Translations under genes and position numbers: made by a program | The notes under the pieces: generated by a model | What the model was told of the DNA's origin: nothing | The model's database searches: none | Seen by the model: the letters and a program-made list of their open reading frames with translations, nothing else | From: a virus | Taxonomy: Duplodnaviria > Caudoviricetes | Length of the DNA stretch: 52,141 nt | IMG/VR virus record: IMGVR_UViG_3300031957_000416 | Span: 1 to 52,141 of that record | Reading direction: 5' to 3' (one strand) | Part shown: positions 1 through 52,141 of the stretch, piece by piece | Layout: each line of letters starts with the position of its first letter | Position numbering within the stretch: the first letter of the stretch is position 1

Positions 1-90
1 GTTACCGTCTTTGATGGTTAGACCATCAATGGTTACACCGTTCGCGGATGTCTGTTCGCTGATCGTGTCTACTTTTATTTCACTTGTCAT
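1..90 (-). CDS. 5' fragment of a tail-fibre-like gene running off the window edge
   Basis: Reverse strand from 90 reads MTSEIKVDTISEQTSANGVTIDGLTIKDGN with no stop. AAGGA lies upstream. It resembles the N-terminus of 419..2185 (MSTEIDGVNGII). Confidence 0.75.
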   Translation of the reverse strand, partial: MTSEIKVDTISEQTSANGVTIDGLTIKDGN

Positions 91-102
91 AATAGTTTAT
101 CC

Positions 103-408
103 TTACTCTACGTCTTTAACATTCGATAATTGGCTATTTGTTTTTAAATCTGCATATGCAAGTTTAACAGGATTGTCTGTTGCATCTAAACTGTAGTCAA
201 TTTTAAAATGATCTACATGGCGATTAGATATACGCATAGTTCCTTCTTTATCTGCATCATCACGAGTTGCTTTATCTTTGTAAATTACAACATCGTAGAC
301 TAGCTTCCAATCATCATCCATTTTTTTGACATATGTAGACATCACTCTAACGTACGCATCTGTTAATGCTATACCATCGTGAGTTGTCATATTTGCTGTT
401 ATTGCCAT
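103..408 (-). CDS. Tail-fibre-associated small protein
   Basis: 101 aa ORF with AGGAG RBS, directly after a fibre-like gene. Confidence 0.65.
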   Translation of the reverse strand: MAITANMTTHDGIALTDAYVRVMSTYVKKMDDDWKLVYDVVIYKDKATRDDADKEGTMRISNRHVDHFKIDYSLDATDNPVKLAYADLKTNSQLSNVKDVE

Positions 409-418
409 TGTGTTCTCC

Positions 419-2185
419 TTAGTTTAATAACTGTATTTCTTCTTCTGTTAATAGTTTATCAGCTTCTTCTTTACCAATAGTTTTTTCTGCTAGTTTATAA
501 AATGCACTAGCAAGTTTTTGATGTTTTTCATACTGTTGCCAAATGGCACCGTTATGTAATCTACTCATTCCTGTCCAGTTTACAAAGCTAGTAGCATTAC
601 CATCTTCATCTTTACCAATAAGTCTAGCTTTAACTAAATCATCTTTATTGTATTGTACAAATTTATCAAATTTAGAATTTATAACACCTTGCATATGAGA
701 TAAATCATAAGCACGAATTAATTGAGCATCTTCGTAAGCATCGTAAGTGCCAACAGTTGCTGATTGATTACTAAATATTTCACCATCACCTTTAAAAATA
801 ACTTGCGCTTGATCAGAGGTTCTAAAAGAAGCAATGTTATCATCAGCACCTGGGCCAGTAACACTTGACCCATCTTTTAATCTAGTATCAACACCCCAAA
901 CAGATGTAGCAGCTAAAGATTCTGCTGTATTTGATCCAGTTGCACAGGCTACATGCCTGAATGCAGTAGCAGTTTCTGATAGCGTTGTTAAATTTAAAGC
1001 ACCACCACCATCGCTATTTTTTAACATTTTAACATAAGTATCTGTTTCAGCTATGGCAGTCATTCCATGTGCAATATCAGAAGATTTTAAACTTAAGATG
1101 TTACTATCACTCGCTCCTTGATTTATGCAAAGTCCACCATCAGAAACATCAGGTGATGATTCCAAAATACCAACTTTACCACCATCTGTAATTCTAATTT
1201 TTTCAGTACCAGCAGTAACTAACGTAAGTGTGTCAGTTGTTGGTCTAGTCATTCCTGTATTAGTATCGCTATGAAACGAATAAGTTGGAGCAGAAACCGC
1301 ACCAGCTGTGGCTGTGATTTGACCTCCAACTGTTAATGTTGAAACAGGAACTGAATAAGCTATTCCTACTCTATCATTACCACCATCAACGAATAGCATA
1401 TGACCAACACCATTAGATTCTACTCGGAAGTCTAGGTCTACTGAATCTTCATTAAAGACAGCTTCTGTTGCATTGATTTTTAATCTGTTTCTTTCAGTAC
1501 CAGCAACAAAAGATTTTAAATCTATAAAAGTATCTTCTGATCCATTTGAAGCATCTTGTATTCCTGCTTCTAAAGTAACAAAAGATGTTACATTTCCACC
1601 ATCATCATCTGCATCAAATCTAATTCTACCAATTACGTCACCATCAGCAGGACTGCCTGAGTTTCTAAATAAATTTAAAACTGGTCCAGCATTAGCATCA
1701 GCATCAGTTGATACTAATGATAGTGTGTCTGTGTTGTCAGCAGTTGTAATTGTAGAAGCTGCCGTTGCAGTGAATGCACCTGTAATGTCAACACCAGTAG
1801 AAGTGGTTTCTAATTTTGTACTATTATTATGTTTTATTAATAAAGAACCACCTAATGTATATCTAAGCCCCTCGTGTCCATCAGCTACTCTTTTTAATGT
1901 AATTTTATCTCCATTAGACCTAATATCAAAATCACCTGTACCATTGTCATCTATGTATGAGTTAGAACCATCGTGATAAATTTGTAAATCTGATCCTGCT
2001 CCAAACAAAGCTTTTGAATTGTCACCTAGTTTTACATCGTGATTAAAAGTAGCTGTGCCAGCATCTGACATGTCAAGTATTAATGCAGATACTTCACTAC
2101 CTCCATCATTACCTTTAATAGTTATATCACCATCACTTGTGGTGTTTTTAATTATACCGTTAACGCCATCTATCTCTGTACTCAT
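419..2185 (-). CDS. Tail fibre / virion structural protein
   Basis: 588 aa, rich in Gly/Thr/Asp beta-strand repeats (DLQIYHDGSNSYI, DFRVESNG, VGI motifs), in the tail module. Confidence 0.75.
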   Translation of the reverse strand: MSTEIDGVNGIIKNTTSDGDITIKGNDGGSEVSALILDMSDAGTATFNHDVKLGDNSKALFGAGSDLQIYHDGSNSYIDDNGTGDFDIRSNGDKITLKRVADGHEGLRYTLGGSLLIKHNNSTKLETTSTGVDITGAFTATAASTITTADNTDTLSLVSTDADANAGPVLNLFRNSGSPADGDVIGRIRFDADDDGGNVTSFVTLEAGIQDASNGSEDTFIDLKSFVAGTERNRLKINATEAVFNEDSVDLDFRVESNGVGHMLFVDGGNDRVGIAYSVPVSTLTVGGQITATAGAVSAPTYSFHSDTNTGMTRPTTDTLTLVTAGTEKIRITDGGKVGILESSPDVSDGGLCINQGASDSNILSLKSSDIAHGMTAIAETDTYVKMLKNSDGGGALNLTTLSETATAFRHVACATGSNTAESLAATSVWGVDTRLKDGSSVTGPGADDNIASFRTSDQAQVIFKGDGEIFSNQSATVGTYDAYEDAQLIRAYDLSHMQGVINSKFDKFVQYNKDDLVKARLIGKDEDGNATSFVNWTGMSRLHNGAIWQQYEKHQKLASAFYKLAEKTIGKEEADKLLTEEEIQLLN

Positions 2186-2364
2186 ATAACCGCCACTACG
2201 CCTGTAATAGTTACTATAGCGTTAAATGTAATTGGTCCTGCAAGCACTGCATGTCCAACCACTTGATTTACGTCTACTATTGCATCATGTTCAGGTATTA
2301 CCTCAGATGCAGGTCCGCCTGAACCTATAAATAGTGGACCCCCTACTTCTTCTTGATATGCCAT
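2182..2364 (-). CDS. Small virion-associated protein
   Basis: 60 aa with AGGAG RBS. AGPIT motif. 4 nt overlap with the downstream gene. Confidence 0.6.
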   Translation of the reverse strand: MAYQEEVGGPLFIGSGGPASEVIPEHDAIVDVNQVVGHAVLAGPITFNAIVTITGVVAVI

Positions 2365-2374
2365 ATTATTCTCC

Positions 2375-2701
2375 TTAAGAACTAATTGTATCTACTCTAC
2401 TTAGCCAACAATCAAATGCATCAGCTGTTCCAGCTTGTGCCTTTAATACATCTCCACTTTGTAATACTACTTTAGAACCACCTTGAACTACTTCAATTGA
2501 TGAACTAGCTGGCACACTTACACCTTTTATTAAGTATCTTGTAGTGGAACCACCTTCAGATACAAATACATCTAATGTGGCTGTGGTTGTTAGAATATTA
2601 GCAAAACGAAGACCTACTACAGCGTCATCACTATCAGCTGTAACTATAGTAGTAGCAGAGTTTGTAATTCTCTGTCCATTTGATTCAAAGTCTTGTGCCA
2701 T
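2375..2701 (-). CDS. Small tail structural protein
   Basis: 108 aa beta-rich ORF (KVVLQSGDVLKA) with AGGAG RBS. Confidence 0.65.
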   Translation of the reverse strand: MAQDFESNGQRITNSATTIVTADSDDAVVGLRFANILTTTATLDVFVSEGGSTTRYLIKGVSVPASSSIEVVQGGSKVVLQSGDVLKAQAGTADAFDCWLSRVDTISS

Positions 2702-2750
2702 GTTTTCTCCTTATTAATTAAAAAATGTAAATAAAACAGTCCTTTATTAT

Positions 2751-2778
2751 ATTATACATTCCCCTGTGTGTTTGTCAA
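2751..2778 (-). promoter_or_regulatory. sigma70-like promoter for the distal tail genes
   Basis: Minus strand reads TTGACA-16 nt-TATAAT in the intergenic gap. Confidence 0.7.
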
Positions 2779-2790
2779 TCTTTTTTTATA

Positions 2791-4782
2791 CTATAATGCG
2801 ATCGCCATCGCTACTGCAAAGCCTGGTGAAGCATATAAAGTATCTGTAGATGTACCATTAATAGTTACAGCGTCAGCTTCAAGAGTACCATCTATATCTG
2901 CATCTCCAGATATATCTAAACTAGATGCCTCAATCTCACCACTTGCTTTAAATATTACATTATCTCCACCAGATACTTCAAAGATAATTTGATTGTCTGT
3001 ACCAAATTTAATTCTATTATCTGCATCTCTACCTATCTCTAAACTTGTATTAACTACTGAAGTAATGCCTGTCTGTGCTGCATCTACTGCTAATGTAACC
3101 GTATTTGAAGAAGCACTAGAAGCAAGTCCTGTACCACCAGCAACAGTTAATGTTTCACTATCAAGATCAATTGCAATAGTACCACTATCAGTTGTTATAT
3201 CTAAATCTTCTGCAGTAATTTGAGTATCTACATATGCTTTTACAGATTGCTGTGTTGGGACTAATGTAGCAGAGTTACTGCTCATATCATCTTCATCAAC
3301 AAATGCTGTAATAGTTATAGAGCCATCTGATAAACTACCATAAGTAACTGTGCCTGTAGTTGTTATTGCAGATGATCCATTATCTATAGATCCAAATCCT
3401 GAAGTAATTGATCCACTATTTAGTGCACCTACTGTTGTTGCTGCAGTAGTAACAAGATTAGGCATTGCTGTAATTTCATCATCAAAGTATGCAGCTAAAT
3501 CTGTAACTGCAACTTGAACCATAGTGCCGTTATCATTTAAGACAACTCTATCAGCATCTGCAACAGTAGTAGAAGTAGCTGATGTGCCACCATCTACAAT
3601 ATTTAACTCAGCAGCTGTAGCATCAACTGCAGCTAGTTTTGTAAAGTCTGCTTGTACTAAACCAGATACACCATCAAGTAAGTTAAGTTCTGTAGCTGTT
3701 GAAGTTACTGTTGTGCCATTAATAGATAAAGCATCTGTCTCTAAAGTACCGTCAATATCTGCATTACCTGATACATCTAATGATCCTGCATCTAACTCTC
3801 CAGTTAATGTTATGTTTCTAAATGATCCAATATCTTTATTAGAATCTACAACAACTGCTTTAGATGCTGCTACAGTTCCTGCAGTTACACCATCAATAGT
3901 TTCTAATTCTGCTTCATTAATATTTGCAGAACCAATAACAAAGCTAGTACCAGTAATTGCTGTACCTGTTATGGCACCTGCACTAGACCCACCAATAGTT
4001 ACACCATCAAGTGTACCCCCATTAATATCTGCAGTATCTGCAACTAGAGCATCAGTTGTTACTGTACCATCAAAGAATGCATCTTTAAATTCTACAGAAC
4101 TTGTACCTAAATCAATATCGTTATCTGTTGATGGAACAATTGCACCATTAGTAAATGTTACTTGATTAGCACCACCAGCTGCTACTGTAATAACATCAGA
4201 GCCACTAAATGTAATACTTGTGTCTGTATCTGCGTCTCCACTAATTGAATCTAATTGTATATTACCAGCATTGGTAAAGTTAGAATCACTTAGATCAAAT
4301 GTTCCTGTAACGTCTAGATTACCGCCAACTGATAGATTGCCTGATACATCTACTGCACCATTAATATCTACTGTAGTAGCTGCTATCTGTATTTCTGTAT
4401 CTGCTACTAGGTCTAGCTGACCATCTGCAGATGAGTGAATATATATTGCTGTGTCTCTAAATTGTACTTTCTCTGTGCTAGCTATTAACAGATCATCAGA
4501 AAACTCAAAGTAATCTTCATCTTCTTTCCATGTTAATACACCATCATTACTATTTGCATTAAATGTAATTGCTATGTCTGTATCTGCATTAGTACCAAAT
4601 GTTAGTGTATTACTAAATAATTTAGATATAGGCCCACCATCTCCAGCAGTACTGCCATCGTGTGTGTGACCTGTTGATACATTAAACGCTGCTAGTATCG
4701 CATTAAACTCATCATTAGTATGAGCTGCGGTAATAGTATCGCCATCACTGTATGAGCTTTGTCTAGCTGAATATACTGCCAT
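2791..4782 (-). CDS. Tail fibre / spike-like protein
   Basis: 663 aa with an N-terminal EFNAILAAF...GHTHDG anchor motif, internal repeats (SLDVSGNADIDGTLE / SLDISGDADIDGTLE) and a C-terminal GFAVAMAIAL. Confidence 0.75.
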   Translation of the reverse strand: MAVYSARQSSYSDGDTITAAHTNDEFNAILAAFNVSTGHTHDGSTAGDGGPISKLFSNTLTFGTNADTDIAITFNANSNDGVLTWKEDEDYFEFSDDLLIASTEKVQFRDTAIYIHSSADGQLDLVADTEIQIAATTVDINGAVDVSGNLSVGGNLDVTGTFDLSDSNFTNAGNIQLDSISGDADTDTSITFSGSDVITVAAGGANQVTFTNGAIVPSTDNDIDLGTSSVEFKDAFFDGTVTTDALVADTADINGGTLDGVTIGGSSAGAITGTAITGTSFVIGSANINEAELETIDGVTAGTVAASKAVVVDSNKDIGSFRNITLTGELDAGSLDVSGNADIDGTLETDALSINGTTVTSTATELNLLDGVSGLVQADFTKLAAVDATAAELNIVDGGTSATSTTVADADRVVLNDNGTMVQVAVTDLAAYFDDEITAMPNLVTTAATTVGALNSGSITSGFGSIDNGSSAITTTGTVTYGSLSDGSITITAFVDEDDMSSNSATLVPTQQSVKAYVDTQITAEDLDITTDSGTIAIDLDSETLTVAGGTGLASSASSNTVTLAVDAAQTGITSVVNTSLEIGRDADNRIKFGTDNQIIFEVSGGDNVIFKASGEIEASSLDISGDADIDGTLEADAVTINGTSTDTLYASPGFAVAMAIAL

Positions 4783-6329
4783 TATCTTCTTCCTCCTGGG
4801 ACAAATTCTAATTCAAAACCTTTTAAACTTATTGGGGGGTTTGTGCTATCGTCTGTAACTTTTAAAGCAACTGTAAACCCTGAACCCACAACGTGTTGCC
4901 TTACTAGTGGTATACCTGACTGTCCATAAACAGATGTATTATAAACTCCAGTTCCATATAATGCAGGTACGTTACCTGTTGTTATTGGGACTGATGCAGG
5001 TTGTGGTGTAGTGCTTGCATCAAAATCATATCTAACTTGTAAGTTAGCATCCACTGCACCTTCGTTAGTATAGTTAACGATAACTCTTTGCATATTTTTT
5101 CTTATGCCTGGATCTCCCATTGTTAAATCAGGAGATCTATATCTTCCTGGTATAGACGCTGTTGTAGCAGATCTGGTAAATTCATTTCCAGATTCTTGTT
5201 GGTATACATAACCATCATACCCACCACTAACAACAGTTTCTGTATTACTTATAAAATCAGAATCAGTAGACGATACTTTTAACCCATTTATATCTGCATA
5301 CTCATAACCAAGCTGCCCTGTATTTGGATTAGTTTTAATTACTCCTATAATACCTTTTGATCCTGATTCTGCACCAGTTGTTACTGGATAAAATAATCTA
5401 TATTGTGATTTATTTCTAATAACTAAAGATGTAATATTATCTAAAGTTATATCATCAATACGTTGTTGTATTTGTTTAGATATAGTTCCTAATTCTACGT
5501 CACCAATTCTTTCTGTACCAGCAATAGTTCTTAAACCATCTGGTGCTAAATATATAATATCACCACCAAGCTCTTGTATAGACCCACCATCAACACATCC
5601 TATTTTTCTTGTAACAGGTGCTATTGCAAAATCACTTAATGATGTTCCTACTAATTTAAATATTTTATCTTGTCCAAATATAAACAGTGCATCTCTAAAT
5701 ACTTTTATGCCTTTTATTTCTGTATCTACTTTAATAACACCGCCACCATTACCTGAAGTAAAATCATTGGTTTGAAACGGACCCATAAAACTAAGCTGTT
5801 GTTTATTACTAGAATCTCCTGCAAAAAATATATGATTCTTAAATATTTCAACAAATTTAAAATTAGCTGTACCACTAGCATTAACAACTGATGCAGAAAA
5901 TGCAGAGGTTAGTAACTGTGGGTTTGATGTTCCTGTACATATAACTATTCTATCAGTACCATCAAAATTAAATTTTCTAAATGTATAGTTATCTGTTGGT
6001 GTACCTAAACCTGTTATAGTAGAAGTCCAACTTCCTGATCCAGTAGCTGCTCTGTGTATACTACCACCTCTACCTGCTAATACAGAACTACCAAATATAG
6101 CTGACATTACAACTCTTTCAGTTGATGCAGATACTTGCGGTACAATATTAGAATTCCACTTAGTTGTTCCTAATATTTTTTTATAGCCACCTTTAACGTC
6201 TGGCTCAAAGTTTTGTAATACTTTTGTTTCTCCAGGCTGATATGAAAATGAGTCTTTGTTTAAAACTAACCCTCCTCCACAGCCAAATACAAAAGGCGAT
6301 ATCTGTGAGGTATCAGCCACTAATAGCAC
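4782..6329 (-). CDS. Tail tubular / nozzle protein (beta-propeller, P22 gp10 / T7 gp12-like position)
   Basis: 515 aa with propeller-like motifs (FKNHIFFAG, IGCVDGGSIQELGGDIIYLAPDGLR). Follows an adaptor-like gene. True start is probably slightly downstream. Confidence 0.7.
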   Translation of the reverse strand: MLLVADTSQISPFVFGCGGGLVLNKDSFSYQPGETKVLQNFEPDVKGGYKKILGTTKWNSNIVPQVSASTERVVMSAIFGSSVLAGRGGSIHRAATGSGSWTSTITGLGTPTDNYTFRKFNFDGTDRIVICTGTSNPQLLTSAFSASVVNASGTANFKFVEIFKNHIFFAGDSSNKQQLSFMGPFQTNDFTSGNGGGVIKVDTEIKGIKVFRDALFIFGQDKIFKLVGTSLSDFAIAPVTRKIGCVDGGSIQELGGDIIYLAPDGLRTIAGTERIGDVELGTISKQIQQRIDDITLDNITSLVIRNKSQYRLFYPVTTGAESGSKGIIGVIKTNPNTGQLGYEYADINGLKVSSTDSDFISNTETVVSGGYDGYVYQQESGNEFTRSATTASIPGRYRSPDLTMGDPGIRKNMQRVIVNYTNEGAVDANLQVRYDFDASTTPQPASVPITTGNVPALYGTGVYNTSVYGQSGIPLVRQHVVGSGFTVALKVTDDSTNPPISLKGFELEFVPGGRR

Positions 6330-7404
6330 CTCTTCTATTATATCCTAGATTAACTCTAGTATCTAACATTTCAGTAGGTGTATTAATTAATTCTATTCTC
6401 ATTCTTTTAACACCTTCTCTATAATCCCTATCAGCAAACTGTGTAAACTGTGGATCAGATCTAAGATTATAAATATAATATTTTGCTCTTGCTACAACTA
6501 CATCATGAAATCTTGCAGGTATGTCTGGTGTATCTGTAGCACCAGATAAATCAGAATGAGTTTTCCAATATTCATAATTTATAGTATAGCCATCTGAATC
6601 AGGAACTCTATATAAACCAAACTTATCATCCTGTGTTCTAAATACATAATCAGGCGTTCCATAATGATCACTATTATTAGTTTGTGCAGTAGTTAAAAAT
6701 CTTCTTCTGTAATCATCATATGTTATATATATTAATTTTTTAGGTGGTAAATCTTCAGATACTTTTGCAAAATCTACATCTAAATTATTTGAGTCATCAT
6801 TATCTAATGTAATATGAGATGTAGAAGCTGTTGCTGTAAATGTAGTATCTAATATTTTACCATCTCCAAAATCTGATACAGTAACTGTAGTATTTAAATT
6901 TTGTGTTCCAGCAGCTGATGTTCCTACTTGTACTTTTAAACTAGAGCCACTAGATGATGTATCCATTACTCTAACTTGTACTCTATAAGATCTATTTTTT
7001 ACGGTAGATAAACTAGCAGAAGCTGCTGCTGCATTTAATCTTAATCTACCATTACCTCCAGAATTATACGCTGGTGATCCCGATACTGTTGACCAATTAG
7101 TTATGTTACTATCAAATGTAGAATTAGTAACTAATTCTGTTGGTACTAAATAAAAAGATTCAAAATCAACTGACCTGTAATCAGTAGGTAAATCGTATTC
7201 TTTTTGTCCAGCAAATGTTCCTTGAGTTTTATCACTATGTAACCAAGGCCACTCTAACTCTGATGAATATACATCTCGTAATGCTTTATTAACTACATCT
7301 TTAGTAGTTGTTTGAATACCACTACTATTAGTAAATGTCGATGAAGTAAGTTGAACTTCATTAAGTTCTGCTAATACTGCATTTGTGAGTTGTAGGTAAT
7401 TCAT
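6313..7404 (-). CDS. Head-tail adaptor / tail tubular protein A-like, with an inserted beta domain
   Basis: Starts MNYLQLTNAVLAELNE, with C-terminal PDIPARFHDVVV. A central insert (ELVTNSTFDSNITNW) resembles a carbohydrate-binding jelly-roll. Confidence 0.7.
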   Translation of the reverse strand: MNYLQLTNAVLAELNEVQLTSSTFTNSSGIQTTTKDVVNKALRDVYSSELEWPWLHSDKTQGTFAGQKEYDLPTDYRSVDFESFYLVPTELVTNSTFDSNITNWSTVSGSPAYNSGGNGRLRLNAAAASASLSTVKNRSYRVQVRVMDTSSSGSSLKVQVGTSAAGTQNLNTTVTVSDFGDGKILDTTFTATASTSHITLDNDDSNNLDVDFAKVSEDLPPKKLIYITYDDYRRRFLTTAQTNNSDHYGTPDYVFRTQDDKFGLYRVPDSDGYTINYEYWKTHSDLSGATDTPDIPARFHDVVVARAKYYIYNLRSDPQFTQFADRDYREGVKRMRIELINTPTEMLDTRVNLGYNRRGAISG

Positions 7405-7405
7405 A

Positions 7406-7570
7406 CTAATCCTTTAATAGTTCTAATATCTTATCTAATTTTTTATCTTGTTCTAATACTTTTTTTTCTAATTCTTTTAAAGACTCTAAACTTGCTGCTT
7501 GTCCGCCAAGATTTCTTCTTGTTTGTCCTGTTGATGCGTTTGTTTTTTTTCTTAAATCAATAATTCCCAT
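7406..7570 (-). CDS. Small coiled-coil protein (54 aa, not on ORF track)
   Basis: MGIIDLRKK...DKKLDKILELLKD. Fills the gap after the terminator. Confidence 0.6.
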   Translation of the reverse strand: MGIIDLRKKTNASTGQTRRNLGGQAASLESLKELEKKVLEQDKKLDKILELLKD

Positions 7571-7584
7571 ATATTTTTCCATTT

Positions 7585-7610
7585 AAAAGAAGGGGGCAAA
7601 TGCCCCCCTC
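7585..7610 (-). terminator. Intrinsic terminator after the capsid genes
   Basis: Minus strand GGGGGCA-TT-TGCCCCC stem followed by TTCTTTT. Confidence 0.75.
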
Positions 7611-7620
7611 TAGTTAGTTA

Positions 7621-8097
7621 TTACACTGCTGTGTCATGTTGTGTAGATGTATTTCTATCATCTTCATCAACACCAGATACGTCACAAAGTAAAGCAAAAA
7701 CACGGATCTTACCCGCACTTGAAGCTGCACTTAATACTAATACGTCAAGAGTATCTGCACTTGCAACTATAGTTCTAGCTGTAGCTGTCGGTGCAGAGAA
7801 ACCTGTAGCGTTAGTATCTCCGTCAACATATCTATCAACGTCTCCACCTGTGATACCTAAATCAAGTGTAACTGAGCTTGATAGTGCAGTAAGCACTTCA
7901 ATACCAGCTTCCAAGACTAGAGTTTCAGCAGGAATATCTAGTACTCTTAGAACATCATTTTGTGCTGCTCCAGAGTCACCATTTATTGCTGAGACATCGA
8001 TTGTATTTTCCACCAAATAAGGAGTCCTAATTCCAGCACTCAATTTTGATGGGTGCCCAGCTGTTCCGCCAGGACCTGTCACATTATATGTAGCCAT
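7621..8097 (-). CDS. Capsid-associated / decoration-like protein
   Basis: 158 aa directly after the major capsid gene, strong RBS, beta-rich. Confidence 0.65.
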   Translation of the reverse strand: MATYNVTGPGGTAGHPSKLSAGIRTPYLVENTIDVSAINGDSGAAQNDVLRVLDIPAETLVLEAGIEVLTALSSSVTLDLGITGGDVDRYVDGDTNATGFSAPTATARTIVASADTLDVLVLSAASSAGKIRVFALLCDVSGVDEDDRNTSTQHDTAV

Positions 8098-8108
8098 AAT
8101 TATTCTCC

Positions 8109-9026
8109 TTAGTCAATTAAAATGTGTTCTGCGATCAAAGCGTCTGATCTTAGAACTTTTCTGCCAAAGACATGTAAGCCTCTAACAACATCAGCAAATG
8201 ATTCTGTGTCTCTTACAACTTCCATTTTTGCAATATGGTTAGCAGTTGCAGTAGAAGACATGTGTCCAGAAAGCACTTTGAAGTAGTTAGATGTGCTTGA
8301 TGCAGCAAAGTTATTAGTTTGATACATAGTGAAGTTATGGATTTTTCCATTGTACACTTGACCATTTCTTAGTGGTCCAGCGGCTCCAGTAGTATCAGCC
8401 ATTAATTTACTGTTGGCTTTACCTAGTTCTTCATAGAAGTCAGGGCTTGCTAGAAACCATCTTCCTTCCATTGGAACATCAGCAGAGTCCAATCTTTTAG
8501 CGTGATTTGCGATTACGTTAATTGGGTCAATTTCAGGTGAACCAGCTAGAGACGTACCTTCTGCGTACGTTCCAACATCTTGTCCAGATCCATCTGATCC
8601 AACTGTAGTTCCTGCACCACTAAACATCGCAGCAATGATATTCTGATCATATGCATTTTTTAGAGCGTATGCACCAGATGATGATGCAACAGACTCAAAA
8701 TTCACATGAGAATGTCTTTCTTCGATATCATCCACTTTAAATGCAAAAGCATTTGCTTGGTCAACAACCAAAGTAATTTGATCGTCTGCAAGTTCTTGTG
8801 TATTGATAACGGAGCCACGAGTGTAACTAGCTACAGTAACCACGGGTTCTTTGATAATTCTTACCGTGTCACCAAAATTTTCAATTTCTCCAGCATAGTC
8901 GGTGTTTGTAATATCTTCAACAACCGAAGCCGTACGGAAAAACTTTTGAACCTTCTGGCTATATATTTCAGGTATGAAGTTATCATTAGGCAGGTTAGCG
9001 TAACCTGCTGCTCTTGATACTGCCAT
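8109..9026 (-). CDS. Major capsid protein
   Basis: NFIPEIYSQKV, DYAGEIENFGDTVRI and FADVVRGLHVFGRKVLR motifs. Lies after the scaffold gene. Confidence 0.92.
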   Translation of the reverse strand: MAVSRAAGYANLPNDNFIPEIYSQKVQKFFRTASVVEDITNTDYAGEIENFGDTVRIIKEPVVTVASYTRGSVINTQELADDQITLVVDQANAFAFKVDDIEERHSHVNFESVASSSGAYALKNAYDQNIIAAMFSGAGTTVGSDGSGQDVGTYAEGTSLAGSPEIDPINVIANHAKRLDSADVPMEGRWFLASPDFYEELGKANSKLMADTTGAAGPLRNGQVYNGKIHNFTMYQTNNFAASSTSNYFKVLSGHMSSTATANHIAKMEVVRDTESFADVVRGLHVFGRKVLRSDALIAEHILID

Positions 9027-9051
9027 AATTATTCTCCTTTATAGCGTTAAG

Positions 9052-9939
9052 TTAAAGTTGATTTTTTATACGACCTTCTCTTCTTGCTTGCATAATTTCT
9101 TTTTCATACTTATCAAACTCCGCAGGTTTTAACCTTGAAATTTCACTAGTAGTCCAAATTTTCTTTTCAGCTACGTTTATTTGATTTCCCTTTTTAGTAG
9201 CAGTTACTGCTTTAGCGGCATCTTTCTTTTTAGATTCAGATTTAGATTTTGTTTTAGCAATACCTGCATCCATCTTATAAAGATCAATAGCCCTTGCAGC
9301 TAAGTCTGCATTATCTGGGTTATCATATAACCATCCTTGAATTGTTGCGTCTTGTTTCGATGCCCAGTCATGAAAATTATCTGTGGCACGAATTTCTGCA
9401 AAATCAGGATGTCGTTTTAAAAGTTCAACTTCTGCTTTTTCTTTAGCAATTTGTACTTGCTGTCCTTGCAAAAATTGAAATTTCTCTTCAAGTTTTTTAG
9501 CACGTTCATCCGCTTGGTTCAAAGCAACTGATTGTATAACATCGTATACTTCAGGATACTTTTGTCTCCACTCTTCAAGTTCATTAGGATCTTTAGGTGG
9601 AAGCATTTTATTAGTACTCTGCTCTATCTGAGTTTTTAACTTTGTAACTTCGTTCTTATGACTGCTTAAAGTTTTGTCGTAATGGCGTTTAAGATCATCA
9701 TAACGTTTCTTAAAAGCCTTTTCCTCGGCTGTTACAGGGCGTTCTTCAGGAGTAGCCTCTTCTTGGGTGTCCTGTTGTTCGGTAGCTGTACCAGTATCCT
9801 TATCATCGAGATCTCTTCTGTACTTATTTTGATAAGGTGTAGGCTCAAGTATTTCCTCTACTTGATCCTGTTCAACTTCAGTTTCTTCTATTTGTTCTTC
9901 TATAGATTCTTCTAAAGCCTCTTGTGTTTCTTCAACCAT
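9052..9939 (-). CDS. Capsid scaffolding protein
   Basis: Acidic N-terminus, FKKRYDDLKRH coiled coil, HPDF motif and C-terminal IMQARREGRI. Directly precedes the capsid gene. Confidence 0.82.
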   Translation of the reverse strand: MVEETQEALEESIEEQIEETEVEQDQVEEILEPTPYQNKYRRDLDDKDTGTATEQQDTQEEATPEERPVTAEEKAFKKRYDDLKRHYDKTLSSHKNEVTKLKTQIEQSTNKMLPPKDPNELEEWRQKYPEVYDVIQSVALNQADERAKKLEEKFQFLQGQQVQIAKEKAEVELLKRHPDFAEIRATDNFHDWASKQDATIQGWLYDNPDNADLAARAIDLYKMDAGIAKTKSKSESKKKDAAKAVTATKKGNQINVAEKKIWTTSEISRLKPAEFDKYEKEIMQARREGRIKNQL

Positions 9940-9991
9940 ATTGTCCTCCTAGTTGAGTTGGGTGCCTTATGGGAAGGGTAGCCCTCGTGTG

Positions 9992-10441
9992 CTAGACCAT
10001 GCCTGTTGGCATAGGTCCAGGTGGCACGTTAGTTTGTGGTGCACCTTGTGGTGCTCCGCCTAATCCACCTTGTGGTGAACTAGGAATCTCTTGTTGTCCT
10101 TTTGAAGCAAAATCTTGTCCCATCATTGAAACAGAATCTTCAATAGTTTCTGCAGGATATGCACTTGCAACTACAGAAACTGGAATATTTACAGTAGGTT
10201 CTTCTGGACCTATATCATTAAGTGCACCAGCAATTTCTGGACCAAATAATTCAGCCAATGCTTGCTTTAAGCCTGGAGTTAAATGCTGTTCTAAAATTTG
10301 CATAGTTCCTTCAGACGCATTTTGTAGTACTCTATTAAATTCTTCAGGGTTAATGTTTATACCTGCAGTAGGTGCCATTTCTTGTTCTGGCATCGTAGCC
10401 TGTTCAGGTGCCATCATTCCTTGTGGGGGCATCATTGCCAT
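9992..10441 (-). CDS. Hypothetical protein (Pro/Gln/Met-rich termini)
   Basis: 149 aa, translationally coupled to the upstream Hint-domain gene. Confidence 0.7.
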   Translation of the reverse strand: MAMMPPQGMMAPEQATMPEQEMAPTAGININPEEFNRVLQNASEGTMQILEQHLTPGLKQALAELFGPEIAGALNDIGPEEPTVNIPVSVVASAYPAETIEDSVSMMGQDFASKGQQEIPSSPQGGLGGAPQGAPQTNVPPGPMPTGMV

Positions 10442-12033
10442 TATGCTTCTCCTCTTAATTTTTTATTTAAATTCTGTTTTACTTTTTCAAAATATGGTGC
10501 CCAATCATCATCAGATCCTGTTTCAAAGTCTCCAAATTCTATATCATGAATCCATATTCTATTGTTAGAAGTTTTAAATGTATATACAGGTTCTACTCTA
10601 TCAGTAAGAATTCCATGCTTACTATCTTCTACTTCAATAAATTGATTATCTTCTATTACCCAGTGTGATCCAGAAACTAATACGCCTTTGTAGTTATAAA
10701 TATTTTGTGGCATAAATTCCATTTTAGCCTGTACAATACCGCCTCTAGTTTCTTCACCAATTTCAATACTTGTAATTTCTTTTGTAGTGCCATCAGCCAT
10801 TTGAACAGCAGTGCCTTCAACGAAACATCCTGATGGACCTCCGCCTCCTTGGCCTCCTTGACCACTACCTCCATCTCCTTTACTAGAACTTGGATCTCTA
10901 AATGATTTTGCCTCTGTTCTTTGTTGATCTGTCATAGAACCTGCACCTGATTGTGGCCCAGTTGGTCCACTTGGTGTACTTGATGTACTTGTGTCTTTAT
11001 CTTGACCACCTTGATCAGATTTTTTAGTTTTTACAGGTTTTACATTTCCAAATCTATCTGTATAAGTAACTACGCCTTTGTAGTTGCCTGTTTTAGGATC
11101 ATATCCATATCCAACTAATCCTGAAGCAACTTGATCGTTTATTTCTTTTTGTTTGTCTGCTGCTTTTTTAGCTAATTCTCTTTCTACTTCTCGTCTTCTT
11201 TCAAGTTCATCTAATAGTGCTTTTTCTCTTGCTGCCTCTGCTGCTTTTTCTGCTGCCTCTGCCTCTTCGCCTTCTCTTCTTTCAGTTATACTGCCACTAA
11301 ATAAATCAGTAGATAATGCACCTACATCTTGCGGTGTAGTAGCACCAGGTTGTGTAGGCCTTCTAGTAGGTACCATACCACTACTATCTAGTATATTAGA
11401 AAAGGCATCAGATAAATATCCTGGAATATTTTTATCTTCTGCCAATGCTTCTATTTGACTAGTGCTTAATCCTTTAGCGATAGTTCCATCTTCAATTTGA
11501 TCTTTAATTTTTTGTTCTGCTTTTTCTTGGTTAGCTTGATTTAAGAATCCTAAACCAGCACCTAAAAGTGGATTTACACCAGACAATACTTTTCCAAAAA
11601 CAAAATTTGCAACTTTAGCCCCTGTTCCTGGATAAGCAGTTGACATTAGTCCTTCTAAACTATTAGGATCTACAGTATTACCTGCATTAAATCCTCCTGC
11701 TCCTCCTTGAAAGTTTGAACTATAGGGATTATTTTCTCCGCCACCACGTTCAGTAATGGACATTTGAGTAGTTGTAGTTGTATCTTCACCTGTATCTTCA
11801 TCTGTATCATCATCTGTATCATCTGATGTTACAGGATCAACATCTAGTTCTGTTATAGGAGTAGTTAACATTTTTTGTAGATCTACTCCATCAGTAGAGG
11901 CAGACACTATTGGAGTATACTCATATTTTATTTTATATACTCCAGTAGTTGGATCTTGTTTTAACACTTGTTTATATGTAGGTAACCTACCTGTCCTAGG
12001 GTCTATCGAAGGTGGTGTATCATATAAAGCCAT
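10441..12033 (-). CDS. Low-complexity virion-module protein with a C-terminal Hint (intein/Hedgehog-like) domain
   Basis: SG|CFVEGTAVQMADGTTKEITSIEIGE (block A, Cys403), VSGSHWV (block B His), VYTFKTSNNRIWI (block F-like). Confidence 0.85.
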   Translation of the reverse strand: MALYDTPPSIDPRTGRLPTYKQVLKQDPTTGVYKIKYEYTPIVSASTDGVDLQKMLTTPITELDVDPVTSDDTDDDTDEDTGEDTTTTTQMSITERGGGENNPYSSNFQGGAGGFNAGNTVDPNSLEGLMSTAYPGTGAKVANFVFGKVLSGVNPLLGAGLGFLNQANQEKAEQKIKDQIEDGTIAKGLSTSQIEALAEDKNIPGYLSDAFSNILDSSGMVPTRRPTQPGATTPQDVGALSTDLFSGSITERREGEEAEAAEKAAEAAREKALLDELERRREVERELAKKAADKQKEINDQVASGLVGYGYDPKTGNYKGVVTYTDRFGNVKPVKTKKSDQGGQDKDTSTSSTPSGPTGPQSGAGSMTDQQRTEAKSFRDPSSSKGDGGSGQGGQGGGGPSGCFVEGTAVQMADGTTKEITSIEIGEETRGGIVQAKMEFMPQNIYNYKGVLVSGSHWVIEDNQFIEVEDSKHGILTDRVEPVYTFKTSNNRIWIHDIEFGDFETGSDDDWAPYFEKVKQNLNKKLRGEA

Positions 12034-12258
12034 TTAAAAAAATCTCCTACTTTTACTATCTTTCTTGTCCAGTTGCTGTTCTAGGTGCAACAGGTGGCGT
12101 AGAGAACTGATCTTCCCCTGGCTGCGGAACAGCTCCTGCTCCGATGTTGCCACCTCCAACTCCCGTTGCGTCTGCTGGATTTGCACCTGGAGGTATTCCT
12201 TGAGCACCTCCCATATTTTCTTGTTGTTGATTAGTAGCTTGAGCTTGTTGATTTCCAT
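12034..12258 (-). CDS. Small post-portal protein
   Basis: 74 aa helical protein with an ELFRSQG motif. Overlaps the portal 3' end. Confidence 0.7.
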   Translation of the reverse strand: MEINKLKLLINNKKIWEVLKEYLQVQIQQTQRELEVATSEQELFRSQGKISSLRHLLHLEQQLDKKDSKSRRFF

Positions 12259-14200
12259 TTGTCATCCCCATTATTTTAGCAAATAGTTGTGCATGTTCAG
12301 GGTCATTAATTAATTGATCAGGATCAATATCTAATGACTTTGCAATTTCTTTTAATATAGAATGCCATCTTACAAACGGTGCAATATTAGGATTATTTGC
12401 TGTTTGCATAAATGTCATTAATCTTTGTGATCTAACTTCTTTTTGCATCAGAGATGATGTACCTCTTGCTTTAACTTCTAGATCACCTTTAATTGGTTCT
12501 ACATCAGAATTAAATTGCATATTCCATGCGAATAAAGTATCACCAAGGGGTTTCAGTAAATAGTCGTCTATATTTTTTACTACTGTTTTAATACTTAATG
12601 CAGCTGCTCCCATAAGCATTGACATACCTGCAGCTGTTCTTGTTGTTGATTGAACACCAGTTGCACCATGTGAATACGATGGTATACCTGTTGATTCATC
12701 TGCAAGTTGTCTAAACTTATCAAACATCATTAAATTTTCTGGTGCTGTATTAGGAAACTTTAATCCGTTAATTGCAGTTCCTGTTACACCAGACTGTCTT
12801 CTAAATATTTTACCAGGATGTATTGACATATCTTGTCCTGGTACTAATTGTGTTTCGTCTATATCAAATACTAAGTTACCTGCTAATGCTAAATTATCAA
12901 TAGCCATTCTTGCATGGCCATTCATTACCATCTGTGCATCTTCCATATTTTCTGGTATACCTACACCAAAAAATTGATATGGATTTATTTCATATGGGCA
13001 TACATGAAATGGTATTCTTTCAGGAGTAAATGGATTTAGTACTAATCGTAAAACATGTCCGTTACATATCCATGCATTTATTTGAACTTCATCTAACTCT
13101 TCAAAGTCTTCATCAAGTTCTAAGCCTGCTTGTTCTGCAAGGGCTGTATCCATTGTTCCCCAGTATTCGTATATCTCATACCTTTGTTTTTTAAGATCAT
13201 CAACATTTTCTCTATCAAGCAGCGCAGTTTCAAAACCTCTAACTTCATAGTTTGCACCCATTCTTAAACATTCTCTTATAGCTTCTTTTCTAAAGTATGG
13301 TCTGTTTTTTAAATCTCTTAATTGTGCTCTATTTAAAGAATGTCTTTGAATTACATAATCACAATCTTCTATGCTTGTAGCATCAGGGTCTGGATAAAAA
13401 TCCCAAAGACTTACAGCTTCTAGTTTTGGTACAGATTTGACTGATGGGTTATACATAGACTCTCCACTTTCTTCGTCTTTATCCCATCTATGTAAAGTTT
13501 TATCATGTGTAAATGGACCTTTAAGAACTCCAGTACCAAGTAAAACCATTTCAAACAATACATGCCGTAGCATAGTAATTGCAGAAGTTTCTTCTAGCTG
13601 ATCATGTATTAGCTTTTGTAAATTTTCTGCAGCTTCTCTTGCTGGCTCTATCTGTTCTATCTGAGGAGACTGTGGAGAAGGTCCCTCAACAAAATTTAAA
13701 CCTTCATATTCTTTTGATAAGCCTCTTAATAAATCACTTGTTGTTGTGCCAGGAGCCATTTCTTTTCCATCTCCTGGAAATCCATACAGATCTACTACGT
13801 TATCTTCTTCTTCTTCAGGTTCATTATCTTGTTTAGTTCTTGCATATTCTGCAATACCATCAGGTACAGTTGTAGGTTCTATTCCAATAGGAAATTTTCC
13901 TGTTGAAAATAAAACTTCTATCAGTTGTCCAAAAGCAGCTAGAACTTTAGTTTTAGTTATTTTAACAAAGACTCTTGATTTCTCTTTTTCAGTAAAAGAC
14001 ATATCAGAACCATACAAACCTCTATAGTTTCTATATGCTCTTAGCCAACGACTTTCATCAAAAAGTCTAGCGTCTTCTGCCCTAAAAAATCTTTCTTTAA
14101 CTAATCCTTGAAGACTTGAAAAATCTTCATAACTATCTTCTTTTTCTTCTGGCTCTCCTAGTCCCAGAACTGTATCATCTGGGTTGTTTACATCAGCCAT
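12056..14200 (-). CDS. Portal (head-tail connector) protein
   Basis: 714 aa downstream of the terminase. WDFYPDP, YEYWG, PYQFFGVG and ADESTGIP motifs. Confidence 0.88.
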   Translation of the reverse strand: MADVNNPDDTVLGLGEPEEKEDSYEDFSSLQGLVKERFFRAEDARLFDESRWLRAYRNYRGLYGSDMSFTEKEKSRVFVKITKTKVLAAFGQLIEVLFSTGKFPIGIEPTTVPDGIAEYARTKQDNEPEEEEDNVVDLYGFPGDGKEMAPGTTTSDLLRGLSKEYEGLNFVEGPSPQSPQIEQIEPAREAAENLQKLIHDQLEETSAITMLRHVLFEMVLLGTGVLKGPFTHDKTLHRWDKDEESGESMYNPSVKSVPKLEAVSLWDFYPDPDATSIEDCDYVIQRHSLNRAQLRDLKNRPYFRKEAIRECLRMGANYEVRGFETALLDRENVDDLKKQRYEIYEYWGTMDTALAEQAGLELDEDFEELDEVQINAWICNGHVLRLVLNPFTPERIPFHVCPYEINPYQFFGVGIPENMEDAQMVMNGHARMAIDNLALAGNLVFDIDETQLVPGQDMSIHPGKIFRRQSGVTGTAINGLKFPNTAPENLMMFDKFRQLADESTGIPSYSHGATGVQSTTRTAAGMSMLMGAAALSIKTVVKNIDDYLLKPLGDTLFAWNMQFNSDVEPIKGDLEVKARGTSSLMQKEVRSQRLMTFMQTANNPNIAPFVRWHSILKEIAKSLDIDPDQLINDPEHAQLFAKIMGMTNGNQQAQATNQQQENMGGAQGIPPGANPADATGVGGGNIGAGAVPQPGEDQFSTPPVAPRTATGQER

Positions 14201-14209
14201 TTAAATACC

Positions 14210-14392
14210 TTAGTAATCTCTTTCATCAGCTAGTGAAAAAATCTTGCCGTCAACCGTATTAGTTTTCACTTTTGGTGCATCAACATTTTCTCCACCTACT
14301 TCATCAGCAGGAAGGTTCATAGGATCGTTACCAGTTTTTGCACTAGGAACTTCGTCTAAATCACCTTGCTTATATTTTTTCATGATGTCCAT
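14210..14392 (-). CDS. Hypothetical protein
   Basis: 60 aa with AAGGAG RBS. Confidence 0.65.
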   Translation of the reverse strand: MDIMKKYKQGDLDEVPSAKTGNDPMNLPADEVGGENVDAPKVKTNTVDGKIFSLADERDY

Positions 14393-14393
14393 G

Positions 14394-14762
14394 TTATTTC
14401 TCCTTATGTTTAGTTTTTGATAGTGACTCTTGTATAAATTTTAAGAGCCATGGATTATCTCGTAAGACAATATGTATTTGGTTAGCCAATGTATTTGTAA
14501 CAACTTCTTCTTTATCTTCATCTGATAATGGATTAGATTTAGTTGTAAGCCCACCAACGTAACAACACGCATGTAATACTTCATGAATTACTGTATTTAA
14601 TAAATCGTGTCGTTCTAAATTTGTATTTATTTGTATTTTATTTTCTCTTTGCAAATAATGACCATAGCAATCTGTAAGATTATCTGTTCTAAAATCTGCA
14701 TCTTTTAATTCAATAGTTAGATCTTGAAATCCAACTCTTAATTTTTTTCCATCTATATCCAT
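14394..14762 (-). CDS. HExxH zinc metallopeptidase-like protein
   Basis: NTVIHEVLHA followed by a downstream EE. Confidence 0.7.
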   Translation of the reverse strand: MDIDGKKLRVGFQDLTIELKDADFRTDNLTDCYGHYLQRENKIQINTNLERHDLLNTVIHEVLHACCYVGGLTTKSNPLSDEDKEEVVTNTLANQIHIVLRDNPWLLKFIQESLSKTKHKEK

Positions 14763-16378
14763 TAGTATCCAAACATCCTATCTGCTGGTGTATATTGTTT
14801 ATTAGAATTAAAACTTGATAAGCCAATTCCGTGTGGATTAATGGGGCGAGACATGCATCCATATCTTAGTGCATCGTAAGCATGATCTTCTGCGTGCGTA
14901 TCAACATCTTCTGGATTGTTTTTATCGCATGGTAAAAGTGGTAGTGTTCGTATTAAGTTAACACAGTTGTTAAAAATAAATAACGATGGTTTAGCTTCAT
15001 TATTTTTTTCTCTAACAGATAGTCGTTTGTGTATTTCCAGTTTACCGTTGATACGACTTCTTGGTGATCTATCCGATGGTCTCCATCTACATCCTGTGTT
15101 GATCATCGTTTCTGCAATACTTGGACCAACATCACCTCTTCGTGCCCAAGTACTTGAATCTAGAACTCCATATCTTATATATTCTTTATGTTCTAAATCT
15201 AAAACTTGTTGTGCAAATAAATCTGCTGTAACTTTTTTTGTGTACAATTCTCTATAGATATATAAATTATTATCAAAATCTATAGCAAACCATAATACAC
15301 AAGCAGGTGAAGAATATCCCCAGTCACATGCTCTAAACTTATGCCAGTTTCTAGGTAGTTCAAATGGTTCTAAAACATGAACCGCTTTGTTAAACTCTGG
15401 GAAAGCTGCATCTTCATACGCTCCCCAATCTCCATCTAGAAATTGTTTTCTTTGCACTTCAGGCAAAGAAGCTAGCATAATATAATAATCCTCTGTTTGC
15501 ATCAGATATGGATTATCTTGTAACTTAGCTGGTATAAATCTTCTTGTTATCTTTTTATTACCAACTGGAGTTTGTATATCAATATCAAACTTTGTATTAG
15601 GCACCGCTGGATCTACAAACATTTCTTTTACCCAAGTAGATCCTACATTTCCCGGGTTACCTGTTGCTCTCATAAACACTGGTATATCTGGATCAACTGA
15701 TCTAAGAGATGATCTTAGAAAGTTATAGATATCAGGAGTTGAATATTGTGGTAACTCATCAATTCCAATCCATGTATAAGACTGACCTTGATATCTAAGT
15801 GCGTCAGTAGTGTTTTCAGCATATCCAAATTCTATTTTAGCACCTGATGGAAATCTCCATTCTTTTTCCTGCTCTCTCCATTTAGCTCCAGGAAACGCTT
15901 TTGGATACAATTGTTGAGAATGATTTATTAAATCTCTCAACTCAGGCATAGAACGTCTAATCAATAGTGCTCTATGTTTTTGCCTATCACAATATCGTAG
16001 TGGATCAATAAGCATTGCATATGACTTACCACCACCTCTTGCTCCACCATAAAATACTTCACGTTCAGATGCTGCTAAGAACTGTGTTTGAGGCCCTTCA
16101 TTTGGTTTAAAGATTACTTCTTGTTCTTTAACAGCCTCTTTTACATTTGGTGGAACGTTATCTAATTCTTCTTCAACAAATATATTTTCTTTATTCTCTA
16201 ATATATTATCAGCTTTTTGTATAGCTTCTTTTTTATTTTTTAATTTCTTTTGTGCATTATGATAATTATCTTTTGCTTTTTGTACTTGTTTAGCTATATC
16301 ACTAATGCTAGCCTTTGCTGATCTTTTTGCTTTAGCTACTTTTTTCTTTTTAGGTTTAGGCGGTAGAACATCATTCAC
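14762..16378 (-). CDS. terL: Terminase large subunit
   Basis: Walker A YGGARGGGKS, Walker B IGIDE, RATGNPG, and nuclease motifs DWG and DHAYDALRY. Confidence 0.95.
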   Translation of the reverse strand: MNDVLPPKPKKKKVAKAKRSAKASISDIAKQVQKAKDNYHNAQKKLKNKKEAIQKADNILENKENIFVEEELDNVPPNVKEAVKEQEVIFKPNEGPQTQFLAASEREVFYGGARGGGKSYAMLIDPLRYCDRQKHRALLIRRSMPELRDLINHSQQLYPKAFPGAKWREQEKEWRFPSGAKIEFGYAENTTDALRYQGQSYTWIGIDELPQYSTPDIYNFLRSSLRSVDPDIPVFMRATGNPGNVGSTWVKEMFVDPAVPNTKFDIDIQTPVGNKKITRRFIPAKLQDNPYLMQTEDYYIMLASLPEVQRKQFLDGDWGAYEDAAFPEFNKAVHVLEPFELPRNWHKFRACDWGYSSPACVLWFAIDFDNNLYIYRELYTKKVTADLFAQQVLDLEHKEYIRYGVLDSSTWARRGDVGPSIAETMINTGCRWRPSDRSPRSRINGKLEIHKRLSVREKNNEAKPSLFIFNNCVNLIRTLPLLPCDKNNPEDVDTHAEDHAYDALRYGCMSRPINPHGIGLSSFNSNKQYTPADRMFGY

Positions 16379-16604
16379 TTCTTGATAGCACCTTTCTTAA
16401 ACCTGGAGCAGAAATATATCTGCCTGTTTTTCTTTGCATCCATCCAGCAACTTCTCGATAGGAACAACTTTTAATATAATTTTTTGCCTGTTCTATAGCT
16501 TCAAGTTCTTCTGGAATTGGCTCTAATACTTTATCATCCTCTTCATTAACTTTATAACCAAAAGGAATTGTTCTTGATACTCTTTTTTTAAGTCCTAGTG
16601 TCAT
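16371..16604 (-). CDS. Small HTH-like DNA-binding protein
   Basis: IPFGY...SYREVAGW...ISAPGLRK, between terS and terL. Confidence 0.65.
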   Translation of the reverse strand: MTLGLKKRVSRTIPFGYKVNEEDDKVLEPIPEELEAIEQAKNYIKSCSYREVAGWMQRKTGRYISAPGLRKVLSRSE

Positions 16605-16984
16605 GCTTCTTTTGGTGGTAGTATGAATATCCCGTGTGCAACTTTTGCATTAATATCTATTTTTTCTTTTTTAACTAGTCCTACTCTATCTAATATTTGT
16701 TTAGCTGCTTCCATTCTAATATTAGCACCAGGTATAGATCCATCATCATCAATTGCATTGGCCATGCTAATTGCAGCTTTGGGTGAATGTGCTGCTAATA
16801 CCATTTCGGCACGTTCTATGATTTGGTCTTTTAAACCTTGTACCACTTTTGGATATGAGGTGGGAGCATAGCCAGCAATTTCAGCTGCTGTTCTTGGCTC
16901 ACCATTGGCCTCACCAAATAAAGCAGATAGAAATAGTTTTTGCTTCTCAGTTAATTCTGTACTTTCTTTTTTATCTAGAAGCAT
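16601..16984 (-). CDS. terS: Terminase small subunit
   Basis: LTEKQKLFL...AAEIAGY helix-turn-helix and AAKQILDRVG. Upstream of terL. Confidence 0.8.
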   Translation of the reverse strand: MLLDKKESTELTEKQKLFLSALFGEANGEPRTAAEIAGYAPTSYPKVVQGLKDQIIERAEMVLAAHSPKAAISMANAIDDDGSIPGANIRMEAAKQILDRVGLVKKEKIDINAKVAHGIFILPPKEA

Positions 16985-16991
16985 TTATTAA

Positions 16992-17114
16992 TTAAAATAT
17001 ATTTATTAAAATAACTATTGCAATAATTACAATTCCTGCAGCTTTAGCATAATCCACGATTTCCCATGTTTTATATCCCATAGCCCAGTTAACTATTGAT
17101 TTTATTTTTTCCAT
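16992..17114 (-). CDS. Small membrane peptide (40 aa, not on ORF track)
   Basis: AAAGGAG RBS. C-terminal hydrophobic AAGIVIIAIVILINIF. Confidence 0.6.
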   Translation of the reverse strand: MEKIKSIVNWAMGYKTWEIVDYAKAAGIVIIAIVILINIF

Positions 17115-17124
17115 ATTATCTCCT

Positions 17125-17391
17125 TTAGCAATTCCATGCTCTTAATGATTTATTAATTCTACTATTAGGGTCATTAGCTGTTTTTTTAGAAGTTAACTTT
17201 TTCTTCATACCCTTCATTCTTGCACAAAAAGACGCTCTTCTTTTATTTCCTACCTTTTTACTAGGTGCTTTAAGATTACGTTTCTTTCCTGTTTTAGTTT
17301 TTCCTTTATTATAAGACGCACGACCTTTAGCATTTAATCCACCTTTAGGATTCTTGCCTTCTTTTCTCTGCCATGCTGGGGTCTTTGCCAT
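17125..17391 (-). CDS. Basic protein, DUF6321-like
   Basis: GGLNAKGRASYN, RRASFCARM and RINKSLRAWNC. Confidence 0.7.
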   Translation of the reverse strand: MAKTPAWQRKEGKNPKGGLNAKGRASYNKGKTKTGKKRNLKAPSKKVGNKRRASFCARMKGMKKKLTSKKTANDPNSRINKSLRAWNC

Positions 17392-17639
17392 TATGAAAAC
17401 TTTCTATACTTTCTTACTTTATTTGCAATACTTTTTGGCTGTTTAGAAACTTGTTTACCTTTTGCTTTAGCCTTTCGTTTTGCTTTTGTGGTCGCAGCAT
17501 ATTCTGATGATGATAATGCTTTAATAGCCTTTTCAGGAAGATAGCGTTCACCAGTTACAGAAGATTTTTTCCCTGACTTAGTTCGCCACTTTTGTTTACC
17601 CCATGCTTTTAAACTTCTTTGACTTTTTTTTAGTGCCAT
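17391..17639 (-). CDS. Basic protein, DUF5872-like C-terminal half
   Basis: QRSLKAWGKQKWRTKSGK...ERYLPEKAIKALS. Confidence 0.7.
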   Translation of the reverse strand: MALKKSQRSLKAWGKQKWRTKSGKKSSVTGERYLPEKAIKALSSSEYAATTKAKRKAKAKGKQVSKQPKSIANKVRKYRKFS

Positions 17640-17730
17640 TTTTTTTCTTTTTCTTTAATAATTTAAAGTCTATTTTTGAAATTTTACCATCTTTATTTTT
17701 ATCTAATTTCTTTTGATTACCTTTAAGCAT
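17596..17730 (-). CDS. Lys-rich peptide with an EF-hand-like loop (44 aa, not on ORF track)
   Basis: MLKGNQKKLDKNKDGKISKIDF. GGAGGAGG upstream. Confidence 0.6.
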   Translation of the reverse strand: MLKGNQKKLDKNKDGKISKIDFKLLKKKKKNGTKKKSKKFKSMG

Positions 17731-17909
17731 TATTTATATCCTCCTCCTGCTTTTTTATATGCTTTAGCTAGTGCCTGTGCCTTACGAGCAGACCACTTAC
17801 CAGCAGCTGTGCCATGAGAGGCTTGTGCTTTAATTCTATTGAATATACGTTTTCTTTTTCCAGGCTGTGTATAATTGCCTGCTTTATTTACTGTGCTTTT
17901 CTTCGCCAT
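17730..17909 (-). CDS. Basic protein, DUF5872-like N-terminal half (59 aa, not on ORF track)
   Basis: NYTQPGKRKRIF...GKWSARKAQALAKAYKKAGGGYK. Confidence 0.75.
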   Translation of the reverse strand: MAKKSTVNKAGNYTQPGKRKRIFNRIKAQASHGTAAGKWSARKAQALAKAYKKAGGGYK

Positions 17910-18084
17910 TATTTAGCCTATTATAAAAATCATCTAATGCATTATGCTCGCAGTTTGAACATTTACATACAGAACATTGTCCTCCATTACTACAATGGCA
18001 ACTATGTTCGCAGTGTTTACACATTAGGTCTATTTTCTTTTTTGATTTGTCTTGCTCTTCGGGTAGATCTTGATCTAATTGCAT
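17884..18084 (-). CDS. Small Cys/His-rich (metallothionein-like) protein
   Basis: CKHCEHSCHCSNGGQCSVCKCSNCEH. AAGGAG RBS. Confidence 0.65.
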   Translation of the reverse strand: MQLDQDLPEEQDKSKKKIDLMCKHCEHSCHCSNGGQCSVCKCSNCEHNALDDFYNRLNNGEEKHSK

Positions 18085-18256
18085 GGGCTTGCTCCTTAGA
18101 CTTTTTATTAAGTAAATCTGCTAGTTGTGCAAATGTCATCATGATATTACTATTAGTAAACCTTTTGTTTTTTTATTTGATTTTTTTACTTTTTTTTTCC
18201 GTTTTTTTTCATCGGCTTTTTATTTTTCATATTCTTTTTATTCTTTGCAGTTTTTT

Positions 18257-18793
18257 TCATTCCTCGCATAATAGTCTCCTATAAGTTTTACGTTTATTTA
18301 CTGTGGATTCATAGTAGTCTTGTGGCCAAGATTTATAGAATCCTATTTTATTTAAGTTAGAACTTGCTTTTTCTAACTCTTCGAATGGCTGAATAAGCAC
18401 CATAAGAAACTCGTTGTCTGATTCCCAGTCTGTATTCTCTAAAAACTCTACAGGTTCAAGGTTATCGCCTGGGTGTGATGCCATCAGGTATATATCCTGT
18501 GGCACAAATACATGGTTTAGTGCATGAACATAGCTATCTAGCTCGTCTGCTGTTACTTCTAAGTCTGGACATGCTACAATACAGATCTTTTTACCAGATT
18601 CTGTAAACTTATTACATTGGTTTACAACTGTTTGTAGTAATTTTTCCCCAGATTCCTCTACAACTATGTTAACTTGCCCAGATATCCTAGCTTTTTTAGC
18701 ATAAGGACATACAGGTTTGTCTCCTAACTCTTTGTTTGGCAGTTCTAAGAAGTCTTTTGACCAGGATATGATGTCTTCTTCAATTGTTCGCAC
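18257..18793 (-). CDS. Hypothetical protein (DUF1415-like motifs)
   Basis: PVCPYAKKA and LMASHP motifs. Confidence 0.55.
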   Translation of the reverse strand: MRTIEEDIISWSKDFLELPNKELGDKPVCPYAKKARISGQVNIVVEESGEKLLQTVVNQCNKFTESGKKICIVACPDLEVTADELDSYVHALNHVFVPQDIYLMASHPGDNLEPVEFLENTDWESDNEFLMVLIQPFEELEKASSNLNKIGFYKSWPQDYYESTVNKRKTYRRLLCEE

Positions 18794-19003
18794 TGGTTAT
18801 CGTTAGTTTTTTTAGATTTTTTCCTAAATATACTGTTAAAATGGTCTTCATCAAAGTGATGATAATGGCTCGGTCGCCAATAACTCTTAAATGTTCTTAT
18901 TGCCATACAAAAAATTCGTTAAATATCATGTAGTTACCGTGAATGTCCATGGTTTTATAATGTTTTATTGTGTGTGACCCTTTGGTAACTACTAATTATA
19001 TAT

Positions 19004-19032
19004 ATTATACACACAGATAGCGATTCTGTCAA
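19004..19032 (-). promoter_or_regulatory. Consensus sigma70 promoter for the packaging/structural operon
   Basis: Minus strand TTGACA-17 nt-TATAAT. Confidence 0.85.
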
Positions 19033-19051
19033 TACATTTTTTATTTTTTTA

Positions 19052-19080
19052 TTGACAAAATCGAAATAGGGGTGTATAAT
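19052..19080 (+). promoter_or_regulatory. Consensus sigma70 promoter firing into a non-coding region
   Basis: TTGACA(19052)-17 nt-TATAAT(19075). Confidence 0.85.
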
Positions 19081-19305
19081 GGTATTAGGGCCTCCCCCCA
19101 GGGCCTTATATGTATTACATAATGACCTATTAGGGACTCCTATGTGGAGGTGGGACCCCTACAGAGTCCATACTAATGTGGCCACCAAAGTGGTTTACAT
19201 AGATTTATAGTAATTTTCCAGCAATGGCGTATAGGATATATAGGGTACCCCCCCTGGCAACCTGCATGGTACACCTAAGTTTTTGAAATGTATATCTTTT
19301 TGATC

Positions 19306-19324
19306 TATATCAAGCTGATATAGG
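19306..19324. repeat. Palindromic operator-like repeat, copy 1
   Basis: TATATCA-AGC-TGATATA-GG, 18/19 identical to 20691-20709. Confidence 0.7.
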
Positions 19325-19526
19325 TGGGGACTATAAGAATAAATTTAAAATACTATTAAGAATTCTTTTATGGTTAATATAATTTTAGAAGTGAGGGCAT
19401 ACATTGAGGCGTATCTATTGAGTGAATTGTAAACCACTTAATAAAACTTTAATGGGTGGACATGGGTGTATCTATGAAAGTTTTTGGTAGGGTGTCTTTA
19501 ATGGTGAGGCCAAAAAAATTAGGCAT

Positions 19527-19562
19527 AAAAAAAGAGCCATCAAAATTAATCAATGGCTCTTT
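19527..19562 (-). terminator. Intrinsic terminator of the 19583..20512 gene
   Basis: AAAGAGCCAT/ATGGCTCTTT stem with a T7 tract on the minus strand. Confidence 0.8.
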
Positions 19563-19582
19563 AATTGTTAGTTAATTAATGG

Positions 19583-20512
19583 CTAAGCAACTTGAGAATG
19601 TTCCTCAATTCCACCATCGACAACTGGTGCTTTGTTATAATCATTAATGGTGTTTCTTAAATTTCTAAACACTTTTAAATGATCGGCTTTCAACTTCTCA
19701 TCAACTTGAACAGTCGTATTGTTCTCATCATCTTGATCAAAGTTATTCTCATCATTGACATAGTTAACCATTGCAGAAAAGAAGTTCACCATCTTTTGAT
19801 TGTGTGATAATGCTTCTTTTATCTCATCAAGATCAATTAAAGTTTTTTCTGCAAGTTCATCATATTTAAATGATATCTCTTTGTTGCCTTGCTTCTGCTC
19901 TTTTTTGCTAGGCACTTTAATAAAACTATTTAATAGTTTATTAAATGTGTCCTCATTGATTGACTCAATTTTTCTTAGCAATGATTTTTGCCTTGTCGCT
20001 TCTGATTCAATTCCAAAAATTCTATTGTAAACTTTTGGAATCTCTTTTAATGGTTGCCTTGCGTGTGCTGGTGTAAAATCATCTTTTACATTTGCATATT
20101 CACTGACGACAACAAAGACATTATTTCTAAAATAAAAATAAGGGCTATCTGCACTATTTCTATTTTTTGTATTGTCCTCGTCATTTTCTTTGTAGTACCA
20201 TACAAGAGAAATCAAAATTGCATTTGATACATTATTTTCAAAAGTGGTGTTTCTCTCACTTGTAATGATACCATCATCGTTTTTAGTTTCTCCCTCATAC
20301 TCAGCAAGAGAAAAAATTCTCTCTTTTAAAGTATCAGTTTCTATACTATTGCCTCTATACTCGGTATTGAGCCATGACAGTATAAGAGTTGCAAAGTCAT
20401 TGATCGTTTGAGCACTTGTGCTCTTTTGTGTATCTATCAAATTCTTTTTTGCGAATTTTGATAGTGCCATTTCATTTTTAGCATTTTCTTTTCTAATGTC
20501 TATTGTAGTCAT
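19583..20512 (-). CDS. Hypothetical early protein
   Basis: 309 aa ORF with its own terminator. No recognisable motif. Confidence 0.75.
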   Translation of the reverse strand: MTTIDIRKENAKNEMALSKFAKKNLIDTQKSTSAQTINDFATLILSWLNTEYRGNSIETDTLKERIFSLAEYEGETKNDDGIITSERNTTFENNVSNAILISLVWYYKENDEDNTKNRNSADSPYFYFRNNVFVVVSEYANVKDDFTPAHARQPLKEIPKVYNRIFGIESEATRQKSLLRKIESINEDTFNKLLNSFIKVPSKKEQKQGNKEISFKYDELAEKTLIDLDEIKEALSHNQKMVNFFSAMVNYVNDENNFDQDDENNTTVQVDEKLKADHLKVFRNLRNTINDYNKAPVVDGGIEEHSQVA

Positions 20513-20618
20513 TTAGTTTTCTTTTCTTGAAAGTTCTATTTATAAAAAATATTTGATTCAAACAACTTTCAAAATTTCAAATCAAATCATTATTAAAAGT
20601 ATCAAAGTTTTTAAAATT

Positions 20619-20683
20619 AATCAAGTCATTGATTTCATTAAATATTACTTGCTGACATCAGCACAATTTATTCAATGAAATCA
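20619..20683. repeat. Long inverted repeat with overlapping IHF-consensus matches
   Basis: Arms 20630-20644 and 20669-20683 match 14/15. Central TGCTGA-CA-TCAGCA. WATCAANNNNTTR matches at 20619-20631 (+) and 20622-20634 (-). Confidence 0.65.
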
Positions 20684-20690
20684 GTAGACA

Positions 20691-20709
20691 TATATCAATC
20701 TGATATAGG
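20691..20709. repeat. Palindromic operator-like repeat, copy 2
   Basis: TATATCA-ATC-TGATATA-GG. Confidence 0.7.
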
Positions 20710-20798
20710 CAGCGATGCAGGTCGCAGGTTGTAATTTAATTGGCAATAATATGTCCTTGATACGATAGCTCCTTTGGAGCTCTAGGGCCTGGCTGTGT

Positions 20799-20827
20799 TT
20801 GACTCCAGGACCTGGCGGTTGTATACT
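20799..20827 (+). promoter_or_regulatory. sigma70-like early promoter
   Basis: TTGACT-17 nt-TATACT upstream of 20864, which has an AAAGGAG RBS. Confidence 0.78.
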
Positions 20828-20863
20828 TAAAGTATATCAACAACTCAAATCAAAGGAGACATT

Positions 20864-21148
20864 ATGAGTTCAAACAAAAAACTAAACACTTGTCCAGACT
20901 GTCAAGGTAATGGACATCACAAATACTTTACTGACATTTCTCAGAATAAAACGGCTACTACTTTATGTGAGACCTGCGATGGTCAAACTGTTTTATCTGA
21001 TTCAAGATATGTAAAGTTTACAGAAGAAGATAAGATACAAGCTGAAGCAAGATGGCTTGCAGTACACAAACCAAGAGCTAGAAAAACTCTACACATATCT
21101 ACTGTAATTGAAAACATTATGAAAGACTTACAGCGAGGTAATGACTAA
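20864..21148 (+). CDS. Small DnaJ-like zinc-finger protein
   Basis: CPDCQGNG...CETCDG. Confidence 0.72.
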   Translation: MSSNKKLNTCPDCQGNGHHKYFTDISQNKTATTLCETCDGQTVLSDSRYVKFTEEDKIQAEARWLAVHKPRARKTLHISTVIENIMKDLQRGND

Positions 21149-21261
21149 TGCCAGCGATAGTAGAAGTTTTATTAGTCGCTGCCTTTGGACTATCTCTATT
21201 AGTTCTGGCAGGTTTTGTGTTAATACAATTAATAGATCACTTTGGAGGTAACCATGAGTAA
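21148..21261 (+). CDS. Small membrane peptide (37 aa, not on ORF track)
   Basis: MPAIVEVLLVAAFGLSLLVLAGFVLIQLI. TAATG coupling and GAGG upstream. Confidence 0.6.
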   Translation: MPAIVEVLLVAAFGLSLLVLAGFVLIQLIDHFGGNHE

Positions 21262-21475
21262 AGAATCAAGGTCAGCGAGAAGAGCTATGAAACTTTTCTT
21301 TTCTGAAAAGGCAAGGAAAAGAAGATATGCTATGAACAGAAGAAGAATATTAAACTGTTGCAAAGCTGTGAGAACTGCCAAGCATTCAGATATGACAATC
21401 TTCTGGCTTAACCATGTGCAATACTTTCTAAAGAAAAGAAGGATCATTGGAACTAAGATGGAGGTGATTAAATGA
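21254..21475 (+). CDS. Small basic hypothetical protein
   Basis: ORF-track 21242..21475. GGAGG RBS favours the ATG at 21254. Confidence 0.6.
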   Translation: MSKESRSARRAMKLFFSEKARKRRYAMNRRRILNCCKAVRTAKHSDMTIFWLNHVQYFLKKRRIIGTKMEVIK

Positions 21476-21527
21476 TTGATGCAGAAACACTAGCAGTTAT
21501 CATAAACTTTATATTTGCTTTTATTAT

Positions 21528-21713
21528 ATGATAGAAGTAGAGCCAATTACTTTTGAGTGGAATGACAATCATTCTAGATCAGAGAACTTTGATACTTGGT
21601 TGAGACGAACTAACCGAGAGCATAGAAACTATAAAGAGATAGAGTATACAAAAGAAGAAGGTTTAAAAATCTTTGATAAGCTCTATCCAGTTGGAGCTTT
21701 GTACCCAGCTTAA
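21528..21713 (+). CDS. Hypothetical protein
   Basis: 61 aa ORF in the early operon. Confidence 0.65.
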   Translation: MIEVEPITFEWNDNHSRSENFDTWLRRTNREHRNYKEIEYTKEEGLKIFDKLYPVGALYPA

Positions 21714-21731
21714 CATATTCCGTAAGGGATC

Positions 21732-21780
21732 CTACCTCTAGTCGTCTCCAAACTCTAGGGGTAGTGTAAACATTTGGAGA
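21732..21780 (+). promoter_or_regulatory. H-type RNA pseudoknot in an intergenic leader
   Basis: Stem 1 pairs 21732-21741 with 21755-21764. Loop TCTCCAAA (21745-21752) pairs with TTTGGAGA (21773-21780). Confidence 0.55.
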
Positions 21781-21793
21781 GAGAGGATAAGTT

Positions 21794-21967
21794 ATGTACC
21801 TTGTAGTTGAAGAGATACACTATCAAGCAATAGATGAAAAACATTATTATGTTAGATTTTCTGATGCTGATATGGTTAGATGCCAGGCCTGGCTAGATAC
21901 TAAAAAAAGTTTAGAAGAAGTAGAAGGCGATAAAAAAAATTACGCTATATTTTCAACAGCGTCTTAA
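21794..21967 (+). CDS. Hypothetical protein (57 aa, not on ORF track)
   Basis: MYLVVEEIHYQAIDEKHYYVRF...NYAIFSTAS. GAGG RBS, terminator downstream. Confidence 0.65.
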   Translation: MYLVVEEIHYQAIDEKHYYVRFSDADMVRCQAWLDTKKSLEEVEGDKKNYAIFSTAS

Positions 21968-21984
21968 AAATACTCCCCCCTAAT

Positions 21985-22021
21985 AAAAACCCCACTAGGA
22001 ATTATCTTAGTGGGGTTTTTT
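21985..22021. terminator. Bidirectional intrinsic terminator
   Basis: AAAAACCCCACTAGGA-ATTA-TCTTAGTGGGGTTTTTT between convergent genes. Confidence 0.88.
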
Positions 22022-22112
22022 GTGGCTGTTATGGTGTCCCAACATTTAACAGACTGCCGAAATTCTGCACCACATTTATCTGACTACCAGCCGAACTCGT
22101 CATCTGGATTCA

Positions 22113-23138
22113 TCAAGCAGTACCAGACATGCCATGCAACACGATTACATTCGGCACTTCTTGTGGTGTGTCATCAATACCATCTAAGGCATTGTTTAAC
22201 TTATTGATTCTGAACTGTGCTTGAGGTGTCAATGCAAGGGCAGTATTGTTTCCTGCTCCTCTTATCTGTGCCTCAATAGGTTTCATCATCTTACCAAGTG
22301 GAGACTCAAGTAGCCCTTCAACACTTCGTATCTTAGATAGTATGCCACGCACATCATTGTAGTAGCCTTGTCGTTCCTCTTGTAGATTATCCAAAGCTGC
22401 CGACATTCTATCGCAAAGTATCTTCTCTTGTTTGATAGTGTTGAAATCCCCAGCATCGTAAACAGCCAAGCCTTGAGTATGACATTCATAATTTAATCTG
22501 ATACAAACATTTGAATTGAAGTTATCGACAACCCAATTACTGTATGCTTCATGACTTTCCATTTTTCTGTCATAATCTCGTTGCCTACTCCAACCCATGT
22601 TTTGATACTCGACACTTCTCTGCATACCGATACCATTTTCTTTCAAGTAATCATGATTGATTAGCTCAAATGTTCTTCTGTCTGGGTAAGTATTAAACCT
22701 AGCAGTAGCTTCTTCTCTATCCATACCATCTGCGTCTTGCGATACAAGATTAAAATGAATGCATTGATCCAGATGAAATATACTTCTATTATAATAGACG
22801 CTACTCCTACCATCAAATGTACTTTTAAATGAGTCATTCTCTTTATCCTTGAAGTCCTCAAGTTTCAGGTCAGATACTTGTTTGTTATGAGGCAGTCCTG
22901 TGGTGTTCCACCTATTTCTATCGCTTATCTCACGCATAGCATTCACTTGATCTTGAGGTGTGTGTGCTGTGATATAACGATTTGCCACATTATACGCATT
23001 GCGATACGCATTTTCCCATTGACTTTTATTTGTGTCATAGGTTTCTTTGTAGTCGCTTGGTAGACTGTGGATAGTTTTCAAAGCATGTGGGAGAATTACA
23101 TTCTCTTTGATGTCTTTGTCTATCAGTGTTTTTGCCAT
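22113..23138 (-). CDS. Hypothetical early protein
   Basis: 341 aa with AAGGAG RBS and its own promoter. No recognisable family. Confidence 0.8.
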   Translation of the reverse strand: MAKTLIDKDIKENVILPHALKTIHSLPSDYKETYDTNKSQWENAYRNAYNVANRYITAHTPQDQVNAMREISDRNRWNTTGLPHNKQVSDLKLEDFKDKENDSFKSTFDGRSSVYYNRSIFHLDQCIHFNLVSQDADGMDREEATARFNTYPDRRTFELINHDYLKENGIGMQRSVEYQNMGWSRQRDYDRKMESHEAYSNWVVDNFNSNVCIRLNYECHTQGLAVYDAGDFNTIKQEKILCDRMSAALDNLQEERQGYYNDVRGILSKIRSVEGLLESPLGKMMKPIEAQIRGAGNNTALALTPQAQFRINKLNNALDGIDDTPQEVPNVIVLHGMSGTA

Positions 23139-23173
23139 ATGTTTACTCCTTTTGTTGGCGTTGATATAGTTTT

Positions 23174-23202
23174 AGTATATGGTGTTCGTGTGTGTGAGTC
23201 AA
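23174..23202 (-). promoter_or_regulatory. sigma70-like promoter
   Basis: Minus strand TTGACT-17 nt-TATACT. Confidence 0.78.
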
Positions 23203-23220
23203 GTGGGTGTGCGTAAGTGT

Positions 23221-23248
23221 TTGACATATATAGATAATTATATATACT
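23221..23248 (+). promoter_or_regulatory. sigma70-like promoter (divergent partner)
   Basis: TTGACA-16 nt-TATACT. Confidence 0.7.
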
Positions 23249-23254
23249 AAGGGT

Positions 23255-23395
23255 ATGACTACAAACTTTTACAACAAACCTCACCCCTTTTGGATTGACC
23301 TAGCAGAAAAAAGAAAAGCTAGTACAAAAAAAAGAAAAGAGGCTTGGCGTAAATCAAAACAAAAAAGGAGACTACATGACACAAGAGCTAGATAA
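23255..23395 (+). CDS. Small basic protein, probably leaderless (46 aa, not on ORF track)
   Basis: ATG follows the -10 box after a 6 nt gap. MTTNFYNKPHPFWIDLAEKRK. Confidence 0.5.
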   Translation: MTTNFYNKPHPFWIDLAEKRKASTKKRKEAWRKSKQKRRLHDTRAR

Positions 23396-23900
23396 AAATG
23401 GCAGACCAAAAATTTACTGCAAGAACTGTGGTAAACGAATGGCACATACAATAAATCAACAATACTATGGAACTGATGGGTACGAACACTACTGGTATTA
23501 TCAACTACAAGATAGAGGTGAAGTGTTTGACAACAGAGCTGAAGCAGAACTGTTCCTTCAAAGATTACTTAATGAAGGATACATGAACCGAAGGTATCAC
23601 CCAGCCAGGCCTTTAAAAATAGACACGCTAGAGCCATACAATTCAGGCGGTAGGACTATGTATTACGTAGAATACAGTAGGTATATATGTGAGCCAGTAG
23701 ACTATCAGTTTCATTCACAGTCTTGTATGCTAGAGTTTCTACAACGACCAGACATAATGTCACAGATACTTCCTATCATTGAGGCTAACAAAGCCGAACC
23801 TATCATACCTGTGAGGCAACCAAGAAAAAAAAGAGAAGTTAAGATAGACCTACCAGACTATGACTCTATGGCTAAGAGGTTAGGAAACCTACCAGTATGA
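23376..23900 (+). CDS. Hypothetical Zn-binding protein
   Basis: CKNCG near the N-terminus and FHSQSC later. AAGGAG RBS. Confidence 0.72.
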   Translation: MTQELDKNGRPKIYCKNCGKRMAHTINQQYYGTDGYEHYWYYQLQDRGEVFDNRAEAELFLQRLLNEGYMNRRYHPARPLKIDTLEPYNSGGRTMYYVEYSRYICEPVDYQFHSQSCMLEFLQRPDIMSQILPIIEANKAEPIIPVRQPRKKREVKIDLPDYDSMAKRLGNLPV

Positions 23901-24070
23901 GTACAAAGATATGTAAAACATGTGGTGTTGAATTTAGTATCAACAAATGGCAGACAACAAAAGTTTATTGTAATGATGGTTGCAAACCTACCTTTAGACC
24001 TAATCGAGGAAAACCTCGTGGACGACCTAAAGATGAGTGGAAAGAATCATTTAAACGATATGGTATATAG
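23897..24070 (+). CDS. Zn-finger plus AT-hook mini-protein (57 aa, not on ORF track)
   Basis: KICKTCGVEF...YCNDGC then GKPRGRPK. ATGA overlap with the upstream stop. Confidence 0.7.
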   Translation: MSTKICKTCGVEFSINKWQTTKVYCNDGCKPTFRPNRGKPRGRPKDEWKESFKRYGI

Positions 24071-24139
24071 AACCCCCCTCGGAGCCACAGGTTCTTATAG
24101 CATGGATTCAAATTAAAGTCAAATAAAAAAGGAGATAAA

Positions 24140-24676
24140 ATGAATATATTTTTTTTAGATAAATTACCAGAGAAGTCAGCAGAGATGTTGTGTGACAAGC
24201 ATGTACCTAAGATGTTACTTGAGACATGCCAGATGTTATCAACTGCGTATCAACGACACATGGGAGAACATGAAGAGCTCTACAAATCAGCATACCCTAA
24301 ACACCCTATGACAATATGGGTTGGAGATTCTCAAGCAAACTTTGATTGGTCATTTGATCACGCAGTAGAGATATCAAAGCAGTACGATAAGAGATTTAAA
24401 AAAGAACACAAGTCAAAGAAAATACTCCAAGTCTTAGCGAGAGAATACATATTAGATACTATAAAAATTCCAGACATAGGATTTACTGAACCACCACAAT
24501 GTATGCCAGACACTTACAAATGTGATGACTATGTAAAAGCATATAGAGATTACTATTGGAATGATAAAGATTACTTTGCCAAATGGGACAAAGGTGTTGA
24601 TATGCCTGATTGGTGGTGGGATAGAATGCTAGGCATAAAGATAAAGCTAGTTGACACAAACAAACAAATCGCCTAG
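24140..24676 (+). CDS. Pyrimidine-dimer DNA glycosylase (DenV-like family)
   Basis: MNIFFLD...CDKHVPKMLLETCQMLST, YK...HPMTIW and PPQCMPD...AYRDYY. Confidence 0.8.
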   Translation: MNIFFLDKLPEKSAEMLCDKHVPKMLLETCQMLSTAYQRHMGEHEELYKSAYPKHPMTIWVGDSQANFDWSFDHAVEISKQYDKRFKKEHKSKKILQVLAREYILDTIKIPDIGFTEPPQCMPDTYKCDDYVKAYRDYYWNDKDYFAKWDKGVDMPDWWWDRMLGIKIKLVDTNKQIA

Positions 24677-24679
24677 GAT
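24651..24679 (+). promoter_or_regulatory. sigma70-like promoter
   Basis: TTGACA-17 nt-TAGGAT, then a 6 nt gap to the ATG. Confidence 0.65.
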
Positions 24680-24685
24680 AATAGT

Positions 24686-25366
24686 ATGAAAAAAAATTAC
24701 TCACAAGTATCTTTAGATAAGATTAAAAACGGTCACACCATCTACACAAAGACTATCAAGGTGGTGGAGTTCTATCCATACAAAGCTCTTAAACCTGTTA
24801 TCAATAAGAAGTTAGGTAAGAAGGTGAGCAAGGGTATGCACAAGGATAGGCCTATATTCACATTAACGTTAGAGGAGAGGGCTACATGCCCTCGTACTTG
24901 TGGGCATTGGGATGATTGTTATGGCAACAACATGCCCTTTGCTCACAGGATATCTCATGGCAACGGGCTAGTTCACAAGCTATACACAGATCTCACAGAG
25001 ATACAGAAGAAGCATGAGAAGTTTCTTGTAAGACTTCATGTACTTGGAGATTTCTATTCAGTAGATTATGTACAGTTTTGGGAGAGATGTCTTGATAAAT
25101 TTCCTGGGCTTGCTATCTGGGGATACACACATTGGCACCCAGGTACAGACATAGGAGATGAGATTAAGAGAATACGCACAGCACAATGGGATAGATTCTC
25201 AATACGATTTTCAGATTATACCAGAGATATACTATCAGCTAACTCAGAAGAGATAGCAGAGAAAGGTGTAGTATGTCCAGAACAGACAGGCAAAGCCAAG
25301 AGCTGTGCCGACTGCGGTCTGTGTTGGTCCATGAAGAAGCAATCAGTTATATTTAAAACACATTGA
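24686..25366 (+). CDS. GP88-like Cys-rich (putative Fe-S) protein
   Basis: TCPRTCGHWDDCY, VRLHVLGDF and C-terminal CPEQ...CADCGLCW. Confidence 0.7.
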   Translation: MKKNYSQVSLDKIKNGHTIYTKTIKVVEFYPYKALKPVINKKLGKKVSKGMHKDRPIFTLTLEERATCPRTCGHWDDCYGNNMPFAHRISHGNGLVHKLYTDLTEIQKKHEKFLVRLHVLGDFYSVDYVQFWERCLDKFPGLAIWGYTHWHPGTDIGDEIKRIRTAQWDRFSIRFSDYTRDILSANSEEIAEKGVVCPEQTGKAKSCADCGLCWSMKKQSVIFKTH

Positions 25367-25391
25367 CATAGGCATATGATTGTGCTAATAT
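25363..25391 (+). promoter_or_regulatory. sigma70-like promoter with extended -10
   Basis: TTGACA-17 nt-TAATAT, preceded by TGc. Confidence 0.7.
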
Positions 25392-25519
25392 AAGATATTC
25401 CAAGACACTGAGACTATGTATGCACACGCTTCTCAGATGAGGATAGAGAGAGGTGGGAACGGCTATACTAGTTAGCCTATAAACCTCTCTCACTTTTTAA
25501 TAACAACAAGGAGGCAGAA

Positions 25520-25846
25520 ATGCAACGACTAAAACGACAGACCTTTTCAGATCAGTTACATAAAATTGTAGGTTCTAAAATATTCTCTGCAAAGTTCACA
25601 AAGAAGAACGGAGAAGATAGAGTTATGAACTGCATGTTAGGTGTAAAGAAACATCTGAGAGGTGGAGATAGAACGACTAAGAAAGAAGAGTTTATGATTG
25701 TATGGGATACTATGAAGCAAGAGTATCGCAACATCAACCTTCAAACTTTAGATTGGATTAAGTTTAATGGCAAACTATATACTGTTAAGCTCCAGTATAG
25801 AGGCAACCAAATAAAATTAATACCTGCAGAGGATATAGCAGAATGA
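25520..25846 (+). CDS. SH3/Sm-like barrel protein (DUF2693 / WYL_2-like)
   Basis: FTKKNGEDRVM...VWDTMKQEYRNINL. AAGGAGG RBS. Confidence 0.65.
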   Translation: MQRLKRQTFSDQLHKIVGSKIFSAKFTKKNGEDRVMNCMLGVKKHLRGGDRTTKKEEFMIVWDTMKQEYRNINLQTLDWIKFNGKLYTVKLQYRGNQIKLIPAEDIAE

Positions 25847-26067
25847 GTAGGCAACCAGCAGATAGACTCCTTCAAGGGCGTTACGTCTTTGAAGGTGTGC
25901 CTAACACAGATGAAGGAGAAGAGTTCTTTCAGAATGTTAGGAAGTATCTTAACAGTCGTACTACTGATAGAGTAGTAAGAAGATGGAGAGGTCAAGGCAA
26001 CTGGCGTCATTCTATTAATGGTGATGAAGCTGATAGCTTTGTTATATATATAGATGAAAGGCAGTAG
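25843..26067 (+). CDS. Hypothetical protein
   Basis: 74 aa, coupled ORF containing RWRGQG. Confidence 0.65.
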   Translation: MSRQPADRLLQGRYVFEGVPNTDEGEEFFQNVRKYLNSRTTDRVVRRWRGQGNWRHSINGDEADSFVIYIDERQ

Positions 26068-26284
26068 CCCACAATCTGTAGATTGTTTTTACAGAAATAT
26101 GTATAACTATTACAAGGAAGGGCACGAGAGAGATATGGCTAAAAAAAAGAAAGAAGAAGATTGGTGGGATACTCATCTAATTATAGATGGTGTAGATGAA
26201 GCAACTGCAAAGCAGATAAAAAACAAACTCAAGAAGAAACTAGAAAAGGAATTGACTCGAACAAATGGTAAAACCCAAAGCTAG
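26054..26284 (+). CDS. Hypothetical protein
   Basis: 76 aa ORF. An internal start at MAKKKK is possible. Confidence 0.5.
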   Translation: MKGSSPQSVDCFYRNMYNYYKEGHERDMAKKKKEEDWWDTHLIIDGVDEATAKQIKNKLKKKLEKELTRTNGKTQS

Positions 26285-27347
26285 CTATAGTGGTAGTGTT
26301 CGTGTCAGGGAGCAGGTTAGTAGTCGTGCCTGCTCCCAAACTAAACTTACAACAATAGATTTATTTTCAGGCATAGGCGGATTCGCACTAGGCTTAGAAG
26401 GAACAGGATACTTTGAAACTATACAGTTTGTAGAGATGGATAAGTTCTGTCAAAAAGTATTAACTAAAAACTTTAAAGGAGTACCAATACATGAAGATGT
26501 CAAAACCTACAATCCCCCAACAGCTGACGTTGTCGTTGGAGGATTCCCTTGTCAAGGATTCTCAGTTGCAGGAAAAAGAAAAGGCACAAGTGATGACCGC
26601 TATCTCTGGCCAGAGATGTTACGAGTCATTAGAGAAGCAAAACCGAGGTGGGTTATTGGAGAAAATGTGCGAGGAATTATTAACATCGAAGACGGCATGG
26701 TATTCAAACAAGTGCACTCTGACTTGGAAGAAGAAGGCTTCCAAACAAAATGTTTCGTACTTCCAGCTGCTAGCGTCAACGCACCGCACCAAAGATACAG
26801 AACGTTCTTCATCGGACAAAGTATGGAGAACTCCAGACGCCCATTGCAGTCGAGGAGCATCAAGCAAGAAGAGAATGAAAAAGAAAATAAAGGAGGGACT
26901 GCCCATAAGTCTGAACGATCAGGTAGCACACGAGAAGATGTTGTGGCCAACAGCGACAACAGATACAACAGACAGGAAGAAGAAGTATGCACAAGGGGGA
27001 ACACCTCTAAGCCTGGCAGTGAAGATGTGGAGAACTCCTCAAGCATCAGATCACAAGAACATGGACACGGCAAATCAAGTGATGTTATCAACTCAAGTCA
27101 AGATGTTTCAGACACCTACAACGAGAATACACAAGGACAGTGGCAAGGGGAAGTGCGAAGTGAACAGGAAGTCTCCTACGTTAGCGATGCAAGCTGGTGG
27201 GAGTTTGAACCCCAGGTGGGTAGAGTGGCTAATGGGATTCCCGATAGATCACACAGACTTAAATCATTAGGTAATGCCGTAGTACCACAGTTAATATATC
27301 AATTAGGAAAAGCTATAGGAGTTGCGGAAGGACTTGACAAGAAATAA
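26265..27347 (+). CDS. DNA (cytosine-5) methyltransferase, catalytic (alpha-like) chain lacking motif IX
   Basis: Motifs I (DLFSGIGG), IV (GGFPCQGFS), VI (ENV), VIII (HQRYRTF) and X (LGNAVVP). Confidence 0.9.
   Translation: MVKPKASYSGSVRVREQVSSRACSQTKLTTIDLFSGIGGFALGLEGTGYFETIQFVEMDKFCQKVLTKNFKGVPIHEDVKTYNPPTADVVVGGFPCQGFSVAGKRKGTSDDRYLWPEMLRVIREAKPRWVIGENVRGIINIEDGMVFKQVHSDLEEEGFQTKCFVLPAASVNAPHQRYRTFFIGQSMENSRRPLQSRSIKQEENEKENKGGTAHKSERSGSTREDVVANSDNRYNRQEEEVCTRGNTSKPGSEDVENSSSIRSQEHGHGKSSDVINSSQDVSDTYNENTQGQWQGEVRSEQEVSYVSDASWWEFEPQVGRVANGIPDRSHRLKSLGNAVVPQLIYQLGKAIGVAEGLDKK
26491..27270 (+). CDS. Nested +1-frame methyltransferase partner (beta-like) chain
   Basis: AAAGGAG 9 nt before the ATG. 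Four W/F-x-T-P/A repeats. Motif IX-like LNPRWVEWLMGFP. Confidence 0.8.
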   Translation: MKMSKPTIPQQLTLSLEDSLVKDSQLQEKEKAQVMTAISGQRCYESLEKQNRGGLLEKMCEELLTSKTAWYSNKCTLTWKKKASKQNVSYFQLLASTHRTKDTERSSSDKVWRTPDAHCSRGASSKKRMKKKIKEGLPISLNDQVAHEKMLWPTATTDTTDRKKKYAQGGTPLSLAVKMWRTPQASDHKNMDTANQVMLSTQVKMFQTPTTRIHKDSGKGKCEVNRKSPTLAMQAGGSLNPRWVEWLMGFPIDHTDLNH

Positions 27348-27362
27348 CATTTGTGTTATAGA
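27334..27362 (+). promoter_or_regulatory. sigma70-like promoter for the replication genes
   Basis: TTGACA-17 nt-TATAGA with TGt extension, then a 6 nt gap to ATG 27369. Confidence 0.62.
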
Positions 27363-27368
27363 CCTTAT

Positions 27369-28166
27369 ATGAACTACCTAGATCAAATAAATATTATAAA
27401 AGATTTGTGTGTAGATGAAGGGCATTCCATAAGAATGGATTGCCCTTTTTGTATGCGTAACAATACTTTTTCTATATCCAAAGAGAACTCAAAAGTTTTA
27501 TGGTATTGTTTCTCTGCGTCTTGTGATGCAAAAGGATCTTACAATACAGAAAAAACTATGCATGATATACAGCAATACTTACATAGACCTGTAGATAATA
27601 TAGATATTTCATTTACTGTGCCAAGAAATTTTACATCTCCACATTCAAACGATAGATGTTTAAAGTATTTAAGAGATAACAATTCTTTTACTGCAATGTA
27701 TCGTAACATGGTAGATATTATGTATGATCCTGCAAGAGATAGAATTGTATTCATGATAAAAGATGGAGATGGCAAAACAATTGGTGGCGTAGGCAGAGCT
27801 TTAAAATCTATAACATTACCTAAGTGGTATGTGTATGGAAGTAGATCGTACCCTTTTATTTGTGGCAAAGGATCTACGGCAGTTGTTGTAGAGGATTGTG
27901 CGTCAGCTTGTGCAGTAGGAATAGATGAGAACTATTCAGGAGTTGCACTTATGGGTACCAGTTTACCAACAGAGTATATAGATATACTTCAAGACAAGTT
28001 TGATAATATCATAGTAGCTCTTGATAGAGATGCAACATCAAAGGCATTTGACATTGCCAAAGAATTAGGGTATAGATCTAAGAGTAAGGTGGTCATTTTA
28101 GAAGATGACTTAAAATATTTTGAACCCCAAAAGATAAGAGAGATGTTATGCAAGAACGACAGCTAA
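27369..28166 (+). CDS. DNA primase (Zn ribbon plus TOPRIM)
   Basis: CPFC...YCFSASC, VVVED and VALDRDA. Start moved from the track's 27351 to ATG 27369. Confidence 0.85.
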   Translation: MNYLDQINIIKDLCVDEGHSIRMDCPFCMRNNTFSISKENSKVLWYCFSASCDAKGSYNTEKTMHDIQQYLHRPVDNIDISFTVPRNFTSPHSNDRCLKYLRDNNSFTAMYRNMVDIMYDPARDRIVFMIKDGDGKTIGGVGRALKSITLPKWYVYGSRSYPFICGKGSTAVVVEDCASACAVGIDENYSGVALMGTSLPTEYIDILQDKFDNIIVALDRDATSKAFDIAKELGYRSKSKVVILEDDLKYFEPQKIREMLCKNDS

Positions 28167-29356
28167 TTAAATTACTACTCAAAAAAAATTTTTATGAAAA
28201 GAATAAAGGTAAAGTATCTAAGACTACATTTAGTAATGGATTAGGAAACTTTTTTTCTACAATAGAAAGAGCACATCATGATTATGAAGATGATCTAACT
28301 ATAGATGATCTTATAAATTTACATACAGAAAAGTATAATCCTGCACTTACAAGGGCAGCTAAATTAAACTTTGAAACTTTAGTACAAGAGATAAAGAAAG
28401 AGCAAGAGCCTAACGCAGCAGTTGCTTCAGATATTATTGAAGCTGTACATAAAAGAAACTTAGCACACAAAGTTGCAGTTATAGCTACAGATATATTTAA
28501 CGGACAAGACAAATCTTTTAATGAAATCAAACAGTTATTAGATGGCACAGAAGAAGAAGCAGATGAGCACCAATCAGTTACGGAAGATATACCAGAGCTT
28601 ATAGACTCATTAGATATACAAACTAAATTTCAATTTAACCTACCAAGTTTACAAGAACAAGTTCCAGGTATTGGACCTGGCAATTTAGTTATTGTGTTTG
28701 CAAGGCCAGAGTCAGGTAAGACTGCGTTCTGGGTTAATCTTGTTGGTGGGCTACAAGGTTTTGCATCGCAAGGTGCGAAAGTCTGTGCATTAATAAATGA
28801 AGAACCTGCAGTCCGTACTCAGATGAGAGTCATCAATGCACATACAGGCATGACAAAAGATGAGATAATAGATAATATGGATTTAGCAAAAGAAAAATGG
28901 AAGGAGATAAAAGATAATGTTAAACTTTTGGACACTGTTGATTGGACTATTGATGATGTCGATAGTTTTTGTAAGCATCACAGGCCCGATATACTTGTCA
29001 TTGACCAGCTAGATAAAGTTAATATGTCTGGTAATTTTACTAGAACAGATGAGAAACTTAGAGCTGTATACACAGGGGCAAGAGAGATAGCTAAACGACA
29101 CGAGTGTTGCGTGGTAGCAATATCACAAGCATCAGCAGATGCACATGGTAAGACCAGAATATCATTTGATATGATGGAGAACTCAAAGACAGGTAAAGCT
29201 GCAGAGGCAGATTTAATTATAGGGATAGGTAAGCACGGCACTTTAGATTCCTTGGATACTACTAGGGTTATGTGCATAAGTAAGAATAAGATATCTGGAT
29301 ATCATGGAGAGATTACTTGTAACATTGAGCCACAACTATCGAGGTACAGAGTATGA
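28148..29356 (+). CDS. Replicative DnaB-like (SF4) helicase
   Basis: Walker A ARPESGKT, ILVIDQLD, ISQAS, EADLIIGIG and KNKISG. Confidence 0.9.
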   Translation: MQERQLIKLLLKKNFYEKNKGKVSKTTFSNGLGNFFSTIERAHHDYEDDLTIDDLINLHTEKYNPALTRAAKLNFETLVQEIKKEQEPNAAVASDIIEAVHKRNLAHKVAVIATDIFNGQDKSFNEIKQLLDGTEEEADEHQSVTEDIPELIDSLDIQTKFQFNLPSLQEQVPGIGPGNLVIVFARPESGKTAFWVNLVGGLQGFASQGAKVCALINEEPAVRTQMRVINAHTGMTKDEIIDNMDLAKEKWKEIKDNVKLLDTVDWTIDDVDSFCKHHRPDILVIDQLDKVNMSGNFTRTDEKLRAVYTGAREIAKRHECCVVAISQASADAHGKTRISFDMMENSKTGKAAEADLIIGIGKHGTLDSLDTTRVMCISKNKISGYHGEITCNIEPQLSRYRV

Positions 29357-30153
29357 AAAAGCTAACAGTAATATCATTGGGTGCAGGAGTACAATCAAGT
29401 ACCATGGCACTAATGGCAAATAATGGCCTCATAGATCCTATGCCTACCTGTGCTATTTTTGCAGACACACAAAATGAACCCAAATATATATATGAATACT
29501 TAGAGTATCTAAAGGGCATATTAAAGTTTCCTGTGTACACAGTAACAAAAGGAAACATAAAAGAGGACATGCTAAAGCCCACTACTGGAGGTTATACCTT
29601 TCCTACTGCACCTTTCTATACTCTAAAGAATGGAAAGAAAGGCATGGTCATGCGGCAGTGCACAAATGACTACAAGATTCAAGTTATAAGAAAAAAAATT
29701 AGGGATCTTTTAGGGCTAAAAAGATATCAGCATGTAAAAAAAGATATGTTTGTTGAGCAATGGATAGGCATATCTACAGATGAAATTGCCAGAAAAAAAC
29801 CAGCCAGAGACAAGTTCATAACTAACAGATGGCCTCTTCTTGAAGAGACAATGAATAGGCAAGATTGCATTGATTGGATGAAAGAGCATGGGTATAAAAT
29901 GCCAGAGAAAAGTGCATGTAATATGTGCCCATTTCATGATGACAAATACTGGGCTAACCTTAAAAAGAATCACCCTGAAGAATTTGCTGACGCTGTTGAT
30001 ACAGATACCAAAGTAAGAAATCTTGGAAGAGATAAAGATGCAGAACTATTTATACATAAAACTTGCAAGCCACTATCTGAGGTTAAATTTGACACGGAAG
30101 AAGACCAATTAGATATGTTTGATAATGCCTGCGAGGGTATGTGCGGAGTTTAA
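29353..30153 (+). CDS. PAPS-reductase-like (adenine nucleotide alpha-hydrolase) protein
   Basis: PP-loop-like ISLGAGVQS, IFADT, RQCTNDYKI, WIGISTDE and KSACNMCPF. Confidence 0.72.
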   Translation: MKKLTVISLGAGVQSSTMALMANNGLIDPMPTCAIFADTQNEPKYIYEYLEYLKGILKFPVYTVTKGNIKEDMLKPTTGGYTFPTAPFYTLKNGKKGMVMRQCTNDYKIQVIRKKIRDLLGLKRYQHVKKDMFVEQWIGISTDEIARKKPARDKFITNRWPLLEETMNRQDCIDWMKEHGYKMPEKSACNMCPFHDDKYWANLKKNHPEEFADAVDTDTKVRNLGRDKDAELFIHKTCKPLSEVKFDTEEDQLDMFDNACEGMCGV

Positions 30154-30335
30154 TAGAAAGTTTAATAGACGTTGGCAGTGGCTTCTTACTTGCAACTGCA
30201 TTGCAGTTACTAATTTTCCCCTTCTTTGGTCTATACCCTAGTTTGACTGATAGTGCAGGTATTGCTATAACATTTACATGCATATCTATATTAAGATCCT
30301 GGATGTGGAGATTAATTTTTAGGAGAATAAAATGA
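30141..30335 (+). CDS. Small two-helix membrane protein
   Basis: SLIESLIDVGSGFLLA...FTCISILRSWMWR. Confidence 0.65.
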   Translation: MRSLIESLIDVGSGFLLATALQLLIFPFFGLYPSLTDSAGIAITFTCISILRSWMWRLIFRRIK

Positions 30336-32395
30336 TTACAGTATTAGACGTAGAAACTAGCTTTCAAATTAAAGATGGTGGCAAGGTAGATCCTTTACCA
30401 TTCAATCCAAATAATTGCCTGGTTAGTATCGGTGTTAATGACGAGTACTATTTTTTTAATCACAACCATAATAGCTTTGACATACAGGCTAATCATAAGG
30501 CAGTTCAAGATATTCTTGATAGGACTAAACTGTTAGTTGGTCACAATATTAAGTTTGATTTAGTATGGCTACTTGAATCTGGATTTAAGTATGATGGCAG
30601 ATTGTATGATACAATGATAGGTGAGTATGTATTATTACGAGGCTTGCGTAAGCCACTATCTCTAAAAGAGATATGTAAACGTAGAAGTATAGCACAAAAA
30701 TCTGATGCTGTAGATCAGTACATGAAAGACAAAATATCATTTGAAGATATACCTGTGGATATCATAGAGGAATATGGAAGACAGGATGTGGTATCCACTA
30801 GAGCTCTGTTTGATTCTCAGATGGCAGATTTTAAAAAAGAAAATAATAGATGCCTTCTTAAATCTGTAAAGATGATGGGAGAGTTTTTACCTGTGCTTGC
30901 AGACATGGAGATGAATGGTATAAACATTGACCTAGAGTCCCTTGATTCTGTGGAGCAACAGTTCAAAGAAGAGTTTGGATTACTTGCACAGCAGATAAAG
31001 AAAATAATATGGGAGAAGATGGGGGATACACCAATCAACCCATCAAGCACTGAGCAACTATCGTGGCTAATATACTCAAGAAAAGTTGTCGATAAAAAGA
31101 GATGGACTAATGACTTTAACATAGGCATAGATAAATTTACCAAGAGAAAAAAGAAACGGCCAACATTATCAAAGTCAAAGTTTAGGGATATGATAATGGC
31201 TAATACAGAAGTCATAAAAAAAACTACAGCGTCTCAGTGCAGTAGGTGTTCTGGTAAAGGCCTTATAAGAAGATACAAAGTTAATGGAGATCCTTACAAA
31301 AACTTAAGTAAGTGTGACGCATGTGATGGCGGCACTCTTTACTTAAAACTTAGCAGAACTGCAGGCTTTAATCAGTTTCCTATTGGTGTATCCGAAGTTG
31401 CAGAAGGTGGGTTTAAAACAGATAGGGATACCTTGAGACGATTGTCAATGAGAGCACAAGGAGATCTTAAAGAGTTTGTTGATCTTATCATCAGATACAA
31501 TGCAATTGATACATATCTAAATACATTTGTAAATGGTATGAGAGATCATGTAAATGCAGATAGCATACTCCATCCTAAGTTTATGCAATGCGTTACAGCA
31601 ACAGCAAGGCTATCCAGCAGAGATCCTAATTTCCAAAACCAACCCCGGGGAAATACTTTTCCAATAAGAAAAGTTATATCATCCAGGTTTAAGGGTGGTA
31701 AGATTATGGAGATAGACTTCTCACAACTAGAGTTTAGAACTGCTGTGTTCCTAGCACAAGACAAGCAAGGCATGAAAGATATTGATGATGGTGTTGATGT
31801 TCACCAGTTTACTGCTGACACCATAGGAGTTTCACGACAAGAGGCAAAGGCACATACCTTTAAACCTTTGTATGGTGGCATGTCAGGAACAGAAGATGAG
31901 AAAAGATACTACAAAGCATTTCTTGAGAAGTACAAAGACATAGCTAACTGGCATGAGAATTTACAGAGTAATGCCATACAATATAAAAAGATTAAGATAC
32001 CATCAGGTCGTGAGTATTCTTTTCCTTATGCACAGAGGCAAGCCTGGGGTGGATCTAGTTACTCTACACAGATTAAGAACTATCCTGTGCAGGGTTTTGC
32101 TACAGCAGACATAGTTCCTATAGCCTGCATTAATGCATATAAAATGATGAAAGAAAATAAAGTAAAGAGCTTACTAATAAATACTGTACATGACTCCATA
32201 GTAGTTGACGCACATCCAGATGAGTTTAAACTTATGACTTCTATTCTAGACAAGGCCACTGCTGGAGTTACAGATTATCTCTATGATGTGTACAATATAG
32301 AGTTTAATGTGCCACTTGACACTGAGTTAAAAATGGGGGATAATTGGTTAGATATGGACGAAGTAAATTTAAAAAAAGAAAGGATAGTCTTATGA
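30332..32395 (+). CDS. polA: DNA polymerase family A with 3'-5' exonuclease and DnaJ-like Zn-finger insert
   Basis: Exonuclease motifs LDVET and GHNIKFD. RLSSRDPNFQN, motif A DFSQLEFR, motif B RQEAKAHTFKPLYG, motif C TVHDS. Confidence 0.95.
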   Translation: MITVLDVETSFQIKDGGKVDPLPFNPNNCLVSIGVNDEYYFFNHNHNSFDIQANHKAVQDILDRTKLLVGHNIKFDLVWLLESGFKYDGRLYDTMIGEYVLLRGLRKPLSLKEICKRRSIAQKSDAVDQYMKDKISFEDIPVDIIEEYGRQDVVSTRALFDSQMADFKKENNRCLLKSVKMMGEFLPVLADMEMNGINIDLESLDSVEQQFKEEFGLLAQQIKKIIWEKMGDTPINPSSTEQLSWLIYSRKVVDKKRWTNDFNIGIDKFTKRKKKRPTLSKSKFRDMIMANTEVIKKTTASQCSRCSGKGLIRRYKVNGDPYKNLSKCDACDGGTLYLKLSRTAGFNQFPIGVSEVAEGGFKTDRDTLRRLSMRAQGDLKEFVDLIIRYNAIDTYLNTFVNGMRDHVNADSILHPKFMQCVTATARLSSRDPNFQNQPRGNTFPIRKVISSRFKGGKIMEIDFSQLEFRTAVFLAQDKQGMKDIDDGVDVHQFTADTIGVSRQEAKAHTFKPLYGGMSGTEDEKRYYKAFLEKYKDIANWHENLQSNAIQYKKIKIPSGREYSFPYAQRQAWGGSSYSTQIKNYPVQGFATADIVPIACINAYKMMKENKVKSLLINTVHDSIVVDAHPDEFKLMTSILDKATAGVTDYLYDVYNIEFNVPLDTELKMGDNWLDMDEVNLKKERIVL

Positions 32396-32484
32396 AAAAA
32401 TTTGAACGGTTTACACTTAGTTTATTTGATTTGCTAGTATTTGTGGCAATATTTGTTTTAGTTATTATTAATATAATTGCTTGA
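32392..32484 (+). CDS. Small membrane peptide (30 aa, not on ORF track)
   Basis: MKKFERFTLSLFDLLVFVAIFVLVIINIIA. ATGA overlap and AAGGA upstream. Confidence 0.5.
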   Translation: MKKFERFTLSLFDLLVFVAIFVLVIINIIA

Positions 32485-32517
32485 CATTTTTTATAAATTA
32501 TGATAATAAGGAGCATT

Positions 32518-32718
32518 ATGTCAAAAATCTTAAAAGCATTAACTGATCGCTATACTGCACAAATATCAGAAGCAAAAGCAGTACTAGAAATCTATGTAAA
32601 TAAATCTGTTGGTATTGGAGAACATCCCCAGCATATTGACGAGGTAGATAAATTAGTACAGAAGATAGCAGCTGCTAAAGAAAACCTTATGGTGATCAAT
32701 GAAATACAAGATATATAA
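32518..32718 (+). CDS. Conserved small phage protein
   Basis: SVGIGEHPQHIDEVDKL motif. AAGGAG RBS favours the ATG at 32518. Confidence 0.72.
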   Translation: MSKILKALTDRYTAQISEAKAVLEIYVNKSVGIGEHPQHIDEVDKLVQKIAAAKENLMVINEIQDI

Positions 32719-32739
32719 ATCAACAAAAAGGAGGACAAT

Positions 32740-33591
32740 GTGATGTCTAACAATGAAGTGGCTAACATAGACGGTCTATCGCAAGATCAGATCATGTCTA
32801 TGATTGGCCAAGAGAAATCTTCTACTGGCAACTTCTTACCGAAGCTAGCCATAAATAGATTTCCAGAAAACGATGATGGTGCGGAAGTGCCAGTAGGATC
32901 ATACGGTGTGTATGTTCCTGAACTAGATAGTTACGCTTATGGAAAGCCAGTAACTTTTAGACCATTCATGAATGCATATCAGTATATGAAGTACGATGCA
33001 GACAAGAATGAATACAGCAACAGAAGTATAATCTTTAAGTCTTGGAAAGATGAGGCTATAGATATACAAGGTGGCGTGAGATGTGGTAAGATACCAGCAA
33101 AAGAACTTGCTAATATTTCTGATGAAGAAAGAATGAAACAGAAAGCGATAAAGTGTTATCGTTTAGTTTATGGTTTAGTTTCTTTTAAAGGTACAGTGCC
33201 AGGAGGAGACACAACAGAAGTAAAAGACTTACCTGTGTTGTGGAAAGTAACAGGCAGTAACTTTAAACCTGTTGGAGAGGCTATAGAAAGTCTTAGACGC
33301 AGAGGTAAAGTAATGTTTAATCACACACTTGAACTTAAAACTATGAAGAAGAAAGCAGGCAGTAATGTATTCTATGTCTCTAATATATCAGTCAATCCAG
33401 AAGAGGTTACGTTCACTGATAAAGAAAAAGAAATTCTCTTATCTTTTCAAGATGTTATCAATACTGAGAACGAAGAAATAGTAGAGCTCTGGCGTGCTGC
33501 TAAGAAGGCATCTCCTAGTACAGCGGATGCAAAAATCATAGAAGTAGCAGACGATCTAGAAGGCGATCCAGCGGAGATACTTGCTTCGTGA
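32740..33591 (+). CDS. Putative ssDNA-binding / annealing protein
   Basis: 283 aa between the polymerase and exonuclease genes, acidic C-terminus, strong RBS. Function inferred from position. Confidence 0.55.
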   Translation: MMSNNEVANIDGLSQDQIMSMIGQEKSSTGNFLPKLAINRFPENDDGAEVPVGSYGVYVPELDSYAYGKPVTFRPFMNAYQYMKYDADKNEYSNRSIIFKSWKDEAIDIQGGVRCGKIPAKELANISDEERMKQKAIKCYRLVYGLVSFKGTVPGGDTTEVKDLPVLWKVTGSNFKPVGEAIESLRRRGKVMFNHTLELKTMKKKAGSNVFYVSNISVNPEEVTFTDKEKEILLSFQDVINTENEEIVELWRAAKKASPSTADAKIIEVADDLEGDPAEILAS

Positions 33592-34481
33592 GTTCAGACA
33601 TCCTAGAAAAAGTTAGGGTGTTTCTTGAGGCCGCATCGAAGGATGCGGTTGAGGTATCCGATGATTTGATTGACCAGTTTGGTAAGGCTTGTGCTGATTC
33701 ATTCCGCAAGCAATTTACTGACCAAAGAAAAAAAGAGTTTGGTCTTAGGGCATCAAACATCGGAAGACCTTTATGTCAACTGCAAATGGAAAAGAAAGGT
33801 GTTAAAGGAGAGTCACAGCCATATAATTTTAAGATGAGAAATTTTTTTGGTGACTTAGTAGAGCAAGCTGCTATGATAATTATGAAAGCATCTGGAGTAG
33901 AGATACAATCAGAGCAGACAAAGACAGAATATAAACTTGATGGCACAAGTGTAAATGGCACACTTGATGTAGAGATTGAAGATAAAGTATGGGATATTAA
34001 AAGTGCATCTCCCTGGTCATTCACTAATAAGTTTGGAGAGAACGGTGGGTTCCATGCAGTAGCAGATGATGATCTGTTTGGATACCTAGCACAGGGCTAT
34101 ATGTATGCAGAGGCTAGACAAAAACCATTTGGTGGGTGGATAGTAATTAATAAATCTACAGGAGAGTGGGTGCTAACAGAGGCACCAATAGCTGATGATG
34201 AGTATAAAGAAAAAGCAATTAGTGATATTGACAATAATATAAGAGCTATAACTTTAGACAAAGAATTTAAAAGATGTTTCAAAGATGAAGATGAGTACTT
34301 TAGAAAGCAGAAGACAGGTAATAAAGTTCTAGGTACGGCATGTAGTTTCTGCCCTTACAAGTTTCCTTGTTGGGGAGAAAACTTGCAGATGCTGCCACAA
34401 CAGCAATCGCAAGCTAAAAACCCTAAATGGGTTTGGTATACTAAGGTTAATAATCCTAGGGTAGAGGACTATGACTCCTAG
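33588..34481 (+). CDS. PD-(D/E)XK exonuclease (Cas4/RecB-like)
   Basis: LRASNIGRPLCQL, GTLD, WDIKSAS, YLAQGYMY and CSFCPYKFPC. Confidence 0.82.
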   Translation: MSSDILEKVRVFLEAASKDAVEVSDDLIDQFGKACADSFRKQFTDQRKKEFGLRASNIGRPLCQLQMEKKGVKGESQPYNFKMRNFFGDLVEQAAMIIMKASGVEIQSEQTKTEYKLDGTSVNGTLDVEIEDKVWDIKSASPWSFTNKFGENGGFHAVADDDLFGYLAQGYMYAEARQKPFGGWIVINKSTGEWVLTEAPIADDEYKEKAISDIDNNIRAITLDKEFKRCFKDEDEYFRKQKTGNKVLGTACSFCPYKFPCWGENLQMLPQQQSQAKNPKWVWYTKVNNPRVEDYDS

Positions 34482-34830
34482 TATACGCAGTAGAAAAGCC
34501 AAGGGGCGAAGGCTTCAAAACTGGGTTAGGGACGCACTACTTGGTGCGTTCCCTAGCTTAAAGGTAGACACAGATGTATGGTGTGCTATCATGGGAGAGT
34601 CTGGTATAGACATCAAGCTCTCTGAAAAAGCCCAAAGGTTATTCCCATTCTCTATTGAATGTAAGAATAAGGAAACTTGGAAAGGATTGTATGATGCTTA
34701 TGACCAATCAATTTCAAATTCTAAACTAGAACCTGCCGTAGTTTTAAAAATGAATGGCAGGAAACCCCTTATAGTACTTGACTGTATGTCATTTATAGGT
34801 ATTATAAAAGAAACAAACAAAGGAGAATAA
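34471..34830 (+). CDS. Holliday junction resolvase-like PD-(D/E)XK endonuclease
   Basis: KAKGRRLQNWV, MGESGIDI and SIECKN. Confidence 0.75.
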   Translation: MTPSIRSRKAKGRRLQNWVRDALLGAFPSLKVDTDVWCAIMGESGIDIKLSEKAQRLFPFSIECKNKETWKGLYDAYDQSISNSKLEPAVVLKMNGRKPLIVLDCMSFIGIIKETNKGE

Positions 34831-34831
34831 A

Positions 34832-35014
34832 ATGGTAACATTTCCAAAAGATATAACTGACGAAGAGATAGAACTTATGTCAGAGAAAATACAAGAAGAG
34901 CAACAGCAAGCTATTGATGAGCTTAGATTCAAAAGAAAAAAACTTAAAGAGACTGGGGTTCCAGATGATGATGATAGTATCGTTGGCATTGATGAACTTA
35001 TGCATAACATATAA
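34832..35014 (+). CDS. Hypothetical protein
   Basis: 60 aa with AAGGAG RBS. Confidence 0.65.
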   Translation: MVTFPKDITDEEIELMSEKIQEEQQQAIDELRFKRKKLKETGVPDDDDSIVGIDELMHNI

Positions 35015-35319
35015 TGGATAAAGATAATTTAAAAGGTTTTGATTTTCTAAATACAGTTTCTGTAGTTATAAGCCCTCATGAAAATGGTTTTGTCTGTGGC
35101 ATTGTGGATCCTAAAGATCCAGCAGATAATGACATATGTTCTATAATAGGAAAAGGACTTATTAGATATGTTACGGAACATCCAGAAGTTATCTATCAAG
35201 AGGGGCTTCTTGAAATGGCAGAAAAAGAAAGCAAAGATAGAAGAGAGTCTAATATCTTTGATGATGATGATAATGTTGTAGACATACTTAATTTTTTAAA
35301 CAAAAAGGATTTACATTAA
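35014..35319 (+). CDS. Hypothetical protein
   Basis: 101 aa, translationally coupled. Confidence 0.68.
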   Translation: MDKDNLKGFDFLNTVSVVISPHENGFVCGIVDPKDPADNDICSIIGKGLIRYVTEHPEVIYQEGLLEMAEKESKDRRESNIFDDDDNVVDILNFLNKKDLH

Positions 35320-36059
35320 TGACAACACATTTAGTAATAGGAGACCCCCATTGTACACCACATGCTAGTAATGAGAGGTTTACTTGGGCAGGTAGAATGG
35401 CTAAAGATTTAAAGGTAGATAAAGTAATTTGTATGGGGGACTTTGCAAGTATGGACTCTATGTCTAGCTACGATAAAAAGAAAAAGTCGTTTGAGGGTAG
35501 GCGATATAAAAAAGATATAGAGCATACACATGATGCACTACAAAAGTTTAATGATGGTATAGGTAAGCATGATGCAGAGATGCATATGTTATTGGGTAAT
35601 CATGAAGATCGTATACTTCGTATGGTAGAAGATAATCCAGAACTTGAAGGGCACATGACTATAGATGATCTAAAGTATCCAGAGTATGGGTGGCACACAT
35701 ATGACTATAGATATCCTGCTGTAATTGATGGAGTATACTACTCACATAATTTTCCTAGTGGTGTTATGGGTACAGCTATCTCTGGAGAGAACATGGCTAG
35801 AGCTCTAGTAAATAAAAACAAAGTATCATCTACTGTTGGGCATTCACATCTATTAGATTATGCTATTGCGTCTAAGCCATCTGGTAAAAAGATAATGGGA
35901 TTATCTGCAGGCTGTTACTTAACTCATAGAGAAGCATATGCATACAATACACAGAGGCTATGGTGGAGTGGACTTATAGTTAAACGTAATGTAAAAGGTG
36001 GAGAGTATGATATTGAAACTGTAAATATCCAGGAGGTAAAGAAAAGATATGGCAGATGA
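35319..36059 (+). CDS. Calcineurin-like metallophosphoesterase
   Basis: GDPH, MGDFASMD, LGNHE and GHSH. Confidence 0.87.
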   Translation: MTTHLVIGDPHCTPHASNERFTWAGRMAKDLKVDKVICMGDFASMDSMSSYDKKKKSFEGRRYKKDIEHTHDALQKFNDGIGKHDAEMHMLLGNHEDRILRMVEDNPELEGHMTIDDLKYPEYGWHTYDYRYPAVIDGVYYSHNFPSGVMGTAISGENMARALVNKNKVSSTVGHSHLLDYAIASKPSGKKIMGLSAGCYLTHREAYAYNTQRLWWSGLIVKRNVKGGEYDIETVNIQEVKKRYGR

Positions 36060-36273
36060 TGTAAATTTTCCAGAGCACTACAGACAATCCAATACAGAGA
36101 CCATTGAACTAATCAAAGAATCAATGACTACTGAAGAGTTTCATGGATATCTAAAGGGTGCATGTATGAAGTACATGGCCAGGTATAAGTATAAAGGTAA
36201 CCCTGTGCAGGATCTTGAAAAGGCACAGTGGTATTTAAAAAGATTAATACACGAGGTAGAGTGCAATGATTAA
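36049..36273 (+). CDS. DUF3310 family (T7 gp1.7 nucleotide kinase-like)
   Basis: VNFPEHY, KYMARYKYKG and DLEKAQWYL. Confidence 0.82.
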   Translation: MADDVNFPEHYRQSNTETIELIKESMTTEEFHGYLKGACMKYMARYKYKGNPVQDLEKAQWYLKRLIHEVECND

Positions 36274-36661
36274 GCCAGACCATAAGCATTTATTAATAAA
36301 TGCCACAATAAATAAATTTCCCAATGAGAATGAGGGAGATATCGTTGAAAATTTTATGACAAGTTTAGTTGAGGATATAGATATGAAGGTAGCTAAAGGT
36401 CCTATATCATCTTGGGTAAGTGACTTAGGAAATGTAGGTTGGACATCTGCTATACTATTAAAGACAAGCCATGCATCTATGCACATATGGAACGAGTGGG
36501 GTATACTTCAAGCAGACCTATACTCATGTAAAGAGTTTGATAAATCTTTAGTCATTAATAAAATTAAGAATACTTTTGATGCAACTAAGATAAAGTATAG
36601 ATTACTAGATAGAAATGGAGGTATAAACGATGAAGAGGGACTAAAAATACAGGAATGGTGA
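36266..36661 (+). CDS. speD: S-adenosylmethionine decarboxylase proenzyme
   Basis: HKHLLI, GWTSAILLKT|SHASMHIW (pyruvoyl site) and DLYSCKEF. Confidence 0.8.
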   Translation: MIKPDHKHLLINATINKFPNENEGDIVENFMTSLVEDIDMKVAKGPISSWVSDLGNVGWTSAILLKTSHASMHIWNEWGILQADLYSCKEFDKSLVINKIKNTFDATKIKYRLLDRNGGINDEEGLKIQEW

Positions 36662-36785
36662 TTAAACGGCCATATCTTAACACACAGCAGAAAGTGGGTC
36701 AGTCTGGGGTGTTAGTATTAGAAGACCTAAATGTTTGTATATTTGAGGATATATGAAAGAAAAATTTAAAAAAACAGGAGATAAA

Positions 36786-36995
36786 ATGTCAGAGAAACAG
36801 CAAGAGCAACAGTTAGTTGAGAAACACTACATCATATCTGGATCACAGGTTCAGAGCATACTTCGCTACCTATTTACAAGACCATATGGAGAAGTAGTAC
36901 AAGGTATTGAAGTGCTATCACGAGGATTAAGAGAACTTGATCCGAATGTAGGTGCAGACTTTGTAGCGAAACCTGCAGATGATGCAAAAGAATAA
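36786..36995 (+). CDS. Hypothetical protein
   Basis: ILRYLFTRPYGEVVQGI motif. AGGAG RBS favours the ATG at 36786 over the track start of 36753. Confidence 0.65.
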   Translation: MSEKQQEQQLVEKHYIISGSQVQSILRYLFTRPYGEVVQGIEVLSRGLRELDPNVGADFVAKPADDAKE

Positions 36996-37206
36996 TTCAC
37001 AACTTTTTAGAATGGATGTTAATCTGACTGACTCTAGTCAGATAGCAATAAGCCTGGACTACATTTCGCCAGATAAGATAAAAGAAAGCCTAGAAGACAT
37101 AGACGAAATTTTTTATGCTAACTTATTGGCAAGTGTAGTTAGGCATTGTATCGAGAATACAATGAAACTAAATGGTGATATAAGACAAATCATAGAAAGG
37201 ATATAA
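36979..37206 (+). CDS. Hypothetical protein
   Basis: 75 aa, coupled ORF. Confidence 0.62.
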   Translation: MMQKNNSQLFRMDVNLTDSSQIAISLDYISPDKIKESLEDIDEIFYANLLASVVRHCIENTMKLNGDIRQIIERI

Positions 37207-37589
37207 TGAATAACGTGGCAAGAGCAGAAGTCCCAATGAGAATGAGAAGCATTACTGTAAGAATGAGAATTGATGACAGGAGAGTACTAGCAATAGTAGA
37301 CTATACCATGTCGCCAACAGGCATAAGCCCAATGGCTGTATGGATTAAGGTAAGACCCACCGAGTCTACTCTGGATAGAGAACTTAGAGCTTCAGGTAAG
37401 ATGATGTCTTTACTATTACAGTATGGGTGTAGTTTTAAAGAGATAGCAGAAACTCTAACTAAAGATTCTATAGTTGGAGCTGCCGTTACTTATCTTCATA
37501 AAAATCTTGAGAGTATATTAGCTGGGCAACAAGGGGATAAGGTTCCTAATTTAAATACGGATCCGTACAAAATTAAGGATGTGGGTTAG
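37206..37589 (+). CDS. Stand-alone TSCPD-like domain (ribonucleotide-reductase-associated)
   Basis: GKMMSLLLQYGCSFKEIAETL resembles the SLxLQYGxxxxEI helix of TSCPD domains. Confidence 0.55.
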   Translation: MNNVARAEVPMRMRSITVRMRIDDRRVLAIVDYTMSPTGISPMAVWIKVRPTESTLDRELRASGKMMSLLLQYGCSFKEIAETLTKDSIVGAAVTYLHKNLESILAGQQGDKVPNLNTDPYKIKDVG

Positions 37590-37814
37590 TTACTTTCGTA
37601 GTATATGGTATATAAACTTAATGCTCTTTTTAAGAAACTTCTTAATCAAAAACTTTCCAATACGGACAGGAATAAGGATAGGAGCAGCCAGAATATCAAA
37701 GCAAAGAATACCAATATCCACTCCCGTATCAATCGTATTGTCTGCATTAGCTTGCTTCCTTAACCATTTTTTCATATCACGCTTCTGGTAAAATTCTAGG
37801 ACCAAACTCTTCAA
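37590..37814 (-). CDS. Small basic / membrane-associated protein
   Basis: ILCFDILAAPILIPVRIGK. Last gene of the minus-strand operon. Confidence 0.55.
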   Translation of the reverse strand: MKSLVLEFYQKRDMKKWLRKQANADNTIDTGVDIGILCFDILAAPILIPVRIGKFLIKKFLKKSIKFIYHILRK

Positions 37815-39456
37815 CTAAATCTTCTCTTCTTTTATCGGCATCAGCATACGGATCTCGATCCATATATCTTTTTTTAGCATCTTCAAAATCTTCATCGTCA
37901 TATTGTAAACTTTGCATATCAAAAAAGGCTCTGTATCTATTATAAAGTTCTTCTGATTCTTTTTCTATTTCTTCTTTAGTTGGAATGTAGTCTTGTCCTT
38001 TTTTTTGCTTAATAGAATATTCTGGCATCACATCTGCATAAGTATCAAAGAAGTAATCTATATCTATACCATAAGGTGATTCTGAATCTGCCAATTTACT
38101 AGGATCAAATGGTTCTTTATCTAAATCTTCTGTTGGTCTATGTACTATAGACTCAGTCTTAGGTTCTGGTGCACCCCCAACTGGTGGCCTTTCACCTTTT
38201 GGAAGTAAAAAATTAAGTATACCTTCAAGCCCAGAGGGTTTGTCTGGAGTTGCTGGACTTCTAAAAAGAAATCCTGCTGGTTCTGCCTTACCTATCTCTA
38301 CATTTTTTGCACCCTTTTCTGCTTTTCTTATTGGCTTCTCTACTAAAGATGCCTTTGCCATACCATCAAAAAAGAAGTCATTAAAACTTTTATTTCTACC
38401 AGTTAATGGTTTAGGTTTATCCGAACCTGCAGGTGTAAAGACTCTCTTGTACTCATTCATCATAGTCTTTTCATCTCCAGCAAATAGTGCTGCTGTAAAC
38501 TTAGGAAATTTTTTAAGCCCTCCTAAATTAAATTGAAAATCTAAAAGCATTTGTTTACGCCTATCATCAAGATTTATAAAGTCTTTACCAAAGGTTTTAG
38601 AAAGTTGTGTGTATGCTTTTCCTAAATCTTTTTTTAATATATCATTAGCTTGTTCTATTGTTAAATTGTCTAGATCATAGCCATAAACACTGTTAGCTTT
38701 TATCTCTTTATCTGTAAGTTTATGCCCATAGCCTATAGTGTCAGTCCCACCTTCAGCAGACTTATGTCTTAGCTTAGATTTATTACCACGATATAGCTGA
38801 TTGTTTTCTACAATTTTCATGTAGTTTAAAAACTTTTCATCTTCTTCAGCCCTATCAATTGTTACAAACTCATCTTTAGTTTTTGTAGCCATTGGTGCTC
38901 TTGATCTTTCAACTGGATTTTCATTTTCTTTAAATCTTGGCTCACTTAGATCTGGACGCACTTCCATAAGGCCACTTGTAGTTTTAGCGTCTAATATACT
39001 AACCTTTCCCTCTCCAGTTGGAACTATAAGTTCTGCACCTTTTTCTCCAACAAGTATTGGTCCGCTTACTTCTTTATCTTTAACTCCTTTAGCTGCGTAT
39101 TCCACAGGTCTCATTACTAAGCCTTCACCTTGAGGAGTTTCTCTTTCTGCACGTTCCCCAACTTGTTTTTCTTTTGTTAATTCTTCAGATGATTTAACTG
39201 TTTCATTAGTTTCTGCCACCATAGATCTTGATTGTTTTTGTATATTTTGCATCATGTTAAATACCTGATTCTTATCTACTACATAGTCAGGCTGTGGAGT
39301 TTCCGATAAACTTTTTTGTGTTTCAATATTTGGAGACGCATCTAAAACGTTTGTAGAAGGTGCCATAATACTACTACCAACAGGAGTTGGTTGAACCAAA
39401 CTCTTATCTAAATCTCTTTGGCTAAATATTTTTTTAGGTGCTAGTGTATCTACCAT
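37777..39456 (-). CDS. Virion-associated protein with a lysozyme (GH24-like) domain
   Basis: Central E...TIGYGHKL...LLDFQFNLG domain in a 559 aa protein. Confidence 0.75.
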   Translation of the reverse strand: MVDTLAPKKIFSQRDLDKSLVQPTPVGSSIMAPSTNVLDASPNIETQKSLSETPQPDYVVDKNQVFNMMQNIQKQSRSMVAETNETVKSSEELTKEKQVGERAERETPQGEGLVMRPVEYAAKGVKDKEVSGPILVGEKGAELIVPTGEGKVSILDAKTTSGLMEVRPDLSEPRFKENENPVERSRAPMATKTKDEFVTIDRAEEDEKFLNYMKIVENNQLYRGNKSKLRHKSAEGGTDTIGYGHKLTDKEIKANSVYGYDLDNLTIEQANDILKKDLGKAYTQLSKTFGKDFINLDDRRKQMLLDFQFNLGGLKKFPKFTAALFAGDEKTMMNEYKRVFTPAGSDKPKPLTGRNKSFNDFFFDGMAKASLVEKPIRKAEKGAKNVEIGKAEPAGFLFRSPATPDKPSGLEGILNFLLPKGERPPVGGAPEPKTESIVHRPTEDLDKEPFDPSKLADSESPYGIDIDYFFDTYADVMPEYSIKQKKGQDYIPTKEEIEKESEELYNRYRAFFDMQSLQYDDEDFEDAKKRYMDRDPYADADKRREDLVEEFGPRILPEA

Positions 39457-39462
39457 ATATTT

Positions 39463-39687
39463 TCATTCCTCTATAATTTTTTTAATTTTTAATCTTCCCA
39501 TATCTTCATATACTTCTGCTTTTACTTCTTTGCAACTCATGTATATGCCTTCTTGATCTTCCCCTATATTACGAGATATAACACGTTTTTGCTTAAGGCA
39601 ATCACTAAGACCATCAGTCGGCACCATTTCTACGGTTGAGCCGTTCTGTATCATCAGTATTGCAAATACAACTTTAATGGTTTCCAT
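39463..39687 (-). CDS. Hypothetical protein
   Basis: 74 aa, GLSDCLKQKR...SCKEVKA. Confidence 0.65.
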   Translation of the reverse strand: METIKVVFAILMIQNGSTVEMVPTDGLSDCLKQKRVISRNIGEDQEGIYMSCKEVKAEVYEDMGRLKIKKIIEE

Positions 39688-40057
39688 TTGTTTTTGCCTC
39701 CAAGTCTATTAATCGTTCTTCGTGGAATTGTATAACCATGTCGTTCTTTAGTATCATAGGTATCTCTGATTCCATCTGTTCTTTTAGTTTATCTACATTC
39801 TCACCCAGGTATTCCACCAACATGTAGAGCTCTTGGACTTGTGGACTGACCATGCCCCCTTTGGGGACAGAATCAATAAAAGCATTTGCAGCTTCTAAAT
39901 CTTTAGACATCAGTCTTAAATCTGATTCTATACTATTAAGTCTTTCAATGACACCAAAGGCGAACCAAGCACCCACAAGCAAACTGCCAATAATAGTGAG
40001 TAAGTTACGTACTGGCATCGAGACGGAGGTGTTTTCATTTATGTCTAATCTTTTCAT
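39674..40057 (-). CDS. Membrane-anchored coiled-coil protein (possible lysis accessory)
   Basis: N-terminal TM helix (LLTIIGSLLVGAWFAFGVI) followed by a coiled coil. Confidence 0.6.
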   Translation of the reverse strand: MKRLDINENTSVSMPVRNLLTIIGSLLVGAWFAFGVIERLNSIESDLRLMSKDLEAANAFIDSVPKGGMVSPQVQELYMLVEYLGENVDKLKEQMESEIPMILKNDMVIQFHEERLIDLEAKTNGNH

Positions 40058-40284
40058 ACTTCATCTAATTCTACAAATTTACCTTCACAAAAATATTCAA
40101 ATGATTGCATTGACATTCCATCTACGTTTCTAAATTTTAATAGTAGACTGTCTACCAATGTAACTTTATTATCAAATAAATATTGCTGACAAGCATCTTT
40201 AGAAATAAAATGCATGTCTTGAAGATGAGTATTTCTGGTTTCTTCTCCTCCATACCACATCATTACTGTTAATACCCAGATCAT
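40054..40284 (-). CDS. Hypothetical protein
   Basis: 76 aa, hydrophobic N-terminus, two Cys. Confidence 0.6.
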   Translation of the reverse strand: MIWVLTVMMWYGGEETRNTHLQDMHFISKDACQQYLFDNKVTLVDSLLLKFRNVDGMSMQSFEYFCEGKFVELDEV

Positions 40285-40712
40285 TTTTTAACTAATGATC
40301 CACCAAAGTATAGGCCTATAATAGCCGACACTAAATTAGTATCTAGCGGTGTAATGACTATACCCCTATGAGCCATAGGCACCCACTGCATAACATCCTT
40401 ACCTTCAAAGAATAAAAACCCAGGTTTAAATTCTGTATACCCAACAATAACCTGTGCTTGTGGATCTATTAAAGGTAGTATCTTAGGTAAGACAACAATA
40501 GCAAAGATAGCAGTTAGTGCTATAATTCTTCTTGTCCATTGAAATCCTACATTCTCATATTCCCTTGCTTCTTTAAATGCTTCAGTTTGTACTTCAGCCC
40601 TTTGTATAAGAAGTTTTTGTTCAGCTTGTTTAGCTTTAATGGACTGACTCCATATAGACATCACTCCTCCTAGGACTGTAGACCCTAGCATAGTAATCAT
40701 TTCAAATGGCAT
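40281..40712 (-). CDS. Holin-like membrane protein
   Basis: Three hydrophobic segments, WTRRIIAL and C-terminal IIGLYFGGS. Confidence 0.55.
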   Translation of the reverse strand: MPFEMITMLGSTVLGGVMSIWSQSIKAKQAEQKLLIQRAEVQTEAFKEAREYENVGFQWTRRIIALTAIFAIVVLPKILPLIDPQAQVIVGYTEFKPGFLFFEGKDVMQWVPMAHRGIVITPLDTNLVSAIIGLYFGGSLVKK

Positions 40713-40723
40713 TGCTTTCTCCT

Positions 40724-43700
40724 CTATTTTGAACCTGGCGGATATGCCAGTATAATATTATTGTTGTGTAAAACTGATCTTATAAAATCATCTCGTGTCA
40801 TATTGTGTCTATCACCATATGCTTTTAATCTACCTAAAACTGTATTGCTCATAGTCTCCATTCTATTAGTGACTTTCTCTATAAACTGGTCTTGAGTATA
40901 TCCTAAATCCATAGCACTATCTGTGTAGAACATTATATTATCATATAAACCATCATAACCATCAGATGCAGCTGCAGTAACTAAAGCATTAATTTTATCT
41001 TTTTGGTTCATACTTATTTTTGTACTTTGCCATATACTTTTTAATATAATAGACTCCTCAAATGTACGACCACCTAAATACCTAGCCCAAAAACCTCCAA
41101 TGTCCCTTTCAATTTGCCCTCTCATATTTTTATATGGATTGGTAACAACATATTTTCCTTCTTTAAATTGAAAATACATACCTCTTTCATCTGTAACGTC
41201 TCTTGGAACTTTTGATTCTTTTTCAAATCCTGGTATCACAGAGAACATAGCCTCTCCTGATACTCCAGAAAATCTTCTTTCAACATCTGCTAGTAATACA
41301 GTTGGCATTGATGACTTTAAAAACTTGTACATATCAACGTCACTGTATGTTCCTGTAGCAGCTTTCATTACTACGTTAAATGCATTACCTATAACACCCT
41401 CATTTGTTTTTGATGTCATACCAAACAAAGCATCTAATGTTGGTAAACTAAATATATCTCCAGGACCAAGTCCTGGTGCAGCTAGTGTAGACGATACGTC
41501 AACACCTAGTATTCCAGATGGCAATCCAAACTTTTGCTCTGGTGCTATGTCTAATTTTAATACTGTTTCAGTATACTCTGGTATTCTATACTGACTAGGG
41601 TTATCTACTTTAGCAGCTTTTAATCCAAACTGAACGCCATCATTCATTTTTCTTAGTAGGTAATCTACTTGGTTTACTCCCATAATACCAAATAATCCTG
41701 CTGTCATAATCATACTTGTAGCATGCATTAGTAAAGGACTAGCAGCTTCAAATGATTTAGGATTTTTTGCCCATGTTCTAGCGTACTGTGCAACTTGACC
41801 ATAATAGTTATGCTGAAATGTTTTAAATAAACCAAACAAAGATCCAATAGTTCCCAATCCTTGGTGAGTATACATCATAGGCCTATTAGTAAAATTATAC
41901 TCAACCATCATATTATCTGTCATCCACTTTGCAGTGTTAAACATATTCTGTTTACCATTAGTTACATCATATTTGCCACTTTTTAAGAAAGAATAGTTCA
42001 TGGCTAGTGCTGTCAATCTACTGTGCCTCTCTGCTATCTCTGATAATCTTTTACCAGTTGCACGTTCAAACATTTTATTAACCATAGACTCAGTAACGGT
42101 TACTATTCTTTCACCTGTTCGTGTGTCTAAGCCAAACTCTTTTAAAAACTTTGTGTCAATAGTACCAGTTCTTAATGCATCTACTACTAATTCTCTAAAC
42201 TCTTTTGTAGGTTTAAATGGAAGATATGATCCCTCAACTACAGCCTTACCTACATCTCCTTTAATTCCATATTCTACTTTCATAAATTGAAGTCGTTGCA
42301 TACCCATTTGATATGGCTGAACTATCTGAGAGTATAAGAATCTTGGGTTAAAAAATAGTAATGCCTTATGTAATGTAAATGAGTTAGCTACCTGTATTGC
42401 TTTTTGAAAAGTATTAGGACTTGAAAACTTTTTAAATATACCAGAGTCTGCTATAGTTTCAATAAGTTTATCTCCTTTTTTAGCAATAAAACTAGCATCT
42501 CTACCAAAAGCATTGTCTACATATTTTTTAGCAAACGTAACTTGTTGCGGTATTAGGTCATTAAATGCACTTCTTCCAGATACTACAGGATCTACTTGTG
42601 CTCTAAATCTTATAGCTTCTGCTGATCTAACTGCACCATCAACATAACCTATGTATGCTTCTGTAAATTCTTCTATTAGTCTACGGCCTTCTTTGCCTGT
42701 ACCTGCGTATCCACCAACATCTTTTCTTGCTACTTTTCTTGCACCAAACCCTCTTGTAGCATTATAATCTTTTTGAGATTGTTTTAGTAGTGTTGCAATC
42801 TCTGGATTTTTTTTGTCCCACAATCTAATAGACTCATCAAAAGATAAATTCATATTTTCTCTTTTGCCACCAACAGCTAAATCAGATTTTAACTCATAGT
42901 TAACTTCATAATTTTTATATTCAGGATTCTTTTTTATAAAAGTATCAAATACACCATACACTTCTTTTTCTGTTTTACCAGCTATAGCATGCACAACGTT
43001 GCCATCTTTACCTGGTTCTTTAATATATAACCTATGTCTGCCTATCCAAGTCCTAGGAAAATAGTTAGGACGTTCTGGTATAATGGTAGCCCCAACTTCA
43101 GGGTTTTGCGTTACAGCTTTATTGTGATATATTCTAGCTTCTGCAAGACCTTTATCTAGATTTTTTATAATTCCTATTTCGTTTGCAGAAAGTTTATATA
43201 AACGTTTCATTTCTTTATAATTCATTTGATATTTAAATGAGCCATCATCTCTCTTAGAAAGTAATTCTTGTTCTATTTTTTCTTTACTTGCCTTTTTACC
43301 AACTGCTTTTTTTGCTAAACTTTGCATTAGAACTTCACGTTCTACCATTGCATTAATTATTTTAGTAGCAGATTCAATACCTTTTTCTTTACCTCTTTCT
43401 TTTAGTAACTGTTCAAACTGAGTCCAAGCACCATCTTTACTCTTAAATGTTTGTATCTTACCAATAATATTTCCAAAGTTATATAGTACACCACCTTGAA
43501 ATATTCCAGGATTTTCTTCAATAAACTTCATTTTATCTGGCTTATAAGATGGATCTATTAGTCTTCTATATAGAATATCATCTTTACCTGCTTCAATAGC
43601 ACGTTGTGTATTTTTAACACCAGTTGTTACAAATCTTAAGAATGCATTTTTAGATGGATCTCCTGCAAGTTTAGCAGGCAATCCAAATGTTTCTACAAAA

Positions 43701-45688
43701 CTTAATATTTTACCAGTAGTTCCTTTAACATTACCAGTAAGATCTACTTCAATAGGTTTGCCATCTTTGTCTAACTTAAAGCCTGTTCTTTCTGCATTTA
43801 GTAAAGTATCTTCTAATTGTCTATAGTGTTTTATTGGTGATTCACCTGGATCAGGCCTTAGATTAATACTAGCAACTGCAAGTCTGGCTATATGTTTTTG
43901 TACTTTATCTATAGATTTTTTGTATATTGTAAGTCTTTTAGTTAATTGTGATTCTTTTTTAGTTTTTAATTCTAGTGCTTTTGGTAAAAGTCCTTTAGCC
44001 CAAGCATCTCCTTTTTTTCTAGACTTAGCAATCTTTTGTATTTGACTTAATTTAATCTCTACCTTTGCACCATCTCCTAAAAACTTTAACCCATGAGTTT
44101 TTGCAAGATCTCTAGCTATACTTACATTTTCTGCAGCTACTCTACTGTTACTACTTCTAGCCTCTAATGATAAATTAAGATCTTCAAATGATGTTTTAGG
44201 TTTTTTTACTTCTGGTGTTTTTCTAATTGGTACAATATTTTTAGTTCTAGCATTGATATGAAATGTCATATCTAAATATTTGCCATCAAGTATAACTTGA
44301 TCTCTAGGTATAGTTACTCTTTCTGTAGCTTCTTTTTCACCTTTTGAAACATCAAGATTTTCTTTCTTTGTTTCTGGCTTTACTCTCTTAAACGGTATTA
44401 AATTTCTGCCTTCTTCTATAGCACGTTTAGTTGCTTTACTTGGTATAAGTAATTCAACATTGCCAGTATCTGGCATTACTTTATCACGCTTATCTCTTTT
44501 AGTTAATTCTTTTTTAGATAGCTCAGTAAATTCAAATGGTATTGGCTCAGTCTCTCTGTGATATCCTTTTCCATTACCTTTTATAAAAGTAAATAAAGTT
44601 TCAGAATGTGCTGTTAATCTTCCAGCATCATTTCTTAGTGAAGCATAAGCAGGCGTTAATGTTAGAGTCTCTTTAGGAGGAGCAGTAAATGCACCTTCAC
44701 CTGGCTTTTTTAATCCTATCATAGGGCCAGCAAATCCTAATCCTGCTAATGTGATAGCACCAGATATAACTTCTGTTGCACCACCACCATGCATCTTAGC
44801 AGAAGCTGCACCAATAGCACCTAATGCTACAGATCGTGTTGCCCAACCAGGTAGCATACCTACACTACCAAATGCAGCACCTTCAATAGTTCCTAATGCT
44901 GTATTAGTAAATACTTTTTCCCAAGGCTGTTCATATGATCCTAAAAATCCCACAGTACCAAATGCAAGAGCAGAACCACCAACAACTGCACCAGGGATTC
45001 CAACTGCAGCTAGACCAGCTATAGCACCAGCTGTATAGGCACCATACTCAGCTATCATTATAGGAGCACCAGCAAATCCTGCAACAACTTGTTCTGCTAT
45101 TGTATCAGGTACAAAGTCTTGACCTAAGTTAAACATATGTTGAGGGCCAAGAGTTTCTGCTGTGTCTCTTAGATAATCTTCTGCACTGTCTATTCCTGCC
45201 AATGTGTGAAATGCAAAACTCTTTAATGAGTTTTCATCTAACGATTTCTTAAACTTTTCTTTTTCAAGTATCTTTTGTTTTAAAACTTCTCTTTCTGCAT
45301 ATGTACCTTGATTAGTATCTATAGCAATATTTTCACCATTAACATAATCAAACTTCCATTGATCAGGATTAGCACCTAGTTTTTCTAGTGTGTAATCTGC
45401 AAGAGCATCTGTCCATCCAGGTATACCACTAAGATTATATACTGCACCTGACAGTGCACTTGAGAATCCATACTTTGCAGCTTTACCTAATTCTGTAGTT
45501 TTAGGCTCTTCAACAAATGGTATATAGTCTAAATTTAATTTTTCTTGTATAGTACCAGCATCATCACTCCAGTAGTTAACCTTTTCTGGCACACCAAACT
45601 GATATCCCGGGACATTATACAATATCCTGTTATCACGTTCCTCAAGAGGTACCTCAGTGATACTCTTAATTTTACCATATTCAGCCAT
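40724..45688 (-). CDS. Large internal virion (ejection) protein
   Basis: 1654 aa with a Gly/Ala-rich hydrophobic segment near aa 200-325. Size and position match podovirus core proteins. Confidence 0.7.
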   Translation of the reverse strand: MAEYGKIKSITEVPLEERDNRILYNVPGYQFGVPEKVNYWSDDAGTIQEKLNLDYIPFVEEPKTTELGKAAKYGFSSALSGAVYNLSGIPGWTDALADYTLEKLGANPDQWKFDYVNGENIAIDTNQGTYAEREVLKQKILEKEKFKKSLDENSLKSFAFHTLAGIDSAEDYLRDTAETLGPQHMFNLGQDFVPDTIAEQVVAGFAGAPIMIAEYGAYTAGAIAGLAAVGIPGAVVGGSALAFGTVGFLGSYEQPWEKVFTNTALGTIEGAAFGSVGMLPGWATRSVALGAIGAASAKMHGGGATEVISGAITLAGLGFAGPMIGLKKPGEGAFTAPPKETLTLTPAYASLRNDAGRLTAHSETLFTFIKGNGKGYHRETEPIPFEFTELSKKELTKRDKRDKVMPDTGNVELLIPSKATKRAIEEGRNLIPFKRVKPETKKENLDVSKGEKEATERVTIPRDQVILDGKYLDMTFHINARTKNIVPIRKTPEVKKPKTSFEDLNLSLEARSSNSRVAAENVSIARDLAKTHGLKFLGDGAKVEIKLSQIQKIAKSRKKGDAWAKGLLPKALELKTKKESQLTKRLTIYKKSIDKVQKHIARLAVASINLRPDPGESPIKHYRQLEDTLLNAERTGFKLDKDGKPIEVDLTGNVKGTTGKILSFVETFGLPAKLAGDPSKNAFLRFVTTGVKNTQRAIEAGKDDILYRRLIDPSYKPDKMKFIEENPGIFQGGVLYNFGNIIGKIQTFKSKDGAWTQFEQLLKERGKEKGIESATKIINAMVEREVLMQSLAKKAVGKKASKEKIEQELLSKRDDGSFKYQMNYKEMKRLYKLSANEIGIIKNLDKGLAEARIYHNKAVTQNPEVGATIIPERPNYFPRTWIGRHRLYIKEPGKDGNVVHAIAGKTEKEVYGVFDTFIKKNPEYKNYEVNYELKSDLAVGGKRENMNLSFDESIRLWDKKNPEIATLLKQSQKDYNATRGFGARKVARKDVGGYAGTGKEGRRLIEEFTEAYIGYVDGAVRSAEAIRFRAQVDPVVSGRSAFNDLIPQQVTFAKKYVDNAFGRDASFIAKKGDKLIETIADSGIFKKFSSPNTFQKAIQVANSFTLHKALLFFNPRFLYSQIVQPYQMGMQRLQFMKVEYGIKGDVGKAVVEGSYLPFKPTKEFRELVVDALRTGTIDTKFLKEFGLDTRTGERIVTVTESMVNKMFERATGKRLSEIAERHSRLTALAMNYSFLKSGKYDVTNGKQNMFNTAKWMTDNMMVEYNFTNRPMMYTHQGLGTIGSLFGLFKTFQHNYYGQVAQYARTWAKNPKSFEAASPLLMHATSMIMTAGLFGIMGVNQVDYLLRKMNDGVQFGLKAAKVDNPSQYRIPEYTETVLKLDIAPEQKFGLPSGILGVDVSSTLAAPGLGPGDIFSLPTLDALFGMTSKTNEGVIGNAFNVVMKAATGTYSDVDMYKFLKSSMPTVLLADVERRFSGVSGEAMFSVIPGFEKESKVPRDVTDERGMYFQFKEGKYVVTNPYKNMRGQIERDIGGFWARYLGGRTFEESIILKSIWQSTKISMNQKDKINALVTAAASDGYDGLYDNIMFYTDSAMDLGYTQDQFIEKVTNRMETMSNTVLGRLKAYGDRHNMTRDDFIRSVLHNNNIILAYPPGSK

Positions 45689-45691
45689 ATA

Positions 45692-47611
45692 CTACTCTGT
45701 ATCTTTAGCTTGTGCTAAGAATTTTTTTATTTTAGGTAGTTGTCGTTTAAAGTCTTTTATATTTTTATTGTAGAATCTTAAGTCTTCTCCATACTGCCCC
45801 TCTAAACTTTGCTCATCCTCTGGATAATTTTCTTTTTTTGGTACATCAAATGAATTAACAAATGACTCCCAAGCTCCCATATTTTCTGAAGCCCAAGATA
45901 ATAACTCTGGGTTTGGCTCTTCTGTGTTTCTAACGTTAAGTTTAGAAGGTGGTAAGAACTCTTCATAGTTATCTCTATTTATAGAAGTAGGTATTACATC
46001 AGGATCTTCTGCTTTCTTTTTATTGTACACTTCAAATTCTTCTTGTGACATATTTAAGAATGGCTGAATAGCTTCCATGCCACCAGATGAGTTTACTATT
46101 TCCTGTTTAAGCAGGTCACGATTATTTGGACTCATGCCAGAGAATACTCCAGAATCTCCTCCAACTAATTGTTTACTGCCATCAGGAGAATATATACCAA
46201 ATAAATCTCTAGCATCTACAATATTAATTGTTTCATAAATATCTTTTGGATTTACAATTTGTAATCCCCCATCAGGTAATACTTGTGGATTAATAGATCC
46301 TGTTATTTGTTTTTCTGTAAAAGGTGCTTCTGGGTTATCTCTAACATCTACAAGAACTTTTACATTTAATCTAGGATCATCTCCAGGATTTTTAAATTGA
46401 CCAAATAAATCATAGTAACCTTGATTTCTATATTCAGCAATTGCAGTCTCTCTGTACCTACTTACAACATCGTCATATAGTGTTTTATTTGTAATTTCTG
46501 TTCCGCCAACATCTATAGAACCTTCAGGATCTTTATTGTATCTATTAATGATTTGAGTATCAGGATTAAGAGGATCTCTTGATAATTCAGAGATCATATT
46601 ATTTGTATAATCTAAAACTGCTCTATCTAATGTACTTAAAGCATTCATGACACTGTTTTGAGATATACGTCCTTCAGCCCTTGCTATATCAATAGCTTCT
46701 CCAATAGTAGACACATTAGGAGATTGTAGCATCATAGTTTGTGCAGTCTGTAGCTGATAGCTAAATTTATATTTTTCTCTTAATAGATCTGCCTGTGCGC
46801 CCATTCCTGGTACAGCGTTAAATGCTGCCATATCTAAATCTTGTTTAGTTAACCTTGGAACCCAGTTTACTGTCTGTGCCATTTTAGTTAAATTCATACT
46901 AGGCAGATCGTCCATTGTAGCTTTATCTACAATATCATTTATGTTTGTTAAAAATTGTTCTTGGCTTACTCTTCCCTCTGTATATTCAGGTGAATCAAAT
47001 GCACTTTCACTAACAACCCCAGGTTGCACAAAATCTTGTACAAATAATTTACTAGCGTTCTCTCCAGTTAAATTAGCAAGGCCTGTGTTAACTTGTTTAT
47101 TATAGGTATCTCTTTGTTGTTTTATTATGTCTCCTACAGTGGCACCTTGTCCATAAACTTCATATATACTTTTTATTTCTTTAGTATCTCCTGTTATATC
47201 TCCAGCTGGAGCAAACTGTTGATTTGCACCTTCTCCTGTTATGTCCCCAGATAAACCTGTAAGCAGGTAACTGTCTATTAAATTTTTTGCCTTACTTATA
47301 TCATTCATCTTGAATAAAGTAGGATTTTTAAAATATAATAAAGCTAAATCATCTTCTTTGTCAGCCCCATATTGACCTTTTAATAATTCATAATTATTTT
47401 TCATAGTGTCAAAGACATTATTTTTAATAGACTGCTGATCTCCTGTTTGCCTTCTAGCATCATTTACTGAATTAAGAACTAAGGTTGCTCCTGCTTGTTC
47501 TCCTTCAGCAATAAGATCTTCTTCAGTTTGCTTTTCTTTTTCTTGCCTTGCAAGTAAACTTCCAAGGGCACCTGTTGCAGCTGGTACTAGTAATCTTTTT
47601 AAATCAACCAT
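45692..47611 (-). CDS. Internal virion protein
   Basis: 639 aa in the core-protein cluster. Confidence 0.6.
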   Translation of the reverse strand: MVDLKRLLVPAATGALGSLLARQEKEKQTEEDLIAEGEQAGATLVLNSVNDARRQTGDQQSIKNNVFDTMKNNYELLKGQYGADKEDDLALLYFKNPTLFKMNDISKAKNLIDSYLLTGLSGDITGEGANQQFAPAGDITGDTKEIKSIYEVYGQGATVGDIIKQQRDTYNKQVNTGLANLTGENASKLFVQDFVQPGVVSESAFDSPEYTEGRVSQEQFLTNINDIVDKATMDDLPSMNLTKMAQTVNWVPRLTKQDLDMAAFNAVPGMGAQADLLREKYKFSYQLQTAQTMMLQSPNVSTIGEAIDIARAEGRISQNSVMNALSTLDRAVLDYTNNMISELSRDPLNPDTQIINRYNKDPEGSIDVGGTEITNKTLYDDVVSRYRETAIAEYRNQGYYDLFGQFKNPGDDPRLNVKVLVDVRDNPEAPFTEKQITGSINPQVLPDGGLQIVNPKDIYETINIVDARDLFGIYSPDGSKQLVGGDSGVFSGMSPNNRDLLKQEIVNSSGGMEAIQPFLNMSQEEFEVYNKKKAEDPDVIPTSINRDNYEEFLPPSKLNVRNTEEPNPELLSWASENMGAWESFVNSFDVPKKENYPEDEQSLEGQYGEDLRFYNKNIKDFKRQLPKIKKFLAQAKDTE

Positions 47612-48129
47612 TATTCATCCTCTTCTTGTGTTGGTCTTGACATTAAACTTTCAGTAGGCTCTTCTTCTTTTTCTTGTATTTCTTTTATTTTTCCAATATC
47701 TTTTTCTGTTCTCTCTGATAAAAATTTTATAAATTGTGCATCTGCCATTCCAACTTCAAAATCATTTTGTTCTGGATCTTCTGGTGTCATACTTAATCTC
47801 ATATTATCAACTTCTGCTATGGTGCCAATTGTTAATACAGCTTCTGTAACTAATCTTGTTAGTAAAAGAGCAACGTCAACTGTGTAGGCACCAGCTTGAA
47901 AGCCACCAAAAACTATAGTTCTTGCAACACCCTCAACAGGCAACCCTGCCTCAAGCATCATTATAATATTTTTTGTACTTTTATCGTTAAATATTTTATC
48001 CATGGTAGCATCAGCTGCCTCTTCAAATGAAGCATGCTGTGGTGGTTTTTCCCACGCCCATTTACCAGGCTCGTCTGTTAAAGATTGTCCAGGAATGGGG
48101 CTATTGAACTCATCGTATTCTGGCTCCAT
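47611..48129 (-). CDS. Conserved virion-module protein
   Basis: PIPGQSLTDEPGKWAWEKPP motif. Confidence 0.68.
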   Translation of the reverse strand: MEPEYDEFNSPIPGQSLTDEPGKWAWEKPPQHASFEEAADATMDKIFNDKSTKNIIMMLEAGLPVEGVARTIVFGGFQAGAYTVDVALLLTRLVTEAVLTIGTIAEVDNMRLSMTPEDPEQNDFEVGMADAQFIKFLSERTEKDIGKIKEIQEKEEEPTESLMSRPTQEEDE

Positions 48130-48130
48130 A

Positions 48131-48412
48131 TTATCCTCTCCTTGTAGTTGCTCTTGCTTCTGCTAAAGCTCTTTTAAAAATACCGTTATATTTATTGTAC
48201 ACTACATCATATGTAGTTGTAACTCTTGCTGTTGGTGCTTTTGTTTGAGTAGCTGCTGACATTTTTGATGTTGCTACAGGTACTCTACCTCTTAATCTTT
48301 TAATTTTTGAACTTATAGCGTCATCAGCTTCATCTCTAGTTAAATAGTCATAGCCATATTCAAGGCCTTTCATTATAGTGTCACCATCAATATTAATTCC
48401 AAATAAATTCAT
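48131..48412 (-). CDS. Hypothetical virion-module protein
   Basis: 93 aa with AGGAG RBS. Confidence 0.65.
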   Translation of the reverse strand: MNLFGINIDGDTIMKGLEYGYDYLTRDEADDAISSKIKRLRGRVPVATSKMSAATQTKAPTARVTTTYDVVYNKYNGIFKRALAEARATTRRG

Positions 48413-48427
48413 ATATGTCTCCTATTA

Positions 48428-49759
48428 TTATTTTTCCCACATTCCTAAAGCAAAAGCCCCAAGAAATTCTAATAGTCTATCTTCACTTTGCTTATCCATA
48501 ATATCAAATGTTGTTGATCTTTCCATAGCAGCAACTGCTAAATTGTGAGATCTATTTCTATCATTTTCAGCAGTAGAGTTAGCCCATGATGCCTCATCTC
48601 TCCACTGTTGCCATAGAGCATTCATTGAGTAGTTTGATATATCTAAAACTGCTTGTGCGTTAGCTTGATTAGCCGCATTAGTTGCTGCAGTGTTTGCTGT
48701 ATTTATTGCACGTCTCCATTCAACATTACTTTGATCTACTATTCTTTGATTCTCTACATTAAATCTTTGTCTTTGATCTTTTAATTGGGCATTAAAAACT
48801 TCTTTTTGTTGTGCTCTACCAGCATTAGCTTCATTAACTGCTGTTGCATTATTTGCATTTAATGCATTAGCCTTATTAATTTCTGTTTTATTAAACTGTT
48901 GCATTGCATCAAATCTTTTTGCATTTGATTCTTTTATTGACGCATTTAAATTTGAAAAGAATTGATCAGTTTGTTGTTGGTTAGTAGCATTAAATTGTCT
49001 AGAAGCATTATTAGCAGCCTGATCTGATAATAAAAATTGTTGCTTTAATTGTGCATTAGTTAGGGATGCCTGTTGTTTATTACTAAGATTTGCCATATCC
49101 AATTGAAAATAATTTTGAGCATTTGTTATCATTGCCTGCTGTCTATTATTTAAATTTTGGAATATCATATCCTTATAAGTAGCTGCATCAGCTGCTGCTA
49201 TTTGTGTAGATGCTCTAAGAACACCTTCAGCCACTGCATCTGCTGCTATAGTACTAGCAGATAATCCTCTTTGTGCCATAGCTGCCATAGCCATTTTTTG
49301 AGCACCTCTAGCAAATGCAGGCAATGGTGTACCTGCAGCTAAAGCACTCTCAATATCTTGAGTAATGTCTTCTAACTGTCCTTGAACTGTTGCTTGTTTT
49401 GTAATTGATCCTGATGCTCCAGCAGCTGGTTGAGTTAAATTTGCCTGTTGTGCTGGTGTCATTTGTGGTGCAGTAGTGGCACCTAATGCTGCTGTATAGG
49501 TTTGTGCGGTAGGCTGAGTAACAGCCCCTACTGTTTGTGTTGCAGCTGTAGTTGGAGCAGCTTGAGTAACAACGCCTGCAGTTTGTGCAGTTGCTTGTGG
49601 TGCAGTAGCAGGAGCACCAGCAGTTTTCATTGTTTCGCCTGTGCCTACATTCTGTGCTTGTACTTGTACTTCAGCACCAGAAGGAAGCTGTGGTTTATTT
49701 ACTTGACCACCTATAACTTTCTGTATAGCTTGCGATTGTTGTGATACCTTTGTAGCCAT
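48428..49759 (-). CDS. Ala/Gln/Asn-rich internal virion (pilot-like) protein
   Basis: QRGLSASTIA motif, QFNA-type repeats, long helical composition. Confidence 0.7.
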   Translation of the reverse strand: MATKVSQQSQAIQKVIGGQVNKPQLPSGAEVQVQAQNVGTGETMKTAGAPATAPQATAQTAGVVTQAAPTTAATQTVGAVTQPTAQTYTAALGATTAPQMTPAQQANLTQPAAGASGSITKQATVQGQLEDITQDIESALAAGTPLPAFARGAQKMAMAAMAQRGLSASTIAADAVAEGVLRASTQIAAADAATYKDMIFQNLNNRQQAMITNAQNYFQLDMANLSNKQQASLTNAQLKQQFLLSDQAANNASRQFNATNQQQTDQFFSNLNASIKESNAKRFDAMQQFNKTEINKANALNANNATAVNEANAGRAQQKEVFNAQLKDQRQRFNVENQRIVDQSNVEWRRAINTANTAATNAANQANAQAVLDISNYSMNALWQQWRDEASWANSTAENDRNRSHNLAVAAMERSTTFDIMDKQSEDRLLEFLGAFALGMWEK

Positions 49760-49902
49760 TATCTTCTCTTTCCTTGTCCTCTATACTTTTTAAAACTTGC
49801 TTTCTTTTTTTTATTCATAGTACTTTTAATAGGATTACGACCTATTGAAGTTCCTTTTTGTATTCGTATGTGTTCAGTATGGGACTTCCATTTTTTTGCC
49901 AT
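49759..49902 (-). CDS. Small basic protein (47 aa, not on ORF track)
   Basis: MAKKWKSH...STMNKKKKASFKKYRGQGKRR. Confidence 0.7.
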   Translation of the reverse strand: MAKKWKSHTEHIRIQKGTSIGRNPIKSTMNKKKKASFKKYRGQGKRR

Positions 49903-49903
49903 A

Positions 49904-50107
49904 CTATATTAAACTTCTAACTATAAGATAACACATCTGGGCAAAAACAGTTCCGCCTACTACCCATATAAATTTTGATAGTCTATCAATATCTTGAGAC
50001 ATGTGTTCAAGATGGTTATCTTTTATAGTGTCTATTTTTTGATGAATTAATTTTAAATCACCTTCTATACGAATGATGGCTTCTTTGTTTTCTTGCTCAG
50101 CTGACAT
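49904..50107 (-). CDS. Small coiled-coil protein with a C-terminal TM helix
   Basis: IKDNHLEHMSQDIDRL followed by FIWVVGGTVFAQMCYLIV. Confidence 0.68.
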   Translation of the reverse strand: MSAEQENKEAIIRIEGDLKLIHQKIDTIKDNHLEHMSQDIDRLSKFIWVVGGTVFAQMCYLIVRSLI

Positions 50108-50111
50108 TATA

Positions 50112-50408
50112 TTAACTTAGAGTGCTAACGTCAAAACTATTGTCAACTGTATCAGCTACTGGTGGGTTCTTGTATACGTTATGTTTTTTTGCAAACATAT
50201 CATCCCAATGTGCTTCATCCATAAGTGTCAACAATTCAGCTTTAGTATAGCTACCTGGTGCTTTAGATGGTACATCTATCTTTTCAGATTTTTTAAATGT
50301 ATGAGAAAAGTCACCGTCAGTATATTTATACTCAACCGACCATTCTGTTACATTGCCATCAGCATTTGTTTTAGGTTTAGCTGATACCCATTCTTTAGTT
50401 ACTGCCAT
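50112..50408 (-). CDS. Tail-fibre-associated small protein
   Basis: 98 aa with AAGGAG RBS, after the fibre gene. Confidence 0.62.
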   Translation of the reverse strand: MAVTKEWVSAKPKTNADGNVTEWSVEYKYTDGDFSHTFKKSEKIDVPSKAPGSYTKAELLTLMDEAHWDDMFAKKHNVYKNPPVADTVDNSFDVSTLS

Positions 50409-50409
50409 T

Positions 50410-52141
50410 TTATTCTCCTTTTAGAGTATTTACTTCATTTTGTAGAGTTGTTACTTGTGCGGACAACTCTTGTACCGCTTTTATTAGTGGCATTACAAAA
50501 GCTTCTTTAGATAAAGTTTGTGTCTTTTCTTTACCTTCGTTATTTTCTCTTTCTTTCCAACCACCAAAATTATTTATATCATGCTTGTCCATAGCACTTT
50601 TAACTTCTTGAGCTATTAAACCATCAATTGTTACTGTAGTGTTCATTAAATTTTTATTTGGATTATGCTCAACCATAGTATTTGAAACTTCTTGAGATGC
50701 TTTCCAATTAAAAGTTACTGGTCTTAATTCATTAATAAAATCTAATGCTTTCCAATCAATATTAGTTATATTTGTTTTTAATCTTTCATCAGAACTTCTT
50801 GACCAGTTTGCATCAGCATCAAAATCATTTGTTACAACATTACTTGTTTTACCAAAAGAAAAGTCATTTGCTGATGCTGATATTTGAAAACCTATTGCAA
50901 TACCAAAATCTTGAGTTGCATCAGCTACATCAGAACCAGAACCAATACAAATATTTGCACTACCACTAGTTATACTAGCACCAGCATCAAGACCAAGTCC
51001 AACATTGTCTGTTCCAGCTAATACATTTGGTAAAGAGTTATAGCCAACAGTAGTATTATCACCACCTGTAGTTACATCTGTAAGTGCTTGATATCCGATA
51101 CCAGTGTTTTTATCACCTGAAGTTAAAGCGTCTAATGCAAAGCTACCTATTGCTATGTTGTATTCTCCACCAGCTATAGAAGAACCTAGTGAATAATTAC
51201 CAATACCTATGTTGTGATTTTCAGTATCGTAAACTCTACCAGCATCATAACCAATATGTATTGCACCACCACCTGTTGTTAATCCGTCACCAGCCCTGTG
51301 TCCTATAGCTGTAACATTTCCAGTTGTAAGTGCTGTACCAGCTTGATAACCCAAAGCAGTATTACCATCACCAGAAGTTAAAGCATCTAGTGAATAGTTA
51401 CCAATAGCTACATTGTATTCACCGCCAGCAACCGATCCACCTAGTGCATCAGTACCAATACCAAGGTTATGTGTTTCAGTATCAAAACCATCACCAGCAG
51501 CTCTACCAATCATTATATTGTTGGCACCAGTTGTTACTGACACTCCAGAAGATGAACCTATAAATACACTATCAGTAGCAGATGTTAAAGCTCTTGCTGC
51601 TTGGAAACCTACTACGGTATTATTATTTCCTGTCATAGTTCCTGTATCACAAGCATCCGCACCTAATATTAAATTATAACTTGCAGACGTTAGTGTTTTT
51701 GCAGCTGTGTGTCCAAGTATGGTGTTATCAATTCCTGTCGTTAATGCCGTTCCAGCTTGATAACCAACAGCTGTGTTATTAGCACCAGTGCTTGTTTCTA
51801 AAGCAGAAGAACCAATTGCTACACTGTTACTTGCTGTTTCATTAGAGTCTAATGCCCTTCTGCCTATTGCAACATTAAAATTTCCAGTAGTGTTTGTATC
51901 TAAAGCTCTATAACCAATTGCTACATTATAAGCACCTTCAGTATTTGCTTTTAAAGAATCGGTTCCAAGTCCTGTGTTTTCACTTCCTGTAGTAGTAGCA
52001 CTTCCAGCATTATATCCGACTGCTACATTGTTATCACCCGAAGTCAAAGCATCGAGTGAATTGTTACCAATAGCTACATTAAATTCACCACCAGCTACTG
52101 CTCCACCAAGAGCATCTAAACCAATAGCTAAATTGTGATTC
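50410..52141 (-). CDS. Tail fibre / spike, 5'-truncated, with a C-terminal peptidase S74 chaperone domain
   Basis: The frame stays open to the window end (NHNLAIGLDALGG...). It has roughly 14-aa NxAxGxxA beta-roll repeats and S|SDERLKTNI...LRPVTFNWK...GLIAQEV...LIKAVQEL. Confidence 0.88.
   Translation of the reverse strand, partial: NHNLAIGLDALGGAVAGGEFNVAIGNNSLDALTSGDNNVAVGYNAGSATTTGSENTGLGTDSLKANTEGAYNVAIGYRALDTNTTGNFNVAIGRRALDSNETASNSVAIGSSALETSTGANNTAVGYQAGTALTTGIDNTILGHTAAKTLTSASYNLILGADACDTGTMTGNNNTVVGFQAARALTSATDSVFIGSSSGVSVTTGANNIMIGRAAGDGFDTETHNLGIGTDALGGSVAGGEYNVAIGNYSLDALTSGDGNTALGYQAGTALTTGNVTAIGHRAGDGLTTGGGAIHIGYDAGRVYDTENHNIGIGNYSLGSSIAGGEYNIAIGSFALDALTSGDKNTGIGYQALTDVTTGGDNTTVGYNSLPNVLAGTDNVGLGLDAGASITSGSANICIGSGSDVADATQDFGIAIGFQISASANDFSFGKTSNVVTNDFDADANWSRSSDERLKTNITNIDWKALDFINELRPVTFNWKASQEVSNTMVEHNPNKNLMNTTVTIDGLIAQEVKSAMDKHDINNFGGWKERENNEGKEKTQTLSKEAFVMPLIKAVQELSAQVTTLQNEVNTLKGE

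What the first reader, a model, noticed from the sequence alone, without database searches (positions are those of the whole stretch)
10441..12033. Hedgehog-like self-cleaving Hint protein in the head-assembly operon
Seen: between the portal and scaffold genes, about 400 aa of mostly low-complexity sequence (acidic tract, amphipathic KVANFVFGKVLSGVNPLLGAGLGFL, coiled coil, Gly/Ser linker) ends at G|CF (Cys403, codon 10825-10827). A compact Hint fold follows, with the block B His but no terminal His-Asn (it ends FGDF), then a roughly 27 aa helical tail. Known: Hint domains lacking the C-terminal Asn cannot splice canonically, and Hedgehog uses the G-C thioester to attach cholesterol. Inference: the protein self-cleaves and may ligate its new C-terminus to a lipid, an amine or another virion protein, which would be an undescribed maturation or ejection step.
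Basis: partly seen in the sequence, partly recalled or inferred. Interest (0 to 1): 0.8.

Follow-up and report, generated by a model that had tools for sequence, protein, structure and literature searches.

The report
Self-cleaving Hint cap on phage protein
A marine phage protein encoded next to the portal gene ends in a small intein/Hedgehog-type domain that most likely cuts itself off, and the same cassette is swapped among unrelated ocean phages, which points to an undescribed way of maturing virion proteins.

Summary
ORF 10441-12033 (-) encodes 530 aa: a 402-aa low-complexity part, a Gly-rich linker, then Cys403 opening a 101-aa Hint fold (AF2 pLDDT 92.9; best PDB matches are BIL, intein, Vint and Hedgehog domains) and a 27-aa helix. 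Cys403 (232 of 232) and the block-B His457 (235 of 237) are conserved across the family. There is no terminal His-Asn and no +1 nucleophile, so only the first, N-terminal step of Hint chemistry is available.

New here: the Hint-helix unit is a sharply bounded cassette of about 385 nt. It is 60-95% identical in at least 392 IMG/VR stretches and has 1315 cluster representatives. It caps unrelated low-complexity virion-module proteins of at least three podophage types whose nearest cultured relatives are pelagiphages, and also a T4 gp5-like spike. It is under purifying selection and its tree disagrees with gene context. No cultured phage record, Pfam, NCBIfam or PHROG family names it. In the same gene of sister phages a non-Hint helical cassette replaces it.

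Most likely it removes itself by autocleavage at Gly402|Cys403. Hedgehog/BUBL-like ligation is possible but untested. The scan has noted similar Hint caps on other phage DNA. No experiment supports cleavage yet.

The parts
10441..12033 (-). Whole gene, 530 aa: low-complexity N-terminal part, then linker, Hint domain and helical tail
   Evidence: ORF list. dN/dS against relatives is 0.04-0.15 over the cassette. A full-length homologue is 93% identical.
10828..12033 (-). N-terminal part ('cargo'), aa 1-402. It is low-complexity (G 12.7%, T 10.2%, D 8.5%, S 8.2%; net charge -19) and hypervariable between sister phages.
   Evidence: Composition. It is 33-51% identical over partial stretches in loci whose portal, scaffold-position and head proteins are 77-96% identical. 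AF2 was not run on this part.
11899..12033 (-). aa 1-45, the only N-terminal stretch conserved among same-position homologues of HMO-2011-type phages. It may be a lineage-specific docking segment (inference).
   Evidence: BLASTP matches over query aa 1-39 or 1-50 at 50-77% identity in P0013-P0017, P0021, P0024 and P0027, whose remaining N-terminal sequence does not align.
11542..11619 (-). aa 139-164, a Gly-rich amphipathic/hydrophobic segment (glycine-zipper-like)
   Evidence: This is the highest hydropathy window of the protein (KD19 1.23 at aa 141-146). Similar Gly-rich hydrophobic segments occur in the N-terminal parts from other contexts.
11134..11283 (-). aa 251-300, a charged Glu/Ala/Lys/Arg-rich helical (coiled-coil-like) stretch
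   Evidence: Read from the translation. No coiled-coil program was run.
10828..11019 (-). aa 339-402, a Gly/Ser/Pro/Thr-rich flexible linker ending in Gly402 (the -1 residue)
   Evidence: Translation. pLDDT is below 50 for aa 396-400. The -1 residue is Gly in 149, Ser in 29 and Phe in 20 of 237 family members.
10825..10827 (-). Cys403 codon: predicted nucleophile, the first residue of the Hint domain and of the shared cassette
   Evidence: Cys in 232 of 232 sequences that cover the column. 61 of 113 C-terminal BLASTP alignments start exactly here. Nucleotide similarity to unrelated phages starts at 10827-10848 in most loci.
10525..10827 (-). Hint domain, aa 403-503 (a minimal version, about 35-45 residues shorter than the canonical Hint domains it aligns to)
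   Evidence: AF2 pLDDT 92.9. Foldseek PDB and BFVD matches. hhalign 98.1%. Profile match to PI-SceI block A, E 1.3e-5.
10663..10665 (-). His457 codon: block-B histidine (motif S/A-G-S-H)
   Evidence: His in 235 of 237 sequences. Position 454 (the Thr place of T-x-x-H) is Ser in 191 and Ala in 45. It aligns to the T-S-E-H of canonical Hint domains.
10444..10524 (-). aa 504-530, the C-terminal tail. An amphipathic helix at aa 508-527 is conserved together with the Hint domain.
   Evidence: DSSP helix at model residues 113-132, with block pLDDT of 88, 95 and 86 over model residues 111-135. The tail is conserved within this subfamily. Other subfamilies have different tails of 27-35 aa.
12056..14200 (-). 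Portal gene, immediately upstream
   Evidence: PF23899 E 4.2e-29; phrog_332 and phrog_1216. 63% identical to the HTVC033P portal.
9992..10441 (-). 149-aa Pro/Met/Gln-rich ORF; its start overlaps the stop of ORF530. It is hypervariable like the N-terminal part of ORF530.
   Evidence: ORF list. 37-45% identical in sister loci. No Pfam, PHROG or NCBIfam hit.
9052..9939 (-). 295-aa acidic coiled-coil protein in the scaffold position
   Evidence: phrog_13678 E 5.6e-60, function unknown. The scaffold role is inferred from position and composition.
8109..9026 (-). Major head protein
   Evidence: phrog_267 E 4.6e-62.

Best explanation
ORF530 is a precursor of a virion-module protein, probably an internal, portal-associated or ejection-type protein. 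It carries a removable C-terminal autoprocessing cassette: a minimal Hint domain (aa 403-503) plus a 27-aa helix.

Inferred mechanism: the Hint fold strains the Gly402-Cys403 peptide bond. The Cys403 thiol attacks the Gly402 carbonyl (N-to-S acyl shift), helped by His457. The resulting thioester is then resolved, most simply by water. This frees a 402-aa product ending in Gly402 and a 128-aa Hint-helix fragment. Because there is no terminal Asn and no +1 Cys/Ser/Thr, no splicing follows.

Shown here:
- the fold
- the invariant first-step residues
- the exact coincidence of the homology boundary with Cys403
- purifying selection on the cassette
- its repeated transfer between unrelated virion genes

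Inferred, not shown: cleavage itself, its timing (probably during or after assembly), and what the cassette does before it leaves. It may act as a pro-domain that keeps a sticky, membrane-active or DNA-binding disordered protein soluble or inactive, or that helps it assemble.
For: 1. Fold. AF2 gives pLDDT 92.9 and pTM 0.84. The three Foldseek PDB matches with E <= 0.001 are chains of the BIL2 domain (6y75, 6tmm; TMq 0.62). Every other listed match is a BIL, intein, Vint or Hedgehog domain. BFVD gives 25 matches with E <= 0.001, many named Hint.

2. Homology. hhalign of the family against 13 upstream Hint domains gives probability 98.1%, E 5.2e-13 over 101 columns, with S454/H457 on the T/H of T-x-x-H. 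Members of that upstream set pass Pfam cut-offs for Hom_end_hint or Vint (E 1e-13 to 1e-19).

3. Catalytic residues. Among 237 distinct domains, Cys403 is present in 232 of 232 that cover the column and His457 in 235 of 237. F404, T408, K418, E461, R492, F500 and D502 are near-invariant.

4. Boundary. 61 of 113 C-terminal alignments begin exactly at aa 403 and 39 begin inside the Gly linker. Nucleotide similarity to unrelated phages runs from 10827-10848 to 10452-10532 at 78-86% identity in the listed examples.

5. Selection. dN/dS is 0.04-0.48, and about 0.1 for the nearest copies.

6. Autonomy. The same cassette caps unrelated N-terminal parts in five gene contexts in 78 IMG/VR loci. It also caps a gp5-like baseplate hub. 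No downstream gene is shared between contexts.

7. Related tandem forms (P0007, P0145, P0160) place one or two His-Asn-ending Hint domains directly before it, so everything after the N-terminal part looks disposable.

8. Published chemistry. Type B BILs lack block G similarity and catalyse cleavage uncoupled from splicing; Thr B:7 and His B:10 act at the N-terminal bond (passages of PMC4031507).
Against: - No experiment, proteome or read data bears on cleavage; it is predicted from sequence and a model.
- The Thr of T-x-x-H is Ser (191) or Ala (45), not Thr.
- The position aligned to intein F:4 is Thr/Ser/Val, not Asp. This alignment was run in global mode and its C-terminal part is unreliable.
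- Pfam, PHROG and NCBIfam do not place the domain in any family above threshold.
- In sister phages the same N-terminal part (69-91% identical) carries a non-Hint five-helix cassette instead. So Hint chemistry is not indispensable to this gene's role, whatever the shared role of the two cassettes is.
- The strongly conserved tail helix and residues E461, R492 and D502 are not needed for a plain hydrolytic cut. They hint at something more.
- No cultured phage carries the cassette, so no virion data exist.
Confidence: 0.6

Rival explanations
1. Hedgehog/BUBL-like ligation. The Gly402 thioester is not hydrolysed but captured by a specific nucleophile, such as a lipid hydroxyl or amine, a peptidoglycan or polyamine amine, or a Lys of a virion or host protein. 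The mature protein would then carry a covalent C-terminal adduct. The conserved helix would act as the adduct-recognition region.
For: - The layout matches the Hog layout: a G|C-F junction, a Hint domain without Asn, and a conserved extension of about 30 aa. That Hedgehog cleaves at G-C-F and needs a sterol-recognition region is recalled knowledge.
- The best PDB match, BIL2 of Tetrahymena BUBL, conjugates its N-terminal ubiquitin-like domain to lysines through an isopeptide bond without ATP (passages of PMC8616854).
- Extra near-invariant polar residues (K418, E461, R492, D502) are not explained by the first step alone.
- The N-terminal parts carry Gly-rich hydrophobic segments and include a cell-puncturing spike. 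For such proteins a lipid or envelope anchor would make sense.
Against: - No acceptor is identifiable, and no conserved partner gene travels with the cassette.
- The tail differs completely between subfamilies, unlike a conserved binding site.
- The -1 residue and the linker are variable.
- A non-Hint cassette can replace it in the same gene.
- Structural similarity to BIL2 is only TM 0.62 at 14% identity, and BIL2 has the C-terminal Asn that this domain lacks (entry title 'C1A-N143A').
Confidence: 0.15
2. Transient assembly cap. The Hint-helix unit acts like the self-cleaving intramolecular chaperone domains of phage tailspikes and fibres. It would bring the C-termini of several chains together, or keep them soluble, until the oligomer (spike, needle or portal-bound ring) has formed, and would then cut itself off.
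For: - It caps the C-terminal beta-helix of a trimeric gp5-like hub.
- It caps proteins with coiled-coil stretches.
- It has an amphipathic terminal helix.
- Earlier scan notes describe Hint caps on fibres. These notes are unchecked.
Against: - Most N-terminal parts are disordered, Pro/Gly/Gln-rich or Arg/Gly-rich sequences with no obvious oligomeric fold.
- Nothing here shows that the cassette oligomerises.
- This reading shares the cleavage step with the best explanation and differs only in the purpose of the cassette.
Confidence: 0.1
3. Selfish or near-neutral mobile element. An intein-like parasite settles at the 3' ends of virion genes behind Gly-rich linkers. It is kept functional only because it must remove itself to be harmless, and it gives the phage nothing.
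For: - The cassette is sharply bounded.
- Its tree disagrees with gene context: 16 label changes against a minimum of 5, and well-supported branches force at least 2-6 changes per context.
- dS to an unrelated phage type (L013, 0.63) equals dS to a sister phage (L003, 0.59), while no other gene of L013 matches the window.
- Tandem stacks of Hint domains exist.
- Some phages have two copies in different genes.
Against: - There is no homing endonuclease or other mobility function in the 128 aa.
- It is always attached to one class of proteins (low-complexity virion-module proteins and a spike) in 79 of 80 ORFs whose context could be assigned. A parasite would be expected to be less selective.
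- A second, unrelated cassette occupies the same place, which suggests that the position needs some C-terminal module.
Confidence: 0.1
4. Non-catalytic Hint fold. The domain stays attached and serves as a structural or binding domain, for example a plug or a host-binding knob. In this reading Cys403 is conserved for another reason, such as metal binding or a disulfide.
For: - The Thr of block B and the Asp of block F are not conserved.
- Hint-like folds without activity are known in the superfamily. Pfam AXH matches the upstream domains of relatives.
Against: - Cys is the first residue of the conserved unit in 232 of 232 sequences and His457 is present in 235 of 237.
- Homology starts exactly at the Cys.
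- The preceding sequence is always a flexible Gly-rich linker.
- Tandem forms pair it with complete His-Asn Hint domains.
Confidence: 0.07

Closest known systems
Type B bacterial intein-like (BIL) domains (Amitai et al. 2003; Dassa et al. 2004, as summarised in PMC4031507, passages read)
   Same: A Hint fold with an N-terminal Cys and a block-B His. [quoted passage not shown] Cleavage is expected without splicing. It is attached to hypervariable proteins.
   Different: This is a different sequence family: no Pfam or NCBIfam model reaches threshold. It is shorter, about 101 aa. It is always at the extreme C-terminus, followed by a conserved tail of 27-35 aa. It was found only in viral contigs: none among 32 pattern candidates in 185,579 species genomes, a scan based on a single pattern. 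I did not compare it directly with a type B BIL sequence.
Hedgehog / Hog C-terminal autoprocessing domain (Hint plus sterol- or adduct-recognition region); PDB 1at0
   Same: The layout is the same: N-terminal part, Gly-Cys-Phe junction, Hint without a terminal Asn, then a short conserved extension. N-terminal thioester chemistry only. 1at0 is among the Foldseek matches (rank 17, E 0.023).
   Different: The structural match is weak (TMq 0.44). The tail is a single 20-residue helix, not homologous to the SRR. The host is a phage, not a eukaryote. Adduct transfer is untested. The G-C-F motif of Hedgehog and the role of the SRR are recalled, not taken from a call.
BIL2 domain of the Tetrahymena thermophila BUBL1 locus (PDB 6y75, 6tmm)
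   Same: It is the best structural match (E 1e-4, TMq 0.62) and also a profile-sequence match over block A (E 2.4e-3). It is a Hint domain that uses the thioester to hand its N-terminal partner to an amine.
   Different: Identity is 14%. BIL2 has a C-terminal Asn and sits between two ubiquitin-like domains. Here nothing but a helix follows the domain.
Class 1 mini-inteins (gp41-1 6riz, Ssp/Npu DnaB 1mi8/4o1r, Mtu RecA)
   Same: Same fold, block A and block-B His.
   Different: There is no His-Asn, no +1 Cys/Ser/Thr (Phe or Tyr follows Asp502), no insertion in a conserved host protein, and no endonuclease. It cannot splice by the class 1 route.
Self-cleaving C-terminal intramolecular chaperone domains of phage tailspikes and fibres (Peptidase S74 type); recalled, not tested here
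   Same: It works in a similar way: a C-terminal module of a virion protein that is needed at first and then removes itself.
   Different: The fold and chemistry are unrelated (a Ser-Lys dyad in a helical/beta trimer against a Cys thioester in a Hint fold). That domain was not matched by any search here.
Pretoxin HINT (PF07591) of polymorphic toxins
   Same: A Hint domain used as a releasing device in hypervariable modular proteins. The upstream Hint domains of relatives P0145 and P0160 give weak PT-HINT matches (E 5e-4 and 1.8e-3, below the cut-off).
   Different: PT-HINT sits before a C-terminal toxin that it releases. Here the Hint is terminal and releases what lies before it. The window's own domain does not match PF07591.

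Membership tests
HINT superfamily (Hedgehog/intein fold) | The all-beta Hint fold | tested here: met
   AF2 pLDDT 92.9 and pTM 0.84. All listed Foldseek PDB matches are inteins, BILs, Vint or Hedgehog domains, the best at E 1e-4 and TMq 0.62. BFVD gives 25 matches with E <= 0.001.
HINT superfamily (Hedgehog/intein fold) | Cys or Ser nucleophile as the first residue of the domain (block A) | tested here: met
   Cys403 is present in 232 of 232 covering sequences. The block A profile matches PI-SceI with E 1.3e-5.
HINT superfamily (Hedgehog/intein fold) | Block B T-x-x-H | tested here: inconclusive
   His457 is present in 235 of 237 sequences, but the Thr position is Ser in 191 and Ala in 45. It aligns to T-S-E-H of canonical domains.
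HINT superfamily (Hedgehog/intein fold) | Significant sequence relation to recognised Hint families | tested here: met
   hhalign gives 98.1%, E 5.2e-13 against upstream Hint domains of relatives that pass Pfam cut-offs. The direct Pfam match of the window protein is below the cut-off (20.5 against 32.1 bits).
Inteins (class 1) | C-terminal His-Asn (block G) | tested here: not met
   The last strand ends F-G-D-F and there is no conserved Asn at the domain end.
Inteins (class 1) | Cys/Ser/Thr as the first residue of a C-extein | tested here: not met
   The residue after Asp502 is Phe (119) or Tyr (117). Only 27 residues follow.
Inteins (class 1) | Insertion inside a conserved host protein | tested here: not met
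   The domain is always C-terminal, behind variable low-complexity sequence.
Type B BIL domains | Hint domain without block G similarity that cleaves without splicing | tested here: inconclusive
   The sequence features fit and the definition is taken from PMC4031507. No type B BIL sequence was compared, and activity is not testable here.
Hedgehog/Hog autoprocessing domain | Gly-Cys junction, Hint without Asn, followed by an adduct-recognition region | tested here: inconclusive
   The junction and the conserved tail are present. The tail is not shown to be related to an SRR/ARR. 1at0 matches only at E 0.023 and TMq 0.44.
Hedgehog/Hog autoprocessing domain | Transfer of the N-terminal product to a nucleophile other than water | not testable with these tools
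   This needs mass spectrometry of the product.
Podovirus internal/ejection proteins (T7 gp14-16-like, P22 gp7/16/20-like) | Presence in the virion and ejection into the host | not testable with these tools
   Only position supports this. The gene lies next to the portal (contexts A, C, D) or between the tail hub and a 'DNA ejection protein' (phrog_4287) plus a lysin-bearing protein (context B). No PHROG family matches the N-terminal part.

The most novel reading that the evidence does not exclude
Abundant ocean podophages, and at least one myophage lineage, use a portable Hint-helix cassette as a protein ligase of one turnover. In this reading the thioester formed at Gly402 is handed to a lipid, to an envelope or polyamine amine, or to a lysine of a virion or host protein. 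The cargoes that would gain a covalent C-terminal anchor are ejection proteins, DNA-binding core proteins and a cell-puncturing spike. The conserved terminal helix would choose the acceptor, and the unrelated 'GG|xVICTELY' helical cassette would be a second solution to the same task. This would be a Hedgehog/BUBL-type modification in viruses of bacteria.
Probability: 0.15. Interest if true: 0.9.

Novelty: new variant of a known kind. Interest (0 to 1): 0.62.

Why it matters
Hint chemistry is known from inteins, Hedgehog, BIL domains and pretoxin modules, but not as a routine way of maturing phage virion proteins. Here a compact, unnamed Hint-helix cassette has these properties:
- It is common in marine viral metagenomes: 1315 cluster representatives, and at least 392 IMG/VR stretches from one scan.
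- It is confined to virion-module genes.
- It is exchanged between phage lineages whose nearest cultured relatives infect SAR11.
- It is absent from the 50,697 deposited phage records searched, so nobody could have met it at the bench.

If it cleaves, it is a protease-free, self-contained maturation step for proteins that are hard to handle because they are disordered, membrane-active or DNA-binding. It would also be a ready-made small thiol-independent or thiol-inducible C-terminal self-removing tag. If it ligates, it is a new kind of virion modification.

The natural swap with a second, non-Hint cassette in the same gene offers a direct genetic handle on what such C-terminal modules are for.

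Tried and rejected
**Direct annotation.** Pfam gave only a sub-threshold block A match. PHROGs gave only a weak match to an intein-bearing 'DNA repair protein' family. NCBIfam gave nothing meaningful. phmmer against PDB gave E 0.46.

**Cultured relatives.** tblastn of the whole protein against 50,697 phage records found no match at E <= 1e-3. The domain alone at E <= 1 matched 9 records, all over residues 7-35 only, mostly in genes annotated as UvsX/RecA-like recombination or repair proteins (one hypothetical). I take these to be inteins.

**Capsid-targeting idea.** I considered that the tail helix docks on the portal, scaffold or coat protein. I set this aside because the same cassette (60-88% identical) sits in phages whose head genes show no similarity to the window's, and no partner gene is shared downstream.

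**True intein with the tail as C-extein.** Rejected: there is no Asn and no +1 nucleophile.

**Homotrimer test of the Hint-tail unit (complex prediction, 3 copies).** The verdict was 'no answer': score 0.32 against a mark of 0.42, controls 0.00-0.02. It counts neither for nor against.

**Alternative C-terminal cassette.** AF2 gives a confident five-helix bundle at aa 220-319 of P0342 (blockwise pLDDT about 81-94), but the rest of the chain is below 50. Foldseek PDB found nothing with E <= 0.001. Pfam and PHROGs found nothing.

**Cellular genomes.** One pattern gave 32 candidates and none was confirmed. This is a weak negative.

**Literature.** The following searches returned no paper describing a terminal Hint cassette on phage virion or ejection proteins:
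- 'HMO-2011' with 'Hint'
- 'bacterial intein-like' with 'phage'
- 'Hint domain', bacteriophage, autoproteolytic, virion
- 'Hint domain' with 'pelagiphage' (0 papers)
- Hint, ejection protein, intein-like, podovirus, self-cleavage

The phiCbK and CBB papers mention only terminase inteins. Subscription journals and supplementary files were not searchable, so a description there cannot be excluded.

**Not done.**
- No coiled-coil, disorder or transmembrane predictor was run on the N-terminal part.
- No sequencing-run or read analysis was made.

Full report
**What is there.** The window is a whole 52,141-nt metagenomic viral contig; the longest contig holding the same protein has that length. Its portal is 63% identical to that of Pelagibacter phage HTVC033P and 50-56% identical to other HMO-2011-type phages.

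On the minus strand the order is:
- large terminase, 14762-16378
- a small SprT-like metallopeptidase-like ORF, 14394-14762
- portal, 12056-14200
- the 530-aa ORF, 10441-12033
- a 149-aa Pro/Met/Gln-rich ORF whose start overlaps the stop of the 530-aa ORF, 9992-10441
- a 295-aa coiled-coil protein in the scaffold position, 9052-9939
- major head protein, 8109-9026

Gly402-Cys403-Phe404 has its Cys codon at 10825-10827. His457 lies in S-G-S-H. The last strand ends F-G-D-F (aa 500-503), and 27 residues follow.

**Is it a Hint domain?**
- Sequence searches alone are marginal. Pfam Hom_end_hint scores 20.5 bits against a cut-off of 32.1, over aa 403-429. PDB phmmer gives E 0.46. NCBIfam finds nothing.
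- With a 48-row alignment of relatives, a profile search of PDB sequences reaches PI-SceI block A at E 1.3e-5 and BIL2 chains at 2.4e-3.
- AlphaFold2 folds aa 396-530 with pLDDT 92.9 and pTM 0.84 into eleven strands and one terminal helix.
- Foldseek against the PDB returns only Hint-superfamily domains among the listed matches. These are BIL2 of Tetrahymena BUBL (E 1e-4, TMq 0.62), the C. thermocellum BIL 2lwy, gp41-1, DnaB, NrdJ, RecA and Prp8 inteins, the Vint domain 8r2c and Hedgehog 1at0.
- BFVD returns 25 viral proteins with E <= 0.001, many named Hint. The protein atlas gives viral clusters, a minority of whose members carry Vint.
- Some relatives carry, directly before this domain, one or two canonical Hint domains that end in His-Asn and pass Pfam cut-offs. 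hhalign of the family against 13 such upstream domains gives probability 98.1%, E 5.2e-13 over 101 columns, and puts Ser454 and His457 on the Thr and His of T-x-x-H.

The fold and the superfamily assignment are therefore secure.

**Which chemistry is left?** In 237 distinct domain sequences, Cys403 is present in all 232 that cover the column. His457 is present in 235. Phe404, Thr408, Lys418, Glu461, Arg492, Phe500 and Asp502 are nearly invariant. The Thr position of block B is Ser (191) or Ala (45).

There is no conserved Asn at the end of the domain. The residue after Asp502 is Phe or Tyr, so neither Asn cyclisation next to a +1 nucleophile nor class 1 splicing is possible. According to the passages read in PMC4031507, this is how type B BIL domains are described: no similarity to block G, and cleavage uncoupled from splicing. 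Thr B:7 and His B:10 are the residues that act on the N-terminal bond.

The expected reaction is an N-to-S acyl shift at Gly402-Cys403 followed by resolution of the thioester. That it happens is inference.

**A mobile cassette.**

*Abundance and position in the protein.* The word-indexed search found 156 proteins with E <= 1e-3 among the 8000 candidates scored. The exhaustive search with aa 396-530 found 1315 cluster representatives with E <= 1e-3, of which 492 had E <= 1e-10. In nearly all of the 150 listed proteins the domain is C-terminal and followed by 27-35 residues; the exceptions look truncated. It is preceded by a Gly-rich linker.

*Boundaries.* Of the 120 proteins listed, 118 gave a BLASTP alignment to ORF530. 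One is full-length (93%), four share only the N-terminal part, and 113 share a separate C-terminal piece. That piece begins exactly at aa 403 in 61 proteins, inside the linker (aa 389-402) in 39, and earlier in 13. At the nucleotide level, similarity to phages of other types starts at 10827-10848 in most loci (24 at 10830, 11 at 10827) and ends at 10452-10532. The listed examples are 78-86% identical.

*Gene contexts.* A scan of IMG/VR with the alignment matched 500 stretches, of which 392 encode a relative. The best 80 were kept, giving 78 loci. The 80 Hint-bearing ORFs found in them fall into five contexts (four loci were relabelled by me):
- A, 10 ORFs: after the portal of HMO-2011-type phages, as in the window.
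- A2, 8 ORFs: a second gene in some of the same phages, with an Arg/Gly/Lys-rich N-terminal part. It lies beside homologues of the window's two small basic proteins (17125-17639) and the 127-aa ORF at 16601-16984 (in the small-terminase position).
- B, 25 ORFs: directly after a tail-hub-like protein (phrog_3287) and before a 'DNA ejection protein' (phrog_4287) and a lysin-bearing protein. The hub-like protein's nearest cultured relative is HTVC106P at 39%.
- C, 26 ORFs: directly after a different portal.
- D, 10 ORFs: one gene before a related portal. For C and D the nearest cultured relatives of the portal are HTVC027P (59%) and HTVC023P (51%).
- One ORF was unassigned.

The window itself has only one copy. 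Two proteins of 913 and 951 aa carry the cassette after the beta-helix of a T4 gp5-like baseplate hub (Gp5_OB E 1e-22; phrog_430 E 3e-73).

*Transfer and selection.* Apart from the cassette, type B, C and D loci share almost nothing with the window at tblastn E <= 1e-6. The exceptions are a few short matches to the 663-aa and 588-aa ORFs at 2791-4782 and 419-2185 (the latter fibre-like) and two to small ORFs. Yet dS between the window's cassette and the type B locus L013 (0.63, 86% nt identity) equals dS to the sister phage L003 (0.59). dN/dS is about 0.1 for the nearer copies and 0.04-0.48 overall.

A maximum-likelihood tree of 48 distinct cassettes needs 16 changes of context label against a minimum of 5. 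Well-supported branches force at least 6 (C), 4 (B), 3 (D), 3 (A2) and 2 (A) changes. Labels are still more clustered than shuffled ones (shuffled mean 28.5; none of 200 shuffles as low). In locus L008, the A2 copy is 88% identical to the window's cassette while the same phage's portal-adjacent copy is only 61%.

No downstream gene is shared between contexts.

The cassette thus works on its own, is kept by selection, and has moved repeatedly between virion genes.

**What it is attached to.** The N-terminal parts are unrelated to each other but alike in kind. They are long, low-complexity, Pro/Gly/Gln/Asn/Thr-rich or Arg/Gly-rich sequences. They often have short Gly-rich hydrophobic segments and charged helical stretches. 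AF2 gave pLDDT below 50 for most of the comparable N-terminal part of P0342.

In sister phages the N-terminal part of ORF530 and the following 149-aa ORF are only 33-51% identical over partial stretches, while the portal, scaffold-position and head proteins are 77-96% identical.

The positions, next to the portal or at the head of an ejection-gene cluster, and the gp5-like case suggest proteins that sit inside the particle or at its tip and leave first at infection. The Pa223 preprint describes such portal-bound and membrane-forming ejection proteins in a phage with a related tail hub (passages). This assignment is by position only; no PHROG family matches any of the N-terminal parts. The window also has a separate cluster of 172-, 639- and 1654-aa ORFs without family matches (47611-48129, 45692-47611, 40724-45688) that could be its gp14/15/16-type set.

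**A second cassette in the same place.** Three metagenomic proteins share 69-91% identity with the N-terminal 234-394 residues of ORF530 but end in a different module of about 115 aa. It starts, again right after Gly-Gly, with x-V-I-C-T-E-L-Y. The cultured phages HTVC033P (gp76) and HMO-2011 (ORF49) have this module at the same gene position.

It has 289 relatives with E <= 1e-3 among 301 candidates. It is always C-terminal, behind Gly-zipper or Lys-rich amphipathic sequences, with invariant Cys, Glu, Leu and Gln near its start. AF2 predicts a five-helix bundle with blockwise pLDDT of about 81-94. It has no PDB match at E <= 0.001 and no Pfam or PHROG family.

This natural swap says that the gene needs some C-terminal module. 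It also cautions that the need may not be for Hint chemistry as such.

**Mechanism and rivals.** I put about 0.6 on plain autocleavage that removes the cassette from the mature virion protein. Its earlier role as a pro-domain is unknown. The rivals are:
- Ligation in the manner of Hedgehog or BUBL, 0.15. BIL2 forms an isopeptide with lysines. This reading is favoured by the conserved helix and the extra invariant polar residues, but no acceptor or partner is identifiable.
- A transient assembly cap, 0.1.
- A selfish element, 0.1.
- A non-catalytic domain, 0.07.

The trimer prediction gave no verdict and is not used.

**Novelty.**
- Hint domains on proteins of uncultured phages are auto-annotated in UniProt.
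- Earlier notes of this scan describe Hint caps on phage fibres, baseplate and core-position proteins in other genomes. These are unchecked AI notes, not independent evidence.
- I found no paper on a terminal Hint cassette on phage virion or ejection proteins in five searches.
- No curated family names it, and no copy occurs in 50,697 deposited phage records.

It is a new variant of a known kind: a new, compact, phage-borne Hint family with a new biological setting.

**Limits.** Everything about activity is inferred. Supplementary files of papers were not available.

Noticed in passing
P0003-P0005 and P0279-P0395; L001:6967-8604 (HTVC033P gp76); L002:9187-11475 (HMO-2011 ORF49): A second, non-Hint C-terminal cassette of about 115 aa begins right after Gly-Gly with x-V-I-C-T-E-L-Y-x-Q and has an invariant Cys. 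It replaces the Hint-helix unit in the same portal-adjacent gene. It also caps many Gly-zipper or Lys-rich proteins: 289 relatives among 301 candidates. AF2 predicts a five-helix bundle with blockwise pLDDT of about 81-94. It has no PDB, Pfam or PHROG match. Whether it is also removed is unknown.
   Followed up: partly
L005:2-940, L008:786-1670, L044:564-1577, L052:348-1439, L053:3252-4364, L076:772-1857, L077:176-1261, L080:3-770: Some HMO-2011-type relatives carry a second Hint-capped gene with an Arg/Gly/Lys/Ala-rich (histone-like) N-terminal part. It lies beside homologues of the window's small basic proteins (17125-17391, 17391-17639). The window has no second copy.
   Followed up: partly
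P0007, P0127, P0145, P0160-P0174 (proteins): Tandem Hint stacks: one or two complete Hint domains ending in V-H-N-K stand directly before the terminal Asn-less Hint. They are separated from it by one to about ten residues, mostly Gly (N-terminal part, Hint(HN), [Hint(HN)], Hint, tail).
   Followed up: partly
P0097, P0126 (913 and 951 aa): A T4 gp5-like baseplate hub (Gp5_OB plus beta-helix repeats) ends in the same Hint-helix cassette at 78-79% identity to the window's. The cassette therefore also occurs on a myovirus-type cell-puncturing spike.
   Followed up: partly
window 9992-10441 (-): This 149-aa Pro/Met/Gln/Gly-rich ORF is translationally coupled to ORF530 (its start overlaps the stop). 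It has no family match and is as hypervariable as the N-terminal part of ORF530 (37-45% identity in sister loci whose head genes are 77-96% identical).
   Followed up: partly
window 12034-12258 (-): A 74-aa ORF overlaps the 3' end of the portal gene in another frame and stops one base before the ATG of ORF530. HMO-2011 has an annotated small ORF in the same place (phage1322_50). Its conservation in relatives may only reflect the overlapping portal gene.
   Followed up: no
window 14394-14762 (-): A 122-aa SprT-like/zinc-metallopeptidase-like ORF lies between the terminase and the portal (PF10263 E 1.7e-5, just under the cut-off; phrog_1233, phrog_87). It is conserved at 68-96% in sister loci. 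No classical prohead protease family matched any of the 18 window ORFs scanned.
   Followed up: no
window 40724-48129 (-): Three consecutive ORFs of 172, 639 and 1654 aa have no PHROG match. Their sizes and order resemble a T7 gp14/15/16-type ejection-protein set.
   Followed up: no

Follow-up and report, generated by a model that had tools for sequence, protein, structure and literature searches.

Does one stretch of phage DNA encode a single cytosine methyltransferase, or two chains of one enzyme that are read from the same bases in different frames? The question is raised by a virus record of 52,141 bases (94% complete), referred to here as the window. An earlier interpretation made from the letters alone (the sequence-only reading) had proposed a phage two-chain methyltransferase with 780 nt of dual coding, and the conserved layout, the open frames, a switch of codon phase, the synonymous constraint and a complex prediction, all described below, argue for this proposal. 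The locus most likely encodes, for an uncultivated tailed phage, a DNA (cytosine-5) methyltransferase of two chains that resembles M.EcoHK31I. It lies in the phage replication module, with primase and DnaB helicase genes as neighbours, and no nuclease gene adjoining it was recognised. The enzyme is probably an orphan methyltransferase that marks phage DNA against host restriction. The positions of the features are collected in Table 1.

The larger ORF, here named alpha, is by its sequence a bona fide C5 methyltransferase core. It scored above the curated cut-offs of PF00145 (171.9 bits against 22, E 3.1e-50) and TIGR00675 (158 bits against 100.65, E 4.5e-46), and it matched phrog_363 at E 1.1e-76. 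In naming the motifs, we take FxGxGG to be motif I, PCQ with the catalytic Cys motif IV, ENV motif VI, R.R motif VIII and GN..VP motif X. All of these are present in alpha, as the sequence-only reading had stated for motifs I-VIII and for X, and the matching residues are invariant in 66 sequences (G36, G39, P95, C96, Q97, E133, N134, R177 and R179 in the core; G336, N337, V340 and P341 in motif X). Structure prediction gave the core a mean pLDDT mostly above 90 and the motif X region about 95. The pLDDT of the linker is about 38-48 (alpha is below 50 across residues 213-332), and in related loci the linker is open in frame while its sequence itself is not kept. No folded recognition domain with motif IX, as a complete single chain would have, was found between motifs VIII and X of alpha. 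A featureless stretch had been described at this place; residues 191-304 are indeed unconserved and predicted to be disordered, but residues 305-335 are conserved in the alpha frame, with E315, P316, R320, A322, G324 and L335 invariant. The Pfam alignment of alpha is one stretch, residues 29-351 to PF00145 positions 2-322 of 324. Because the alignment covers nearly the full profile, and because the conserved pre-X segment of alpha contains a G-I-P-D, alpha may retain a remnant of motif IX. This G-I-P-D and the G-F-P of the nested ORF are readings of the same bases.

The nested ORF, here named beta, was found in the ORF list and by direct reading exactly as first described, with its length, its position wholly inside alpha and its AAAGGAG ahead of the ATG. 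It was also said to end just before motif X, which is accurate: the C-terminus is LNPRWVEWLMGFP, and the stop codon (27268-27270) meets the start of the alpha GNAVVP at 27270. Judged from its homologues, beta represents a real, very large protein family. It matches phrog_1008, labelled 'DNA methyltransferase', over its full length (E 2.6e-31; beta residues 7-257 align with positions 33-281 of the 329 in the profile). Homologues number 402 among called proteins at E<=1e-3; of 595 candidate stretches taken from viral contigs, 590 match beta; and a search with the beta profile yields 48,025 clusters (representatives) at E<=1e-3, 35,504 at 1e-10 and 7,956 at 1e-30. The expectation that gene callers miss beta is correct for some records, which list only alpha, and wrong for the 402 called proteins, the PHROGs family and the Paenibacillus records discussed below.

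The first description of beta, by its motif IX-like end, needs a correction, since beta also holds a conserved region of WxTP repeats, the presumed recognition region. T114, P181, T182 and P183 are near-invariant in these modules, of which most relatives have 2 to 4. In the C-terminal segment P241, V244, E245, L247, M248 and G249 are invariant, and amino-acid pair identity is 0.74. The label motif IX-like comes from a short sequence pattern and from the modelled contact with motif X; by sequence search, none of 74 beta family members matches PF00145 at E<=1. No PDB chain matches the beta profile at E<=10, the best Pfam E-values of beta are 0.12 and 0.44 to unrelated families, and NCBIfam returned no family. 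In the monomer prediction residues 76-96 form a hairpin, and the model as a whole folds poorly (mean pLDDT 61.3, pTM 0.28). A Foldseek search of this monomer against the PDB, which gave no match at E<=0.001 and weak rows with unrelated proteins, is uninformative either way.

Table 1. Features of the nested methyltransferase locus, in positions of the window.
Feature	Position	Strand	Remarks
Alpha gene, C5 cytosine methyltransferase chain, motifs I-VIII and X	26265..27347	+	360 aa ORF, ATG start
Alpha residues 28-190, catalytic core	26346..26834	+	motifs I-VIII, PCQ cysteine C96, ENV 133-135
Alpha residues 191-304, unconserved linker, predicted disordered	26835..27176	+	consensus without majority residue
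Alpha residues 305-335, conserved pre-X segment	27177..27269	+	W..EP.VGRVA.G.P.R..RLK.L; overlaps beta C-terminus
Alpha residues 336-360, motif X (GNAVVP) and C-terminal helix	27270..27344	+	alpha-only coding
Shine-Dalgarno-like AAAGGAG	26475..26481	+	9-nt spacer to beta ATG at 26491
Beta gene	26491..27270	+	259 aa, ATG start, +1 frame, wholly within alpha, 780 nt overlap
Beta residues 1-105, N-terminal part sharing its DNA with alpha motifs IV-VIII	26491..26805	+	
Beta residues 106-235, four WxTP-type modules	26806..27195	+	WRTP 112, WPTA 152, WRTP 180, FQTP 206
Beta residues 236-259, motif IX-like LNPRWVEWLMGFP segment	27196..27267	+	

The two-frame layout is kept among relatives, and relatives in culture include Lacticaseibacillus phages R9.1 and Lc-Nu. 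By tblastn frame count, the beta homologue lies in +1 to the N-terminal half of alpha in 81 of the 82 related loci with both matches, a number of loci that is not one of independent events because of their shared ancestry. The exception (L052) contains two tandem copies, with both frames open in each. The C-terminal match of alpha was in the same open frame as the N-terminal match in 79 of 82 loci (unfiltered count); one locus (L001) is open without a C-terminal match, and two (L027 and L059) each carry a single stop in the N-terminal part of alpha and none in the middle. Motif X belongs to the alpha frame both in this phage and in those related loci that have a C-terminal match. The spacing from motif VIII to motif X varies widely, with 40 distinct lengths in the range of 90-299 codons, which implies many indels, all preserving both frames, as a two-frame gene had been expected to show. 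A second test, with regular expressions as anchors for motifs VIII, IX-like and X, located the full set in no more than 49 of 84 loci, as the patterns were too strict, so that the tblastn count is the better measure of the layout. Among the anchor triples, 51 of 53 were in the expected frames and the others (L037, L057) involve alternative pattern matches; 49 of the 51 in-frame triples have no alpha-frame stop, and the remaining two have 1 and 8. In 71 of 75 loci a Shine-Dalgarno-like word of at least four bases stands ahead of a candidate beta start, an uncontrolled count that is given no weight here.

Both frames are conserved, are held open and are each under their own selection. In 300 synonymous shuffles each of this locus, the alpha frame stayed open over the middle in 4% and the beta frame over motifs IV-VIII in 1%. 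Across relatives the alpha frame is open over the middle in 75/75 complete loci against 5.8 expected from shuffles, and the beta frame over motifs IV-VIII in 71/71 against 13.6 expected; the loci were pre-filtered for complete pairs or open frames, so that '75/75' arises partly by construction. An alignment of homologues had been proposed as a check on the open frames, and on these loci both are open well beyond the shuffles. The codon phases tell the same two frames apart. Over beta residues 1-105 the alpha wobble is the most variable phase (identity 0.47-0.54 against 0.63-0.77 for the other two), over residues 106-210 it is the beta wobble (0.34-0.38 against 0.44-0.63), and over residues 211-235 all three phases are low (0.30-0.35). 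Measured by codon-phase identity, the frame under dominant selection is therefore that of alpha up to motif VIII and that of beta beyond it. Synonymous constraint on alpha is restricted to the overlap with beta. Alpha wobble identity is 0.44-0.52 over beta 1-105 and 0.32-0.34 in the alpha-only parts, the motif X region (0.318) being equal to the other alpha-only region. In conserved columns the wobble identity is 0.548 inside the overlap (43 columns) and 0.364 outside (29; Mann-Whitney p=4e-6), and the codon identity of conserved degenerate residues reaches 0.536 inside and 0.344 outside (p=1.6e-4). For example, 60 of 69 loci use CTC for L114, and 71 of 72 use GCT for A168. Several of these results point to translation of both frames.

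Prediction of the alpha-beta complex, another of the checks first proposed, gave a score of 0.89, with 0.00 for the best of three controls, which were thus passed. The mark used is reached by 58 of 80 solved complexes and by 2 of 110 mismatched pairs, counts that hold only roughly since alignments made for the present analysis were used. The runs share at least 72% of contacts, and partner pLDDT is at least 61. In the model, alpha 160-190 and 305-355 face beta 54-97, 111-120 and 236-258; beta 88-95 pairs with alpha 162-167, the segment 236-259 contacts motif X residues 335-341, and many conserved residues of alpha 305-335 are in the predicted interface. Together the chains resemble a single-chain C5 methyltransferase that has been split, and many structures of this fold have been solved, so the pass may reflect this likeness and not binding.

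Translation of beta, formation of a heterodimer, the need for both chains and the anti-restriction role are what we infer from these data, and the enzyme would then arise as follows. Ribosomes initiating at 26265 would make alpha, composed of the AdoMet-binding and catalytic core (I-VIII), a disordered linker of about 115 residues, the pre-X segment and the motif X helix; the linker would be free in sequence as long as its frame stays open. Ribosomes initiating at the internal AAAGGAG-ATG (26491) would make beta in the +1 frame. The N-terminal part of beta (residues 54-97 in the model) would dock on the alpha core beside the motif VIII strand, the four WxTP modules would form the DNA-recognition (small) domain, and the motif IX-like C-terminal helix would pack against motif X of alpha.

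The precedent for this arrangement is M.EcoHK31I, whose two chains were reportedly worked out by Lee, Kam and Shaw in 1995. According to two papers, this enzyme of E. coli HK31 (YGGCCR) needs both alpha and beta for activity, and its beta is encoded wholly inside the alpha gene in another frame (PMC2836561, PMC3404938), which agrees with its portrayal in the sequence-only reading as a heterodimer with an alternative-frame motif IX chain. The N-terminal part of its beta matters for the association of the chains (PMC2836561), which fits the docking modelled here for beta 54-97. In the same papers, the target-recognition domain of M.EcoHK31I is on alpha and only motif IX is on beta (PMC2836561, PMC3404938), whereas in the phage the middle of alpha is unconserved and predicted to be disordered, and a conserved repeat region is on beta. 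The likeness, a small-chain ORF wholly within the large-chain gene on the same strand in another frame, is drawn from the published description. M.EcoHK31I belongs to a restriction-modification system, in contrast to the orphan gene in the phage replication module.

The two genes of M.AquI are consecutive, without shared DNA. M.AquI is a natural C5 methyltransferase of two polypeptides, split within the variable region, with motifs IX and X on the small chain (PMC3404938). Here motif X stays on alpha, which separates the locus from the M.AquI type. The profile of the alpha family aligns to M.HhaI 12-178 and weakly to 296-318, the latter not significant on its own, and M.HhaI 179-295 is without counterpart. 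Alpha and beta together follow the same segment order as M.HhaI and other single-chain enzymes; the equivalent of 179-295 (recognition domain and motif IX) comes from the +1 frame as a separate predicted chain. In lambda, Rz/Rz1 is a +1-frame embedded gene pair whose products are both subunits of one complex, the spanin; its function and sequence are unrelated, and neither product is a fragment of a once-single enzyme. The same family with the same layout occurs in Paenibacillus phage Shelly (gp55/gp56, NC_041909) and other Paenibacillus larvae phages of its group. Shelly gp56 (33550-34254) bears the annotation 'g55 internal gene' within the methyltransferase gp55 (33366-34403). It is read in the +1 frame, shares 33% identity with beta across residues 10-258, contains WxTP modules and finishes with a sequence of the LNPEWVE.LMGFP type. 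The group differs in its Firmicutes host and its distant sequence. A term search of three Paenibacillus phage papers (PMC6070908, PMC5056774, PMC11860570) found no mention of the nested gene.

Beta could be real and selected without being an obligatory subunit, with alpha methylating alone, perhaps at low specificity, and beta modulating specificity, stability or some other process. We consider this unlikely. The nearly full-profile Pfam alignment of alpha and its conserved pre-X segment would suit it, as would the short nested +1 protein of phrog_16143 inside the complete single-chain methyltransferase of Brochothrix phage BtpYZU03, a case in which a nested partner does coexist with a complete enzyme. 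Yet the interval of alpha between VIII and X is unconserved and modelled as disordered, alpha lacks a counterpart of M.HhaI 179-295, the sole conserved sequence in the DNA of the interval reads in the beta frame, and the model sets the C-terminal helix of beta on motif X. The BtpYZU03 enzyme has its recognition domain and motifs IX and X in frame, yet carries a +1 ORF over IV-VIII, so an open +1 frame over IV-VIII by itself does not denote a split enzyme. This complete enzyme and the short methyltransferase of phage 4268 had been intended as negative controls and are not clean, each carrying a different short +1 ORF.

It is very improbable that a single polypeptide is made by ribosomes that change frame twice in a programmed way, by +1 past motif VIII and by -1 ahead of motif X, restoring the succession of motifs I-VIII, recognition domain, IX and X. 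Along the DNA the conserved segments do follow one another as in a single-chain enzyme whose middle third has moved by one base, and one database protein (P0097) has motifs I-VIII followed by beta modules in one frame. Such a mechanism does not need an open alpha middle or about 100 open beta codons upstream of the junction, yet both are far above shuffle expectation; beta has a separate AAAGGAG-ATG, and the synonymous sites of alpha are constrained upstream of the junction. We know of no precedent for two efficient frameshifts in one gene. Methyltransferases are among the unexpected calls in phage genomes in a frameshift-prediction paper (PMC10274946), which is in line with such a mechanism. 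The class of programmed-frameshift genes was also tried as an assignment and rejected, as beta has an independent start and both frames are open past the junctions. A search for fused single chains among longer proteins gave 6 matches at E<=0.001, none with PF00145, which is weak evidence. Among the 120 near-length matches listed, two carry PF00145 (P0034 and P0097) and may be real fusions or assembly frameshifts. In another relative (P0048) a single frame holds the beta modules together with motifs IX and X.

That the +1 frame is an untranslated by-product of the sequence and codon usage of alpha, the locus encoding one protein, is scarcely credible: the conserved alpha motifs IV-VIII do force part of the N-terminal similarity of beta, and the alpha wobble is the most variable phase over beta 1-105, but the selection pattern of the middle region is that of the beta frame, so that the codon phases already contradict this reading, invariant beta-frame residues are found in the middle and at the C-terminus, the +1 frame seldom stays open in shuffles, and 48,025 representative clusters match the beta profile.

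Within the preferred two-chain reading, beta may have two layers, although we regard this history as rather doubtful. The older layer would be a docking gene, about 100 residues long and overprinted on motifs IV-VIII, that is shared with the short nested proteins of phrog_16143. The recognition domain and motif IX would have been moved onto it later by a compensating pair of frameshifts, leaving the recognition part free to evolve as an array of WxTP cassettes. If so, the number and order of WxTP modules could retarget the enzyme or make it multispecific, with the catalytic chain untouched.

The nested two-chain layout is not new: it has been proven once, in E. coli with M.EcoHK31I, and is common in phages, as shown by that precedent, by the 'internal gene' of Paenibacillus phages in GenBank and by the PHROGs family. 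A literature search, with subscription journals, REBASE and supplements outside its scope, found no paper on the phage-wide nested family. What the locus offers is a clean, strongly conserved example of dual coding on one strand over 780 nt, the two products being apparently parts of one enzyme. Annotation differs among records, which give alpha only, beta only or both; therefore, expression of alpha alone, or of a codon-optimised gene in which beta is disturbed, may give an inactive or mis-specified enzyme. Given the very large size of the family, getting the two-chain model right is important for predicting methylation in phages, for phage-host work on the evasion of restriction and for the interpretation of methylomes.

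A virus record with a completeness rating of 94% makes up the window, whose 52,141 bases carry genes for a portal, a terminase, DNA polymerase A, a primase and a DnaB-like helicase. One of its genes encodes a C5 cytosine methyltransferase chain (alpha), and a second ORF (beta) is nested in the same DNA, the two sharing 780 nt of doubly coded sequence. The positions and motifs that the sequence-only reading gave for both chains were all correct by ORF listing and sequence readout. Its interpretation, that two overlapping frames encode one cytosine methyltransferase, is supported by the layout, by selection on both frames and by prediction of the complex.

Coordinates of the overlapping methyltransferase frames and of further features of the window
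Feature	Positions	Strand	Description
alpha	26265..27347	+	360 aa ORF, replication module
beta	26491..27270	+	259 aa ORF, +1 frame, entirely within alpha
AAAGGAG	26475-26481	+	9 bases 5' of the beta ATG
identical bases read in both frames	27231-27243		M-G-F-P in the beta frame, N-G-I-P in the alpha frame; each conserved within its own family
beta stop	27268-27270		coincides with the start of the alpha GNAVVP motif
antisense ORF	26600-27091	-	163 codons, inside the dual-coded stretch
phosphoadenosine-phosphosulfate-reductase-like gene	29353-30153	+	phrog_424 (7e-50); immediately 3' of the DnaB-like helicase, replication module
large ORF	40724-45688	-	1654 codons
large ORF	45692-47611	-	639 codons

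The alpha chain cleared the curated cut-off for PF00145 (171.9 bits; cut-off 22) and for TIGR00675 (158 bits; cut-off 100.65). In the alignment of 66 alpha-family members (A1), the invariant residues G36, G39, P95-C96-Q97, E133-N134, R177, R179, G336-N337 and V340-P341 all belong to motifs I, IV, VI, VIII and X. The A1 profile aligns to residues 12-178 of M.HhaI and weakly to 296-318, with no counterpart of M.HhaI 179-295, which holds the recognition domain and motif IX. The featureless stretch proposed to precede motif X is present in part: alpha positions from about 190 to 304 have no majority residue in A1, but residues 305-335, overlooked in the sequence-only reading, show conservation in the alpha frame itself (W312, E315, P316, V318-A322, G324, R328, R331 and L335) and contain G-I-P-D, derived from the same bases as the G-F-P of beta. 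The AlphaFold model of alpha (pLDDT mostly >90 at 28-190, <50 at 213-332 and ~95 at the motif X helix) agrees with this conservation picture, the core and motif X being predicted as ordered and the middle not.

For beta, no family was found in Pfam or NCBIfam, and the PHROG phage protein family phrog_1008 ('DNA methyltransferase') matches it at 2.6e-31 over residues 7-257. Of 681 candidate called proteins, 402 matched at E<=1e-3, and a relative is encoded in 590 of the 595 candidate stretches of viral contigs. A profile of 74 members, searched against 1.84 billion representatives, matched 48,025 at E<=1e-3, 35,504 at E<=1e-10 and 7,956 at E<=1e-30. Judged by sequence comparison, beta is a real protein family. 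Its consensus in the beta-family alignment (A2) shows QLTLF..DS.A...MT.TSG.K....W.S....LTWK in its N-terminal part, a repetition of W.TP modules in the middle and an invariant C-terminal end LNP.WVEWLMGFP.GWT. The modules number 2 to 4 in most relatives, and in the window's beta lie at 112, 152 (degenerate), 180 and 206. Several database proteins carry parts of both chains in a single frame: motifs I-VIII followed by beta's modules plus its motif IX-like end, without motif X (P0097); motif I and then complete beta (P0034); and beta followed by motif X (P0048). Their origin may be natural variation or frameshifts in the assembly. In L014:789-2033, P0016 and P0018, beta has a long C-terminal extension past the motif IX-like end (414-454 residues), running beyond the alpha stop.

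The nested layout was followed by tblastn with the alpha N-terminal part, the alpha C-terminal part and beta in 83 loci (80 viral contigs and 3 GenBank phages). Beta lies +1 to the alpha N-terminal part in 81 of the 82 loci having both matches; the exception, L052, has two alpha/beta pairs in tandem on one viral contig (L052:133-1955), each open in both frames. The alpha C-terminal match continues the uninterrupted frame of the N-terminal match in 79/82. One locus, L001, lacks a C-terminal match, with the alpha frame open up to its annotated stop, and L027 and L059 have one stop each in the alpha N-terminal part and none in the middle. From stop to stop, the beta frame is completely within that of alpha in 71/82 loci; in the other 11 it overruns alpha at either end (L014, 414 codons), alpha has an interrupted frame (L027, L059), or two tandem copies supply the best matches (L052). 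The distance from motif VIII to motif X takes 40 different values, 90-299 codons, in the 49 of 84 loci whose three anchors were all matched by strict motif patterns. Therefore, many indels have occurred while both frames were kept. This homologue comparison, which the sequence-only reading had put forward as a check, favours dual coding.

Selection on both frames was assessed by shuffling synonymous codons with one protein held fixed and scoring the other frame for openness. The alpha frame over the middle was open in a median 2.3% of trials and the beta frame over motifs IV-VIII in 9.7% (fractions for this window, 0.04 and 0.01). Summed over loci, chance predicts 5.8 open alpha frames against 75/75 observed and 13.6 open beta frames against 71/71, in loci pre-filtered for complete pairs, for which the unfiltered tblastn counts (81/82 and 79/82) are the fairer statement. 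Furthermore, when 73 distinct sequences were aligned by codon on the basis of beta, the most variable codon phase changes along the gene, from alpha's wobble to beta's. Over beta residues 1-105 alpha's wobble is most variable (identity 0.47-0.54 vs 0.63-0.77 in the other two phases), over 106-210 it is beta's (0.34-0.38 vs 0.44-0.63), over 211-235 identity is low in every phase (0.30-0.35), and the last 24 residues have identities of 0.81, 0.81 and 0.64. The alpha wobble is freer where beta is absent, with identities of 0.339 before the beta start and 0.318 after its stop, and 0.44-0.52 in the overlap with motifs IV-VIII; in conserved columns the values are 0.364 (n=29) outside vs 0.548 (n=43) inside (Mann-Whitney p=4e-6). 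For example, alpha L114 is CTC in 60/69 loci and A168 is GCT in 71/72. Therefore, the N-terminal third of beta, though dominated by alpha, has a constraint of its own.

Beta alone gave a poor model (pLDDT 61.3), with which a fold search returned nothing usable. The two-chain complex passed its controls, with scores of 0.89, 0.88 and 0.89 against 0.00 for the best of three controls; calibration had 58/80 solved complexes and 2/110 mismatched pairs reaching the mark, counts that are only rough here since our own alignments served as input. At least 72% of contacts agreed among runs, with a partner pLDDT of 61 or higher. In the best run, beta 88-95 is paired with the alpha strand 162-167 adjoining motif VIII, beta 54-66 lies on the alpha C-terminal helix and beta 236-258 on alpha 335-342 (motif X). 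The prediction may pass because alpha and beta together resemble, as modelled, split single-chain enzymes with many solved structures; it supports the two-chain reading without demonstrating binding.

The locus is read, with good probability, as a two-chain methyltransferase. Alpha would supply the catalytic domain and motif X, connected by a placeholder linker needing only an open frame, and beta, which would be translated from its own ribosome-binding site, would contribute the part that docks, together with the recognition modules and a motif IX-like helix. That beta is a real protein but a mere accessory seems unlikely. A single chain made through two programmed frameshifts is much less probable still: phage methyltransferases are among the unexpected calls of a frameshift predictor (PMC10274946), but this route would not require either frame to be kept open past the junctions and leaves beta's own start unexplained. 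An untranslated by-product in the +1 frame is hardly credible and is contradicted by the codon-phase pattern.

The nested two-chain layout is of an already known kind, not a new one. In M.EcoHK31I, according to the parts of the published descriptions used here (PMC2836561, PMC3404938), alpha has motifs I-VIII and X as well as the recognition domain, and beta, encoded wholly in the other frame of the alpha gene, has motif IX; both chains are required, and beta chains shortened at the N-terminus associate more weakly. Compared by these descriptions rather than by sequence, the two systems share the nested layout and differ in where the recognition domain is said to lie, on alpha there, whereas the modules are on beta here. 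The same arrangement is already annotated in GenBank for Paenibacillus larvae phages, gp56 of phage Shelly being labelled 'g55 internal gene', and among the tblastn matches listed, 24 of 40 had two features under the match. The records of Lacticaseibacillus phages R9.1 and Lc-Nu have alpha only, and that of the uncultured marine phage KM23-C739 has beta and an alpha fragment. A term search found no mention of the nested gene in the parts of the Paenibacillus phage papers it covered, and literature searches, with subscription journals, REBASE and supplements outside their scope, yielded no publication describing the layout across the family.

Of the GenBank DNA matches, KM23-C739 (L087:1480-2426) is also the closest (72.6% over 345 nt). 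Its alpha is split over two frames, motifs I-III at 1480-1740 and the remainder at 1602-2426, through a frameshift or else an error in sequencing; its record annotates the fragment with motif I as well as the beta frame (1747-2334) and leaves the main part of alpha unannotated. A second, shorter type of nested +1 ORF lies over motifs IV-VIII in Brochothrix phage BtpYZU03 (L086:1410-1883, 157 codons, phrog_16143 at 1e-24) and Lactococcus phage 4268 (L085:1361-1870, 169 codons, 3e-26). The host gene in BtpYZU03 encodes an entire single-chain methyltransferase, whose recognition domain and motifs IX and X are all in frame, and the annotated methyltransferase of phage 4268 stops after motif VIII. 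By hhalign, the first ~90 aligned residues of the BtpYZU03 ORF are linked to beta at a probability of 93.5%, a likeness partly forced by the shared alpha DNA.

Antisense ORFs, found in the window and, at 96-134 codons, across the methyltransferase genes of three related loci (L001-L003), are probably a by-product of stop-poor sequence. Elsewhere in the window, the two large minus-strand ORFs had no PHROG match at E<=1e-5. The phosphoadenosine-phosphosulfate-reductase-like gene may represent another DNA- or nucleotide-modifying function. Since the neighbouring ORFs and the gene matches in the window revealed no nuclease gene next to the methyltransferase locus, we infer from the gene neighbourhood that the alpha/beta enzyme is probably an orphan methyltransferase with an anti-restriction role.

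What the first reader, a model, noticed from the sequence alone, without database searches (positions are those of the whole stretch)
26820..27200. Four tandem W/F-x-T-P modules: a possible modular specificity array in the nested MTase chain
Seen: VWRTPDA...SLNDQV, LWPTATT...PLSLAV, MWRTPQA...MLSTQV and MFQTPTT...TLAMQA. Each has conserved ends and a variable middle. DNA-level echoes are visible (GTATGGAGAACTCC, GATGTGGAGAACTCC, AAGATGTTGTGG, AAGATGTTTCAG). Known: multispecific Bacillus phage MTases (SPR, phi3T) carry tandem target-recognition domains between motifs VIII and IX. Inference: each 25-40 aa unit is a swappable mini target-recognition domain. Placing them in a second frame could let the array expand or shuffle while the catalytic frame only gains linker, giving an adjustable anti-restriction system.
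Basis: partly seen in the sequence, partly recalled or inferred. Interest (0 to 1): 0.8.

Follow-up and report, generated by a model that had tools for sequence, protein, structure and literature searches.

The report
Cassette repeats in nested methylase subunit
The four W/F-x-T-P repeats are real and belong to a second protein encoded in the +1 frame inside a phage DNA cytosine methyltransferase gene, most likely the enzyme's separate DNA-recognition subunit, whose repeat cassettes are gained, lost and exchanged even between closely related phages.

Summary
Observation confirmed. Four modules (VWRTP, LWPTA, MWRTP, MFQTP; nt 26821-27195) lie in a 259-codon ORF (26491-27270), which sits in the +1 frame inside a C5-methyltransferase gene (26265-27347).

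The nested ORF is a real gene ("beta"):
- It has 5232 relative clusters and matches PHROG 1008.
- It keeps the same +1 layout in 83 of 84 phage loci and 72 of 80 bacterial loci.
- It has its own Shine-Dalgarno site.
- Substitutions peak at beta-frame wobble positions across the repeat region.

The outer "alpha" frame there is an unconstrained linker, predicted disordered, yet it stays stop-free (0 of 20000 synonymous recodings do). A complex model docks beta on alpha (ipSAE 0.89, best control 0.00).

The modules are not recent duplicates. They are four distinct old cassette types. Each type occurs once per protein in 323 of 325 relatives, in a largely fixed order, and 14 of 17 close gene pairs differ in cassette content. 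The nearest relative lacks exactly module 3, which is flanked by an 11-nt direct repeat.

Closest known is two-chain M.EcoHK31I. The Bacillus-phage multispecific enzymes are an analogy only, with no sequence similarity. Whether each cassette is an autonomous mini-TRD is untested. This scan has noted the nested layout before on other DNA.

The parts
26265..27347 (+). alpha ORF (360 aa): C5-cytosine methyltransferase catalytic chain. It carries motifs I-VIII, a ~125-aa low-complexity linker, then the motif X block.
   Evidence: ORF list. Pfam PF00145 E 3.1e-50 over aa 29-351; TIGR00675 E 4.5e-46; phrog_363 E 1.1e-76. In the AF2 model the N-domain and C-terminal helices reach pLDDT above 90, while aa ~194-314 score 30-50 with no secondary structure.
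26474..26480 (+). Shine-Dalgarno-like AAAGGAG, 10 nt upstream of the beta ATG, inside the alpha coding sequence
   Evidence: Read directly from the sequence. An SD-like 4-mer lies at -18..-5 of the beta ATG in 47 of 60 loci, against 222 of 973 other ATG triplets inside the same alpha genes (Fisher p 2.8e-18).
26491..27270 (+). beta ORF (259 aa), +1 frame, fully nested in alpha
   Evidence: ORF list. phrog_1008 E 2.6e-31 over aa 7-257. phmmer of aa 111-259 found 5232 clusters at E<=1e-3. Same +1 layout in relatives.
26491..26820 (+). beta N-terminal domain (aa 1-110), encoded over alpha motifs IV-VIII; predicted alpha-docking part
   Evidence: Conserved in the 67-sequence alignment A1, with W79 and L93 invariant. 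The beta frame stays open here in 0 of 20000 synonymous recodings of alpha. Alpha wobble divergence drops from 31% to 12% in this overlap. Predicted contacts involve beta 54-95.
26821..26940 (+). module 1 (VWRTPDA...DQVAHEKM, 40 aa), cassette type T0
   Evidence: T0 occurs in 106 proteins, once each. Median identity to the window copy outside the core is 66%. The core residues 110-120 are the only module residues confidently placed against alpha.
26941..27024 (+). module 2 (LWPTATT...PLSLAVK, 28 aa), cassette type T1
   Evidence: T1 occurs in 90 proteins, once each; median identity 62%.
27025..27102 (+). module 3 (MWRTPQA...MLSTQVK, 26 aa), cassette type T6; absent from the closest relative L006
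   Evidence: T6 occurs in 17 proteins; median identity 69%. The alignment with L006 has one 78-nt gap at window 27022-27099.
27103..27195 (+). module 4 (MFQTPTT...TLAMQA, 31 aa), cassette type T2, the usual last cassette
   Evidence: T2 is terminal in 59 of 64 occurrences. It is a looser cluster, with median identity 29%.
27196..27270 (+). beta C-terminus GGSLNPRWVEWLMGFPIDHTDLNH plus stop. This is the most conserved beta block and a candidate motif IX equivalent. The same DNA encodes alpha's EPQVGRVANGIPDRSHRLKSL in frame 0.
   Evidence: P241, E245 and L247 are invariant and nine further positions are at least 90% conserved. Predicted contacts run from beta 237-259 to the alpha motif X helix. 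In six in-frame forms this block lies directly upstream of the motif X block. There is no Pfam or PDB profile match.
26821..27200 (+). alpha-frame linker (about aa 186-312): sequence unconstrained but kept free of stops
   Evidence: In aligned close pairs, amino-acid identity is alpha 0.71, third frame 0.72 and beta 0.90. The alpha frame has 0 stops here, against a mean of 10.5 after synonymous recoding of beta (open in 0 of 20000); the third frame has 10 stops. pLDDT is 30-50.
27018..27028 (+). direct repeat AGTGAAGATGT, left junction of module 3
   Evidence: its partner is at 27096-27106, 78 nt away.
27096..27106 (+). direct repeat AGTCAAGATGT, right junction of module 3
   Evidence: The 78-nt indel relative to L006 falls between the two copies.

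Best explanation
The locus encodes a two-chain DNA cytosine-5 methyltransferase from one stretch of DNA read in two frames.

Alpha is frame 0 (26265-27347). [quoted passage not shown] Beta is frame +1 (26491-27270). It is started independently at its own Shine-Dalgarno site and ATG.

Beta has three parts: an N-terminal domain that docks on the edge of alpha's sheet near motifs VII-VIII, the four W/F-x-T-P modules, and a C-terminal helix (WVEWLMGF) that packs on alpha's motif X helix. Anchored at both ends, the module array spans the place where single-chain enzymes hold their target-recognition domain. I infer that it is the DNA-recognition region, which alpha itself lacks.

The four modules are distinct, old cassette types (T0-T1-T6-T2) rather than fresh duplicates. 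Cassettes are gained, lost or replaced between related phages, probably by recombination at the short conserved junction (..V-K-M-W-P-T-P..). This would retune what the orphan phage methylase protects against.

Shown here:
- the two frames, their conservation and the selection on each;
- the SD enrichment;
- cassette typing and turnover.

Predicted only: the alpha-beta docking. Inferred: the DNA-recognition role and the anti-restriction role.

Whether the cassettes act jointly as one composite recognition surface (my lean, about 45%) or each alone (about 30%) is open.
For: (1) Architecture.
- Beta is +1 to alpha in 83 of 84 phage loci examined: 79 IMG/VR loci, 4 GenBank phages and the window, with L007 dropped as partial. 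The 84th, L079, is a tandem second copy that is +1 to its own alpha relic.
- The alpha frame is open from the catalytic domain to motif X in 83 of 84.
- In bacterial genome contigs, 72 of 80 loci are nested the same way.

(2) Selection, from 16 independent pairs of related loci. Differences at alpha codon positions 1/2/3 were:
- 70/34/276 where only alpha codes;
- 202/63/58 in the module region (chi-square p 1.4e-27); alpha position 1 is the beta wobble;
- 29/17/71 after the beta stop.
Amino-acid identity in the module region was beta 0.90, alpha 0.71 and third frame 0.72. Window against L006 gave 30/11/9.

(3) Both frames are kept open.
- Alpha stayed open in 0 of 20000 synonymous recodings of beta and in 33 of 20000 own-codon permutations.
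- Beta stayed open over alpha motifs IV-VIII in 0 of 20000 recodings and 164 of 20000 permutations.
- The third frame has 1039 stops across 66 loci and is open in 0 of 66.

(4) Independent start. SD-like 4-mers occur at 47 of 60 beta ATGs against 222 of 973 control ATGs.

(5) A free-standing extra beta gene lies beside a nested pair in L165, and a second beta with 6 modules in L079.

(6) Structure.
- AF2 predicts the alpha linker as disordered.
- The complex model scored ipSAE 0.89 against 0.00 for the best of 3 controls. That mark was reached by 58 of 80 solved complexes and 2 of 110 mismatched pairs.
- The runs agree in at least 66% of contacts, and the partner pLDDT is at least 62.

(7) Cassettes.
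- 325 proteins gave 1175 modules in 410 clusters (286 singletons) and 246 architectures.
- 323 of 325 proteins have no cassette type twice.
- Order is conserved: T0 before T1 18:0, T0 before T2 28:0.
- 14 of 17 close gene pairs (79-97% nt identity) differ in architecture.

(8) L006 differs from the window by exactly module 3, which is flanked by the 11-nt repeat.
Against: - No experiment exists on this or any close relative.
- Beta alone folds poorly (mean pLDDT 58). Foldseek gave nothing at E<=0.001. The beta profile hits no PDB sequence at E<=10 and no Pfam or NCBIfam family. Calling the array a TRD and the C-terminus motif IX therefore rests on position and on a recalled pattern.
- The complex model places only the first module's core against alpha. 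It may also score high from likeness to solved single-chain C5-MTases, as the tool itself warns. The alignments used were my own.
- For M.EcoHK31I the literature assigns the predicted TRD to alpha and only motif IX to beta (PMC2836561 and PMC3404938, passages read). That is the opposite division of labour.
- In the overlap with alpha motifs IV-VIII, the beta frame is only slightly better conserved than the third frame (0.86 against 0.83).
- Cassette typing depends on my own boundaries and thresholds. Some 'different' types may be related.
- The protein set is enriched for relatives of this window and includes fragments.
Confidence: 0.66

Rival explanations
1. Each W/F-x-T-P unit is an autonomous mini target-recognition domain, so the alpha/beta enzyme is multispecific. 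It would methylate one motif per cassette, as the SPR, phi3T and SPbeta enzymes do with tandem TRDs, and cassette exchange would add or remove protections one at a time.
For: - Each cassette type is conserved across many proteins while its neighbours differ. For example, T0 is followed by T1 (14 times), T2 (11), T14 (6), T8 (6) and T19 (5).
- Each type occurs once per protein in 323 of 325.
- Single cassettes come and go between near-identical genes: window against L006, and L017 against L019 at 95% nt identity. That is easiest if units work alone.
- Cassettes keep a sequential order. This is recalled as a feature of the Bacillus-phage enzymes from the title of Wilke et al. 1988, seen only in the reference list of PMC8936443.
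- Tandem TRDs giving several specificities in Bacillus phage MTases are stated in the Discussion passage of PMC8936443.
- Module lengths (median 37 aa) are near the roughly 40-aa TRD size that I recall.
Against: - No detectable similarity exists between the beta profile and the SPbeta multispecific enzyme (hhalign probability 0.1%). Only a short PT-x-T core looks alike by eye.
- T0 and T2 behave like fixed first and last anchor modules rather than free units: T2 is terminal in 59 of 64, and the T0 core contacts alpha in the model.
- Some betas have 0 or 1 module, for example the nested betas of L079 and L165.
- No specificity data exist for any member.
Confidence: 0.3
2. Beta binds alpha but is not the sequence reader. 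The modules would be flexible, basic, non-specific DNA-backbone binders or a tether, making a clamp for a low-specificity methylase. Alternatively beta is a regulator or assembly factor.
For: - The variable middles are rich in G, K, S, R, A and T.
- AF2 predicts them as mostly coil with short helices at low confidence.
- Module number ranges from 0 to 9 without loss of the gene.
Against: - Type-specific sequences are held at 62-69% median identity across distant proteins.
- The region evolves under purifying selection in the beta frame. A mere spacer would not need that.
- Alpha has no constrained region of its own that could read sequence.
Confidence: 0.12
3. One polypeptide is made by two programmed ribosomal frameshifts: alpha frame, then +1 into the modules near 26815, then -1 back before motif X near 27250. 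This would give a canonical I-VIII / TRD / IX / X enzyme.
For: - The motif order along the DNA would then be canonical.
- Metagenomic proteins exist that run from the alpha frame into the beta frame: P0028, P0029, P0113 and P0121.
- In some relatives the beta C-terminal block and the motif X block are in one frame: P0026, P0039, P0054, P0070, P0103 and L066.
Against: - The alpha frame is kept stop-free through the whole module region by selection (0 of 20000 recodings). A shifting ribosome would not need that.
- The beta frame is conserved and open for 110 codons upstream of the supposed shift site, and has its own SD and ATG.
- The four chimeras switch frame at four different places, as errors or mutations would.
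- By eye I see no slippery heptamer or shift-prone stop at either junction.
- A free-standing beta gene exists.
Confidence: 0.04
4. The +1 frame is not a gene. Its openness and motifs would be a by-product of alpha's codon usage or a relic of an ancestral frame.
For: Over alpha motifs IV-VIII and the pre-X block, some beta-frame conservation must follow from alpha's own conservation (regions II and IV).
Against: - In the module region the substitution pattern is that of a beta-coding gene: 202 of 323 differences fall at the beta wobble.
- There are 5232 relative clusters.
- Openness is far beyond chance.
- SD sites are enriched.
Confidence: 0.01

Closest known systems
M.EcoHK31I (E. coli HK31, YGGCCR), a two-polypeptide C5-methyltransferase. 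Source: Lee, Kam and Shaw 1995, as described in PMC2836561 (Introduction and Results passages read) and PMC3404938 (Background passage read). The 1995 paper itself was not held.
   Same: Beta is encoded entirely inside the alpha gene in another reading frame. Alpha carries motifs I-VIII and X. Both chains are said to be needed for activity. Internal ATGs start beta.
   Different: There the predicted TRD is assigned to alpha and only motif IX to beta (176 aa as I recall). Here alpha's variable region is an unconstrained, disordered linker, and beta (259 aa) carries an N-domain, a cassette array and the conserved C-terminal block. It is treated in print as a rare exception, whereas this layout is in hundreds of loci.
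Multispecific C5-methyltransferases of Bacillus phages (M.SPRI, M.Phi3TI, M.SPBetaI, M.H2I), with tandem target-recognizing domains. Source: Discussion passage of PMC8936443 read; the primary papers were seen only as references, and PMC457134 was not held.
   Same: These are phage-borne orphan C5-MTases with a row of short recognition units at the position between motifs VIII and IX. The units are optional and ordered, and different phages carry different subsets.
   Different: They are single polypeptides read in one frame. The beta profile shows no detectable similarity to the SPbeta enzyme (probability 0.1%). One specificity per unit is shown by experiment there and is untested here.
M.AquI (CYCGRG), with alpha and beta subunits from adjacent genes. 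Source: PMC3404938 Background passage.
   Same: It is a natural split C5-MTase in which the small subunit carries the distal variable region. The variants L066, L131 and L162 of this family, where alpha stops after motif VIII and beta runs on through motif X, have that division.
   Different: In the window, motif X stays on alpha and the beta gene is fully nested rather than adjacent.
Type I restriction-modification HsdS specificity subunits (recalled general knowledge)
   Same: A separate specificity polypeptide serves a catalytic methylase. Recognition parts are exchanged by recombination at conserved junctions. Extra specificity genes can sit beside one catalytic gene, as in L079 and L165, which carry two betas.
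   Different: The fold and chemistry are unrelated (N6-adenine). HsdS has two large TRDs, not a row of 26-40-aa cassettes, and there is no frame overlap.
PHROG families phrog_363 (alpha) and phrog_1008 (beta), both labelled 'DNA methyltransferase'
   Same: The window's two ORFs match them at E 1.1e-76 and 2.6e-31. Some GenBank phages annotate both overlapping CDS, for example Paenibacillus phage Tadhana TADHANA_54 and TADHANA_55.
   Different: These are labels only. No description of the nesting, of a subunit role or of the cassettes turned up in my searches.

Membership tests
M.EcoHK31I-type two-polypeptide C5-MTase (beta nested in alpha) | Beta ORF lies wholly inside the alpha gene in a different reading frame | tested here: met
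   Beta 26491-27270 is +1 inside alpha 26265-27347. The same holds in 83 of 84 phage loci and 72 of 80 bacterial loci.
M.EcoHK31I-type two-polypeptide C5-MTase (beta nested in alpha) | Alpha carries motifs I-VIII and X | tested here: met
   PF00145 profile positions 2-322 of 324 match alpha aa 29-351. Motif patterns I, IV, VI and X fall at aa 34, 95, 133 and 336 (the patterns themselves are recalled).
M.EcoHK31I-type two-polypeptide C5-MTase (beta nested in alpha) | Beta carries motif IX | tested here: inconclusive
   The conserved block LNPxWVEWLMGFPxGWT lies directly upstream of the motif X block in six in-frame forms. It packs on the motif X helix in the model. However, there is no PF00145 match for beta or for those forms, no PDB profile hit, and no alignment to motif IX of the SPbeta enzyme.
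M.EcoHK31I-type two-polypeptide C5-MTase (beta nested in alpha) | Alpha carries the target-recognition domain | tested here: not met
   Alpha's variable region evolves like the third frame (identity 0.71 against 0.72) and is predicted disordered.
M.EcoHK31I-type two-polypeptide C5-MTase (beta nested in alpha) | Both polypeptides are required for methylation | not testable with these tools
   Only a docking prediction is available: ipSAE 0.89 against 0.00 for the best control.
M.EcoHK31I-type two-polypeptide C5-MTase (beta nested in alpha) | Sequence homology to M.EcoHK31I alpha and beta | not tested
   No tool returned the M.EcoHK31I sequence. The 1995 paper was not held and supplements are closed.
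Multispecific Bacillus-phage C5-MTases (SPR, phi3T, SPbeta type) | Tandem TRDs within one polypeptide between motifs VIII and IX | tested here: not met
   The modules are in another frame and chain. Only 2 of the 120 listed near-length relatives carry PF00145, and none of the 5 longer ones does.
Multispecific Bacillus-phage C5-MTases (SPR, phi3T, SPbeta type) | Sequence similarity of the units to known TRDs | tested here: not met
   hhalign of A1 against the SPbeta MTase (L167:1135-2466) gave probability 0.1% and E 0.51, with the aligned stretch outside the TRD region.
Multispecific Bacillus-phage C5-MTases (SPR, phi3T, SPbeta type) | Units are optional, kept in a sequential order, and differ between related phages | tested here: met
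   There are 246 architectures in 325 proteins. Order is conserved (T0 before T1 18:0, T4 before T0 14:1). 14 of 17 close pairs differ.
Multispecific Bacillus-phage C5-MTases (SPR, phi3T, SPbeta type) | Each unit confers one target specificity by itself | not testable with these tools
   This needs methylome reading of deletion and swap constructs.
C-5 cytosine DNA methylase, Pfam PF00145 (alpha only) | Match above the curated cut-off | tested here: met
   171.9 bits against a cut-off of 22.
M.AquI-type split (alpha I-VIII; beta variable region plus IX-X) | Motif X lies on the small subunit | tested here: not met
   In the window GNAVVP is in the alpha frame after the beta stop. It is met only in the variants L066, L131 and L162.

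The most novel reading that the evidence does not exclude
C5-methyltransferases of thousands of phages and prophages have a dedicated specificity subunit (beta) built from a library of at least two dozen short W-P-T-P cassettes. Each cassette would read its own DNA motif. Phages would then assemble multispecific anti-restriction methylases combinatorially by microhomology recombination at the V-K-M-W-P-T-P junctions, while synonymous codon choice keeps the overlapping catalytic frame open. This would be a cytosine-methylase counterpart of Type I HsdS shuffling, hidden in a second reading frame.
Probability: 0.3. Interest if true: 0.85.

Novelty: new variant of a known kind. Interest (0 to 1): 0.66.

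Why it matters
Textbook C5-methyltransferases are monomers, and the two-chain enzymes M.AquI and M.EcoHK31I are cited as exceptions (PMC3404938). Here the nested two-chain layout is the rule for a very large phage and prophage family, and the recognition part is a cassette array that turns over between near-identical genes.

If the cassettes set specificity, three things follow:
- It would explain how phage orphan methylases keep pace with host restriction systems.
- It would give a natural parts list for retargeting cytosine methylation.
- Studies that clone 'the methylase ORF' would be unknowingly co-expressing a second protein.

It also matters for annotation. Beta has no Pfam or NCBIfam model and is mostly uncalled or labelled hypothetical. 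It is also a clean, large example of two proteins under selection in overlapping frames over up to 1.5 kb (L069).

Tried and rejected
- Pfam, NCBIfam and PDB sequence searches with beta or its profile found nothing.
- AF2 of beta alone was too uncertain to use (pLDDT 58). Foldseek against PDB with that model gave no match at E<=0.001, and the top rows are meaningless.
- Pfam on six forms with the beta C-terminus and motif X in one frame gave nothing, so the motif IX identity stays open.
- hhalign against the SPbeta multispecific enzyme showed no similarity.
- The 'longer' protein search for fused single-chain forms found 5 proteins among 1321 candidates, none with PF00145. This is weak evidence against common fused forms among close relatives.
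- I first read L079 as an un-nested alpha-then-beta pair. Searches showed it is a tandem second nested copy whose alpha phase has lost motifs I-IV and motif X, so I withdrew that argument. L165 does have a free-standing extra beta.
- Literature: 'WPTP' plus methyltransferase returned 13 papers, none relevant by title among the 10 listed. The nested or embedded gene terms with cytosine methyltransferase gave nothing relevant. The Paenibacillus phage paper does not discuss the overlap in the passages found. The 1995 EcoHK31I paper and the 1988 TRD-order paper are not held.
- The M.BatI paper (PMC8936443) reports an unusually short TRD. An earlier scan note mentions an unnamed '2022 enzyme study'. 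I could not check whether M.BatI belongs to this family.
- Not attempted: k-mer or restriction-site avoidance analysis, RNA or read evidence, and any test of translation.
Full report
**1. Observation.**

The window is a whole virus record of 52141 bases. At 26265-27347 (+) lies a 360-codon ORF that matches Pfam PF00145, the C-5 cytosine methylase family, at E 3.1e-50 over aa 29-351. Inside it, one base downstream in phase, lies a 259-codon ORF at 26491-27270.

- VWRTPDA... from nt 26821;
- LWPTATT... from nt 26941;
- MWRTPQA... from nt 27025;
- MFQTPTT... from nt 27103.

Four [WF]xT[PA] matches in 149 residues were reached by 0 of 100000 shuffles. The whole window has only 21 such matches in six frames.

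The DNA echoes are real but short: two 11-mers, each present twice. There is no DNA-level tandem repeat.

**2. The nested ORF is a gene found in many phages.**

tblastn of the module region against GenBank phages hit 55 records. The best was Phage C72C1 at 52% identity, E 6e-19. In each of the four records I opened, the match lies +1 to the annotated methyltransferase CDS. These were C72C1, Paenibacillus phage Tadhana, Acinetobacter phage ABMM1 and Lacticaseibacillus phage R9.1. Tadhana even annotates the nested CDS.

Wider searches agree:
- An all-against-library phmmer search found 5232 clusters at E<=1e-3 and 475 at E<=1e-10.
- PHROG phrog_1008 covers beta aa 7-257 at E 2.6e-31. Pfam and NCBIfam have nothing.
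- Of 120 listed near-length relatives, most are unnamed or 'hypothetical', and 2 carry PF00145.
- None of the 5 longer relatives carries PF00145.

I then surveyed frames in 84 loci: 79 IMG/VR loci, the 4 GenBank phages and the window. L007 was dropped as partial.
- Beta is +1 to the catalytic domain in 83.
- The alpha frame is open from the catalytic domain to the motif X block in 83.
- The beta frame is open from its N-domain through the repeats in 81. The other 3 gave no N-domain match.
- The beta stop-to-stop span lies wholly inside alpha's in 70.

There are two exceptions. In L066, alpha stops after motif VIII and beta runs on through motif X. L079 holds two tandem copies, discussed in section 5.

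In bacterial genome contigs from many phyla, 72 of 80 loci are nested in the same way.

**3. Both frames are under selection, each in its own way.**

I compared 16 independent pairs of related loci (79-97% nt identity) and counted differences at alpha codon positions 1/2/3:

| Region | Differences at alpha positions 1/2/3 |
|---|---|
| Alpha only, 5' | 70/34/276 |
| Alpha motifs IV-VIII over beta N-domain | 118/49/204 |
| Module region | 202/63/58 (p 1.4e-27) |
| Alpha pre-X over beta C-end | 39/19/26 |
| Alpha only, 3' (after the beta stop) | 29/17/71 |

Alpha position 1 is the beta wobble position. The module region therefore evolves as a beta-coding gene. In the overlap with motifs IV-VIII, the alpha wobble rate falls from 31% to 12%.

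Amino-acid identity in the module region was beta 0.90, alpha 0.71 and third frame 0.72. The window against its closest relative L006 shows the same pattern, 30/11/9.

Yet alpha is not free to close:
- Synonymous recoding of beta's module region keeps alpha open in 0 of 20000 trials, with a mean of 10.5 stops. Permuting beta's own codons keeps it open in 33 of 20000.
- In L069, both frames stay open over 502 codons; alpha stayed open in 0 of 5000 recodings.
- Conversely, recoding alpha over motifs IV-VIII keeps beta open in 0 of 20000, and in 164 of 20000 by permutation.
- The third frame has 1039 stops in the beta spans of 66 loci and is open in none.

An SD-like 4-mer precedes the beta ATG in 47 of 60 loci. 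It precedes 222 of 973 other ATG triplets in the same genes (p 2.8e-18). In the window, AAAGGAG sits 10 nt before the ATG at 26491.

**4. Predicted structure.**

AF2 models alpha as three parts:
- a confident catalytic domain;
- about 120 residues with pLDDT 30-50 and no secondary structure, which is exactly the stretch that overlaps the modules;
- confident C-terminal helices.

Beta alone is poorly predicted, with mean pLDDT 58. Short helices sit at the ends of the modules.

The complex job scored 0.89, with 0.00 for the best of 3 controls. That mark was reached by 58 of 80 solved complexes and 2 of 110 mismatched pairs. The runs agree in at least 66% of contacts and the partner pLDDT is at least 62.

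Contacts join:
- beta 54-95 to alpha's strand before motif VIII;
- beta 237-259 to the motif X helix;
- the core of module 1 (110-120) to alpha.

This supports docking but does not show it. The score may partly reflect likeness to solved single-chain enzymes, and the alignments were my own.

**5. The modules are cassettes.**

From 325 beta-type proteins I cut 1175 modules, with a median length of 37 aa. These proteins were database hits plus translations of the loci; some are fragments and all are relatives of this window. I clustered the modules on the sequence outside the 5-residue core.

Results of the typing:
- There are 410 clusters, 286 of them singletons. The largest hold 106, 90 and 64 members.
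- Each large cluster has one member per protein. 323 of 325 proteins carry no type twice.
- The window reads T0-T1-T6-T2. Its modules are 3-26% identical to each other outside the core.
- Each window module has a median identity to same-type modules elsewhere of 66% (T0), 62% (T1) and 69% (T6). T2 is looser at 29%.

Context and order:
- The same type appears with many different neighbours, and there are 246 architectures.
- The order is largely fixed: T0 before T1 18:0, T0 before T2 28:0, T4 before T0 14:1.
- T2 is last in 59 of 64 occurrences.

Turnover is fast. Of 17 close gene pairs, only 3 share an architecture and 8 differ in module number. L006 is 98% identical to the window in the adjacent alpha domain, yet lacks exactly module 3. 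The gap is 78 nt at 27022-27099. That module is bracketed by the direct repeat AGT[G/C]AAGATGT, which encodes the V-K-M junction. This points to junction microhomology as the route of gain and loss.

Two loci carry a second beta with a different cassette set next to a nested pair:
- L079 has a nested beta with 1 module and a downstream beta with 6. The downstream copy's alpha phase has lost motifs I-IV and motif X.
- L165 has a nested beta plus a free-standing beta with 3 modules and no alpha relic.

**6. Reading.**

The best-supported account is a two-chain enzyme. Alpha supplies catalysis. Beta, started on its own, is held at both ends on alpha and presents the cassette array where single-chain enzymes have their recognition domain. 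Alpha has no constrained region that could read DNA.

The DNA-reading role is inferred, not shown. I lean to the array acting as a composite surface with anchor cassettes (T0 first, T2 last) and exchangeable inner ones.

A double programmed frameshift is unlikely for four reasons:
- alpha is kept open through the module region;
- beta is conserved for 110 codons upstream of the supposed shift site and has its own SD;
- the four alpha-to-beta chimeric database proteins switch frame at four different places;
- a free-standing beta gene exists.

Alpha's sequence is indeed indifferent there, but every cassette must be stop-free in alpha's phase.

**7. Comparison with what is known.**

- M.EcoHK31I is described as having beta encoded wholly inside alpha in another frame. 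Alpha holds motifs I-VIII, X and the predicted TRD, and beta holds motif IX (PMC2836561 and PMC3404938, passages read). The layout is the same. The division of labour differs, and I could not test homology.
- M.AquI is split between the variable region and motifs IX-X (PMC3404938). It resembles the minority variants L066, L131 and L162.
- Bacillus-phage multispecific enzymes have tandem TRDs giving several specificities (PMC8936443, Discussion passage). The resemblance is in organisation only. hhalign of the beta profile against the SPbeta enzyme gave probability 0.1%.

My searches found no paper describing W-P-T-P cassettes or the breadth of the nested layout. These cover only the held open-access library.

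**8. Earlier notes of this scan.**

After I had stated my reading, look-ups showed that the scan has reported the nested alpha/beta layout on at least eleven other genomes, always with M.EcoHK31I as closest known. One note describes a Nocardia plasmid single-chain methylase with one to eight similar modules.

These agree with my reading and are not independent evidence.

Noticed in passing
window 27190-27290: The same DNA encodes two family-conserved motifs in two frames. Beta reads N-P-R-W-V-E-W-L-M-G-F-P and alpha reads E-P-Q-V-G-R-V-A-N-G-I-P, with the x-P and G-x-P positions coinciding. In other relatives (P0026, P0039, P0054, P0070, P0103, L066) the two motifs lie one after the other in a single frame. 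How the overlapped form arose is unexplained.
   Followed up: partly
L079:187-1955 and L165:1293-2814: One alpha gene is accompanied by two beta genes with different cassette sets. In L079 the second beta still carries an open alpha-phase ORF (1061-1936) that lacks motifs I-IV and has a degraded motif X. This looks like a snapshot of a duplicated nested gene becoming beta-only.
   Followed up: partly
L069:2471-3976 (also P0020): A 502-aa beta contains a non-repeat insert of about 145 aa (cluster T17, ...EDSLKHATKLLQGK...HWFRKD...) between W-x-T-P cores. The alpha frame stays open across the whole 1.5 kb. The function of the insert is unknown.
   Followed up: no
window 29353-30153; L001:3174-3848: An ORF about 2 kb downstream of the methylase gene has no Pfam hit at E<=0.01. 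It is weakly similar (pairwise E 5e-8, 25% identity) to the annotated phosphoadenosine-phosphosulfate reductase that also sits just downstream of the nested methylase in Phage C72C1. This may be a recurrent gene neighbourhood.
   Followed up: partly
L002 (KT997847.1 16128-16964): The nearest GenBank relative at DNA level is an uncultured deep-sea Autographiviridae phage (72.6% identity over 345 nt). It annotates its methylase as two consecutive short CDS (16128-16370 and 16377-16964), so that copy may be split or truncated. I did not examine it further.
   Followed up: no
window 24140-25366: Upstream genes include a T4 endonuclease V-like pyrimidine-dimer glycosylase (PF03013, E 1.1e-5) and a GP88/DUF7227 protein. 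Downstream lie a Toprim primase-like gene and a DnaB-like helicase. No restriction endonuclease gene is evident next to the methylase, so it looks like an orphan.
   Followed up: no
phage records: The alpha-type catalytic domain is found in 1520 GenBank phage records at E<=1e-10, 492 of them Mycobacterium phages. Several Mycobacterium phages list two 'DNA methylase' features under the same match. This suggests the nested pair is already annotated there without comment.
   Followed up: no
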